A DNA stretch of 18,644 nt, from the IMG/VR virus record IMGVR_UViG_2627853678_000002, positions 1-18,644 of that record; one strand, written 5' to 3'. The number at the start of each line of letters is the position of its first letter. Positions within the stretch are counted from its first letter, which is position 1. This document shows positions 1 to 18,644 of the stretch, piece after piece. A program made the translations under genes and the position numbers. This DNA comes from a virus (lineage: Duplodnaviria; Heunggongvirae; Uroviricota; Caudoviricetes). The notes beneath the pieces are model-generated. The model saw only the letters and a program-made list of their open reading frames with translations. It was not told where the DNA came from and did no database searches.

Positions 1-2
1 CG

Positions 3-320
3 ATGTTATTCAGCGATCTGTTCAAATGTTATTACCCGATCTCGAGGAAGTTATTGAGTGATCTCCATTTCATGAAAATACGCACCAGTGACAGCTTTCA
101 GTTTATTCTCCACGAGAAAAAGAGAGCGGAAAGCGGTAAAAACGCCGGTCAGGAGTGGCTGGCGGTGGTTGGTTATTACCCGAAATTAAGCCAGCTCGTT
201 TCCGGCCTGATGCATCACGATATTCTGACCGGAAGCGCAAAGTCTTTTGCTGATTTAAACGCGCAGGTTGAGCAACTCAGCAAGCGTTGTTCAGAGGCTT
301 TTGGCTCATATGGCCGTTAA
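3..320 (+). CDS. hypothetical protein upstream of the replication gene (position of P2 orf80-83); true start uncertain
   Basis: 105-codon ORF ending 11 nt into gene A; no motif recognised; product not identified. Confidence 0.3.
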   Translation: MLFSDLFKCYYPISRKLLSDLHFMKIRTSDSFQFILHEKKRAESGKNAGQEWLAVVGYYPKLSQLVSGLMHHDILTGSAKSFADLNAQVEQLSKRCSEAFGSYGR

Positions 321-2580
321 AGCCTCCGGGCGTTTTGTCCCTCCGTCAGCATTTGCCGCAGGCACCGGTAAGGCGTTTACCGGTGCTTATGCATGGAACG
401 CGCCACGCGAGGCTGTCGGGCGCGAAAGACCCCTTACACGTGACGAGATGCGTCAGGTGCAAGGTGTTTTATCCACGATTAACCGCCTGCCTTACTTTTT
501 GCGCTCGCTGTTTACTTCACGCTATGACTACATCCGGCGCAATAAAAGCCCGGTGCACGGGTTTTATTTTCTCACATCCACTTTTCAGCGTCGTTTATGG
601 CCGCGCATTGAGCGTGTGAATCAGCGCCATGAAATGAACACCGACGCGTCGTTACTGTTTCTGGCAGAGCGTGACCACTATGCGCGCCTGCCGGGAATGA
701 ATGACAAGGAGCTGAAAAAATTTGCCGCCCGTATCTCATCGCAGCTTTTCATGATGTATGAGGAACTCAGCGATGCCTGGGTGGATGCGCATGGCGAGAA
801 AGAATCGCTGTTTACGGATGAGGCGCAGGCTCACCTGTATGGTCATGTTGCTGGCGCTGCACGAGCTTTCAATATTTCCCCTCTCTACTGGAAAAAATAC
901 CGTAAAGGGCAGATGACCACGAGGCAGGCATATTCTGCCATTGCCCGTCTGTTTAACGATGAGTGGTGGACTCATCAGCTCAAAGGCCAGCGTATGCGCT
1001 GGCATGAAGCGTTACTGATAGCTGTCGGGGAGGTCAATAAAGACCGTTCTCCTTATGCCAGTAAACACGCCATTCGTGATGTGCGTGCGCGTCGCCAGGC
1101 AAATCTGGAATTTCTTAAATCGTGTGACCTTGAAAACAGGGAAACCGGCGAGCGCATCGACCTTATCAGTAAGGTGATGGGCAGTATTTCTAATCCTGAA
1201 ATTCGCCGGATGGAGCTGATGAACACCATTGCCGGTATTGAGCGTTACGCCGCCGCAGAGGGTGATGTGGGGATGTTTATCACGCTGACCGCGCCGTCAA
1301 AGTATCACCCGACACGTCAGGTCAGAAAAGGCGAAAGTAAAACCGTTCAGCTTAATCACGGCTGGAACGATGAGGCATTTAATCCAAAGGATGCGCAGCG
1401 TTATCTCTGCCGCATCTGGAGCCTGATGCGCACGGCATTCAAGGATAATGATTTACAGGTCTACGGTTTGCGTGTCGTCGAGCCACACCACGACGGAACG
1501 CCGCACTGGCATATGATGCTTTTTTGTAATCCACGCCAGCGTAACCAGATTATCGAAATCATGCGTCGCTACGCGCTCAAAGAGGATGGAGACGAAAGAG
1601 GAGCTGCGCGAAACCGTTTTCAGGCAAAACACCTTAACCGGGGCGGTGCTGCGGGATATATCGCGAAATACATTTCAAAAAACATCGACGGCTATGCACT
1701 GGATGGTCAGCTCGATAACGACACCGGCAGGCCGCTGAAAGACACTGCAGCGGCTGTTACCGCATGGGCGTCAACGTGGCGCATCCCGCAATTTAAAACG
1801 GTTGGCCTGCCGACAATGGGGGCTTACCGTGAACTACGCAAATTGCCGCGCGGCGTCAGCATTGCTGATGAGTTTGACGAGCGCGTCGAGGCTGCACGCG
1901 CCGCCGCAGACAGTGGTGATTTTGCGTTGTATATCAGCGCGCAGGGCGGGGCAAATGTCCCGCGCGATTGTCAGACTGTCAGGGTCGCCCGTAGCCCGTC
2001 GGATGACGTTAACGAATACGAGGAAGAGGTCGAGAGAGTGGTCGGCATTTACGCGCCGCATCTCGGCGCGCGTCATATTCATATCACCAGAACGACGGAC
2101 TGGCGCATTGTGCCGAAAGTTCCGGTCGTTGAGCCTTTGACTTTAAAAAGCGGCATCGCCGCGCCTCGGAGTCCTGTCAATAACTGTGGAAAGCTCACCG
2201 GTGGTGATACTTCGTTACCGGCTCCCACACCTTCTGAACATGCCGCAGCCGTGCTTAATCTGGTTGATGACGGTGTTATCGGATGGAATGAGCCAGAGGT
2301 CGTGAGGGCGCTCAGAGGTGCATTAAAACACGGACTGAGAACACCAAATCGTCAGCAAAGAAGCGGAAGCCCGTTAAAACCGCATGAAATAGCGCCATCG
2401 GCCAGACTGACCCGGTCGGAACGAATGCAAATTACCCGTATCCGCGTTGACCTTGCTCAGAACGGTATCAGGCCGCAGCGATGGGAGCTTGAGGCGCTGG
2501 CGCGTGGGGCAACTGTAAATTACGACGGGAGAAGCTTCAGTTATCCTGTTATATGTGATTGGAGAGCGTATGAATTATGA
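310..2580 (+). CDS. A: rolling-circle replication initiation endonuclease gpA (HUH family)
   Basis: Long ORF whose translation from MAVKASGRFVPP matches the remembered P2 gpA N-terminus; contains HUH-like HWHMMLF and the tyrosine motif GYIAKYISKNIDGY. Start placed at ATG 310 rather than the ORF-track start 268. Confidence 0.9.
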   Translation: MAVKASGRFVPPSAFAAGTGKAFTGAYAWNAPREAVGRERPLTRDEMRQVQGVLSTINRLPYFLRSLFTSRYDYIRRNKSPVHGFYFLTSTFQRRLWPRIERVNQRHEMNTDASLLFLAERDHYARLPGMNDKELKKFAARISSQLFMMYEELSDAWVDAHGEKESLFTDEAQAHLYGHVAGAARAFNISPLYWKKYRKGQMTTRQAYSAIARLFNDEWWTHQLKGQRMRWHEALLIAVGEVNKDRSPYASKHAIRDVRARRQANLEFLKSCDLENRETGERIDLISKVMGSISNPEIRRMELMNTIAGIERYAAAEGDVGMFITLTAPSKYHPTRQVRKGESKTVQLNHGWNDEAFNPKDAQRYLCRIWSLMRTAFKDNDLQVYGLRVVEPHHDGTPHWHMMLFCNPRQRNQIIEIMRRYALKEDGDERGAARNRFQAKHLNRGGAAGYIAKYISKNIDGYALDGQLDNDTGRPLKDTAAAVTAWASTWRIPQFKTVGLPTMGAYRELRKLPRGVSIADEFDERVEAARAAADSGDFALYISAQGGANVPRDCQTVRVARSPSDDVNEYEEEVERVVGIYAPHLGARHIHITRTTDWRIVPKVPVVEPLTLKSGIAAPRSPVNNCGKLTGGDTSLPAPTPSEHAAAVLNLVDDGVIGWNEPEVVRALRGALKHGLRTPNRQQRSGSPLKPHEIAPSARLTRSERMQITRIRVDLAQNGIRPQRWELEALARGATVNYDGRSFSYPVICDWRAYEL

Positions 2581-2635
2581 GATTGTGATAAAAAGTAAAT
2601 AATTAATATAATGCAATTGCTTGACTGTTTTAAAA

Positions 2636-2666
2636 GGGACAACGTAGTTGTGAACTATATTGTCCC
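2636..2666. terminator. possible bidirectional hairpin between the convergent 3' ends of gene A and the 351-aa gene
   Basis: Inverted repeat GGGACAA (2636-2642) / TTGTCCC (2660-2666) in AT-rich DNA; on the minus strand it is followed by TTTTAAAA. Stem is short and the loop long, so support is weak. Confidence 0.3.
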
Positions 2667-2673
2667 GGGAGTA

Positions 2674-3729
2674 TTAATTTTTAAATATGGATTGTATGTA
2701 TTCTATAGTGCTATCTTTAGCTCTGATGTCTTTTAAAGTGTTATTTATGAAATCTATTATTCTGTCATTACTTAATAGTGGCGATAACGCATAACATGTT
2801 GTTGTGAATGTCATGACGTCACTAAAGCTTAGTGAAACACCTTTTGTCGCAGCGTTCTCAATCGCAAGAGACTCATCAATATCTAAGTTTGTTGCTCTTG
2901 GCCCTTTAAGGAAGATAACTTTTGAAATCCCGGATGCAGATGCTTTTGAAACGGCGTGATTAACATCTTGATAATTAAATGGTTTGTCTTTCACTTCTAT
3001 AGAAAGGAAAACTATATCATCATGATATACATCTATGTCCAGTATCTCTTTTGAGGAGCTACCGGCCTGATTGACGGGATGTGCTTTTATTATCCATCCT
3101 CTTTGTTCACCTAATAAATGTAACGAAATTGCGGCAGCAATCGCGCATGTTTCTCCATCACAAGGATGAGATATAATATTATAAATAATCTTATGGAAAT
3201 CAAAATTAATTGAGTTCGGCGTTATAACTCTATTGGTTCGCTGTAGGGTAAAATATAATGCAATAACAAGCATTTCATAAGCTAAGGTTTGGGTTGTTGC
3301 TGCATGTAATATATCAATTGAAAGTTGTTGTAAAACCTTATCATTTCCTCTGCGCACAGGGTTATCAGAGGAGTGGAGCATGTAACGAGCTGGTTTATTT
3401 AGAAATGGCTCATTTGATGCGCCTAACTTACCCTCTAAAAATGGGCCTTCTACTTTGCCTACTATTACCGAATGACATAAACTTCTTGCATCATAGGCTC
3501 CGTCTACGGGGGCATTAGCTTGTAAAGCCAGAGGGTTTACTCTAGGGTCTGTTGCTTTTGCAAGTAAACCAGTAATAAGTATATATCTGTATGTAAGGTG
3601 GGTGCCTAAAATTACATTTTGAATGGAGACCCATTGATTATTTGTTTTGTAATCAGTTAATTTTTTTGCATCGTTGATTGCATTTATAATTACATTATAG
3701 GCTTGCTCATGATTTACTAATACTTTCAT
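2674..3729 (-). CDS. uncharacterised 351-aa protein; putative PD-(D/E)xK-type nuclease, candidate restriction/defence effector
   Basis: 351-codon ORF in AT-rich DNA with AAGGA 7-11 nt upstream of the ATG; its start overlaps the 3' end of the upstream HTH gene by 23 nt. Candidate motif ILDIDVYHDD-IVFLSIEVK (D238...E245-x-K247, about nt 2989-3018). No Walker A motif seen. Confidence 0.5.
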   Translation of the reverse strand: MKVLVNHEQAYNVIINAINDAKKLTDYKTNNQWVSIQNVILGTHLTYRYILITGLLAKATDPRVNPLALQANAPVDGAYDARSLCHSVIVGKVEGPFLEGKLGASNEPFLNKPARYMLHSSDNPVRRGNDKVLQQLSIDILHAATTQTLAYEMLVIALYFTLQRTNRVITPNSINFDFHKIIYNIISHPCDGETCAIAAAISLHLLGEQRGWIIKAHPVNQAGSSSKEILDIDVYHDDIVFLSIEVKDKPFNYQDVNHAVSKASASGISKVIFLKGPRATNLDIDESLAIENAATKGVSLSFSDVMTFTTTCYALSPLLSNDRIIDFINNTLKDIRAKDSTIEYIQSIFKN

Positions 3730-4021
3730 AGGTGTCCTTTAGTAAGATATCCATTGGTAGACCTAATCGGCTTGCAACCACCTCTAATAATTCAAATAGT
3801 TCTAAAGCATCTAATCGCCTTTCAAAGCTTTCGATTTTAGATATATCTGATTGTGATAATCCTAGAAAAATGGCCAATTCTGACTGCGAAAGAGAAGCTT
3901 CTTTGCGTAGTTTGGTGAGAAGCTGGACTAGGCACCTGTATCTATGATCATGTATAGTTGGTTGTCGTTTTGCCATGTGGTTTAGAAGGTGATTGATTGT
4001 GTGTCGATCCTTACCTATCAT
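3707..4021 (-). CDS. small helix-turn-helix (XRE-like) transcriptional regulator; candidate controller (C) protein
   Basis: HTH-like segment ASLSQSELAIFLGLSQSDISKIE; sits directly upstream of and overlapping the 351-aa gene and divergent from the methyltransferase. Start ambiguous: ATG at 4021 (104 aa) or ATG at 3976 (89 aa); neither has a clear SD. Confidence 0.7.
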   Translation of the reverse strand: MIGKDRHTINHLLNHMAKRQPTIHDHRYRCLVQLLTKLRKEASLSQSELAIFLGLSQSDISKIESFERRLDALELFELLEVVASRLGLPMDILLKDTYESISKS

Positions 4022-5151
4022 TGGTTTTATTCCAAAATCGAATAATTGGTGCTAAAGAAGTGAACAAAATTTCAGCGGTGAGCTTATTTACTGGGGCAGG
4101 AGGGATGGATGTCGGTTTCTCTAATGCCGGGTTCCGAACAGTTTGGGCCAATGATATAGATAAGGATGCATGTGATACATTTAAGCTTAATCATGAATCA
4201 CCTGTTTTTTGTGGTGATATTGATGAGATGCTAAGTGAATTGTCTGGGCTGAAAAATATAGGTTGTGTTTTTGGTGGGCCTCCATGCCAAGGATTTTCTG
4301 TGGCAGGGAAAATGGACGCTCATGATCCACGTAGTAAGCTGGTTATGTCATTCATGCGGGCGGTGGATATAATTCAACCAGAATGCTTTGTTATGGAGAA
4401 TGTTAAGGCTTTAGCACAGTTGTCCAAATTTGAACCAGTTAGGTGTGAACTGTTTAAGATGGCTGAAAAGTCAGGCTATCGTTCAGCCTTGCTGGTGCTG
4501 AATTCTAAAGATTTTGGCGTTCCTCAGAATAGGGAACGTATGTTTTTTATAGGGTTTCGTTCCGAAAATGATGTGAAACGAGTTGAGGCAGCGATAAAAA
4601 AATACCAATATCTTTCGCCAACAGTTGGTGAGATTATTCGGCCTTTAGGGCGAGCGGGTAATCCAAACAATTCAAGAGTCTGTAATGCAAGGATTACAAA
4701 TGCTGCTAAGCCAGTATTACGGAAGTCACCTTACGCGGGAATGATGTTTAACGGGCAGGGAAGACCAATTAACCCGAATGGGTATGCTTCAACTATAGCT
4801 GCTTCTATGGGGGGGAATAGGACACCAATTATTGATGAAGAACACCTTTATGATGGCTCAACAAGTTATGTTGAGACTTATCATAATCATCTAATGAATG
4901 GTGGTGAGCCAAAAGATATGCACGATGTACCTAGTCGTTTACGTCGACTAACGATAGATGAGGCTCTTTTGATTCAAACATTCCCGAGTAATTATGTCTT
5001 TGTGGGGAAAAATTCGTCAATTTGGCGTCAGATAGGGAATGCTGTGCCTTGTAAATTGGCGCAGGCTGTTGCTGCAGGGGTTTTGGATGTCCTTACTGGT
5101 AAAACTATTAATGTTCAAAAGAGTCAAACAGAGTTGAGTTTGAATTCGTAA
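3997..5151 (+). CDS. DNA (cytosine-5)-methyltransferase
   Basis: Canonical C5-MTase motifs in order: I LFTGAGGMDVGF, IV GGPPCQGFS (Cys codon at 4285-4287), VI FVMENV, VIII QNRERMFFIGF, then a variable region and X RQIGNAVP. The 3997 start is TTG preceded by AGAAGGTGA; an in-frame GTG at 4060 is an alternative. Confidence 0.9.
   Translation: MCVDPYLSLVLFQNRIIGAKEVNKISAVSLFTGAGGMDVGFSNAGFRTVWANDIDKDACDTFKLNHESPVFCGDIDEMLSELSGLKNIGCVFGGPPCQGFSVAGKMDAHDPRSKLVMSFMRAVDIIQPECFVMENVKALAQLSKFEPVRCELFKMAEKSGYRSALLVLNSKDFGVPQNRERMFFIGFRSENDVKRVEAAIKKYQYLSPTVGEIIRPLGRAGNPNNSRVCNARITNAAKPVLRKSPYAGMMFNGQGRPINPNGYASTIAASMGGNRTPIIDEEHLYDGSTSYVETYHNHLMNGGEPKDMHDVPSRLRRLTIDEALLIQTFPSNYVFVGKNSSIWRQIGNAVPCKLAQAVAAGVLDVLTGKTINVQKSQTELSLNS
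4027..4045. promoter_or_regulatory. palindromic operator-like element in the divergent control region
   Basis: Perfect inverted repeat TTATTC-N7-GAATAA, read directly from the sequence, between or overlapping the 5' ends of the HTH gene and the methyltransferase gene. Confidence 0.3.
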
Positions 5152-5307
5152 AACGGATCACATTTTCAAACCGATGGATGCAGAATTTAACATTGCTGCA
5201 TGAGTTTGCATCTTGAAATCATAAGCTGTACTGCTTGGCTTGACCAGAATTGATGTGGGTAAGAAGTGGTTATGCACCCGCATTAAAACCGCCCCATTAA
5301 GCGGGCG

Positions 5308-5326
5308 GGCGAGGCGGGGAAAGCAC
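5308..5326. other. cos: cos site (19-nt cohesive-end sequence of P2-type phages)
   Basis: GGCGAGGCGGGGAAAGCAC matches my recollection of the P2 cohesive end and lies where expected, between the right-end cargo and the 3' end of Q. Confidence 0.6.
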
Positions 5327-5468
5327 TGCGCGCTGGCGGTGGTGCTGATTTTATTTTTTCAGCGTCTGAGCGCGTCGTGAAGGCGTTTACTTGGCCTGCC
5401 AGGGCGTCGGTGTGTCTGCGGGCTGTTTTGCGCGGTGGTGAGCGTGTGAGGGCGTGATGGCAGGTTGT

Positions 5469-5490
5469 AAAAAAGCCGCCCGCAGGCGGC
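5469..5490 (-). terminator. rho-independent terminator downstream of the portal gene
   Basis: On the minus strand, GC-rich hairpin GCCGCC-TGCG-GGCGGC followed by TTTTTT, immediately after the Q stop at 5496. Confidence 0.55.
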
Positions 5491-5495
5491 GATGT

Positions 5496-6529
5496 TCAGT
5501 CGTTGTCAGTGTCCAGTGAGTAGTTTTTAAAGCGGATGACCTCCTGACCGAGCCAGCCGTTTATTTCCCGAATCCTGTCCTGTAACGGGATTAGCTCATT
5601 GCGGACAAAGACCTTTGCCACTTTCTCAATATCGCCCAGTGACCCGACGTTCTCCGGCTTGCCACCCATCAACTGAAAGGGGATGCGGTGTGCGTCCAGC
5701 AGGTCAGCGGCGCTGGCTTTTTTGATATTAAAAAAATCGTCCTTCGTCGCCACTTCACTGAGCGGGATAATTTTAATGCCGTCGGCTTTCCCCTGCGGGG
5801 CATAGAGAAACAGGTTTTTAAAGTTGTTGCGGCCTTTTGACTTCACCATGTTTTCGCGAAGCATTTCGATATCGTTGCGATCCTGCACGGCATCGGTAAC
5901 GTACATGATGTATCCGGCATGTGCGCCGTTTTCGTAATACTTGCGGCGGAACAGCGTGGCCGACTCATTCAGCCAGGCAGAGTTAAGGGCGCTGAGATAT
6001 TCCGGCAGACCGTACAGCTCCTGATTAATATCCGGCTCCAGCAGGTGAAACACGGAGCCGGGCGCGAAAGGTGTCGGCTCGTTAAAGGACGGCACCCACC
6101 AGTAAACATCCTCTTCCACACCACGGCGGGTATATTTTGCCGGTGAGGTTTCCAGCCTGATAACTTTACCGGTGGTGCTGTAACGCTTTTCCAGAAACGC
6201 ATTACCGAACACCAGAAAATCCAGCACAAAGCGGCTGAAATCCTGCTGAGAAAGCCACGGATGCGGGATAAATGTCGAGGCCAGAATATTGCGTTTAACG
6301 TAAATCGGCGAGCTGTGATGCACGGCAGCACGCAGGCTTTTTGCCAGACCGGTAAAGCTGACCGGCGGCTCATACCATCTGCCGTTACTGATGCACTCGA
6401 CGTAATCCAGAATGTCACGGCGGTCGAGTACCGGCACCGGCTCACCAAAGGTGAATGCTCCATTTTCGGGGCGCTGGCGGTCATTGTTTTTGCCACAGGT
6501 TGCGGTGTTTTCCCTTTTTTCTTGCTCAT
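5496..6529 (-). CDS. Q: portal protein gpQ, interrupted by an apparent 1-nt frameshift near 6457-6460
   Basis: Two minus-strand ORFs in different frames (5969..6529 starting MSKKKGKTPQ, and 5496..6437) together span 344 codons, the length of P2 gpQ. The first starts in a TGATG overlap with the terminase stop. Frame switches between ...APKME and AFTFGEPVPVLDRR. Confidence 0.8.
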
Positions 6530-8301
6530 CAGTAAAACTCCAGAATGGTGGATGTCAGCGGGGTGCTGATACCGGCGGTGAGTGGCTCATTTAACAGGGC
6601 GTGCATGGTCGCCCAGGCGAGGTCGGCGTGGCTGGCTTCCTCGCTGCGGCTGGCCTCATAGGTGGCGCTGCGTCCGCTGCTGGTCATGGTCTTGCGGATA
6701 GCCATAAACGAGCTGGTGATGTCGGTGGCGCTGACGTCGTATTCCAGACAGCCACGGCGGATAACGTCTTTTGCCTTGAGCACCATTGCGGTTTTCATTT
6801 CCGGCGTGTAGCGGATGTCGCGCGCGGCAGGATAGAACGAGCGCACGAGCTGGAACACGCCGACACCGAGGCCGGTGGCATCAATACCGATGTATTCGAC
6901 GTTGTATTTTTCGGTGAGTTTGCGGATGGATTCCGCCTGGGTGGCAAAGTCCATGCCTTTCCACTGGTGACGCTCAAGTATTCTGAATTTGCCACCGGCA
7001 ACCACCGGCGGTGCCAGTACCACGCATCCGGCGCTGTCGCCACGGTGTGACGGGTCGTAACCAATCCAGACCGGGCGTGAGCCGAACGGATTGGCGGCAA
7101 ACGGCGCATAGTCTTCCCATTCTTCCAGCGTGTCGACCATGCAGCGTTGCAACTCCTCGAACGGGAACACCGACGCCTTGTCGTCAACAAATTCACACAT
7201 GAACAGGTTTTTAAAATCGTCGGCGCTGTTTTCGCGTTTGAGCTGCTCAATGTCGAACAGCGTGCAGCCGCCTTTCAGGGCGTCCTCAATGGTGACAATC
7301 TGCCGCCACTGGCCGTCCGCACAGAGAAGACCTCCGGCAAGTGCGTTATGACTGACGTCGATTTCCACGCGTTCAGCGGCGCTGGCGCGTCCCCGGTTAA
7401 ACAGTTCACCCGACCAGAACGGGTAGGCGTCGTGCGCCAGCGTGGACGGGGTGGAGAAATAGGTCGAACGCAGGTGACTCTGTGAGGCCATACCTGATGC
7501 CACCTTACGCAGTACCTGAAAATTCGGGATCCAGAAAATCTCATCGACGTACAGGTCGCCGTTATGGCTCTGCGCGGTGTTGGAGTTGGTGCCGAGAAAA
7601 ATCAGTTTTGCGCCGTTATTGCCCAGGACAATCGGGTCACCGGTCAGGTCAACGTCAACCAGACGGGCAAAGGCGATGATGTATTCGCGGAACACATACG
7701 CCTGCGTTTTACTGGCCGACAGAAAAATCTGGTTATGGCCGGTTTTCAGGGCGCGCAGCAGCGCCTCGCGGGAAAAATAAAACGTTGCGCCAATCTGGCG
7801 GGATTTCAGGATATCGCGGATGCGGTGCTCAAGCCCGGCGCGATACCAGTGCAACTGATATTCGAAAGACTGCTCAAAGAAAATCTGCTCCAGCTTTTCG
7901 ATGGCTTCGTCGCTGAAAAAATTCTTTTTCGGTTTGCGGCGCCCGCCTTTGTTGCGGTTAGCGACGTTCGGATTAAGGTCTGCCTCGTTGCCGGTCTGAC
8001 TGTAGCGGTTGACCCGCGCCAGCCGTTCAATCTGGCGTCCCAGCAGGTCAATTTCCTTGAAGTCACCGCCGGTTTTCTGCGGTTTGATGATGAGCTGGGT
8101 CAGCCGCGCTTCCAGACTCATTTCGACACGGCTGATGGGGGCAACGCTGTCCCAGCCGTCGCGCTGTTTCCAGCTCTGCACCGTCGGGCGTTTCATCTGC
8201 AACATGGCGGCAATCTGCGGCACGGAAAACCCCTGCCAGTACAGCAGCGCCGCCTGACGACGCGGGTCGTGTAAAAGAGTGGTGTCTGTGGTGATGGTCA
8301 T
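6529..8301 (-). CDS. P: terminase large (ATPase) subunit gpP
   Basis: 600-codon ORF; ATG at 8301 with GAGG upstream gives 590 aa (MTITTDTTLL...), the size of P2 gpP; it is followed directly by the portal gene as in P2. Confidence 0.9.
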   Translation of the reverse strand: MTITTDTTLLHDPRRQAALLYWQGFSVPQIAAMLQMKRPTVQSWKQRDGWDSVAPISRVEMSLEARLTQLIIKPQKTGGDFKEIDLLGRQIERLARVNRYSQTGNEADLNPNVANRNKGGRRKPKKNFFSDEAIEKLEQIFFEQSFEYQLHWYRAGLEHRIRDILKSRQIGATFYFSREALLRALKTGHNQIFLSASKTQAYVFREYIIAFARLVDVDLTGDPIVLGNNGAKLIFLGTNSNTAQSHNGDLYVDEIFWIPNFQVLRKVASGMASQSHLRSTYFSTPSTLAHDAYPFWSGELFNRGRASAAERVEIDVSHNALAGGLLCADGQWRQIVTIEDALKGGCTLFDIEQLKRENSADDFKNLFMCEFVDDKASVFPFEELQRCMVDTLEEWEDYAPFAANPFGSRPVWIGYDPSHRGDSAGCVVLAPPVVAGGKFRILERHQWKGMDFATQAESIRKLTEKYNVEYIGIDATGLGVGVFQLVRSFYPAARDIRYTPEMKTAMVLKAKDVIRRGCLEYDVSATDITSSFMAIRKTMTSSGRSATYEASRSEEASHADLAWATMHALLNEPLTAGISTPLTSTILEFY

Positions 8302-8474
8302 GAATACCTCGCCGTGATGAATACACGGCAAGGCTACTGAGTCGCGCCCCGCGATTCGCTAAGGTGCTGTTGTGTCAGTGATAAGCCATCCGGGACTGAT
8401 GGCGGAGGATGCGTATCGTCGGGAAACTGATGCCGACATGTGACTCCTCTAATCACTATTCAGGACTCCTGACA
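8302..8474. promoter_or_regulatory. divergent control region between P/Q (minus) and the O-N-M-L operon (plus); presumed late promoters
   Basis: 173-bp non-coding gap between divergent starts; contains dyad GTGA-N9-TCAC at about 8440-8456. No exact TGT-N12-ACA element was found, so promoter positions are not assigned. Confidence 0.3.
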
Positions 8475-9329
8475 ATGGCAAAAAAAGTCTCAAAATTCTT
8501 TCGTATCGGCGTTGAGGGTGACACCTGTGACGGGCGTGTCATCAGTGCGCAGGATATTCAGGAAATGGCCGAAACCTTTGACCCGCGTGTCTATGGTTGC
8601 CGCATTAACCTGGAACATCTGCGCGGCATCCTGCCTGACGGTATTTTTAAACGTTATGGCGATGTGGCAGAACTGAAGGCCGAAAAGATTGACGATGATT
8701 CGGCGCTGAAAGGCAAATGGGCGCTGTTTGCGAAAATCACCCCGACCGATGACCTTATCGCGATGAACAAGGCCGCGCAGAAGGTCTACACCTCAATGGA
8801 AATTCAGCCGAACTTTGCCAACACCGGCAAATGTTATCTGGTGGGGCTGGCCGTCACCGATGACCCGGCAAGCCTCGGTACGGAATACCTGGAATTCTGC
8901 CGCACGGCAAAACACAACCCTCTGAACCGCTTCAAATTAAGCCCTGAAAACCTGATTTCAGTGGCAACGCCCGTTGAGCTGGAATTTGAAGACCTGCCTG
9001 AAACCGTGTTCACCGCCCTGACCGAAAAGGTGAAATCCATTTTTGGCCGCAAACAGGCCAGCGATGACGCCCGTCTGAATGACGTGCATGAAGCGGTGAC
9101 CGCTGTTGCTGAACATGTGCAGGAAAAACTGAGCGCCACTGAGCAGCGCCTCGCTGAGATGGAAACTGCCTTTTCCGCTCTTAAGCAGGAGGTGACTGAC
9201 AGGGCGGATGAAACCAGCCAGGCATTCAGCCGCCTGAAAAACAGTCTCGACAACACCGAAAGTCTGACCCAGCAGCGCCGCAGCAAGGCCACCGGCGGTG
9301 GCGGTGACGCCCTGATGACGAACTGCTGA
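8475..9329 (+). CDS. O: capsid scaffolding protein gpO
   Basis: Translation from MAKKVSKFFRIGVEGDTCDGR is 284 aa and matches the remembered P2 gpO; AGGA lies 9-12 nt upstream of ATG 8475. The ORF-track start at 8409 is judged a spurious upstream extension. Confidence 0.9.
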   Translation: MAKKVSKFFRIGVEGDTCDGRVISAQDIQEMAETFDPRVYGCRINLEHLRGILPDGIFKRYGDVAELKAEKIDDDSALKGKWALFAKITPTDDLIAMNKAAQKVYTSMEIQPNFANTGKCYLVGLAVTDDPASLGTEYLEFCRTAKHNPLNRFKLSPENLISVATPVELEFEDLPETVFTALTEKVKSIFGRKQASDDARLNDVHEAVTAVAEHVQEKLSATEQRLAEMETAFSALKQEVTDRADETSQAFSRLKNSLDNTESLTQQRRSKATGGGGDALMTNC

Positions 9330-9387
9330 CCGGCGTCAGCCAGTCCGGGAAAACCTTCACGATTAACCCTTAATTTCAGGAAAAACT

Positions 9388-10460
9388 ATGCGCCAGGAAA
9401 CCCGCTTTAAATTTAATGCCTACCTGTCCCGTGTTGCCGAACTGAACGGCATCGACGCCGGTGATGTGTCGAAAAAATTCACCGTTGAACCGTCGGTCAC
9501 CCAGACCCTGATGAACACCATGCAGGAGTCCTCTGACTTTCTGACCCGCATCAACATTGTGCCGGTCAGCGAAATGAAAGGGGAAAAAATTGGTATTGGT
9601 GTCACCGGCTCCATCGCCAGCACCACCGACACCGCCGGTGGCACCGAGCGTCAGCCGAAGGACTTCTCGAAGCTGGCGTCCAGTAAGTACGAATGCGACC
9701 AGATTAACTTCGATTTTTATATCCGCTACAAAACGCTGGACCTGTGGGCGCGTTATCAGGATTTCCAGCTCCGTATCCGTAACGCCATTATCAAACGCCA
9801 GTCCCTTGATTTCATCATGGCCGGTTTTAACGGCGTGAAGCGTGCCGAAACCTCTGACCGCAACAGCAATCCGATGTTGCAGGATGTGGCGGTCGGCTGG
9901 CTGCAGAAATACCGCAATGAAGCCCCGGCGCGCGTGATGAGCAAGGTCACTGACGAGGAAGGCCGCACCACCTCTGAGGTTATCCGCGTGGGTAAGGGCG
10001 GTGATTATGCCAGCTTGATGCACTGGTGATGGATGCGACCAACAACCTGATTGAGCCGTGGTATCAGGAAGACCCTGACCTTGTGGTGATTGTGGGGCGT
10101 CAGTTACTGGCGGACAAGTATTTCCCCATCGTTAACAAGGAGCAGGACAACAGCGAAATGCTGGCCGCTGACGTCATCATCAGCCAGAAACGCATCGGTA
10201 ACCTGCCGGCGGTACGCGTCCCGTACTTCCCGGCGGATGCGATGCTCATCACGAAGCTGGAAAACCTGTCCATCTACTACATGGATGACAGTCATCGCCG
10301 CGTGATTGAGGAAAACCCGAAACTTGACCGCGTGGAGAACTACGAGTCAATGAACATTGATTACGTGGTGGAAGACTACGCCGCCGGTTGTCTGGTGGAA
10401 AAAATTAAGGTCGGTGATTTCTCCACACTGGCTAAAGCGACCGCAGAGCCGGGAGCGTAA
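9388..10460 (+). CDS. N: major capsid protein gpN, interrupted by an apparent 1-nt frameshift near 10015-10019
   Basis: ORFs 9388..10029 (MRQETRFKFNAYLSRV...GGDYASL) and 10026..10460 (MDATNNLIEPWYQ...AEPGA) are adjacent frames of one capsid gene; the second frame reads LDALVMDATNN upstream of its listed start. Confidence 0.85.
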
Positions 10461-10463
10461 CCG

Positions 10464-11207
10464 ATGACGAGTCCCGCACAGCGCCACATGATGCGGGTCT
10501 CGGCAGCGATGACCGCGCAGCGGGAAGCCGCCCCGCTGCGACATGCAACTGTCTATGAGCAGATGCTGGTTAAGCTCGCCGCAGACCAGCGCACACTGAA
10601 AGCGATTTATTCAAAAGAGCTGAAGGCCGCGAAAAAACGCGAACTGCTGCCGTTCTGGTTGCCGTGGGTGAACGGCGTGCTGGAGCAGGGCAAAGGTGCA
10701 CAGGATGACATTCTGATGACGGTCATGCTGTGGCGTCTGGATACCGGCGATATTGCCGGTGCGCTGGAGATTGCCCGTTACGCCCTGAAGTACGGCCTGA
10801 CCATGCCGGGTAAACACCGCCGCACCCCGCCGTACATGTTCACCGAGGAGGTGGCGCTCGCGGCCATGCGCGCTCACGCTGCCGGTGAGTCTGTGGATCC
10901 CCGCCTGCTGACGGACACCCTCGAACTGACCGCCACGGCTGACATGCCTGATGAAGTGCGCGCAAAGCTGCACAAAATCACCGGTCTGTTTCTGCGTGAC
11001 GCTGGTGATGCCGCAGGTGCGCTGGCGCACCTGCAACGTGCGACACAGCTCGACTGTCAGGCAGGCGTCAAAAAAGAGATTGAACGACTGGAGCGGGAGC
11101 TGAAACCGAAGCCGGAGCCGCAGCCCAAAGCGGCCACCCGCGCCCCGCGTAAGACCCGGAGCGTGACACCGGCAAAACGTGGACGCCCGAAAAAGAAAGC
11201 CAGTTAA
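10464..11207 (+). CDS. M: terminase small subunit gpM
   Basis: 247-aa ORF in the gpM position and size; basic Lys/Pro-rich C-terminal tail. Confidence 0.85.
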   Translation: MTSPAQRHMMRVSAAMTAQREAAPLRHATVYEQMLVKLAADQRTLKAIYSKELKAAKKRELLPFWLPWVNGVLEQGKGAQDDILMTVMLWRLDTGDIAGALEIARYALKYGLTMPGKHRRTPPYMFTEEVALAAMRAHAAGESVDPRLLTDTLELTATADMPDEVRAKLHKITGLFLRDAGDAAGALAHLQRATQLDCQAGVKKEIERLERELKPKPEPQPKAATRAPRKTRSVTPAKRGRPKKKAS

Positions 11208-11306
11208 CAACCGAATGCGCCCCGCGCCAGGGCGGCACGCCGGTCAGTGAGGGTGAATCACCTGACGCTGTACCGGCGTCCACCGCCCGACTTTTCAGAG
11301 GTAGTC

Positions 11307-11816
11307 ATGATGACGCTGATTATTCCGCGAAAGGAGGCTCCCGTGTCCGGTGAGGGTACGGTGGTCATCCCGCAACCGGCAGGCGACGAGCCGGTGATTA
11401 AAAACACGTTCTTTTTTCCCGATATCGACCCGAAGCGCGTCCGGGAACGTATGCGACTTGAGCAGACCGTCGCCCCCGCCCGTCTGCGTGAGGCCATCAA
11501 GTCAGGCATGGCGGAGACGAATGCGGAGCTGTACGAGTACCGCGAACAGAAAATTGCTGCCGGTTTTACGCGTCTGGCGGACGTTCCGGCGGACGACATC
11601 GACGGTGAAAGTATCAAAGTTTTTTACTACGAGCGCGCCGTGTGTGCGATGGCGACCGCGTCGCTTTATGAGCGTTATCGCGGCGTGGATGCCAGTGCGA
11701 AAGGGGACAAGAAGGCCGACAGCATTGACAGCACCATTGATGAGTTGTGGCGGGATATGCGCTGGGCAGTGGCGCGCATCCAGGACAAGCCGCGCTGCAT
11801 CGTGAGTCAAATCTGA
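11307..11816 (+). CDS. L: head completion/stabilisation protein gpL
   Basis: Start at ATG 11307 (MMTLIIPRKEAP, GAGG upstream) gives 169 aa as in P2 gpL; the stop overlaps the X start. Confidence 0.8.
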   Translation: MMTLIIPRKEAPVSGEGTVVIPQPAGDEPVIKNTFFFPDIDPKRVRERMRLEQTVAPARLREAIKSGMAETNAELYEYREQKIAAGFTRLADVPADDIDGESIKVFYYERAVCAMATASLYERYRGVDASAKGDKKADSIDSTIDELWRDMRWAVARIQDKPRCIVSQI

Positions 11817-12019
11817 TGAAGACCTTTGCGCTACAGGGCGACACGCTCGACGCCATTTGTGTCCGGTATTACGGGCGCACTGAGGGCGTGGTCGAGGCCG
11901 TGCTCGCCGCAAATCCGGGACTGGCTGAACTGGGTGCGGTGCTGCCGCACGGCACCGCCGTCGAACTGCCCGACGTTCAGACCGCGCCCGTGGCTGAAAC
12001 TGTCAATCTGTGGGAGTAA
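11816..12019 (+). CDS. X: tail protein X
   Basis: 67-aa product from ATG 11816 (MKTFALQGDTLDAICVRYYG...), the size and position of P2 gpX. Confidence 0.75.
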   Translation: MKTFALQGDTLDAICVRYYGRTEGVVEAVLAANPGLAELGAVLPHGTAVELPDVQTAPVAETVNLWE

Positions 12020-12022
12020 CGC

Positions 12023-12304
12023 ATGACAGCAGAAGAAAAAAGCGTCCTGTCGCTTTTCATGATTGGGGTGCTGATTGTTGTCGGCAAGGTGCTTGCCGGT
12101 GGTGAATCCATCACCCCGCGTCTGTTTATCGGGCGCATGTTACTCGGTGGTTTTGTCTCGATGGTTGCCGGTGTTGTTCTGGTGCAGTTTCCTGACCTGT
12201 CACTGCCTGCGGTGTGCGGCATCGGCTCCATGCTGGGTATCGCCGGTTATCAGGTGATTGAGATTGCCATTCAGCGCCGCTTTAAGGGCAGGGGGAAACC
12301 GTAA
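12023..12304 (+). CDS. Y: holin gpY
   Basis: 93-aa protein with hydrophobic transmembrane segments and a charged C-terminus (RRFKGRGKP); first gene of the lysis cassette. Confidence 0.8.
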   Translation: MTAEEKSVLSLFMIGVLIVVGKVLAGGESITPRLFIGRMLLGGFVSMVAGVVLVQFPDLSLPAVCGIGSMLGIAGYQVIEIAIQRRFKGRGKP

Positions 12305-12801
12305 TGCCGGTTATTAACACGCATCAGAATATCGCCGCCTTTCTCGACATGCTGGCCGTGTCCGAAGGGACGGCAAACCATCCGCTGACGAAAAACCGGG
12401 GCTATGACGTGATAGTCACCGGACTGGACGGGAAGCCGGAAATTTTCACCGACTACAGTGACCACCCGTTCGCACATGGCCGACCGGCGAAGGTGTTTAA
12501 CCGTCGCGGTGAAAAATCCACGGCCTCCGGTCGCTATCAGCAGCTTTACCTGTTCTGGCCGCATTACCGCAAACAGCTTGCCCTGCCGGATTTCAGTCCG
12601 TTGTCACAGGACAGACTTGCCATTCAGTTGATCCGCGAACGCGGTGCACTGGATGACATCCGGGCGGGACGCATTGAGCGCGCCATTTCACGCTGTCGCA
12701 ATATCTGGGCGTCCCTGCCGGGTGCCGGTTACGGTCAGCGTGAGCATTCACTGGAAAAACTGGTCACCGTCTGGCGTACCGCTGGCGGCGTACCGGCTTA
12801 A
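12304..12801 (+). CDS. K: endolysin gpK
   Basis: 165-aa ORF starting in a TAATG overlap with the Y stop; position and length match P2 gpK. Confidence 0.85.
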   Translation: MPVINTHQNIAAFLDMLAVSEGTANHPLTKNRGYDVIVTGLDGKPEIFTDYSDHPFAHGRPAKVFNRRGEKSTASGRYQQLYLFWPHYRKQLALPDFSPLSQDRLAIQLIRERGALDDIRAGRIERAISRCRNIWASLPGAGYGQREHSLEKLVTVWRTAGGVPA

Positions 12802-12815
12802 ACGGAGTAAACACC

Positions 12816-13241
12816 ATGAAGAAATTATCCCTTTCACTGATGCTGAACGTGTCGCTGGCGCTGATGCTGGCACTGTCCCTGATTTACCCGCAGAGCGTGG
12901 CCGTCAGTTTTGTCGCTGTCTGGGCGATTCTGGCGACGGTTATCTGTGTGGTTGCCGGTGGTGTCGGCGTGTATGCCACAGAGTATGTACTGGAACGCTA
13001 CGGGCGGGAGCTGCCGCCGGAATCGCTGGCCGTGAAGATTGTCGCATCGCTGTTTTTGCAGCCGGTGCCGTGGCGCAGACGGGCAGTGGCTCTGGTGGTG
13101 ATGGTGACGACGTTTATCTCGCTGGTCGCTGCCGGGTGGATTTTTACCGCGCTGATTTATCTCGTGGCGTCGCTGTTCTTCCGGCTGATACGTACGGCCT
13201 GCCGTCAGCGTTTTGAGGGGCGGGAACCATGTCAAAGCTGA
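12816..13241 (+). CDS. lysA: lysis accessory membrane protein LysA
   Basis: 141-aa strongly hydrophobic protein following K, as in P2. Confidence 0.7.
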   Translation: MKKLSLSLMLNVSLALMLALSLIYPQSVAVSFVAVWAILATVICVVAGGVGVYATEYVLERYGRELPPESLAVKIVASLFLQPVPWRRRAVALVVMVTTFISLVAAGWIFTALIYLVASLFFRLIRTACRQRFEGREPCQS

Positions 13242-13654
13242 TGACTGTGCTGGTCGTGTTGTTATCGCTGGCGGTGGCGGGGCTGTTTCTGGCGAAGCAT
13301 GAAAACGCCAGCCTGCGCGCCTCGCTGGACAGGGCGAACAACGTCGCCAGTGAACAGCAGACGACCATCACCATGCTGAAAAACCAGCTTCATGTTGCAC
13401 TCACCAGGGCAGATAAAAACGAGCTGGCGCAGGTGGCACTGCGTCAGGAACTGGAAAACGCCGCGAAGCGTGAAGCACAGCGCGAGAAAACCATCACGAG
13501 GTTACTTAATGAAAACGAAGATTTTCGCCGCTGGTACGGTGCTGACCTGCCTGATGCTGTGCGCCGGTTGCACCAGCGCCCGGCCTGCGCCGACGCCAGT
13601 GATTGTCCACAACGCCTGCCCGAAAGTGAGTCTTTGCCCGATGCCGGGCAGTGA
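13229..13654 (+). CDS. lysB: LysB, Rz-like inner-membrane spanin
   Basis: 141 aa with an N-terminal transmembrane segment and a coiled-coil-like periplasmic region. Confidence 0.75.
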   Translation: MSKLMTVLVVLLSLAVAGLFLAKHENASLRASLDRANNVASEQQTTITMLKNQLHVALTRADKNELAQVALRQELENAAKREAQREKTITRLLNENEDFRRWYGADLPDAVRRLHQRPACADASDCPQRLPESESLPDAGQ

Positions 13655-13799
13655 CCCGGAGACGAACGGCGATTTAAGTGCCGATATCCGGCAGCTTGAG
13701 AACGCGCTGGCACGCTGTGCCAGCCAGGTAAAAATGATTAAACACTGTCAGGATGAAAACTATGCTCAAACCCGACAGCCTGCGCAGGGCGCTGACTGA
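13509..13799 (+). CDS. lysC: LysC, Rz1-like outer-membrane lipoprotein spanin, nested in the +1 frame of lysB
   Basis: 96-aa product from ATG 13509 with signal peptide and lipobox LMLCAGC; embedded in and extending past lysB. Confidence 0.7.
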   Translation: MKTKIFAAGTVLTCLMLCAGCTSARPAPTPVIVHNACPKVSLCPMPGSDPETNGDLSADIRQLENALARCASQVKMIKHCQDENYAQTRQPAQGAD

Positions 13800-14229
13800 T
13801 GCCGTCACGGTGCTGAAAACCAGTCCCGAGATGCTGCGGATATTCGTGGATAACGGGAGTATTGCCTCCACACTGGCGACGTCGTTGTCATTCGAAAAGC
13901 GTTACACGCTCAATGTCATTGTGACCGACTTTACCGGTGATTTTGACCTGCTCATTGTGCCGGTGCTGGCGTGGCTGCGGGAAAATCAGCCCGACATCAT
14001 GACCACCGACGCAGGCCAGAAAAAGGGCTTCACATTTTATGCAGACATCAACAATGACAGCAGCTTTGATATCAGTATCAGCCTGATGCTGACCGAGCGC
14101 ACGCTGGTCAGTGAGGTGGACGGCGCGCTGCATGTGAAGAATATCCCGGAACCTCCGCCGCCGGAGCCGGTCACCCGCCCGATGGAGCTGTATATCAATG
14201 GCGAACTGGTGAGCAAGTGGGATGAATGA
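13762..14229 (+). CDS. R: tail completion protein gpR
   Basis: 155 aa from ATG 13762 (MLKPDSLRRALTDAV...); an in-frame ATG at 13753 is an alternative start. Confidence 0.8.
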   Translation: MLKPDSLRRALTDAVTVLKTSPEMLRIFVDNGSIASTLATSLSFEKRYTLNVIVTDFTGDFDLLIVPVLAWLRENQPDIMTTDAGQKKGFTFYADINNDSSFDISISLMLTERTLVSEVDGALHVKNIPEPPPPEPVTRPMELYINGELVSKWDE

Positions 14230-14680
14230 GTTTAAGCGTTTTGAAGACCGGCTGACCGGACTGATTGAATCGCTGTCACCGTCAGGGCGTCGGCGACTGG
14301 CGGTAGATATTGCGAAGAAGCTGCGCCAGCGCCAGCAGCAGCGAATTAAATTACAAAAAGCCCCGGATGGTACGCCGTATGTACCGAGAAAAAACCAACC
14401 AGTACGAAATAAGAAAGGCCGGATAAAGCGGGAAATGTTTGTGAAATTACGCACTAACCGGTTTATGAAAGCAACAGGTAGCGAGAGTGCGGCGGTGGTG
14501 GCGTTTGCCAGCGGAGTACAACGAATTGCGCGAGTACATCAATTAGGGCTTAGGGATAAGCCGGGGCGTAATAGTGCTGTGGTGGAATATCCTGTTCGCG
14601 AGTTATTTGGTTTTGACAAGGAATCTATACAATTGATAGAAAGGGAGTTATTAGTGATTCTATCGAAAGATGTTATATGA
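14222..14680 (+). CDS. S: tail completion protein gpS (3' third is more AT-rich, possibly mosaic)
   Basis: 152 aa beginning MNEFKRFEDRLTGLIESLSP in the gpS position; its stop overlaps the next start in ATGA. Confidence 0.8.
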   Translation: MNEFKRFEDRLTGLIESLSPSGRRRLAVDIAKKLRQRQQQRIKLQKAPDGTPYVPRKNQPVRNKKGRIKREMFVKLRTNRFMKATGSESAAVVAFASGVQRIARVHQLGLRDKPGRNSAVVEYPVRELFGFDKESIQLIERELLVILSKDVI

Positions 14681-14973
14681 GACGGGTGTTTGTGGATAAA
14701 AAGTTTTCCATTTTGAGAAAAAGAGTAAAGCATTCTCAAAAGAAAGTTATGGATTGTATTATTGCTGACCATAATGCTGATATATGTGTGTTATGCGGGA
14801 GTTCTGACGATATTACTCGTGAGCACATTATTCCTCAGTGGGCCTTTGAGTCAAATGCTGAAAAATCTTTAATTAATAAAAAGAATAATCAGTCAACTCA
14901 TTACATTAAAGCCACTGTACCAGCATGCAGAGTGTGCAATTCTGATTTGCTGGGAGTGTTTGAGTATACCTGA
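14677..14973 (+). CDS. small HNH-endonuclease-like protein (cargo in the S-V variable locus)
   Basis: 98-aa ORF in AT-rich DNA with an HNH/His-Me-finger-like pattern: CVLC ... REHIIPQW ... NKKNN ... H ... CRVCN. Confidence 0.6.
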   Translation: MRRVFVDKKFSILRKRVKHSQKKVMDCIIADHNADICVLCGSSDDITREHIIPQWAFESNAEKSLINKKNNQSTHYIKATVPACRVCNSDLLGVFEYT

Positions 14974-15041
14974 AGAAATTTCTTACGGAAAAGAGGGGAG
15001 AGGAGTTAACAGATTATGAGTATGATTGCATCATATGGTGG

Positions 15042-15431
15042 TTGCAATACATGGGTTTTAAGTTGCAATTAATGGATTTGCGGAACCGCTTTCTCAGGTA
15101 TAAAGGTGGTGATTATATCCCGTTCCTTGCAAACTTTCCGGTTGCAATGTTTTGGGGGAATGTCGATACGACGCCGGGGGATGTCTTCAGGATTATACGA
15201 AAATCGCGACGCAATCTGATGTCGAAATGGAAGGATAAAAAACATAATTCTTTGATGGTTTTTGAAACATCAAACAAGAGTTTTCATTTCTTTCATAAGG
15301 TTGATGAATTTATTTTTATTGAAATGCCTCAGGTTAAGAAGGCGTTTTTCTTCTTTTTTAATAAAGAATTTGACAGCCATGATTTAGCTCATGAGGAGTG
15401 TATGAAGATTATAGAGAAGTGCTACAACTAA
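15042..15431 (+). CDS. hypothetical protein (cargo in the S-V variable locus)
   Basis: 129-codon ORF in AT-rich DNA, where an open frame of this length is unlikely by chance; the listed start is TTG and ATG at 15051 (GGTGG upstream) is more likely. No motif recognised. Confidence 0.5.
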   Translation: MQYMGFKLQLMDLRNRFLRYKGGDYIPFLANFPVAMFWGNVDTTPGDVFRIIRKSRRNLMSKWKDKKHNSLMVFETSNKSFHFFHKVDEFIFIEMPQVKKAFFFFFNKEFDSHDLAHEECMKIIEKCYN

Positions 15432-15508
15432 TATTTATTATGTTGTATCACAGCTGACAGAATCCTCCATGATTGCTGCTGGTATCGTCCAGCGGCATCC
15501 TTCCCGTT

Positions 15509-16143
15509 ATGAACACTCTCGCAAATATTCAGGAACTCGCGCGCGCACTGCGCAATATGATTCGCACCGGCATTATCGTCGAAACCGACCTTAACGCCGG
15601 TCGCTGCCGTGTGCAGACCGGCGGCATGTGCACCGACTGGTTGCAGTGGCTGACTCATCGTGCTGGGCGTTCGCGCACATGGTGGGCACCTTCCGTGGGG
15701 GAACAGGTGCTGATTCTGTCCGTGGGCGGCGAACTCGACACGGCGTTTGTTCTGCCGGGGATTTATTCCGGCGATAACCCTGCGCCGTCTGCGTCGGCGG
15801 ATGCCCTGCATATCCGTTTCCCTGACGGGGCGGTGATTGAGTATGAACCCGAAACCAGTGCACTCACGGTAAGCGGAATTAAAACGGCCAGCGTGACGGC
15901 TTCTGATTCTGTTACTGCCACGGTGCCGGTGGTCATGGTGAAAGCATCAACCGCGTCACTCTGGACACGCCGGAGGTGGTCTGCACAAACAGGCTGATCA
16001 CCGGCACGCTGGAAGTGCAGAAGGGCGGGACGATGCGCGGCAACATTGAACACACCGGCGGTGAACTCTCATCAAACGGGAAGGTACTGCATACCCATAA
16101 ACACCCCGGCGACAGCGGCGGCACAACCGGGAGTCCTCTATGA
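15509..16143 (+). CDS. V: baseplate assembly/spike protein gpV, interrupted by an apparent 1-nt frameshift near 15951-15953
   Basis: Translation from ATG 15509 (MNTLANIQELARALRNMIRTG...) matches the remembered P2 gpV; the frame terminates at 15997, while the adjacent frame continues RVTLDTPEVVCTNRLITGTLEVQKGG...GSPL to a stop overlapping the W start. Confidence 0.8.
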
Positions 16144-16487
16144 CAGCGCGTTATCTCGGAATGAATCGCAGTGATGGCCTGACTGTCTCTGACCTTGAGC
16201 ATATCAGCCAGAGTATCGGCGATATCCTGCGCACGCCGGTCGGCTCACGGGTGATGCGTCGTGATTACGGCTCGTTGCTGGCGTCAATGATTGACCAACC
16301 GCAGACCCCGGCGCTTGAGTTGCAGATTAAGGTCGCCTGTTACATGGCGGTGCTGAAATGGGAACCCCGCGTCACCCTGTCATCCGTCACTACGGCGCGC
16401 AGTTTTGACGGGCGAATGACGGTCACGTTAACCGGCCAGCACAACGACACCGGCCAGCCACTTTCGTTAACCATCCCTGTGAGTTGA
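16140..16487 (+). CDS. W: baseplate wedge protein gpW
   Basis: 115-aa ORF in the gpW position and size. Confidence 0.85.
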   Translation: MTARYLGMNRSDGLTVSDLEHISQSIGDILRTPVGSRVMRRDYGSLLASMIDQPQTPALELQIKVACYMAVLKWEPRVTLSSVTTARSFDGRMTVTLTGQHNDTGQPLSLTIPVS

Positions 16488-16491
16488 AACC

Positions 16492-17400
16492 ATGCCGATT
16501 ATCGACCTGAACCAGCTACCCGCACCGGATGTGGTCGAGGAGCTGGACTTTGAAACCATTCTCGCTGAACGCAAGGCGACACTGATTTCCCTTTACCCGG
16601 AAGACCAGCAGGAGGCGGTCGCCCGTACCCTGACGCTGGAATCCGAGCCTCTCGTCAAACTGCTGGAGGAAAATGCTTATCGTGAGCTTATCTGGCGTCA
16701 GCGTGTGAATGAGGCCGCACGGGCGGTGATGCTGGCCTGTGCCGCCGGTAATGACCTTGATGTTATTGGTGCCAATTACAACACCACGCGCCTGATTATC
16801 ACCCCGGCAGATGATTCGACCATCCCGCCGACACCGGCAGTAATGGAATCTGACACGGATTATCGTCTGCGTATTCAGCAGGCGTTTGAAGGTTTAAGCG
16901 TCGCCGGGTCGGTGGGTGCCTATCAGTATCATGGCCGCAGTGCTGACGGGCGTGTCGCGGATATCTCTGTCACCAGTCCGTCTCCGGCCTGTGTCACCAT
17001 CTCTGTGCTGTCACGTGAAAATAACGGTGTCGCTTCCGAAGACTTGCTGGCGGTGGTGCGTAACGCCCTTAATGGCGAGGACGTCAGGCCGGTGGCCGAC
17101 CGCGTGACCGTGCAGTCTGCCGCCATTGTTGAATATCAGATAAACGCCACGCTTTACCTTTACCCTGGTCCCGAAAGCGAACCCATCCGCGCTGCTGCCG
17201 TGAAAAAACTGGAAGCGTATATCACGGCACAGCACCGGCTGGGGCGCGACATCCGTCTGTCTGCCATTTATGCCGCTTTGCATGTGGAGGGCGTGCAGCG
17301 TGTCGAGCTGGCCGCACCACTGGCCGACATCGTGCTCAACAGTACGCAGGCGTCTTTCTGTACCGAATACCGCGTCGTGACCGGAGGCTCGGATGAGTGA
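16492..17400 (+). CDS. J: baseplate protein gpJ
   Basis: 302-aa ORF in the gpJ position and size. Confidence 0.85.
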   Translation: MPIIDLNQLPAPDVVEELDFETILAERKATLISLYPEDQQEAVARTLTLESEPLVKLLEENAYRELIWRQRVNEAARAVMLACAAGNDLDVIGANYNTTRLIITPADDSTIPPTPAVMESDTDYRLRIQQAFEGLSVAGSVGAYQYHGRSADGRVADISVTSPSPACVTISVLSRENNGVASEDLLAVVRNALNGEDVRPVADRVTVQSAAIVEYQINATLYLYPGPESEPIRAAAVKKLEAYITAQHRLGRDIRLSAIYAALHVEGVQRVELAAPLADIVLNSTQASFCTEYRVVTGGSDE

Positions 17401-18004
17401 TTCGCGCCTGCTGCCGACCGGCTCATCACCGCTTGAAATTGCTGCCGCGAAAGCCTGTGCGGAAATTGAAAAAACGCCGGTCAGTATTCGTGAGCTGTGG
17501 AACCCGGACACCTGCCCGGCAAATCTGCTGCCGTGGCTGGCGTGGGCCTTTTCGGTCGACAGGTGGGATGAAAAGTGGCCGGAAGCGACAAAACGCGCCG
17601 TTATCCGCGATGCCTATTTCATCCACTGTCATAAGGGTACTGTCGGCGCAATCCGGCGTGTTGTGGAGCCGCTCGGCTATCTGATTGAAGTGAGGGAGTG
17701 GTGGCAGCTCAACGAGGAGCCGGGGACGTTCCGTATCGTTGTTGGCGTGCTTGAGCAGGGTATTACCGAAGAAATGTATCTGGAGCTGGAACGTCTCGTT
17801 GCTGATGCAAAACCGGCGAGCCGCCATCTGACGGGACTGGCTATCAGTTTAAGTACAACCGGCAACATTTTTGCCGGAACGGGATGCTATCACGGTGACG
17901 CCCTGATGGTTTATCCCTACACCCCGGAGGCCATTATTGTCGGAGGGGATTATTTCCCGGCCTCGGTCATTCATTTAATTGATAACCTGAGAGTAAACGC
18001 ATGA
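17393..18004 (+). CDS. I: baseplate/tail protein gpI
   Basis: 203-aa ORF whose N-terminal part (MSDSRLLPTGSSPLE...) matches the remembered P2 gpI; the C-terminus is longer and different. Confidence 0.8.
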   Translation: MSDSRLLPTGSSPLEIAAAKACAEIEKTPVSIRELWNPDTCPANLLPWLAWAFSVDRWDEKWPEATKRAVIRDAYFIHCHKGTVGAIRRVVEPLGYLIEVREWWQLNEEPGTFRIVVGVLEQGITEEMYLELERLVADAKPASRHLTGLAISLSTTGNIFAGTGCYHGDALMVYPYTPEAIIVGGDYFPASVIHLIDNLRVNA

Positions 18005-18644
18005 CAGTGAAATACTACGCCATTCTGACTAATCAGGGCGCAGCACGACTGGCTAACGCGACGATGCTCGGCAGTAAGCTGAATCTGACGCAAATGGCCG
18101 TTGGTGATGCGAATGGTGTATTACCGACACCAGACCCGGCACAGACAAAACTGATTAACCAGAAACGCATTGCACCGCTGAATCTTCTGAGTGTTGACCC
18201 TAACAATCAGAGCCAGATTATTGCGGAGCAAATTATCCCTGAAAACGAGGGAGGATTCTGGATCCGTGAGATTGGGCTTTATGATGATGAAGGCGTACTC
18301 ATTGCGGTGGCGAACTGCCCGGAAACGTACAAACCGCAGTTGCAGGAAGGCAGTGGTCGTACCCAGACTATCCGCATGATTCTGGTTGTCTCGAATACCG
18401 AAGCCATCACGCTGAAAATCGACCCGTCGGTGGTACTGGCGACCCGTAAATATGTGGATGACAAAATCTCAGAACACGAACAGTCACGACGACACCCGGA
18501 TGCATCGCTGACCGCAAAAGGTTTTACTCAGTTAAGCAGCGCAACCAACAGCACGTCTGAAACACTGGCCGCAACGCTGAGAGCGGTAAAGGTCGCGTAT
18601 GATCTTGCTAACGGGAAATATACTGCACAGGACGCGACCACAGC
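18001..18644 (+). CDS. H: tail fibre protein gpH, N-terminal part (runs off the window end)
   Basis: Open frame from ATG 18001 (ATGA overlap with the I stop) to the window end, translated by hand: MTVKYYAILTNQGAARLANAT...EHEQSRRHPDASLTAKGFTQLSSATNSTSETLAAT, tail-fibre-like. Not in the ORF track because it has no stop. Confidence 0.8.
   Translation, partial: MTVKYYAILTNQGAARLANATMLGSKLNLTQMAVGDANGVLPTPDPAQTKLINQKRIAPLNLLSVDPNNQSQIIAEQIIPENEGGFWIREIGLYDDEGVLIAVANCPETYKPQLQEGSGRTQTIRMILVVSNTEAITLKIDPSVVLATRKYVDDKISEHEQSRRHPDASLTAKGFTQLSSATNSTSETLAATLRAVKVAYDLANGKYTAQDATT

Follow-up and report, generated by a model that had tools for sequence, protein, structure and literature searches.

The locus analysed here raises the question of whether three low-GC genes lying between gene A and cos of a P2-like prophage form an ordinary restriction-modification (R-M) system or a new kind of defence module. 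A sequence-only reading of the window, by which we mean the whole stretch of 18,644 nucleotides, had recognised in them the layout of a type II R-M system with a controller protein (C) and had regarded their 351-aa effector as unrecognised. We conclude, with a probability of about 0.97, that positions 2547-5279 are the type II R-M system EcoT38I, which the prophage carries between gene A and cos as cargo for lysogenic conversion. The EcoT38I cassette is already known and ordinary: the system and its three genes, the way its controller works and the fact that P2 carries it have been in print since 2003. Kita, Kawakami and Tanaka are said to have described the R-M system in that year (J Bacteriol 185:2296) together with its carriage by P2. 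The new detail lies in corrected starts for the C and methyltransferase (M) genes and in a conserved palindromic operator whose two arms are altered symmetrically in a diverged relative.

The gene A-cos slot

The slot and its cargo are delimited by the following features.

310-2580, plus strand: P2 gene A (replication endonuclease), left flank; PF05840 Phage_GPA, E=1.3e-122
2547-5279, no strand: foreign low-GC island, the EcoT38I R-M cassette, in place of P2 orf91-tin-old
5308-5326, plus strand: P2 cos, 19-nt cohesive end, right landmark of the slot; exact match to GGCGAGGCGGGGAAAGCAC, P2 cosL/cosR annotation
5496-6529, minus strand: P2 gene Q (portal), right flank; two overlapping ORFs, Phage_portal match

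In a blastn comparison with reference P2, homology stops at window position 2546 (P2 30270) and restarts at 5280 (P2 33547), and the P2 interval 30271-33546, annotated as orf91, tin and old, is swapped out for the island 2547-5279. The sequence-only reading had correctly named tin and old as the genes that P2 carries here. An island is indeed present at the span it gave, 2581-5151, but against reference P2 the foreign DNA actually covers 2547-5279, and the final 11 codons of gene A come from it. The low GC content of this 2.7-kb island had also been seen correctly, with values of 0.34-0.42 over about 2500-5200 as opposed to 0.51-0.59 in the flanking phage genes. On the left, gene A is 96.6% identical to P2 A at the DNA level, and the RefSeq annotation in MS 124-1 agrees with this assignment. 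On the right, beyond cos, gene Q of the window copy is broken at 6457, where 1 bp is deleted; in MS 124-1 it is an intact 344-aa gene.

The gpA-gpQ slot of P2-like phages is a published anti-phage hotspot (Rousset 2022), in line with the earlier view of this position as a place for anti-phage cargo. It is overwhelmingly filled by anti-phage systems, and P2 old/tin experimentally protected against other phages (Rousset 2022).

Identity of the three genes

Three genes occupy the island.

2674-3729, minus strand: ecoT38IR, R.EcoT38I, 351 aa, SacI family; PDB identity, Pfam and PADLOC
3707-3976, minus strand: ecoT38IC, C protein, 89 aa, Xre-type helix-turn-helix (HTH); 23-nt overlap with the start of R
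4060-5151, plus strand: ecoT38IM, M.EcoT38I, C5-cytosine DNA methyltransferase, 363 aa, GTG start; UniRef, Pfam and motifs

The 351-aa protein is identical at 351 of 351 positions to the chain of PDB entries 7e8r and 7edb, named 'EcoT38I restriction endonuclease'. Against the Pfam profile PF09566 (RE_SacI) it reaches E=1.9e-76 and 258 bits (gathering cut-off 19.3), with residues 4-277 lying on profile positions 4-276 of 276; it also matches the PADLOC profile REase_II PDLC03473 over its full length with 834 bits, and is labelled 'restriction endonuclease, SacI family' in RefSeq. A candidate PD-(D/E)XK motif (D231...E244-V-K246) is kept in a 65%-identical homologue, and codon 15 is AUA, which agrees with a REBASE-derived rare-codon table for EcoT38I. 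The supposedly unrecognised effector is therefore R.EcoT38I, and its family, on whose link to DNA cleavage the proposed R-M identity had been made to depend, is one of restriction endonucleases. That the locus might instead be a new kind of defence system, whose effector is unrecognised and whose arrangement only resembles R-M, is almost certainly wrong: we found no point in its support, and the effector in question is a crystallised and named enzyme with strong matches to both a restriction endonuclease family and a PADLOC type II endonuclease.

The regulator had been proposed to overlap the 351-aa gene, and the respective ORFs, 3707-4021 and 2674-3729 on the minus strand, do share 23 nt. Residues 6-89 of C are identical at 84 of 84 positions to PDB entry 2ef8, which bears the PDB name 'putative transcription factor' and which we take to be C.EcoT38I. 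The protein matches HTH_3 with E=1.8e-6, its matches to PADLOC 'Control_protein' are weak, and none of the classical C proteins of known structure (C.AhdI, C.Esp1396I and others) was matched in a sequence search at E<=0.01. UniRef lists the 89-aa form under Tax=root, consistent with a deposit under a phage taxon. We place the start of C at ATG 3976, where protein conservation among the relatives begins; a 104-aa form starting at ATG 4021 was rejected, because two of four diverged relatives have this ATG in another reading frame, with stop codons in one of them. The layout itself, with a small HTH gene directly upstream of R and in the same orientation, recurs in four diverged relatives. C.EcoT38I is one of the C proteins in REBASE whose genes are preceded by a conserved motif (Sorokin et al.), and the motif class of its box is not stated in the text of that paper.

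The divergent plus-strand gene had been called a C5-cytosine methyltransferase, an assignment that stands for ORF 3997-5151 with the true start at GTG 4060. Its 363-aa product exactly matches UniRef Q83VT0 (Tax=Peduovirus P2), an entry whose name does not contain 'EcoT38I', and it matches PF00145 (DNA_methylase, E=1.3e-66) and TIGR00675, both above their cut-offs, as well as PADLOC MTase_II. The m5C methyltransferase motifs are complete, with FTGAGG (I), PPCQGFS (IV), ENV (VI), QNRER (VIII) and GNAVP (X) at residues 10, 74, 113, 156 and 326. A 384-aa form from TTG 3997 was rejected because the start is conserved as ATG or GTG at the 4060 position in four diverged relatives. Counted from GTG 4060, GGG at codons 12 and 15 agrees with the REBASE-derived EcoT38I table; two further codons of M, GGA at position 14 and GGG at position 24, are a mismatch with the table, which gives only GGG(12,15). 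The distance between the R and M genes is exactly 330 nt.

With R as the EcoT38I enzyme, C as the protein of PDB 2ef8 and M as a complete m5C methyltransferase, the proposed C-controlled type II layout is borne out. So is the suspicion that the system might be an ordinary one, as it is identical to the characterised EcoT38I.

Regulatory region and proposed mechanism

Two features of the R-M intergenic region were identified.

3993-4021, plus strand: putative sigma-70 promoter of M, TTGATT-17-TATCAT; consensus scan 9/12
4027-4045, no strand: candidate C-box operator, perfect palindrome TTATTC-GATTTTG-GAATAA; inverted-repeat search and conservation

The operator core ATTCGATTTTGGAAT is invariant in five systems whose proteins are 60-83% identical, and in one diverged relative, L017, both outer operator positions change symmetrically (ATATTC...GAATAT), so that the palindrome is kept. 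This conservation suggests that C.EcoT38I binds the palindrome TTATTC-N7-GAATAA at 4027-4045. The TTG of the -35 element and the -10 element (TATCAT; TAGCAT in L017) likewise form conserved islands amid variable non-coding DNA, and 3993-4021 probably works as the M promoter. Its predicted transcription start coincides with the left arm of the C-box, the operator lying just downstream of the promoter, and the same site could thus repress M. In the opposite direction, no C/R promoter came out of the scan with the sigma-70 consensus. By eye, a weak TGnTAGGTA element can be read downstream of the operator, about 21 nt from its centre; we make no claim for it.

As for the direction of control, C is said to raise C and R expression and to lower that of M; Kita et al. 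reportedly found in 2003 that it regulates R positively and M negatively. The recognition site of EcoT38I is presumably G(A/G)GC(C/T)^C, with the inner cytosine methylated and the enzyme acting as a homodimer. The papers mentioning EcoT38I were not found to state its recognition sequence, and a search for GRGCYC gave no link to EcoT38I.

On this basis we propose the following hypothetical scheme, in which (i) M.EcoT38I would methylate cytosine within the recognition sites of the host DNA; (ii) R.EcoT38I, as a SacI-family enzyme of the PD-(D/E)XK type, would cut unmethylated sites of incoming DNA; (iii) C.EcoT38I would be co-transcribed with R and bind the palindrome 4027-4045 upstream of both genes; (iv) once the system reaches a new cell, its first product would be M, expressed from the M promoter; (v) the build-up of C would then damp M and turn on C-R transcription, by which restriction would be postponed until the chromosome is protected.

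Distribution and state of the prophage copy

Among 5,426 complete genomes of E. coli, 20 (about 0.4%) contain the island at >=99.7% identity, each time with the replication endonuclease gene A on one side and the portal gene Q on the other. The exact R protein occurs on 986 contigs. Megablast gave no match for the island in the phage-genome collection; what is known of the EcoT38I system there comes from prophages only.

The surrounding prophage is damaged. In the window copy, Q, N, V and the gene in the orf30 slot have lost single bases, and 1.8 kb is deleted at the left end; the MS 124-1 prophage has ISEc12 insertions and a truncated tape-measure gene. Both would fit a cassette that is silent or decaying, a genetic fossil, and EcoT38I has reportedly been found on defective P2 prophages (Kita and co-workers, in 2003). 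The cassette itself points the other way: none of the six differences between the window prophage and MS 124-1 falls inside the island, the three ORFs are intact and identical to characterised proteins, and the conservation in 20 genomes and the number of contigs with the exact R protein speak against decay. Moreover, an intact R without a working M would be lethal, so that decay would be expected in R first, and this is not seen. The defective prophages of TH38 are said to have still expressed R activity. We therefore consider a fossil cassette very improbable and continue to regard the island as an intact EcoT38I system.

GRGCYC sites and the role of the system

The window contains no GRGCYC site where 16 would be expected. 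As proof of the specificity of this copy the absence was rejected, because reference P2, which is free of the system, also has 0 sites; the zero count in the window is thus a property of the lineage. GRGCYC is essentially absent from P2, Wphi, Yersinia phage GMS190, the window prophage and the unrelated satellite P4. Phage 186 retains 17 sites, and a Klebsiella P2-like phage is also not purged. Systems of the EcoT38I family share the A-cos slot and have diverged together with the P2-like backbones that carry them.

If GRGCYC is the EcoT38I site, the loss of sites from P2 and P4 together with this co-divergence might reflect a long-standing association rather than a generic avoidance of palindromes, a reading that we consider possible but doubtful. 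If true, the restriction system could not cut its carrier, its kin or its satellite and would act only on unrelated phages and plasmids, and GRGCYC avoidance would be an evolutionary footprint of the association between phage and cassette. This pattern of site avoidance in P2 and P4 is the sole element of the locus that is perhaps worth a further look.

The main role of the system could also lie in the stabilisation of the prophage by post-segregational killing, as an addiction module, rather than in defence, which would be compatible with the identification as EcoT38I. Type II R-M systems are established as capable of acting as selfish stabilising elements, as Naito, Kusano and Kobayashi reportedly described in 1995. 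Such a role would suit the persistence of the system on defective prophages that are unable to excise or replicate, and, as neither the P2 backbone nor P4 contains a target site, the system cannot defend against close kin. However, the slot holds mostly anti-phage systems, its P2 occupants old and tin are protective in experiments, and site-bearing phages such as 186 would be restricted under the assumed specificity. We regard addiction as the main role as unlikely, and keep to EcoT38I as lysogenic-conversion cargo.

The practical value of this result is one of annotation, since the generic RefSeq labels (SacI-family endonuclease, HTH, cytosine methyltransferase) can be replaced by R, C and M of EcoT38I with corrected starts. 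If the assumed specificity holds, carriers of the island are expected to restrict unmethylated GRGCYC DNA, and this matters for transformation and for work with phages. As a discovery the locus has little weight: crystal structures exist for R and C, and the slot is a textbook defence hotspot.

Comparison with known systems

P2 old/tin and EcoT38I have in common the slot and the role as lysogenic-conversion anti-phage cargo, but old/tin are unrelated to EcoT38I in their proteins and mechanism, and neither tells self from non-self by DNA modification. Old is an abortive-infection nuclease of the ATPase-TOPRIM type, and Tin provides exclusion of T-even phages. SacI (GAGCT^C) belongs to the same endonuclease family, PF09566, as R.EcoT38I; its site is a single sequence out of the four that GRGCYC comprises, whereas the specificity of EcoT38I is degenerate (BanII/HgiJII-type). 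EcoO109I, whose specificity differs from that of EcoT38I, is also distinct in its enzymes and in being located on a satellite P4-like element. It is likewise a C-controlled type II R-M system adjoining cos in a variable hotspot of a P2-associated element (Kita et al. 1999), and its C-box belongs to motif class 8 (Sorokin et al.).

C.EcoT38I is too diverged to match the solved classical C proteins by sequence. C.PvuII, C.AhdI, C.Esp1396I, C.EcoRV and C.EcoO109I are likewise small HTH proteins encoded upstream of R and overlapping it, with a symmetric operator upstream of C and a delayed expression of R as the expected logic. In contrast to the 35-bp double-box motif of the PvuII type, the EcoT38I operator is a single 19-bp palindrome.

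The closest comparison is with EcoT38I itself. Its R, its C (over the crystallised chain) and its M are sequence-identical to the window proteins, R and M stand head to head in both, C lies in the 330 nt between them and overlaps R, and the system sits at the same site between P2 genes A and Q. No difference in the cassette was found, while the surrounding prophage has lesions of its own and the host strain of the window prophage is closest to MS 124-1 rather than to TH38.

EcoT38I cassette in the A-cos-Q slot

The window is a segment of a P2-type prophage whose gene A (Phage_GPA, E=1e-122) runs to 2580 and in which the portal and terminase genes follow on the minus strand from about 5496. Between gene A and the portal gene the GC content is 0.34-0.42, compared with 0.51-0.59 on both sides, and ORF calling places three genes there:

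2674-3729, minus strand, endonuclease ORF of 351 aa
3707-4021, minus strand, HTH protein ORF, overlapping the 351-aa ORF by 23 nt
3997-5151, plus strand, C5-cytosine methyltransferase ORF

In a blastn comparison with reference P2 (AF063097), homology ends at 2546 and restarts at 5280, shortly before an exact copy of the 19-nt cos at 5308-5326; together with the P2 annotation, this shows that orf91-tin-old has been swapped for a 2.7-kb island. The precise breakpoints, the exact cos and the low-GC ORFs thus confirm the low-GC three-gene island that the sequence-only reading had seen between gene A and cos, with the correction that its extent is slightly wider than the proposed 2581-5151.

The same reading had suspected a C-controlled type II restriction-modification (R-M) module with an unrecognised effector. 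The effector is in fact a SacI-family restriction endonuclease (Pfam PF09566, E=1.9e-76), matches the PADLOC REase_II model PDLC03473 end to end (834 bits) and is identical over 351/351 residues to the chains of PDB 7e8r/7edb, deposited as "EcoT38I restriction endonuclease"; Pfam, PADLOC and PDB all place it among restriction endonucleases, not in a family unrelated to DNA cleavage. The HTH protein is identical to PDB 2ef8 (84/84), and the methyltransferase, read from GTG 4060, has 363 aa, carries the m5C motifs I, IV, VI, VIII and X and exactly matches UniRef Q83VT0 (taxon Peduovirus P2). These identities of the endonuclease (R), controller (C) and methyltransferase (M), along with the M / C-R layout, bear out the suspected module.

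Two independent cross-checks agree with this identity. The R and M start codons lie 330 nt apart, the value reportedly given by Kita et al. 2003. A REBASE-derived codon table gives codon 15 of R.EcoT38I as AUA and codons 12 and 15 of M.EcoT38I as GGG, all of which are present in the window when M is read from 4060; outside that table, M in the window also carries GGA (codon 14) and a further GGG (codon 24). C.EcoT38I itself appears in the list by Sorokin et al. of REBASE controller proteins that have a conserved motif upstream. The island is EcoT38I, not a relative, in the same genomic position as in the first description, and its genes, structures, regulation and phage carriage are all already known.

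Distribution of the island and its relatives

Among 5,426 complete E. coli genomes, 20 contain the island at ≥99.7% identity, and there PGAP labels its products as SacI-family endonuclease, HTH protein and DNA cytosine methyltransferase. With the query lengthened into both flanks, all 20 copies lie between the replication endonuclease and portal genes, and P2-type A/Q flanks around other cargo occur in 2,197 genomes. Identical R proteins are recorded on 986 contigs, and the cluster takes in Salmonella entries. That this slot is a site for anti-phage cargo, as had been supposed, accords with Rousset et al. 2022, who call gpA-gpQ a defence hotspot and count 1,650 gene arrangements among 18,150 loci.

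In Wphi (29000-32684), the slot holds mth, annotated as a DNA cytosine methylase, and after it the convergent orf96 and orf98, which may together be another methylase-linked system. Some 'complete' E. coli chromosomes start exactly at P2 gene A, so that the island lies at record position 2272 (H2, H6, H16 and H20 in the island search; H65, H68, H70, H78 and H82 in the flank-extended search); presumably the phage replication initiator was mistaken for the chromosome start gene when software rotated the assemblies.

Two diverged EcoT38I-like cassettes (L015, L016) occupy the gpA-cos-gpQ slot in P2-like phages that share only 76-84% identity with the window in gpA and gpQ. Their presence in the same slot of diverged backbones suggests, from sequence comparison, long residence of the family there. 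A third relative, L008 from the Enterobacteriaceae MAG UBA7338, retains a cos-like site and a gpA fragment.

Proposed regulatory switch

C.EcoT38I is reported to act positively on R and negatively on M. We compared the M-C intergenic region with four relatives, L008 and three cassettes on P2-sized viral contigs (L015-L017), which all share the M / C-R layout and have 60-73% (R), 71-81% (M) and 76-83% (C) identity to the window proteins. The core ATTCGATTTTGGAAT is invariant across the alignment and lies inside a perfect palindrome, TTATTC-N7-GAATAA, at 4027-4045. In L017 the outermost base of both arms is altered symmetrically (ATATTC...GAATAT) and the palindrome is kept, the pattern expected for the operator of a dimeric protein; we infer that 4027-4045 is a candidate C operator.

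The conserved block ATGATAGG is the complement of a TATCAT -10 hexamer and the TTG at -35 is likewise conserved, so that TTGATT-17-TATCAT (3993-4021), reading toward M, is a putative M promoter with a predicted transcription start on the left arm of the palindrome. The M start codon at 4060 is kept as GTG or ATG, and conservation of C coding begins at ATG 3976. ATG 4021 was rejected as the C start: two relatives have it in another frame, and in one stop codons come after it. A sigma-70 consensus scan found no C/R promoter. One operator on the predicted M start and upstream of C and R could repress M, a geometry that would account for possible M repression by the same site. Host sites would be protected by M and unmodified incoming DNA cut by R, as in classical type II R-M.

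Depletion of GRGCYC, the reported recognition site

The reported recognition site of EcoT38I, G(A/G)GC(C/T)^C, in which M.EcoT38I is reported to methylate the inner cytosine, is absent from the 18.6-kb window, where 16.1 ± 4.0 GRGCYC sites are expected.

GRGCYC sites in P2-related phages and satellite P4 (observed; expected)
Reference P2 (33.6 kb): 0; 14-26
Yersinia phage GMS190: 0; 14.5-26.7
Wphi, bases 1-29,000: 1; 14.4-26.7
186: 17; 18.7-27.3
Klebsiella P2-like Kp4882-2: 20; 19.8-30.6
Satellite P4 (11.6 kb): 0; 10.8

The absence is not specific to the EcoT38I carrier, as P2 and GMS190 also have no site. With backbones about 97% identical, P2, Wphi and GMS190 amount to a single lineage, which has 1 site observed versus 79.7 expected, compared with 37 versus 58 in 186 plus Kp4882-2. 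Relative to these two, GRGCYC ranks first of 203 palindromic hexamer classes for depletion in the P2 lineage, which also lacks several other palindromes (GGCGCC, AAGCTT, CTCGAG). The diverged relatives L015 and L016 contain 2-3 sites in 5.3 kb. This lineage-specific loss in P2 and P4 is the only potentially new thread.

State of the prophage and other variable regions

Against the prophage of E. coli MS 124-1, the nearest genome, the window has two substitutions (12107, 18578) and has lost one base at four short homopolymer runs, with a different gene frameshifted each time:

6457, gene Q (portal)
10013, gene N (capsid)
14967, orf30-slot gene
15950, gene V (baseplate)

Such homopolymer deletions suggest indel errors of the assembly; real decay of the genes is possible. 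The island is free of all these differences. At the left end (1-320), the first 84 bases of the window run from immediately upstream of cox into that gene and are followed directly by orf83 (DUF5405). The junction points to the loss of about 1.8 kb with cox, B and orf80-82, and it fuses the two sides into a 105-aa ORF. If real, this deletion would leave the copy defective for excision and replication. In MS 124-1 (L001, 13192-15494 and 41665-42571) the prophage adjoins pflA and is interrupted by two ISEc12 (IS21-family) copies; its tape-measure gene is truncated and it has pseudogenes for tail-fibre assembly. It is therefore a defective P2 prophage, and it retains an intact EcoT38I cassette.

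A second low-GC island (14300-15508, GC 0.35-0.41) lies between S and V, where P2 has orf30, and shows no similarity to reference P2 by blastn. Its MS 124-1 version encodes one 246-aa hypothetical protein, whose only match is a sub-threshold HNH_5 (E=0.0095) and whose gene is broken in the window by the 14967 deletion into ORFs of 98 and 129 aa; this may be a further cargo or defence gene. Within tail-fibre gene H, similarity to P2 is interrupted for about 630 bp (17824-18450) between segments of 95% and 91% identity; this is the usual host-range variable region.

Comparison with known systems

The EcoT38I endonuclease belongs to the RE_SacI family, and its carriage by a P2-like prophage, in the slot that holds old/tin in P2, parallels that of EcoO109I on P4-like satellites. 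C.EcoT38I is too diverged from the classical solved C proteins for a sequence match, and whereas the PvuII type has a 35-bp double-box operator, the candidate operator of EcoT38I is a single 19-bp palindrome.

Follow-up and report, generated by a model that had tools for sequence, protein, structure and literature searches.

The 351-codon open reading frame (ORF) examined here is the gene for R.EcoT38I, the nuclease component of the type II restriction-modification (R-M) system EcoT38I; we give this assignment a probability of about 0.97. The ORF lies in a stretch of 18,644 nucleotides of viral DNA, hereafter the window. In the PDB sequence comparison the predicted protein was identical at 351 of 351 residues (E=4.2e-234) to the entry named "EcoT38I restriction endonuclease" (7E8R_A and 7EDB). 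The match to the Pfam family RE_SacI (PF09566) reached 258 bits for a cut-off of 19.3 bits (E=1.9e-76) and spanned positions 4-276 of the 276 positions of the profile. The PADLOC model REase_II PDLC03473 was matched over its full length (351/351 positions) with 834 bits, and NCBIfam held no family model matching the endonuclease protein. Rare codons of E. coli R-M genes have been tabulated (PMC6456624); for the endonuclease of EcoT38I the table lists AUA at codon 15, and codon 15 of the present ORF was AUA as well. Among 5426 complete E. coli genomes, 20 carried the DNA of the surrounding 2.6 kb island at 99% identity or more. Fifteen records from these 20 genomes were listed, and in each of them RefSeq named the gene "restriction endonuclease, SacI family" and its two partners "helix-turn-helix domain-containing protein" and "DNA cytosine methyltransferase"; a P2 gene context was visible in the one record examined among the carriers of the island.

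These matches refute the original prediction that the protein belonged to no recognised restriction or defence family. The prediction had offered two readings of the gene. The first, a nuclease partnering the neighbouring methyltransferase and perhaps a new restriction enzyme, was right about the partnership and wrong about the novelty, all 351 residues being those of the known EcoT38I; the second, an undescribed effector, gives way to a named and crystallised restriction enzyme. The enzyme, its partner genes, the location in a P2 prophage and the crystal structure are all already on record, and there is nothing new in the protein itself. The gene can be removed from a list of candidate new effectors, and its value as a discovery is small. 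As to the location, the EcoT38I genes are said to lie on a P2 prophage, going by the title of a 2003 report by Kita, Kawakami and Tanaka (J Bacteriol 185:2296).

The ORF occupied 2674..3729 exactly, stop codon included, where a 351-aa gene had been proposed. It lay on the minus strand; a reading of the same interval on the plus strand was rejected, as the translation was riddled with stops. The gene had been described as the largest of the cargo, but the adjoining methyltransferase ORF is longer (363-384 aa). Directly after the endonuclease stop codon, a hairpin that may terminate the C-R operon could be read from the sequence at 2636-2666 on the minus strand, with arms GGGACAA/TTGTCCC and a 17-nt loop followed by TTTT. 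The terminator scan did not report this hairpin, the loop of which is above the limit of the scan. The coordinates of the features discussed below are collected in Table 1.

Table 1. Coordinates in the window of the EcoT38I cassette, its putative control elements and the surrounding prophage features.
Feature	Position	Strand	Basis
ecoT38IR, R.EcoT38I type II restriction endonuclease, 351 aa	2674..3729	-	ORF, PDB identity, Pfam, PADLOC, AF2 model, codon 15 = AUA
Catalytic-core motif ILDIDVYHDDIVFLSIEVKDK, residues 229-249: beta2 D233, hairpin turn D237/D238, beta3 E245-V-K247	2983..3045	-	Position, DSSP, conservation
ecoT38IC, control (C) protein, HTH_3/Xre-type, 89 aa	3707..3976	-	Pfam HTH_3, PADLOC, RefSeq
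Promoter-like site for methyltransferase gene: TTGATT, 17 nt, TATCAT	3993..4021	+	Consensus scan, 9/12
Inverted repeat TTATTC-N7-GAATAA, candidate C-protein operator	4027..4045		Inverted repeat, conservation in three cassettes
ecoT38IM, C5-cytosine DNA methyltransferase, 363 aa from GTG 4060	4060..5151	+	Pfam, TIGR00675, codon positions
Low-GC cargo island replacing P2 orf91-tin-old between gpA and cos	2550..5279		P2 homology break, GC
P2 cos cohesive-end sequence bounding hotspot	5308..5326		P2 alignment
Single-base deletions	~6458 gpQ (portal), ~10014 gpN (capsid), ~14968 hotspot-2 cargo gene, ~15933 gpV (baseplate)		Frameshifts
Second-island ORFs	14677..14973, 15042..15431	+	Split by 1-nt deletion

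The window corresponded to a P2-like (Peduovirus) prophage. Positions 84-2549 matched P2 orf83/gpA and, from position 5280 onward, the sequence matched P2 cosR/cosL, gpQ, gpP and the late genes. The homology to P2 ended at 2549 (P2 position 30273) and resumed at 5280 (P2 position 33547), with window positions 5280-5326 corresponding to P2 33547-33593 (cosR) and those from 5308 onward to P2 position 1 onward (cosL). The matches to sequenced Peduovirus phages also ended at 2546-2549. The GC content of the intervening island was 38%, compared to 54% in gpA. The region between gpA and gpQ, next to cos, is a defence hotspot of P2-like phages (Rousset et al. 2022, PMC9122126), and the location in such a hotspot, which had been predicted, was thus confirmed, the island standing in place of orf91-tin-old. 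No DNA match for the island was found in the phage records, and a tblastn search of the same kind of records returned only two distant matches (35% identity), in Evtepia phages. The island is therefore absent from the sequenced free phages of that collection. A second low-GC island (38% GC) was visible at 14447-15508, where it replaces P2 orf30 between gpS and gpV. The counterpart of its gene in the E. coli MS 124-1 prophage encodes a single hypothetical protein of 246 aa with a weak HNH-like motif (CxxC...H...CxxC); the matches of the second-island protein were also weak (Pfam HNH_5, E=0.002; PADLOC PDC-M01B, E=0.003).

Within the first island, the methyltransferase (M), the control protein (C) and the endonuclease (R) constitute the EcoT38I type II R-M cassette. 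All three genes were open. The R gene is the last of a C-R operon, and the methyltransferase gene is divergent. The C gene, in the same orientation as R and directly upstream of it, overlapped the start of R by 23 nt with its end; the protein matched Pfam HTH_3 (E=1.8e-6) and the PADLOC model Control_protein (E=2e-4), and PMC2632904 includes C.EcoT38I in its list of control proteins from REBASE that have a conserved motif upstream. RefSeq annotates the 270-nt version of the C gene, and the open frame continues upstream to an ATG at 4021, which would give 104 aa. This ATG falls within the conserved -10 element of the promoter-like site of the M gene, and it was rejected as the start of C because the corresponding ATG of the Enterobacter ludwigii cassette lies in another frame and runs into stops immediately. 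C therefore probably starts at 3976 and the upstream extension is probably not coding. The methyltransferase matched Pfam DNA_methylase (E=1.3e-66) and TIGR00675 dcm (E=5.9e-59). Its open frame and the RefSeq call begin at TTG 3997 (384 aa). We rejected this start in favour of GTG 4060 since the published rare-codon positions, GGG at codons 12 and 15 of the EcoT38I methyltransferase gene (PMC6456624), fit only a start at 4060. This gives start positions for C (3976) and M (4060) that are more precise than those of the automatic annotation. The same M/C/R trio was also present around homologues of the endonuclease 74% and 65% identical to it, in Enterobacter ludwigii and Pseudescherichia, both times in an ordinary chromosomal, non-phage setting. 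The presence of the trio at non-phage sites in two other genomes indicates that the three genes move as one unit.

The segment between the C and M genes was compared in three cassettes, those outside the window having R proteins 65-74% identical to the window protein. A 19-nt inverted repeat, TTATTCGATTTTGGAATAA, was identical in all three; together with the adjacent TATCAT, likewise identical, it falls within 4016-4045 of the window, 7672-7706 of locus L003 and 7675-7710 of locus L004. The non-coding DNA flanking it was variable, with indels of 9-13 nt, and the distance from the repeat to the start of C varied between 50 and 63 nt. In the promoter-like site assigned to the methyltransferase gene, the -10 element (ATGATA in reverse complement) and the TTG of the -35 element were invariant in the alignment, and the -10 element ended 5 nt before the repeat. 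To judge from this spacing, the repeat, which lies 15 nt ahead of the start codon of M, would overlie the point where the M transcript begins. We propose that the repeat is a candidate operator of the C protein overlapping the methyltransferase promoter, and it provides a concrete candidate for the operator of the EcoT38I control protein.

The cassette may be expected to work as follows. M.EcoT38I would protect the DNA of the host and of the prophage. C.EcoT38I and the nuclease would share an operon in which C comes first, and, if the cassette resembles other C-controlled systems, C could hold back expression of the nuclease until the DNA has been methylated. The nuclease would bind its palindromic site as a dimer and cut both strands in a metal-dependent manner. 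The prophage-borne cassette would thereby restrict unmethylated incoming DNA, and it could also stabilise its carrier, as R-M cassettes in general do.

The prophage itself showed signs of decay that bear on the activity of the cassette. Compared with the E. coli MS 124-1 prophage, the window lacked approximately 1.8 kb from cox to orf82, with cox, gpB and orf80-82 gone. Positions 1-84 matched the MS 124-1 sequence just upstream of cox (4604-4687 of the MS 124-1 prophage locus), after which the match jumped to orf83 (6504 onward of that locus), and the junction left a fusion ORF at 3..320. With this deletion the prophage looks defective. Four single-base deletions were also seen relative to MS 124-1, in short homopolymer runs (CC, CC, AA and CCC). 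They may reflect true degeneration of a defective prophage, or else errors of assembly or sequencing. From the 1.8-kb deletion, together with the four single-base deletions that disrupt gpQ, gpN, the cargo gene of the second hotspot and gpV, one might suspect that the R gene, although intact, is not expressed or not functional and persists as a remnant of a prophage in decay. We consider this very improbable: the 2.6-kb R-M island showed no indel and 100.0% identity to the MS 124-1 copy, the three cassette genes are all open, the four indels all fall in short homopolymer runs and are perhaps sequencing errors, and a cassette with an active R cannot easily lose M.

The fold of the protein was modelled with AlphaFold2. 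The search for homologues returned 1419 sequences at E<=0.001, all of those listed carrying PF09566, and an alignment of 55 homologues, 38-79% identical to the query, was used as input. The model (mean pLDDT 93.1, pTM 0.85) contained the PD-(D/E)XK core, a four-stranded mixed beta-sheet flanked by helices (alpha-beta-beta-beta-alpha-beta), and in the Foldseek comparison it matched EcoT38I in the DNA complex 7edb_A (TM 0.86, 100% identity). The structure prediction and fold search suggested with the original prediction thus did reveal a nuclease core; Can2, NucC, NgoMIV, HindIII, NucS and SgrAI were also listed in this comparison. The protein is composed of two domains, an N-terminal helical domain (residues ~1-190) and a C-terminal PD-(D/E)XK catalytic domain (residues ~193-304). 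The model matched the whole apo structure 7e8r more poorly (TM 0.54) than 7edb_A, which suggests a hinge between the two domains. A methods paper (PMC10478639) describes a predicted model split into two domains and aligned to 7e8r, consistent with such a hinge. The SacI family had already been classed as PD-(D/E)XK (Orlowski and Bujnicki 2008, PMC2441816), and PF09566 constitutes group 13 of that superfamily (Steczkiewicz et al. 2012, PMC3424549).

The stretch proposed earlier as the active site, ILDIDVYHDDIVFLSIEVKDK, corresponded to residues 229-249, and the numbering of D238, E245 and K247 was correct. DSSP placed strand beta2 at residues 232-236 and strand beta3 at 239-247. In the 55 homologues, D231, D233 on beta2, and E245, K247, D248 and K249 on beta3 were invariant, as was E193 at the start of the first core helix. 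The E-x-K that had been recognised as having the shape of a PD-(D/E)xK site is therefore not a chance resemblance. The choice of D238 as the aspartate of the motif was mistaken: the "HDD" at 236-238 forms the beta2-beta3 turn, variable in sequence and length, with D237 and D238 in a hairpin subject to indels. As D231 and D233 are invariant, the partner aspartate is D233 (or D231), and it is D233 or D231, not D238, that would be worth mutating. From this conservation, metal-dependent cleavage of both strands most likely proceeds through E193, D233 (or D231), E245 and K247. The structure 7EDB contains two protein chains on DNA and therefore fits a dimer on a palindromic site.

We take the recognition site of EcoT38I to be that given in REBASE, GRGCY^C, which includes the SacI site GAGCTC, and M.EcoT38I presumably protects GRGCYC by C5 methylation. 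The whole window (1-18644) contained no GRGCYC site, for an expectation of 16.1 +/- 4.0, and GRGCYC was the most depleted among 32 comparable degenerate palindromes. Phage P2 (33,593 nt), which has no EcoT38I genes, also contained none. The absence of sites as a signal specific to the prophage was rejected, since 50 kb of the E. coli MS 124-1 chromosome, used as a host control, were depleted too, with 6 sites versus approximately 49 expected from the base composition. Avoidance of GRGCYC is thus a feature of E. coli at large, and the prophage shows it only slightly more strongly than its host. The Enterobacter ludwigii locus with the homologous cassette was not depleted (16 sites in 17 kb). 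The MS 124-1 prophage carries ISEc12, an element of the IS21 family, between the repressor gene and cox (locus positions 2192-4494); GRGCYC occurs just twice in that 20.6-kb locus, both times within this element.

A SacI-family enzyme of different specificity, for instance strict for GAGCTC and hence a new restriction enzyme, might be imagined because the prototype SacI recognises GAGCTC according to the Pfam description, and because members of the family share only about 40% of residues with the window protein and so may differ in what they recognise. The 100% identity to R.EcoT38I leaves this almost no probability, since the specificity must then equal that of EcoT38I. An undescribed stand-alone defence effector that merely neighbours a methyltransferase is scarcely credible: the impression could come only from the lack of an NCBIfam match and of a close relative in the sequenced phage records, and it is countered by the identity to a named, crystallised restriction enzyme, by the strong Pfam and PADLOC restriction-enzyme matches and by an M-C-R trio that moves together into unrelated chromosomal sites.

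With the gene taken as that of R.EcoT38I, the observations on decay, on the intergenic repeat and on site avoidance could be combined in a joint reading, which we regard as rather unlikely as a whole and put forward only tentatively. The EcoT38I cassette might act as an addiction module retaining a decaying P2 prophage; the inverted repeat might represent a class of C-box through which C.EcoT38I would repress M while activating C-R; and the strong depletion of GRGCYC in E. coli and P2 might then be a long-term footprint left by systems of this kind.

Among known systems, R.EcoT38I (7E8R without DNA, 7EDB with DNA) has every residue in common with the window protein and no difference could be detected; in the EcoT38I cassette the start of the partner M gene and the rare-codon positions also agree with the window. 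BanII and HgiJII are isoschizomers of EcoT38I, with the same GRGCY^C recognition and cleavage (REBASE). Cleavage by SacI is confined to GAGCT^C, a narrower specificity than the GRGCY^C of EcoT38I (REBASE). The SacI (RE_SacI) family gives a full-length match of its family model, and it comprises more than 1400 homologues of the window protein, those listed all having PF09566, with typical members only ~40% identical to it. The PD-(D/E)XK cleavage domains of FokI, R.BspD6I/N.BspD6I and LlaBIII have 7-12% sequence identity to EcoT38I. These are type IIS/ISP enzymes with separate recognition modules, whereas EcoT38I is an orthodox palindrome cutter and, unlike them, has its own N-terminal helical domain. 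The EcoO109I R-M system resembles EcoT38I in being a type II cassette with a C protein, located beside cos in an element of the P2/P4 family; it differs in enzyme family and specificity, and in being carried by a P4-like satellite and not by the helper phage. Finally, the old/tin hotspot of P2 (PMC9122126) is the same gpA-gpQ hotspot as that occupied by the EcoT38I island.

Follow-up and report, generated by a model that had tools for sequence, protein, structure and literature searches.

How should a portal gene that opens in one reading frame and continues in another be read, as a lesion of the prophage that carries it or as an error in the deposited consensus? This question is raised by gene Q in a stretch of 18,644 nt holding a P2-like prophage of E. 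coli (referred to below as the window, meaning the whole stretch at its full length). On the minus strand, direct translation from the ATG at 6529 gives 24 codons, MSKKKGKTPQPVAKTMTASAPKME (6529-6458, ending PKME), after which the frame is lost. Past the break the ATG frame reads HSPLVS... nonsense, and the whole ORF amounts to 186 aa (5969-6529, minus strand). The body of the portal, ...AFTFGEPVPVLDRR..., is found in the adjacent frame and is open to the stop at 5496; translated across the break region, this frame reads ...NGAFTFGEPVPVLDRRDILDYVEC..., is stop-free down to 5496 and is also open upstream beyond the ATG. Its longest start-to-stop ORF is initiated by GTG and encodes 313 aa (5496-6437), while the third minus-strand frame carries many stops in the portal region.

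Alignment with the closest genome places the missing base at 6457/6458, where the plus strand reads AATG-CTCC against AATGCCTCC. On the coding strand this corresponds to GAG|GCA minus one G, and on the plus strand to C for CC at 6458. Insertion of one C after 6457 generates an ORF of 344 codons, the product of which is identical to the portal of E. coli MS 124-1 at 344/344 residues, with no other sign of decay, and to P2 gpQ at 341/344. The minus-strand text at 6380-6560 runs from ctg gag ttt tac through TGATG into agc aag aaa aaa ggg, and further on from ccg aaa atg gag into cat tca cct, such that the portal ATG and the terminase TGA overlap by 1 nt (TGATG, 6529). The original prediction had placed the first 24 codons in one frame and the rest in the adjacent one, ascribed the shift to a G lost at the GAG/GCA junction, counted 344 and 313 codons for the restored and the GTG-initiated frames, and coupled the portal to the terminase stop; the translation, the alignment and the observed overlap agree with it on each of these points.

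The identity of the gene is supported by both its product and its surroundings. The 313-aa body scores 52.8 bits and the repaired 344-aa protein 52.5 bits against Pfam Phage_portal PF04860 (gathering cut-off 39.1). The gene lies downstream of and overlaps gene P, adjoins cos, and follows the order seen in NC_001895. Moreover, the DNA of the Q-P region is 96.9-97.3% identical to that of P2, Wphi, fiAA91-ss and other Peduovirus phages, and P2-like prophages with a similar region occur in 1,681 of the 5,426 complete E. coli genomes searched; the matches listed there are annotated as "phage portal protein" and terminase. Once repaired, the window thus has the arrangement of P2 gpQ (NP_046757.1; Peduovirus P2, NC_001895), with 344 codons, a 1-nt overlap with P and the adjacent cosL. 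As deposited, by contrast, its ORF is split after codon 24, a split that is present in no other P2-like sequence examined. The features are collected in Table 1.

Table 1. Coordinates in the window of the portal locus, the four single-nucleotide deletions relative to E. coli MS 124-1, and neighbouring features.
Feature	Position	Strand	Remarks
SacI-family endonuclease, 351 aa	2674-3729	-	
HTH controller protein	3707-4021	-	
C5 cytosine methyltransferase	3997-5151	+	
cos site	5308..5326	+	Identical over 19/19 nt to the cosL cohesive end of P2, where cos likewise follows Q
Portal gene Q, codons 25-344 and stop (AFTFGEPVPVLDRR...)	5496..6457	-	Adjacent frame; Pfam Phage_portal PF04860
Frame-break site	6457..6458	-	Single C (plus strand), CC in every relative
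Deletion 1, portal gene Q	6458		CC to C
Portal gene Q, first 24 codons (MSKKKGKTPQPVAKTMTASAPKME)	6458..6529	-	Start codon shares 1 nt with the terminase stop
Terminase large (ATPase) subunit gene P, 590 aa, intact	6529..8301	-	Translationally coupled to Q
Deletion 2, major capsid gene N (9388-10460)	10013..10014	+	CC to C; leaves two ORFs, of 213 aa and 144 aa
Deletion 3, 246-aa HNH-like ORF between S and V	14967..14968	+	AA to A; not in the SRR1765575 assembly
Deletion 4, baseplate spike gene V	15950..15951	+	CCC to CC; V truncated; not in the SRR1765575 assembly

The two-base form of the site is the rule among relatives. With the allele at the site scored by homopolymer run length (regex), CC is present in 21/21 other loci that cover it, and these include ten prophages with SacI-type cargo, six contigs with an identical gpA, and the phages P2, Wphi and fiAA91-ss. 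One uninterrupted ORF of ~344 codons, absent from the deposited contig, is likewise present in all 21 of these relatives. A short-query BLAST with the deleted 70-mer gave no exact full-length match in the 5,426 complete E. coli genomes; a single record reached at least 99% identity, as a partial match. The repaired 71-mer is exact in 306 records. Exact-product look-ups in an index of 153 billion genes returned the 313-aa portal product nowhere, and the 162-aa V fragment and the 98-aa HNH-like fragment had no record elsewhere. A split portal (286 + 57 aa) does occur in the P2-like prophage of CP026641.1, which carries the same restriction-modification cargo (locus L010, 7202-8235 and 8541-9733); its methyltransferase is also split and its capsid region is missing. 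These splits could be true decay or the product of another error-prone assembly.

The origin of the window points to the sequencing platform. An exact-product search with the replication protein gpA identified the window as the whole of contig JXRF01000142.1 of GCA_000832005.1 (18,644 bp, 100% identical, same coordinates; gpA, for example, occupies 310-2580 in both), and the annotation of this contig has no gene called over portal or capsid. The announcement of JXRF00000000 describes an isolate from well water in India, named "E24377A", sequenced from an Ion Xpress library on the Ion Proton (~3 million singleton reads, 101x coverage), assembled de novo with CLC Workbench into 453 contigs and annotated with RAST (5,305 CDS in 4.9 Mb) [PMC4384488]. 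Indel errors are frequent in Ion semiconductor data, and the deletions among them cluster at homopolymers [PMC5556038]. Among the 5,426 complete E. coli genomes, a near-identical prophage region was found only in MS 124-1, and the runner-up matches the portal region at 98.1% identity. Since MS 124-1 is the sole near-identical genome, the strain label "E24377A" looks like a best-match assignment rather than an identity.

MS 124-1 (NZ_CP146654.1) is the nearest finished genome, and its portal is an intact CDS of 1,035 nt. Its prophage (2.93-2.96 Mb) is integrated beside pflA and carries SacI-family restriction-modification cargo between gene A and cos, as does that of the window. Unlike the window, it has Q, N, V and the HNH-like ORF intact and has kept the early region from cox to TraR. 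Over 84-18644 the window is 99.97% identical to it, with 6 differences. Two are substitutions, both C/T, at 12107 and 18578. The remaining four are 1-nt indels, all of them deletions in the window, all within homopolymers of 2-3 nt, and each disrupting a gene that is intact in MS 124-1, i.e., Q, N, the 246-aa HNH-like ORF and V (Table 1). Two further indels, at positions 46 and 67, fall within the terminal 84 nt of the contig, ahead of this alignment. About 45% of the bases lie in runs of at least 2 nt, and four out of four deletions in runs would be only modestly unlikely by chance (p about 0.04). In natural divergence, substitutions usually far outnumber indels. Judged from the sequence comparison, an indel-to-substitution ratio of 4:2, with deletions only and in homopolymers only, is the signature expected of flow-chemistry under-calling.

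An independent assembly bears directly on the site. Three Logan contigs of run SRR1765575 tile 56-18534 of the window. These contigs share with it three private markers, the junction at 84 (discussed below), T at 12107 and the capsid deletion at 10014, and since these markers are in no other locus examined, the contigs represent the same strain as the window. At 6458 they read CC, and their portal, of 344 aa, has the same sequence as in MS 124-1. Moreover, they lack the deletions of the window at 14968 and 15951 and its insertion at 67, and the V and HNH-like genes are intact. In all, the contigs and the window differ in indel type only, by five indels, of which the one at 12053-12055 has a base change next to it. 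The absence of three of the four frameshifts, that of the portal included, from this assembly indicates that these three are specific to the CLC consensus. The deletions at 14968 and 15951, being missing both here and in MS 124-1, are classed together with the portal break as artefacts. The exception is the capsid deletion at 10014, which alone among the four is shared by the SRR1765575 contigs; for the 213-aa capsid fragment, an exact-product search gave one other occurrence in the gene index, on a Logan contig of this run, and the remaining two contigs were reached through gpA and tail protein I. This frameshift is either a systematic Ion error or a genuine frameshift of the strain. The shared markers, the accession date and the character of the errors suggest that SRR1765575 very probably comprises the same Ion reads as those behind the assembly of the window, and we infer from the second assembly that the reads themselves favour CC at 6458.

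Taken together, the identity of the contig, the platform, the pattern of the lesions and the intact allele in an independent assembly lead us to conclude, with high confidence, that the frame break in the portal is a consensus error of the Ion Proton/CLC draft and not a mutation. Ion semiconductor chemistry under-calls homopolymer lengths, and in the proposed sequence of events the CC doublet at 6458 would have been written as C, so that an otherwise perfect 344-codon portal was broken after codon 24, with the other 320 codons left in the adjacent frame. Gene Q itself is most likely a single uninterrupted ORF in the organism, translationally coupled to the terminase gene P. What was found is what such an artefact predicts: a platform prone to homopolymer errors, one break among several 1-nt deletions in runs, and a lesion that is absent from an independent assembly. 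The likeness to known under-calls in Ion Torrent/Ion Proton (and 454) drafts extends to several 1-nt homopolymer deletions per contig, each splitting a gene with an intact homologue, and to lesions seen neither in a second assembly nor in the finished genome of the closest strain. However, the affected runs of the window are just 2-3 nt long, whereas errors become more frequent as runs lengthen, and doublets are a weaker hotspot of Ion errors than runs of at least 4 nt. The capsid deletion, which both assemblies contain, also weighs against an artefact, since it means that one lesion or more could be real. Moreover, if the prophage were already dead, further real frameshifts would be neutral.

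The original prediction had left the choice between a sequencing indel and a prophage that is incapable of making virions. The first of these is upheld by the Ion/CLC origin of the draft, the three further deletions and the independent CC, while failure of virion production through Q is not. It had also named, as the observation that would settle the matter in favour of an assembly error, high-accuracy reads with an extra G restoring a single frame of 344 codons. That base was essentially recovered, although in the SRR1765575 assembly and not in reads.

The main competing explanation is a real pseudogenisation, in which a true 1-nt deletion in Q reflects the decay of an already defective prophage. 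The state of the early region gives this explanation some weight. Relative to MS 124-1, a clean deletion of 1,816 bp leaves the first 13 nt of cox fused to the interior of a DUF5405 gene: window positions 1-84 correspond to the sequence just upstream of cox plus its first 13 nt in MS 124-1, and the junction at 84 creates a fusion ORF from the start of Cox and DUF5405. The genes lost are cox, a RepB-like gene, DUF2732, a second DUF5405 gene and a TraR-like gene. The deletion is probably real because the same junction is also present in an SRR1765575 contig (L020; k-mer assembly), which gives it read support. In addition, the start of the contig coincides with the exact end of a copy of ISEc12 (IS21 family) that lies between the C repressor gene and cox in MS 124-1. 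Together with the capsid frameshift at 10014 that is common to both assemblies, the deletion and the IS end suggest that selection on Q may be relaxed. Nevertheless, the SRR1765575 assembly, an independent one from the same strain, has Q intact and shows just one of the four deletions. Four indels against two substitutions in 18.5 kb, with every indel a homopolymer deletion, are also unlike the usual natural divergence; the platform is indel-prone, and the allele is in no other genome examined. We therefore regard a real loss of the base as improbable. Slightly less probable still is a composite case, in which the single-C allele would be real in at least part of the culture, a prophage crippled by the loss of cox-B-region genes having gained homopolymer frameshifts in its head genes Q and N with an unusually high ratio of indels to substitutions, for example in a mismatch-repair-deficient host, with rare -1 slippage on the A-run of the Lys codons possibly giving some full-length portal.

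A mixed population, with both alleles present in the culture and a different one picked by each assembler, would account for two assemblies, apparently of one strain, that disagree at 6458. The same assemblies also differ at 67, 12053-12055, 14968 and 15951, and always by indels. Disagreements of this single type suggest platform noise rather than several polymorphisms co-segregating in one culture, and we give a mixed population very little credence.

Expression of a portal despite the break, either by recoding, with a -1 slip in translation or in transcription, or with the GTG at 6437 as start codon, is the least probable of the explanations, with next to no likelihood. The body frame is open upstream past the ATG, and a slip on the A-run of the Lys codons (AAG AAA AAA GGG, codons 3-5) would in principle reach it. 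The shift needed is -1, however, and the first 43 codons of the N-terminal frame contain no in-phase X_XXY_YYZ heptamer. A run of six A residues is too short for efficient transcriptional slippage, and the same A6 run is present in relatives without the break, every one of which has a continuous ORF of 344 codons and no conserved recoding site. Programmed -1 frameshifting and transcriptional slippage were rejected on these grounds, i.e., a heptamer that is out of phase or absent, a short A6 run and a break that is not conserved. The suggestion that a GTG-initiated portal of 313 aa is normal in close relatives fails in turn, as 344 codons are found in 21/21 loci (P2, Wphi and fiAA91-ss included) and the 313-aa product is on record nowhere in the gene index.

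Acquitting Q is a separate matter from the viability of the prophage. In MS 124-1, a second copy of ISEc12 was noted in the tail-gene region, at the place expected for the tape-measure gene (the two copies are at 2373-4675 in locus L001 and at 16849-19151 in locus L025). The lineage of this prophage looks IS-disrupted, and the prophage is probably defective irrespective of the portal. It may lack virion production for reasons other than Q, namely the early-region deletion, which probably also blocks induction, a likely IS insertion and possibly the capsid frameshift.

Two further regions of the window were noticed. One is a type II restriction-modification cassette of three genes (2674-5151; Table 1) between the replication gene A and cos, a position that is the variable (tin/old) cargo slot of P2. 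The exact SacI-family endonuclease occurs in 2,007 blocks of the assembly collection, and among the 10 matches listed it is always in P2-like prophages. The other is the HNH-like ORF (14692-15431) between the tail gene S and the baseplate gene V, with CxxC...H motifs and an intact copy of 246 aa at 21295-22035 in locus L001. Its score against HNH_5 is 16 bits, below the cut-off of 27.5 (Pfam), and searches of PADLOC and Pfam gave nothing above threshold. From its sequence and position, this ORF may be an uncharacterised moron.

In this contig, the consensus carries about one false frameshift per 5 kb, and on the strength of its structural genes the prophage would be falsely labelled as defective. 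In drafts from Ion Torrent, 454 or uncorrected long reads, frameshifts in essential phage genes need read-level support, and without it they should not be taken as evidence of prophage decay or of recoding.

Follow-up and report, generated by a model that had tools for sequence, protein, structure and literature searches.

The major capsid gene of this P2-like prophage is read in two pieces, which raises the question of whether the split belongs to the organism or to its sequence record. The window, that is, the whole stretch of 18,644 nucleotides analysed here, is the structural half of the prophage, as seen from its ORF map against P2, CUPS04 and MS 124-1. It runs from the replication gene A through a restriction-modification cargo to Q and P on the minus strand, and then continues with O, N, M, L, X, Y, K, lysA/B/C, R, S, an extra ORF, V, W, J, I and the start of H. 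Three features define the capsid locus:

9388 to 10029, plus strand: 5' part of N, 213 aa ending in GGDYASLMHW, with a premature stop TGA at 10027-10029.
10014 to 10015, plus strand: frame-break site in capsid gene N, CC reduced to C, with one C at 10014 in place of the CC of P2 and all intact relatives (AGC/CTT).
10017 to 10460, plus strand: 3' part of N in the -1 frame, D211 to A357 plus the native stop at 10458-10460.

The 213-aa piece has the native residues 1-209 followed by four out-of-frame residues (LMHW). Past the break, the -1 frame translates as LDALVMDATNN and stays open until the stop at 10458-10460; in gene calls this second piece appears as an ORF of 143 or 144 aa, starting at ATG 10029 or GTG 10026. 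These translations agree with the preliminary description of the DNA, which had placed a premature end of the capsid ORF at 10029 and its continuation to the capsid C-terminus in the adjacent frame. The naming of the gene as a P2-type major capsid gene N is also borne out, both by profile matches and by synteny. The 5' piece matches PF05125 (Phage_cap_P2) over profile positions 1-197 of 327 (E 7.8e-82, 275 bits) and the 3' piece over positions 202-327 of 327 (E 5.5e-59, 200 bits), both above the curated Pfam cut-off of 27 bits. The gene lies 3' of the scaffold gene O, 5' of the small terminase gene M and divergent from P/Q, as in the P2 family, when the ORF map of the window is set against the annotated records of P2, CUPS04 and MS 124-1; it has the same place in the O-N-M-L late operon as P2 gene N. 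By profile and position, the two ORFs are the predicted contiguous halves of one P2-family major capsid gene N.

The reading frame of N is interrupted at a single point. The gene has 1073 nt in the window, and an ORF of about 357 codons, the length expected in the preliminary description, is reached only after one base is added. With one C inserted, N becomes 1074 nt long and its DNA is identical to the N genes of the MS 124-1 and CUPS04 prophages; the repaired product has 357 aa, 355 of which are identical to P2 gpN. A length of 1074 nt is also found in all of the best hits listed, for phages (25 of 110 records) as well as for E. coli (30 of 1,523 records). Pairwise comparison with MS 124-1, P2 and more than 20 loci places the break as an apparent 1-nt deletion inside a 2-nt homopolymer: the codons are AGC CTT GAT in P2 and MS 124-1, AGC CTY GAY in all 25 intact copies compared from relatives, and AGC TTG AT in the window. 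The preliminary description had proposed the loss of one G in TTG-GAT around 10015-10019. One base is indeed missing; the site is a few bases off, and the base lost is a C of the CC at 10014/10015, although the predicted N protein is the same whichever of the two is restored. Compared with P2 gene N, the window copy is thus 1 nt shorter and is read as pieces of 213 and 143 aa.

The provenance of the sequence bears directly on such a break. Exact matches to its gpA and gpI proteins led from the window to contig JXRF01000142.1 of the draft genome GCA_000832005.1; this contig also has 18,644 nt, with 100% identity to the window over both stretches compared. In the NCBI annotation of this contig, Q, N and V are without a listed protein, which would fit their having been called as frameshifted pseudogenes. 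Ion semiconductor sequencing, a flow-based method, errs mainly by single-base indels. The genome announcement describes an Ion Xpress library sequenced on the Ion Proton to about 3 M single reads, which were assembled de novo with CLC Workbench at 101x coverage into 453 contigs (Tamhankar et al., PMC4384488). The isolate, a water-borne E. coli, is called 'E24377A' in the announcement (PMC4384488); no E24377A record is present among the 12 complete E. coli genomes that carry an N gene at least 99% identical.

The capsid break is accompanied by other indels. The window and the complete genome of MS 124-1 agree at 99.968% across 18,565 aligned columns, and the differences are two substitutions and four single-base deletions in the window. 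MS 124-1 is the sole complete genome that matches the whole contig at 99% or more; the next best listed reaches 97.8%. Besides the capsid deletion, three further genes are broken, and an insertion sequence end stands at the contig start:

5496 to 6529, minus strand: portal gene Q, 1034 instead of 1035 nt, CC reduced to C at about 6457, near codon 24.
14692 to 15431, plus strand: accessory 246-aa ORF between S and V, 740 instead of 741 nt, AA reduced to A at about 14967.
15509 to 16143, plus strand: baseplate spike gene V, 635 instead of 636 nt, CCC reduced to CC at about 15950.
1 to 84, minus strand: left end of ISEc12 (IS21 family), at the contig start, adjoining the DUF5405 ORF.

Each of the four frame-breaking deletions falls in a homopolymer of 2-3 nt (CC, CC, AA and CCC), and three of the four remove a C. 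The preliminary description had counted N as the second essential structural gene with this kind of lesion; portal Q, which lacks one C at about 6457, is indeed such a gene, and the count was too low, since the accessory ORF (an A at about 14967) and the baseplate gene V (a C at about 15950) are broken as well. The ISEc12 end has two more differences from the IS copies of MS 124-1: it lacks a T between positions 45 and 46 and carries an additional A at 67. Partial comparisons give a similar picture. Against GCA_050075715.2 and GCA_050551445.1, which have the 12107-T variant in common with the window, 11.25 kb contain three deletions and a single substitution, which lies 66 nt before the contig end; against GCA_051908055.1, 7.6 kb contain one deletion and two substitutions. 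The substitution near the contig end is a T at 18578, where all relatives have C; it lies past the end of the Logan contig described below, and it may be either a true SNP or an error at the contig end. In natural E. coli divergence, mutation-accumulation work gives a ratio of indels to substitutions of about 1:10. The window has a total of six single-base indels against at most two substitutions, which is the reverse of natural divergence given this ratio. As a side observation, portal, terminase, holin and sheath genes are each in fragments in the related prophage of GCA_902810185.1, and this record looks similarly error-laden.

A second assembly of very similar sequence is available for comparison. 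The Logan contigs L032, L004 and L039 of run SRR1765575 together span window positions 56 to 18534, and they show zero substitutions against the window except for one within a complex indel of their own. They share with the window the IS/DUF5405 junction, the T at 12107 and the capsid deletion, and they are without the window indels at 67, 6457, 14967 and 15950. From the identity and the shared private features, we infer that the reads of SRR1765575 come from this isolate and underlie GCA_000832005.1. The Logan assembly also has a complex change that is its own, in the holin gene Y at window position 12053 (L004 positions 7795-7797), where CGCTTTTC becomes CGTCTTC; this change, which cuts the called holin to 81 aa, occurs neither in the submitted contig nor in any of the relatives, and it too is probably an artefact of the reads. 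The CLC and Logan assemblies thus conflict at five indel sites in 18 kb; therefore, the reads would be ambiguous there, at about one site per 3 kb, with each assembler resolving them differently. Four of these conflicts are contig indels not found in Logan and one is found in Logan only, and the deletion in N is the only window indel to recur in the Logan k-mer assembly (contig SRR1765575_311). Judged from the two assemblies side by side, at least four indels of the submitted contig are apparent assembly or sequencing errors.

The capsid deletion itself is confined to these two assemblies. The exact 213-aa product was found on one contig, SRR1765575_311, among about 15 billion proteins, and an exact 41-nt pattern across the deletion had no matches in IMG/VR, the GTDB representative genomes or the JGI metagenomes. 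All other examined carriers of the same backbone have an intact 357-aa N; the lesion was seen in none of the independently sequenced relatives, and all those examined are intact. The exact broken products of Q, the accessory ORF and V were absent from the protein collection, which indicated that these breaks are private to the submitted assembly, as L004 and L039 later confirmed. The exact 143-aa C-terminal product occurs on 18 contigs, and among ten places examined the deletion is present only in the SRR1765575 contig. We considered this product as independent support for the break and rejected it, as the other readable places show a scaffold N-gap a few nucleotides upstream or a contig edge. 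Four ENA metagenome scaffolds (L005-L008) carry a gap of 100 Ns, in each case ending at one shared base within N, equivalent to window 10018-10028, and the intact CC site is visible before the gap in L005; four Logan contigs (L009, L011-L013) begin 1 nt before the ATG at 10029. These ends look like places where the assembly graph broke, at a conserved k-mer with strain variation on either side, and they are unrelated to the deletion.

We propose that the split of N is, with good probability, an artefact of the sequence record and not a feature of the organism. In the proposed course of events, some homopolymers of 2-3 nt, mostly of C or G, would be under-read by one base in a large share of the Ion reads; the assembler may then fix the short allele in the consensus, creating a false frameshift. 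The real genome would most probably have an intact N of 1074 nt and 357 codons, as in the nearest relatives. The capsid site, although common to both assemblies, presumably belongs to the same error class as the other indels. Errors of this kind have been described for Ion Torrent by Bragg et al. 2013 (PMC3623719) as high-frequency indels, mostly of a single base, with about one site in every 1-2 kb of reference sequence. They are 'most commonly insertions of A/T or deletions of C/G'; among those that are strand-asymmetric, 82% lie in homopolymers of length 2-3 and C/G deletions dominate, and in assembly they 'yield unresolvable differences or frame-shifts' (PMC3623719). The window resembles this description in its semiconductor platform and in its single-base indels at one per few kb; in the types of change, with C deletions in 2-3-nt homopolymers, an A deletion and an A insertion; and in the resulting frameshifts and the inconsistency between assemblies. 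It differs in that the high-frequency indels were characterised on the PGM, whereas the window data come from the Ion Proton. Strand asymmetry and poor reproducibility between runs are further marks of such errors; four other indels of the contig are missing from the Logan assembly, and the capsid deletion is present in both assemblies.

How often two assemblies of such reads would share an error can be roughly modelled. If 18.6 kb contain 9-18 ambiguous sites, with CLC wrong at about five and Logan at about two, the model predicts 0.6-1.1 sites that are wrong in both assemblies. Taking the indel-to-substitution ratio of about 1:10, the genuine indels expected at no more than two substitutions would amount to 0.1-0.2. 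On these figures, the model would favour an artefact roughly four- to fivefold. Two other sources of indels were considered and rejected. A methylation-motif error does not fit, as no Dcm (CCWGG) or SacI-type (GAGCTC) site was found by eye in the four deletion contexts, and the platform is not nanopore. A mutator lineage deficient in mismatch repair was rejected, since four of the indels are missing from the isolate's second assembly.

Two biological readings have to be weighed against this explanation. The one that deserves serious attention, though we consider it unlikely, is that one C of the CC at 10014/10015 was really lost by replication slippage, truncating gpN at residue 209, with the other indels still being errors. 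Such a loss would add to the decay of a P2-like prophage already disabled by IS insertion. The deletion is carried by both the CLC contig and Logan SRR1765575_311, and because the Logan k-mer assembly has it, short-allele reads should be at least as abundant as CC reads, as they would be for a true variant. Had the strain been sequenced a second time, independently, as SRR1765575, a deletion common to both assemblies would be genuine. However, both assemblies very probably come from the same Ion Proton reads, and if so, their agreement at the capsid site is not independent evidence. In both assemblies an ISEc12 end also lies directly upstream of gene A, and in the near-identical prophage of MS 124-1, copies of ISEc12 sit in T, the tape-measure gene, and between cox and C; with IS insertions in both prophages, selection on N may be relaxed and a real inactivation tolerated. 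The absence of an N protein from the NCBI annotation fits its treatment as a pseudogene. Against a genuine loss, the window is separated from intact-N relatives by only 0-1 substitution in 11 kb, so that a real indel would have had very little time to arise; the change is of the type and in the context of the platform's systematic error, a C loss in a 2-nt homopolymer; it stands among at least five other indels, four of them contradicted by the second assembly; and the allele was seen nowhere else in the collections searched. The wider comparison with prophage decay points the same way. Cryptic or defective E. coli prophages likewise combine a frame-broken essential morphogenesis gene with IS insertions, yet in their decay substitutions build up together with indels and lesions are inherited by related strains, whereas the window has six indels against at most two substitutions, with four of the indels contradicted and none present in any relative. 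If the deletion is nevertheless true, it would amount to a private inactivating mutation of an ordinary kind in an IS-hit prophage, and it would document very young prophage decay in a water-borne E. coli isolate, at 0-1 substitutions from intact relatives.

The other biological reading, which we regard as extremely improbable, is that a programmed -1 ribosomal frameshift or polymerase slippage joins both ORFs into a full-length capsid protein. A programmed -1 frameshift is known from the tail genes E/E' of P2-like phages, and the two ORFs of the window resemble the tail chaperone genes G/GT of lambda and E/E' of P2 in forming an overlapping pair with the second member in the -1 frame. This frame relation aside, nothing specific speaks for recoding. 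Unlike G/GT and E/E', the pair in N has no slippery site and its layout is not conserved: the final 130 nt of the upstream ORF are free of X XXY YYZ slippery heptamers, and all homopolymers within about 60 nt of the break are shorter than 5 nt. Moreover, P2 and all intact relatives examined have N as a single continuous ORF of 1074 nt, and the two-ORF form is private to the assemblies of this isolate. From the sequence, programmed frameshifting in N would be excluded for practical purposes.

The sequencing artefact therefore remains the preferred reading, and the split capsid is most probably a matter of data quality in the main and not novel biology. As for the earlier claim of a lesion in an essential gene, the break is present in the record, and its biological interpretation probably falls, given an Ion Proton/CLC draft in which indels far exceed substitutions and four indels are contradicted by a second assembly. 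The frameshifts in GCA_000832005.1 should not be taken as pseudogenes, and the prophage of the window should not be scored as lacking portal, capsid or baseplate genes on the basis of these breaks alone. A quick screen for such cases is to count single-base indels against substitutions in comparison with the nearest relative, and then to consult a second assembly of the same reads.

Several further observations concern the surroundings of the capsid gene. The IS/DUF5405 junction upstream of gene A is also found in Logan contig L032 and appears to be real. The ISEc12 sites of MS 124-1, between cox and C and inside T, differ from the one seen here, which suggests that this isolate has either gained a new insertion or lost 1.8 kb next to the IS. 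The accessory 246-aa ORF at 14692 to 15431 is absent from P2 itself and intact in relatives; its N-terminal part had no Pfam match, and the protein is Cys-rich with an HNH-like look (CxxC, then REHIIPxW, then CxxCN). Between the replication gene A and portal Q, positions 2674 to 5151 hold the restriction-modification cargo, which comprises:

Within 2674 to 5151, minus strand: SacI-family endonuclease, 351 aa.
3707 to 4021, minus strand: small HTH protein.
3997 to 5151, plus strand: m5C methyltransferase.

Related prophages carry different cargo beside the portal gene. CUPS04, in which the full A-to-Q interval is visible, has a reverse transcriptase, and the portal flanks of other relatives encode proteins with HATPase, AAA, SIR2, DUF4238, GmrSD and DprA-like domains. 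The cargo site by the portal gene looks like a P2 defence-cargo hotspot.

Follow-up and report, generated by a model that had tools for sequence, protein, structure and literature searches.

Classical P2 carries between tail completion gene S and baseplate gene V a 261-bp orf30 of AT-rich foreign DNA, and the genome paper of phage R18C reports a 741-bp hypothetical moron ORF in its place (PMC6823313). The defence hotspots of P2 are old/tin and Z/fun (Rousset 2022, PMC9122126). The S–V slot is not among these two main hotspots in the literature, a point against defence. Across the literature searched (P2 hotspot papers, DefensePredictor and iLund4u), the R18C genome note was the only description of the HNH protein analysed here.

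The window, i.e., the whole stretch of 18,644 nucleotides of viral DNA that was analysed, is draft contig JXRF01000142.1 of assembly GCA_000832005.1. Between S (14222..14680, + strand) and V (15509..16143, + strand) it has two co-directional ORFs on the + strand. ORF1 (14677-14973) starts with ATG and encodes 98 aa, and ORF2 (15042-15431) starts with TTG and encodes 129 aa. A first-pass annotation, made from this sequence, correctly located both ORFs and took them for a cassette of two genes, a nuclease plus a partner. We conclude that the S–V region almost certainly holds a single gene split by a 1-nt deletion. The best overall explanation is probably one accessory HNH nuclease gene, artefactually split and acting in conflict between genetic elements.

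Reading frame of the S–V gene

Alignment of the window to E. coli MS 124-1 over 14500-15600 (1101 bases) revealed one difference, the absence of a single A at 14967. At this frameshift site (14965..14969, + strand) all relatives have TATAACC, and the window has TATACC. The contraction from AA to A creates the ORF1 stop codon at 14971-14973. In a three-frame translation, the ORF2 frame is already open at 14964, 8 nt ahead of that stop. When the A is restored after 14967 (from TATACC to TATAACC), ORF1 and ORF2 become one ORF of 246 or 251 aa, identical to the sole annotated CDS of MS 124-1 at the locus. Because the restored A gives one continuous ORF, the TTG start of ORF2 is spurious. The gene occupies 14692..15431 (+ strand), is 741 nt long (246 aa) when intact, and has the C-terminal half of its protein encoded at 14964..15428 (+ strand).

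The two product lengths reflect two possible starts. The overlap of ATG 14677 with the S stop in the letters ATGA, described at first pass, is present in the sequence, and translation from this upstream ATG would give the 251-aa product. In the family alignment, however, the conserved start corresponds to the GTG at 14692 (ATG in most relatives).

The unbroken form is the usual one. MS 124-1, YZ22MPE54 and phage R18C each have one annotated CDS of 741 nt between S and V (“hypothetical protein,” 246 aa). The R18C gene, ORF16/gp15 (YP_009883387.1, equivalent to E. coli WP_235639334.1), is the same gene in the same place, with 99.2% protein identity; it is a single ORF, whereas the window copy lacks one A and reads as two. 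A megablast search with 14500-15600 as the query found 77 full-length matches among complete E. coli genomes, and in every one of the best 30 the span in the matched record is one base longer than the aligned query stretch. The 741-nt span is unbroken and forms a single CDS in 55 of the 60 complete E. coli carriers sampled.

More distant homologues have the same architecture. A search of 5.8 billion proteins identified 44 homologue clusters, nearly all of them full length at ~245-251 aa. They derive from Escherichia, Yersinia, Klebsiella, Enterobacter, Kosakonia and Erwinia, and one member, with 41% identity, is from Bacteroidota. The N- and C-terminal halves are conserved jointly down to 26-41% identity, and the predicted catalytic helix and the helices that follow it run across the ORF1/ORF2 break.

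The S–V slot and the imported block

The low GC content reported for the S–V segment was borne out by measurement: G+C is 0.36 for 14692-15431 and 0.53 in the remaining window. The reading of this segment as an AT-rich foreign accessory insert in the orf30 slot of a P2-like prophage is likewise supported. The HNH gene shares with P2 orf30 both the S–V position and the character of AT-rich foreign DNA, and differs from it in length (741 nt versus 261 bp). Most of the E. coli P2-like phages examined have neither orf30 nor the HNH gene.

The S–V junction is an empty 66-nt stretch in Wphi, pro483, vB_EcoM-720R8 and P2-T22 (a P2 isolate from strain T22). Nucleotide homology of the window to Wphi, P2-T22 and pro483 breaks off within S at 14379 and is regained at 15472, 37 nt ahead of V. 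Therefore, the imported block comprises the divergent 3′ two-thirds of S together with the nuclease gene. This mosaic block (14380..15471, + strand; G+C 0.385) replaces the empty junction. From about codon 53 onward, S is a divergent allele of the 186/Klebsiella type, and its C-terminal part is 40% identical to S of Wphi and 68% identical to S of a Klebsiella prophage (55-68% across Klebsiella and Enterobacter). We considered a specific linkage of the HNH gene to the divergent S allele and rejected it, since alleles of this 186/Klebsiella type are widespread among phages that lack the HNH gene.

Homologues with 55-74% identity occur at the S–V junction in P2-like prophages from Klebsiella, Enterobacter and a soil metagenome, where they begin 12-15 nt downstream of the S stop. 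The pair of genes proposed at first pass is not found at these loci, where the homologue is always a single gene. Within E. coli the gene is rare: 77 of 5426 complete genomes (1.4%) carry it and 1547 match the flanks. Among 50,697 phage records it occurs in one, R18C. The window and R18C copies differ at 6 of 741 nt in the gene, compared with 12 of ~360 nt in the adjacent flanks.

A promoter and terminator scan of 14200-15700 gave counts no different from those of shuffled sequence, with no convincing promoter upstream of the HNH gene. A scan for repeats revealed neither direct nor inverted repeats at the flanks that would mark a transposable unit. Because the gene follows the S stop by 12-15 nt and lacks a recognisable promoter, we infer that it is probably transcribed by read-through from the late O-to-S operon. 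In P2-like phages, the S–V junction represents a third, little-studied variable slot and a possible further reservoir of conflict genes.

Protein domains and family distribution

The putative HNH/zinc-finger catalytic core is encoded at 14785..14940 (+ strand) and comprises C37-x2-C40, E49-H50, N70 and C84-x2-C87-N88 (251-aa numbering). No substitution of the CxxC, EH, N or CxxCN residues occurs among 33 close homologues or among 29 distant ones, down to 26% identity. In the alignment to the HNH endonuclease 4h9d, C37, C40, C84 and C87 coincide with its CxxC pairs; E49-H50, N70 and N88 match the catalytic His after an acidic residue and the Asn ligand positions. At the motif level, the HNH-like Cys/His pattern seen at first pass is an HNH-type motif that is invariant across the family.

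Profile searches detected the domain with varying strength. HNH_5 (PF14279) was the only Pfam signal in the intact protein (18.4 bits, E = 0.002, below the cut-off of 27.5), and the match covers profile positions 1-21 only. A distant relative (P0154) passes the same cut-off with 30.8 bits. Compared with the PDB, the family profile has its best match to 4h9d (E = 0.099), aligned on CxxC...(D/E)H and PACxxCN; no match was found in the PDB with the single protein sequence, or in NCBIfam with the intact protein. The likeness to HNH_5-type endonucleases and to 4h9d thus consists in the arrangement of zinc ligands and catalytic residues, CxxC ... (E/D)H ... N ... CxxCN, and the difference from the HNH_5-type enzymes is that our protein scores below the Pfam cut-off.

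An exhaustive profile search recovered 832 relatives, including ~25 full-length cluster representatives of 240-290 aa. Many of the 832 are 300-360 aa long, and most share just the N-terminal ~100 residues with the query. The 300-360-aa relatives that we scanned are of the HNH_5 type, one of them above the Pfam cut-off.

The C-terminal ~150 residues are also conserved (W122, K129, S192, F227 and others) and are modelled with confidence (pLDDT 87) as helices, a four-stranded sheet and a final helix. The first-pass annotation had described the 129-aa product as a protein with no recognisable motif. This holds insofar as the C-terminal half matched no Pfam family and no solved fold, but the sequence is a conserved domain of the same polypeptide rather than a protein of its own. 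Neither 4h9d nor the other solved structures have a counterpart to the N-terminal helix and the ~150-aa C-terminal domain of the query. The gene encodes an HNH-type catalytic motif that is under purifying selection and is fused to a conserved domain of no known fold. The full-length protein matches PHROG 10503 (function unknown) with E = 7e-178; the gene thus belongs to an already catalogued, uncharacterised family of HNH nuclease type.

The family is widespread outside P2-like phages. With one genome scanned per species, 128 loci were recovered and 80 retained. Only three of these are in P2-like prophages, and the other 77 are in non-P2 chromosomal contexts in many phyla, so that the family is not confined to phage, intron or intein contexts. 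Carriers include Vibrio, Photobacterium, Shewanella, Colwellia, Halomonas, Flavobacterium, Chryseobacterium, Pedobacter, Sphingobacterium, Desulfobulbaceae and Gracilibacteria, among others.

We searched for a partner gene by clustering ORFs of at least 70 aa within 6 kb of the family gene (874 neighbouring ORFs from the 80 loci). No neighbour family occurs in more than 6 of the 80 loci, and the few recurring families are confined to closely related Chryseobacterium genomes. Intergenic gaps next to the family genes are typically ~150 nt on both sides. Given the absence of a recurrent neighbour and the presence of these gaps, we infer that the gene is a stand-alone unit without a partner. Most of the 120 immediate neighbours are housekeeping (metabolic or regulatory) genes. 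A minority are associated with defence or mobility: Mrr_cat (3), type IV restriction endonuclease (2), GajB, LmuA, bSEFIR, PD-Lambda-3_B and relaxase (2). As raw counts, uncorrected for any background rate, these are weakly suggestive of an association with defence islands.

Candidate roles and origin of the deletion

A role in the virion or in morphogenesis was rejected, as P2, Wphi and most relatives are without the HNH gene; its product also showed no match to virion or morphogenesis proteins. The intact protein had no significant match in PADLOC-DB 2.0 (best hit PDC-M01B, E = 0.04), nor did PADLOC match any of ten relatives of ~300-600 aa. The earlier remark that no described defence system could be recognised in the cassette agrees with these searches.

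We propose that the product is a stand-alone protein of ~246 aa whose N-terminal third would form a zinc-finger HNH (beta-beta-alpha-metal) nuclease domain, with a family-specific domain in the remaining two thirds that most plausibly serves target recognition or regulation. Its gene would be an AT-rich accessory (“moron”) gene, held in the S–V/orf30 slot by one lineage of P2-like phages. The protein may cut nucleic acid, and the phage may keep it against competing DNA, such as co-infecting or resident phages, satellites and other mobile elements. It would then be an exclusion- or defence-type nuclease that works as a single polypeptide. On the conservation of its catalytic residues, the intact protein is, on balance, likely to be an active nuclease. 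A role in exclusion or defence is possible, at somewhat less than an even chance. Consistent with a conflict role, some chromosomal homologues adjoin Mrr/type IV restriction, GajB, LmuA, bSEFIR, PD-Lambda-3 or relaxase genes.

Single-protein nuclease defence systems and the exclusion genes of P2 prophages (old, tin, fun/Z) provide a close functional comparison. Like the latter, the HNH gene is a horizontally acquired accessory gene of a P2-like prophage. It also resembles single-protein nuclease defence systems in combining a nuclease domain with an uncharacterised domain, and in having some homologues that adjoin defence genes. It differs from the genes of the old, tin and fun/Z hotspots in its S–V location, in matching no PADLOC model and in lacking its own promoter. 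Were its transcription restricted to that of the late genes, the lysogen would go unprotected.

A more far-reaching version of the proposal is tentative, and we consider it rather unlikely. Here, the intact protein would be the founding member of a new single-polypeptide immunity or exclusion system, in which an HNH nuclease is checked by, or targeted through, a C-terminal domain of new fold. Such a system would be spread over Proteobacteria, Bacteroidota and other phyla, and would have been captured by one P2-like lineage at the end of the late O-to-S operon. In that position its targets during lytic growth would be competing phages or P4-type satellites, and it would not serve to protect the lysogen.

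Phage-encoded freestanding HNH homing endonucleases, e.g., the T4 Mob proteins and I-HmuI, are likewise small HNH proteins, encoded by AT-rich genes that lie between conserved phage genes and show empty-site polymorphism. A homing enzyme at S–V would cut the empty junction, or the P2-type S allele, of co-infecting relatives, and the gene would then be copied by recombinational repair together with flanking sequence. Several features described above could be explained in this way. The gene is present or absent at a single intergenic site between conserved structural genes, the 66-nt empty alleles are intact, and the gene is of low G+C and tightly appended to the late operon. The N-terminal HNH domain is followed by a C-terminal domain that could bind DNA, and the insert comes with a divergent 3′ part of S that resembles a co-conversion tract. 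Occasional decay of the gene, and the higher similarity of the window and R18C copies in the gene (6/741 nt differ) than in the adjacent flanks (12/~360 nt), also point in this direction. However, most family members are chromosomal and outside phages (in Bacteroidota, Vibrionaceae, Desulfobacterota and others), which is unusual for phage homing endonucleases and unlike the Mob and I-HmuI proteins. The C-terminal half has no Pfam match and no DNA-binding module known from homing endonucleases, and the divergent S is of the ordinary 186/Klebsiella type that many phages carry without the gene. Spread is weak (R18C alone among 50,697 phage records, and 1.4% of the complete E. coli genomes), despite the 1547 genomes with matching flanks. 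In addition, intact copies with invariant catalytic residues and 55-74% identity persist in the same slot across genera, which points to selection over the long term and not to a repeated cycle in which the gene invades and decays. From these sequence comparisons we judge homing to be unlikely, and favour the accessory nuclease acting in conflict between elements.

The deletion at 14967 has its own set of explanations. Over 84-18644 (18.56 kb aligned), the window differs from MS 124-1 by two substitutions and four single-base deletions. All four deletions shorten homopolymers: CC to C at 6457, CC to C at 10013, AA to A at 14967 and CCC to CC at 15950. They fall in the portal gene Q, the major capsid gene N, the HNH gene and V, respectively, and V, frameshifted by the contraction at 15950, is missing from the public annotation of the contig (L014). 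Other contigs examined for the C-terminal fragment all lack the 14967 deletion. A sequencing error is likely because the three remaining deletions disrupt the genes for portal, capsid and V. The ratio of four homopolymer indels to two substitutions in an otherwise identical 18.5-kb prophage also argues for base-calling error rather than decay. Thus, the 14967 deletion is most likely a technical (sequencing or assembly) error and not a private mutation.

If the frameshift were real, the HNH gene would be a decaying pseudogene in a defective prophage, the split would be biological and the locus non-functional. The broken portal, capsid and V genes are what would be expected of a dead prophage, and the HNH gene has been disrupted independently in other assemblies: by a Trp-to-stop change (L013), by a 1-nt deletion (L015) and by truncation (P0037-P0039), and 5 of the 60 sampled complete E. 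coli genomes have net indels in it. We nevertheless regard decay of the window copy as improbable, given that four single-base homopolymer contractions against only two substitutions are the signature of base-calling error and that none of the four was found in any other contig examined.

Much less survives of a genuine cassette of nuclease plus partner, whether toxin-antitoxin or abortive infection. The window does contain ORFs of 98 and 129 aa, but in every close relative they are contiguous within one conserved ORF, and ORF2 depends on a TTG inside that conserved coding frame. The catalytic helix and the next helices span the break, three further homopolymer deletions lie in essential genes of the same contig, and no partner gene is conserved among the 80 loci. 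Two separate genes are therefore highly improbable. The toxin-antitoxin or two-component reading is refuted, because the supposed partner is the C-terminal half of the same protein, split off by a 1-nt deletion peculiar to this draft contig. A programmed -1 ribosomal frameshift, which would yield the full-length protein from two frames and would fit the -1 position of the downstream frame relative to ORF1 and the 8-nt frame overlap, was rejected as having a negligible chance, since the site GAGTATACCTGA (GAG-TAT-ACC-TGA) has no slippery heptamer, all relatives are in one frame with no two-frame layout conserved, and three similar deletions occur elsewhere in the contig.

The split has practical consequences. 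Acting on the two-gene reading would have sent experimenters after a toxin or partner system that does not exist, and cloning of 14600-15470 from the JXRF01000142.1 sequence would give a frameshifted, probably dead gene. Experiments call instead for the intact allele of R18C or MS 124-1. What remains usable is a well-conserved and widespread family of HNH-domain proteins with a second domain of no known fold. More generally, a frameshift check on adjacent small ORFs in draft contigs should precede any reading of them as an operon. Shorter gene calls of 126 aa at this locus in other contigs are due to contig ends, to the nonsense codon in L013 and to the different 1-nt deletion in L015.

Frameshifts in the window and disruptions of the HNH gene

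The window differs by four 1-base homopolymer contractions, at positions 6457, 10013, 14967 and 15950, from the prophage of Escherichia coli MS 124-1, the strain with the nearest complete genome; in other respects the two are identical. The contraction at 14967 falls in the HNH-type nuclease gene, and the other three split genes Q (portal; 5496-6529, minus strand), N (major capsid; 9388-10460) and V (baseplate; 15509-16143). Frameshift errors should be reckoned with in any ORF-level reading of the window.

The HNH gene is also independently disrupted in other assemblies. These comprise the loci L013 (ERR2910126) and L015 (SRR33053948), the homologous proteins P0037-P0039, and the E. coli genome matches H101, H108, H109, H119 and H120. 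Among the natural disruptions are a nonsense codon (TGG to TGA) at about residue 116, net indels of +2, -1, +1 and -11 nt, further 1-nt deletions and C-terminal replacements. The HNH gene appears to be dispensable, with occasional decay in lysogens.

Genes accompanying the HNH gene in other genomes

In P2-like prophages of Klebsiella pneumoniae, the HNH gene in the slot between tail genes S and V is followed by a second gene, encoding 216 aa in the opposite orientation (L005 4926-5576, minus strand; present also in loci L006 and L007). The S-V slot is therefore able to accept further cargo, which suggests that it is a genuine variable region. Pfam and PADLOC returned no matches for the 216-aa protein.

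Six loci of Chryseobacterium type (L100, at 126-4340, and five related ones) each encode a protein of ~1400 aa on the upstream side of the HNH-family gene, at a distance of a few kb. Its recurrence may reflect mere close kinship of the Chryseobacterium genomes.

Source strain and restriction-modification module

The contig, JXRF01000142.1, is labelled E. coli O139:H28 str. E24377A, and the best match to the region is strain MS 124-1. The complete E24377A reference genome (NC_009801.1) is in the searched collection and was absent among the 60 near-identical matches listed of 77 in total. Either the draft strain has a prophage missing from the E24377A reference or the label is doubtful; the discrepancy itself is not certain, as 17 of the 77 matches lie outside those listed.

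A type II restriction-modification module occupies 2674-5151, flanked by replication gene A on one side and portal gene Q on the other, a location that corresponds to the classical P2 old/tin hotspot. Its endonuclease gene (2674-3729, minus strand) is of the SacI family, with a match to Pfam RE_SacI at E 2e-76; the other members are a small HTH gene and a gene for a C5 cytosine methyltransferase (3997-5151, plus strand; E 1e-66).

Follow-up and report, generated by a model that had tools for sequence, protein, structure and literature searches.

A 129-codon reading frame between genes S and V of a P2-like prophage is very probably the 3'-part of a single 246-aa gene with an HNH-like motif

Results

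Genes and features of the S-V region

The stretch of DNA analysed here, 18,644 nucleotides in length and referred to as the window, is a P2-like (Peduovirus) prophage with the gene order replication gene A, SacI-type restriction-modification cassette, portal, terminase, scaffold, capsid, lysis, R, S, an accessory gene, V, W, J, I and tail fibre (Table 1). An exact sequence match showed it to be identical to the contig under NCBI accession number JXRF01000142.1 (GCA_000832005.1), and positions 12551..17931 are identical to locus L068. The tin/old hotspot between gene A and the portal gene (2674..5151) holds a type II restriction-modification cassette, as annotated by RefSeq in the identical region of Escherichia coli MS 124-1.

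Table 1 Features of the window, with positions counted from its first nucleotide.
Feature	Position	Strand	Detail	Basis
SacI-family endonuclease	2674..3729	-		RefSeq annotation
Small HTH controller	about 3707..3976	-		RefSeq annotation
Cytosine-5 methyltransferase	3997..5151	+		RefSeq annotation
One-base deletion, portal gene (5496..6529)	6457		CC to C	Comparison with MS 124-1
One-base deletion, major capsid gene (9388..10460)	10013		CC to C	Comparison with MS 124-1
Gene S (tail completion / virion morphogenesis)	14222..14680	+		ORF list, RefSeq annotation of the MS 124-1 prophage, Pfam Phage_tail_S
5'-part of the accessory gene	14692..14967	+	HNH-like domain (CxxC, EH, N, CxxCN)	Homology, RefSeq annotation
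Site of one-base deletion	14967..14968	.		R18C alignment, MS 124-1 comparison, sequence of a further relative
3'-part of the accessory gene, shifted frame	14968..15431	+	Stop-free from 14964	Homology, profile, model
129-aa ORF	15042..15431	+	TTG start	ORF list
FFFFF run	15345..15359	+	TTT TTC TTC TTT TTT, in predicted beta-strand 222-227 of the four-stranded sheet	AF2 model
Candidate late-promoter element of the V operon	15441..15459	+	TGTTGTATCACAGCTGACA	Position in the 77-nt spacer before V
Baseplate gene V	15509..16143	+	Frameshifted in the window at 15950	Downstream neighbour
One-base deletion, baseplate gene V	15950		CCC to CC	Comparison with MS 124-1

Genes S and V are separated by an AT-rich island of 0.75 kb, the GC content of which is 31-43% versus 55-65% in the flanks. 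In this island a 129-codon ORF of cargo DNA had been predicted from the sequence alone (the original prediction), and both the ORF and its AT-rich surroundings are present as described. The description as cargo was borne out, as the location is the orf30 moron site of P2-like phages (PMC6823313). The poly-Phe motif ascribed to a T-rich run at about 15341-15370 was likewise found, namely as KKAFFFFFNKEF within the 129-aa translation (coding bases 15336..15371), with the run itself, GCG TTT TTC TTC TTT TTT, at 15342..15359. The longest stop-free stretch within 14677..15431 is 155 codons; among 5000 mononucleotide shuffles, 39 contained an open stretch of at least 129 codons and 4 one of at least 156 codons, and a stretch of 155 codons is thus uncommon at such a composition.

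The limits first given to the ORF are wrong. Its frame opens as early as 14964, and the 26 codons that precede the TTG (YLKKFLTEKRGEELTDYEYDCIIWW) also align with the homologous protein, such that the TTG at 15042 is merely the first start-like codon past a stop. Upstream lies an ORF of 98 aa (14677..14973), considered to encode an HNH protein, which meets a premature TGA at 14971..14973. Two starts can be considered for this 5'-frame, a GTG at 14692 chosen by RefSeq, which is 12 nt after S, and an ATG at 14677 that overlaps the stop codon of S (ATGA).

No significant match to the 129-aa ORF was obtained in scans of Pfam, NCBIfam or PADLOC. It had been described as belonging to no recognisable family, yet its 129 residues match the PHROG family phrog_10503 (E = 1.3e-89) at profile positions 123-251 of 251.

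The two frames are a single gene in the relatives

The phage R18C aligned with the window at 14600..15520 with 99.1% nucleotide sequence identity (megablast of phage genomes), the two segments being 922 and 921 bases long, respectively. The sole gap in this alignment is at 14967, where the relatives have TATAACC and the window, lacking one A, has TATACC. In R18C a single CDS of 741 nt, ORF16/gp15 (YP_009883387.1, QDP43509.1), covers the whole island, and its 246-aa product starts as the product of the 98-aa ORF does and ends as the product of the 129-aa ORF does. It is the same gene as in the window, located at the same S-V position and of the same length once the base is restored, but the copy in the window is one base short and reads as two ORFs. 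The intact R18C protein belongs to phrog_10503 (E = 1.3e-176, profile positions 7-251). An equivalent gene, a single 246-aa CDS (WP_235639334.1) with 99.9% DNA identity over the gene, is found at the same place in E. coli MS 124-1. Among the 40 matches listed in complete E. coli genomes, 39 were segments of 756 bp versus the 755-bp query.

The same arrangement was seen in the wider family. A search of 5.8 billion proteins returned 44 matches, and 36 of these, 245-252 aa long and 41-98% identical, align over the entire query and are collinear across the junction. The clusters of the intact form contain 547 and 104 sequences, the latter also taking in some partial or truncated entries, and those of truncated forms contain 23, 5 and 1.

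Thus, the 129-codon ORF is very probably the C-terminal part of a single 246-aa gene, hereafter the accessory gene, that is split in the contig by the one-base deletion at 14967. It accounts for about 52% of that gene, or about 63% if the open frame from 14964 is counted, and the entire 3'-part encodes the remainder of the helix following the HNH-like domain and a conserved alpha/beta C-terminal domain. The 129-aa half is therefore functionally tied to the HNH part and, as the relatives have one frame, it is not an independent gene whether the split is an error or a mutation.

Origin of the deletion at 14967

Positions 84..18644 of the window are collinear with the finished MS 124-1 chromosome, from which they differ by 2 substitutions and 4 one-base deletions. 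All four deletions, the one at 14967 and those at 6457, 10013 and 15950, lie in runs of 2-3 identical bases. Each breaks a gene, accessory, portal, major capsid or V, that is intact in the near-identical finished genome. As the deletions are twice as numerous as the substitutions and each disrupts a gene intact in MS 124-1, the deletion at 14967 is most likely a sequencing, assembly or consensus error, and taken together the four deletions indicate a low-quality consensus for the contig.

If instead the frameshift were real, the accessory, portal, capsid and V genes would be decaying pseudogenes of a defective prophage and the 129-aa ORF a dead remnant. The prophage of MS 124-1 is already defective, carrying an IS21-family insertion in the tape-measure gene as well as tail-fibre-assembly pseudogenes, and genuine-looking disruptions (a W116-stop, other run-length frameshifts, truncations) occur in other alleles of the accessory gene. 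Against this, a natural mutation spectrum would show the opposite of four one-base deletions to two substitutions over 18.6 kb, the 84-nt IS end of the window contains a further two indels, and all four genes are intact in the finished genome, which is otherwise identical. A real mutation is considered distinctly unlikely.

The contig is labelled E. coli O139:H28 str. E24377A, and the only near-identical complete genome is that of MS 124-1. Indeed, among 5426 complete E. coli genomes the best match to the window was MS 124-1, at 100.0% as reported, followed by one at 97.8%. This may cast doubt on the strain label or on how pure the assembly is. Positions 1..84 match the end of an ISEc12 copy (IS21 family) with two indels; this IS end adjoins a DUF5405 gene upstream of replication gene A, whereas in MS 124-1 ISEc12 interrupts the tape-measure gene. 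The arrangement here could stem from another copy of the IS, from a rearrangement or from a chimeric contig end.

Other disrupted alleles of the accessory gene were observed. In E. coli FORC_082 (locus L066) a G5 to G4 change causes a frameshift and most of V is lost, and further alleles include the W116-stop, a double G-run frameshift and a truncated form with a tail resembling an insertion junction. The accessory gene appears to be dispensable and recurrently inactivated.

The split examined as two genes or as a functional frameshift

The original prediction took the 129-aa ORF to be a possible partner of the HNH protein, conferring specificity or immunity, the HNH protein then being the separate product of the 98-aa ORF. 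Two ORFs are indeed present in the window and GGTGG is found 9 nt before an in-frame ATG at 15051, the resulting 126-aa product being annotated in a few assemblies. However, seven contigs carry this 126-aa call, and the upstream half is disrupted in three of them (the window, the nonsense allele and the double frameshift), while the remaining four match the gene only from a point at or near the contig end. The TTG start would fall within a predicted helix (residues 113-136 of the AF2 model), every non-truncated homologue is one ORF, and in R18C, MS 124-1 and each of the 36 full-length homologues listed the supposed partners are one polypeptide. Nor does a conserved second gene stand beside the distant homologues, and a two-gene module of nuclease and immunity or specificity protein was rejected. 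An independent gene is hence very improbable.

Programmed ribosomal frameshifting, by which both frames would be joined and the split would be functional, can practically be dismissed, since the two adjacent frames are the only point in its favour, no slippery heptamer is present at GAG TAT ACC TGA and all relatives encode the protein in one frame.

Motifs and predicted structure of the encoded protein

The authors who described R18C reported no motif in the 741-bp ORF (PMC6823313). In the present alignment of 42 sequences, sharing from about 20 to 70% identity, the residues C, C, E, H, P, W, C, C and N are invariant, as is a Trp in the following helix, and the first nine are invariant in three further family alignments too. 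In R18C numbering, the invariant positions include C32, C35, E44, H45, N65, C79, C82 and N83. The N-terminal half thus displays, at the motif level, the signature of a putative zinc-stabilised His-Me finger (HNH-type) nuclease, CxxC...EH...CxxCN.

Profile searches placed the protein at the margin of known families. Pfam HNH_5 (PF14279) was the top match in 33 of 33 members examined, with a best E-value of 6.4e-5, and the matches covered only profile positions 1-21; none of the 33 reached the gathering threshold of 27.5 bits, their scores ranging from 16 to 25 bits. The 98-aa ORF scored 18.4 bits and the joined protein 16.1-16.5 bits. A profile search of 1.84 billion representative proteins gave 35 matches below 1e-30, the complete ones being about 245-290 aa long, followed by about 800 proteins, many 300-360 aa in length, with similarity confined to positions 25-135. 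In sequence profile searches of the PDB, the full-length family had no match at E up to 10 and the profile of the N-terminal superfamily had only non-significant motif matches to HNH domains.

The AF2 model is a single compact globule (pLDDT 85, pTM 0.87). From the N-terminus it shows two helices, a strand at 46-50 with the E-H pair, a less confident loop, a strand at 80-84 and a helix at 85-105 starting with CxxCN, the HNH-like part having the predicted beta-beta-alpha order. A helix at 113-136, a basic helix at 167-182, a four-stranded sheet at 193-227 and a C-terminal helix follow. Fold searches of the PDB and BFVD returned nothing significant, and the C-terminal alpha/beta domain had no detectable relative in them. 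This half has a conserved helix and four-stranded sheet, and the positions kept in it across the wider family are mostly hydrophobic or basic, none being an invariant residue of catalytic appearance; it is therefore read as a domain that would serve a structural, nucleic acid-binding or regulatory function in cis.

In the model the poly-Phe run forms a strand of the sheet. Its motif across the homologues is A-[FL]-F-x-F-[FLY], the Phe codons varying between TTT and TTC and some positions being occupied by L, H or Y. The T-rich run had also been proposed as a potential slippage site, an idea at odds with the protein-level conservation, the synonymous changes and the constant length of the run, no indel being seen there in any allele or assembly examined. 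No notable repeat or slippery site was found at the frameshift or at the T-run. According to the model, the poly-Phe segment is a conserved beta-strand of the hydrophobic core and no slippage site.

Selection on the accessory gene

A dN/dS estimate across homologues was among the checks suggested by the original prediction. The synonymous sites are saturated in all but one near-identical pair, for which reason dN/dS is usable for that pair only and pN and pS are given for the others. Between enterobacterial pairs pN was 0.14-0.30 versus pS of 0.78-0.98, with similar values for residues 1-92 and for residues 118-246, the latter being the part encoded by the 129-aa ORF; purifying selection along the whole gene is thus indicated. 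The near-identical pair, the window and R18C, gave a dN/dS of about 0.22. The intact gene is a real coding sequence under purifying selection, and the homologues keep its reading frame, the case of no homologue with a conserved frame having been named as adverse to the prediction. As to the reality of the 129-codon ORF as a gene, which had been left to confirm, the frame is coding, conserved and under purifying selection, but it is no gene of its own.

Position in P2-like prophages and transcription

Conservation and synteny of the ORF beside the HNH gene, also suggested as a check, proved to hold in part: P2-like prophages from seven enterobacterial genera share the S-V position, but both halves are one gene and there is no separate HNH neighbour. 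A Phage_tail_S gene lies upstream of every P2-like homologue, and the loci from a soil metagenome, Klebsiella, Enterobacter, Yersinia and Kluyvera have the gene directly after Phage_tail_S and before Phage_base_V. In Klebsiella P2-like prophages (loci L007-L009, 6926..7576) a 216-aa gene without a Pfam match lies on the opposite strand between the accessory gene and V; therefore the S-V site can hold more than one cargo gene.

The gene occupies the orf30 position in a minority of P2-like phages. It was found in 77 of 5426 complete E. coli genomes, P2-like DNA being present in 3300, and in a collection of 50,697 phage records only R18C (two records) carries it, as judged by tblastn with the 251-aa protein. 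P2-type phages of the collection matched the queries from this region in gene V only and not in the accessory gene (megablast, tblastn).

The accessory gene (67-70%) has diverged about as much as the neighbouring S (63-72%). Every P2-like phage examined has a GC content of 33-37% in this gene and of 53-60% in the phage flanks. As synonymous sites between homologues are saturated, the low GC content must be maintained and is not the trace of a recent transfer; selection (e.g. H-NS silencing) or repeated exchange with an AT-rich pool might account for it.

In P2, a late promoter is located in front of V. A search for the late-promoter motif upstream of V gave TGTTGTATCACAGCTGACA as the single match, which was not above chance; a similar TGTTGT-type sequence, TGTTGTGTCA, lies upstream of gene O. 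TGTTGTATCACAGCTGACA may be the late-promoter element of the V operon. Signals for a promoter or terminator belonging to the accessory gene itself did not exceed the shuffled expectation. Since the gene starts 12 nt after S, has no promoter or terminator signal of its own and is followed by the probable V promoter, it probably closes the late P...S operon, the place taken by orf30 in P2.

Homologues outside P2-like phages

Full-length homologues of about 40% identity, none in a P2 context, were found in Vibrio, Photobacterium, Shewanella, Halomonas, Psychromonas, Paraglaciecola, Bacteroidota, Desulfobacteria and one Gracilibacteria genome. A conserved partner gene was sought beside 24 diverse homologues, and no neighbour family was present in more than two loci. 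The neighbours of distant homologues include Mrr_cat (an Mrr-type restriction nuclease), RES, DUF4365, an SF1 helicase, a lambda-type portal and two adjacent tyrosine recombinases (Phage_integrase with Phage_int_SAM_4) that look integron-like. The short metagenomic contigs of two remote relatives offered no informative neighbourhood. In Leucothrix (locus L029, 3434..4939) and Paraglaciecola (locus L035, 3247..4309) the homologue adjoins a divergently oriented tyrosine recombinase with Phage_int_SAM_4 and Phage_integrase, which suggests an integron-cassette-like context for the family.

Discussion

The accessory gene is already known from R18C. P2-like phages have three moron regions, in one of which the 741-bp hypothetical ORF of R18C was reported to replace the 261-bp orf30 of P2 (PMC6823313). 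With orf30 it shares the insertion site, the AT-rich accessory character and probably the place at the end of the late P operon; the sequences are unrelated and orf30 is one third the length. It is a moron without an assigned function in any family member: searches of the literature for the accessions, the PHROG identifier and single-gene HNH defence found no study of the protein, and the surveys of P2-like hotspots found there concentrate on tin/old and Z/fun and cover neither the S-V site nor the protein.

The closest comparison is with HNH_5-type nucleases, including the Septu-like PtuB, with which the protein shares the layout CxxC...(D/E)H...CxxCN and a predicted beta-beta-alpha core. It differs from them by a 34-residue insert between the catalytic-type His and the second CxxC. 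Septu consists of the ATPase PtuA and the HNH protein PtuB, whereas the accessory gene has no partner ATPase and, in P2-like loci, is adjoined by S and V. The PADLOC model PDC-M01B, a Septu-like HNH component, gave weak matches in 10 of 24 diverse members (best E-value 7.4e-6), below the curated cut-offs. The protein of the window type matched the HMM of the Septu-like HNH component with E = 0.04, and no PtuB model was matched. None of the known defence systems in PADLOC was matched at a significant level. In published data, PDC-M01 calls fall together with Septu (PMC11811056). Nucleases of the PF14279 type are common both in integron cassettes (PMC7370490) and in ATPase-nuclease defence pairs (PMC11464382).

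A further likeness, a lead only and without a sequence or fold match, is to the zinc His-Me finger of the T4 endonuclease VII type. That type has, as is predicted here, a four-Cys zinc site, an acidic residue followed by His on the first strand and an Asn directly after the second CxxC as the likely metal ligand.

A self-contained nuclease against competing phage or other foreign DNA is a plausible reading of the intact gene and is put forward tentatively, with somewhat less than even confidence. The gene would be read at the end of the late P...S operon, and the C-terminal domain of its product would control or target the HNH domain in cis; the nuclease would probably be directed against competing phages or other mobile DNA. 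Expression from a late operon would be unusual for a defence gene protecting the lysogen and counts against a defence role.

A more specific proposal, which must be regarded as rather doubtful, is that the protein is a solo PtuB-like His-Me finger nuclease acting as a single-gene conflict system. The C-terminal alpha/beta domain would then replace the sensing or gating by the partner ATPase, and the low GC content could reflect selection for xenogeneic silencing of a toxic nuclease. The gene would reside at the third, little-studied moron site (S-V) in P2-like phages and elsewhere in integron-like or defence-island contexts.

The main functional rival to a conflict nuclease is a free-standing HNH homing endonuclease, which would cut the empty S-V junction and spread by repair during co-infection. 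The HNH-type motif, the presence of a single gene at the same site between conserved structural genes across diverged P2-like phages, its presence/absence polymorphism in E. coli, its AT-rich composition and its placement in a late operon are all consistent with homing, as is a weak PADLOC 'HEase' match in one of 24 members. However, Pfam disclosed no accessory DNA-binding module (NUMOD, IENR1, AP2 and the like) in 33 members. The divergence that tracks that of the flanking S, together with the saturated synonymous sites, suggests long residence and not recent spread, and the homologues of about 40% identity lie in unrelated, non-phage, defence-like contexts. Homing therefore seems unlikely, and we retain the tentative reading of a nuclease used in conflict.

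The locus is a cautionary case, as a low-quality draft contig made one gene look like two ORFs and the idea of a partner protein rested on that split. The underlying gene represents a conserved HNH-like family of about 250 residues at a recognised accessory site of P2-like phages, with more distant members in the variable regions of numerous soil and marine bacteria. For experimental work the intact family is a reasonable candidate but not a striking one. If its product is indeed a self-contained nuclease in phage-phage competition, the S-V site would join tin/old and Z/fun as a source of such functions, which would be a modest extension of a well-known theme.

Follow-up and report, generated by a model that had tools for sequence, protein, structure and literature searches.

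The frame break in the baseplate spike gene V of a P2-like Escherichia coli prophage is probably a sequencing error

In phage P2, the tail chaperone E/E' is produced with a programmed -1 frameshift at a conserved slippery sequence, and this arrangement is conserved across relatives. The central spike of the P2 baseplate is gpV, for which structures of the full-length protein (PDB 3QR8) and of the C-terminal domain (3QR7 and 3AQJ) are on record. Interrupted genes can also originate from the sequencing itself. The frameshifts that Ion Torrent homopolymer errors leave in assemblies have been documented (PMC12046094). Such errors do not recur across independent sequencings of one isolate, and they favour longer runs, with a mean of 5.5 nt when runs of at least 3 nt are counted (PMC12046094).

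The stretch of DNA analyzed here, referred to as the window, has a length of 18,644 nucleotides and corresponds to contig JXRF01000142.1 (18,644 bp) of assembly GCA_000832005.1, with 100% identity over the 5,252 bases compared. It is a segment of a P2-like (Peduovirus) prophage, genes A through H, on the + strand. The source of JXRF01 is an Indian well-water isolate of E. coli (PMC4384488). The isolate was sequenced on the Ion Proton platform with singleton reads at 101x coverage, and the reads were assembled de novo in CLC Workbench into 453 contigs (PMC4384488). The annotation contains 5,305 RAST CDS per 4.9 Mb (PMC4384488); this high number is explainable by split genes, as with Ion Torrent frameshift artefacts.

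Within the P2 late tail operon, gene V is in its usual place ahead of W, J, I, and H, and it overlaps W; the order S-(cargo)-V-W-J-I-H in the window matches that of P2. The features discussed below are collected in Table 1. The V frame that opens with the ATG at 15509 encodes 162 aa, ends with VKASTASLWTRRRWSAQTG, and is closed by the stop codon at 15995-15997. Translation of the adjacent frame gives RVTLDTPEVVCTNRLITGTLEV at its start and HTHKHPGDSGGTTGSPL at its end, before the TGA at 16141-16143. The 63 final codons of V sit in this adjacent frame, which overlaps the W ATG at 16140, and they code for most of the trimeric spike domain and for the HTHKH apex. According to the first-pass annotation, the V frame ends at 15997, and the adjacent frame continues to a stop that overlaps the start of W; the translations agree with both coordinates. 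It was also proposed there that one C had been lost at 15951-15953. Alignment with phage R18C and a P2 relative confirms this: the window shows a single gap column, which falls in the C run of AAC-CCG-CGT, a run that is CCC in both of the others and CC in the window. The sequence of the CC allele across the site is AACCGCGTC. When one C is restored, V becomes an open reading frame of 636 nt and 211 aa that is identical to the annotated V protein of E. coli MS 124-1, and the 63 codons downstream of the site are unchanged.

Table 1. Coordinates of the IS end, the four interrupted genes, and gene W in the window
Feature	Position	Strand	Description
Left terminal 84 nt of ISEc12 (IS21-like)	1..84		Two indels; abuts the DUF5405 early gene
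Portal gene Q	5496..6529	-	Base missing at 6458 (CC to C, + strand), about codon 24
Major capsid gene N	9388..10460	+	C missing at 10014 (CC to C)
Cargo gene between S and V	14677..15431	+	A missing at 14968 (AA to A) splits the gene
Gene V as deposited	15509..15997	+	148 correct codons, 14 out-of-frame codons (ASLWTRRRWSAQTG), premature stop; translation
Lesion site in V	15951..15952	+	CC versus CCC in every relative; one base short; alignments
3' part of V, codons 149-211 (RVTLD...GSPL, stop)	15952..16143	+	-1 frame; translation
Gene W (GPW/gp25 baseplate wedge)	16140..16487	+	Intact; ATG overlaps the true V stop (ATGA)

The consequences of the break for the protein are visible in the Pfam matches. 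The OB domain PF04717 is found at residues 19-86 (E = 7e-21) in both deposited and repaired V. Repaired V also contains Phage_spike (PF18715) at residues 138-190 (E = 3.8e-28) and, at residues 193-210, a weak match to Apex (E = 0.0016) that is below Pfam's cut-off. In the deposited 162-aa protein, the same search returns PF04717 and neither PF18715 nor Apex. Compared with full-length P2 gpV (3QR8), repaired V aligns from residues 1-211 on 1-211 (E = 3.6e-137). The two proteins differ at 5 residues, all of them upstream of the break, and they are the same over residues 149-211, including the HTHKHPGD apex. Unlike P2 gpV, the deposited frame is broken at codon 149, and the apex and the greater part of the spike domain are missing from its product, a difference that is attributed here to sequencing error. 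A real break would cost the protein its trimeric needle and its histidine apex, and the loss of these parts should abolish the assembly of a P2 baseplate.

The nearest complete relative allows the break to be seen in the context of the whole prophage segment. Positions 84-18644 of the window (18.56 kb) align with the chromosome of E. coli MS 124-1 with 99.968% identity and six differences. Four of these are one-base deletions (6458, 10014, 14968, and 15951), each of which shortens a run of 2-3 nt, and the other two are T/C substitutions at 12107 and 18578. Judging from this alignment, four gene-breaking run contractions against two substitutions do not look like ordinary divergence. MS 124-1 was considered as the window's own strain and rejected; it is the nearest complete relative only. 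E24377A is a classic reference strain of ETEC. In the genome announcement, the Indian well-water isolate bears this name, 'E24377A' (PMC4384488), whereas the nearest complete-genome match of the prophage contig is MS 124-1 (99.97%). The strain label may be a best-hit assignment.

The broken form of V was found nowhere else in the collections that were searched. Among the 19 other related loci compared, V has 211 or 223 aa in all but one, which is cut by a contig end. In IMG/VR, there is no exact match for the CC allele and its flanking sequence, against at least 120 for the CCC allele. With a 75-nt query across the V site, matches were obtained in 951 complete E. coli genome records. None of them reached 100%; the best were 75/76, with the extra base. 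Exact-product look-ups in the protein collection returned no match for truncated V (from the 162-aa and the 174-aa starts), for the truncated cargo frame (98 aa), or for the frame that fuses the IS end to DUF5405 (105 aa), so these broken products are shared by no other assembly. A related prophage in GCA_902810185.1 (1279-4081 and 17198-18375) has its portal, terminase, and sheath genes each in pieces. It is likely to be another error-laden assembly and not a decaying prophage.

Three further genes of the window are interrupted in a similar way. The first-pass annotation had listed three lesions, in Q, N, and V, all at G or C runs of 2-3 nt. These three are indeed present in the deposited sequence, and their runs are as described, but the total is four, since the break in the cargo gene at 14968 had been left out, and this fourth one falls in an A run. 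The break at 10014 divides N of the window into products of 213 and 144 aa. The repaired cargo gene encodes 246 aa from the GTG at 14692 or 251 aa from the ATG at 14677, and it is intact in MS 124-1. It has a low GC content (~40%) and CxxC...CxxC motifs, is common in related prophages, and belongs to phrog_10503, a PHROG without an assigned function. PADLOC gave no match for it, and HNH_5 appeared only below the threshold. The gene presumably occupies the position of P2 orf30.

A second assembly, available in Logan for run SRR1765575, gives the most direct view of these sites. Contig SRR1765575_387 covers positions 13408-18534 of the window, differs from it only in having one more A at 14968 and one more C at 15951, and is 100% identical to finished MS 124-1. 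Consequently, its cargo gene is intact with 251 aa, and its V has 211 aa and again carries the spike domain and the histidine-rich apex in the same polypeptide. Contig SRR1765575_311 covers positions 4259-13382. In this contig, Q is intact with 344 aa and position 12107 is T as in the window, while the split in N is kept, with products of 213 and 143 aa; of the four lesions, no other is also present in the second assembly. When the whole collection was searched for the exact product, truncated N was on record in one contig only, SRR1765575_311. Because the N deletion, otherwise unique to the window, and the T at 12107 are shared, we infer that SRR1765575 derives from the same isolate as JXRF01, and it is very probably the read set behind that assembly. 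This link is based on the shared rare variants and on our judgement that the accession numbers look contemporaneous.

The second assembly is itself not free of irregularities. In the holin gene, SRR1765575_311 has an indel together with a mismatch (7796-7797, which corresponds to 12053-12055 in the window), both of them absent from the window and from MS 124-1. Since the indel is private to this contig, the read set evidently gives indels that depend on the assembler. With the exception of the shared break in N, the indels of the two assemblies are located at different positions, and such assembly-specific positions fit noisy run-length calls and not fixed mutations.

It is therefore considered highly probable that the break in V is present in the deposited record and not in the organism, and that it is an error of the Ion Proton/CLC consensus. 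On the Ion Proton, the length of a run of identical bases is read from the size of a pH signal, and runs are often under-called. The CCC run in codons 148-149 of V would have been under-called by enough reads for CLC to write CC, and the reads at this site would be a mixture of both lengths. The true gene would then encode an intact P2-type central spike of 211 aa, with an N-terminal OB fold, a C-terminal trimeric spike, and a histidine-rich apex, and it would be translationally coupled to W through the ATGA overlap. The same process would account for the lesions at 6458 in Q and at 14968 in the cargo gene. The platform matches that of known Ion Torrent and Proton artefacts, each lesion changes the length of a run of identical bases by one, and most of the lesions in the window are not reproduced in the second assembly. 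Two features do not agree with the typical picture. The affected runs in the window are only 2-3 nt long, below the usual error-prone size; this is a mild oddity that leaves the verdict unchanged. The lesion in N (10014) is reproduced, which requires a systematic context error or a real mutation, and the N break may be either of these. Because it persists in the second assembly, the four lesions are not all equivalent. Of the two readings offered by the first-pass annotation, the one to which it leaned, systematic sequencing error, thus finds strong support in the platform, in the absence of the allele elsewhere, and in the second assembly, where V, Q, and the cargo gene are restored, although the N lesion survives there.

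The persistence of the N lesion also bears on the possibility that the break in V is a genuine mutation and that V is a pseudogene of a decaying, cryptic P2-like prophage. With N broken in both assemblies, at least one of the breaks may be genuine. Selection on the prophage may be relaxed, given the IS end at positions 1-84 and the IS-disrupted relative, so a pseudogene would not be implausible in principle. At the start of the contig, an ISEc12 end runs directly into an early gene, and in the nearest finished relative, ISEc12 sits in the tape-measure gene and beside cox, as would be expected in a degenerating lineage. The product of 162 aa would keep the OB domain without the spike and the apex and would yield no baseplate hub. 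Nevertheless, a genuine mutation in V is improbable, because V is intact in the second assembly, whose reads appear to come from the same isolate, and because the 63 downstream codons show no other change relative to MS 124-1. Against the nearest relative, four indels, all of them run contractions, stand beside two substitutions on an indel-prone platform, and the CC allele is absent from IMG/VR and from the 951 complete E. coli genome records. The first-pass annotation had held that the frameshifts, if real, make the prophage cryptic; for V, with an intact copy in the second assembly, this is unsupported. It is very improbable that the culture was a real mixture or that the strain carries two near-identical copies of the prophage, one with CC and one with CCC, from which the assemblers chose different alleles. 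The two assemblies do disagree at three sites, and many E. coli strains have at least two P2-like prophages (in up to four places per genome). However, such a mixture would demand three to four independent one-base run contractions without accompanying substitutions, and a 3-nt run is not slippage-prone. Moreover, the indel found only in Logan at 12053-12055 points to noisy reads and not to two alleles.

The two frames of V could also be imagined to be fused into one protein by programmed -1 ribosomal frameshifting. Their overlap spans ~90 nt (15907-15997), and nothing interrupts the downstream frame. The P2 E/E' chaperone is similar insofar as it belongs to the same phage family and consists of two overlapping frames; E/E' itself is located outside the window. 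Unlike in E/E', the overlap in V contains no slippery site: there is neither an X XXY YYZ heptamer nor a run of at least 4 bases in 15907-15997. In addition, the two-frame form is unique to this contig. In all relatives, V is one uninterrupted reading frame, with the extra C exactly at this site. With neither a slippery site nor a conserved two-frame arrangement, programmed frameshifting at V is effectively refuted, and its probability is negligible.

Although a consensus error is the preferred reading of the break in V, the prophage may have true defects of another kind, and any such defect more likely comes from the IS21-family element at the left contig end than from the frameshifts. The junction between the IS end and the DUF5405 early gene is exact, with the first ~13 codons of the gene missing at the contig end, and the matches of the other relatives to the window do not begin before base 84. 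In finished MS 124-1, there is no IS at DUF5405; one copy of ISEc12 interrupts the tape-measure gene there, and another is located beside cox. This difference in placement implies one of two events in the source strain, the insertion of an additional ISEc12 or a deletion next to the IS that removed ~1.8 kb from cox to DUF5405. The visible defects of the MS 124-1 prophage are likewise its two IS insertions and not frameshifts. If the break in N were genuine and the tail genes (V, W, J, I, sheath, and tube) were truly intact, this IS-marked prophage could be a head-less, tail-only remnant on its way to a tailocin-like particle, which would also be kept as a carrier of the restriction-modification system and of the phrog_10503 gene; this scenario is regarded as quite improbable.

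The restriction-modification system is found in an island of low GC content (37-44%) at 2674-5151, between the replication gene A and the portal gene Q. By the names in the MS 124-1 annotation, the island encodes a SacI-family restriction endonuclease, a small HTH controller, and a DNA cytosine methyltransferase. We take it to be the site at which P2-like phages carry variable cargo/defence genes. Between A and Q, other relatives have HATPase, SIR2, GmrSD, DUF4238, and AAA genes. At its other end, the window stops (18644) ~640 nt into the tail-fibre gene H, and five draft contigs of related prophages end near the same point of H. This common end point suggests that a repeat boundary lies where the conserved N-terminal part of H gives way to its variable C-terminal part.

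The spike gene itself is a textbook P2 gpV and nothing novel, and the importance of the break in V is that of a data-quality warning only. The window contains ~1 false frameshift per 5 kb, and by extrapolation, the same may hold for the whole JXRF01 assembly. At such a rate, a split gene in JXRF01 is no sound basis for calling a pseudogene, a cryptic prophage, or recoding.
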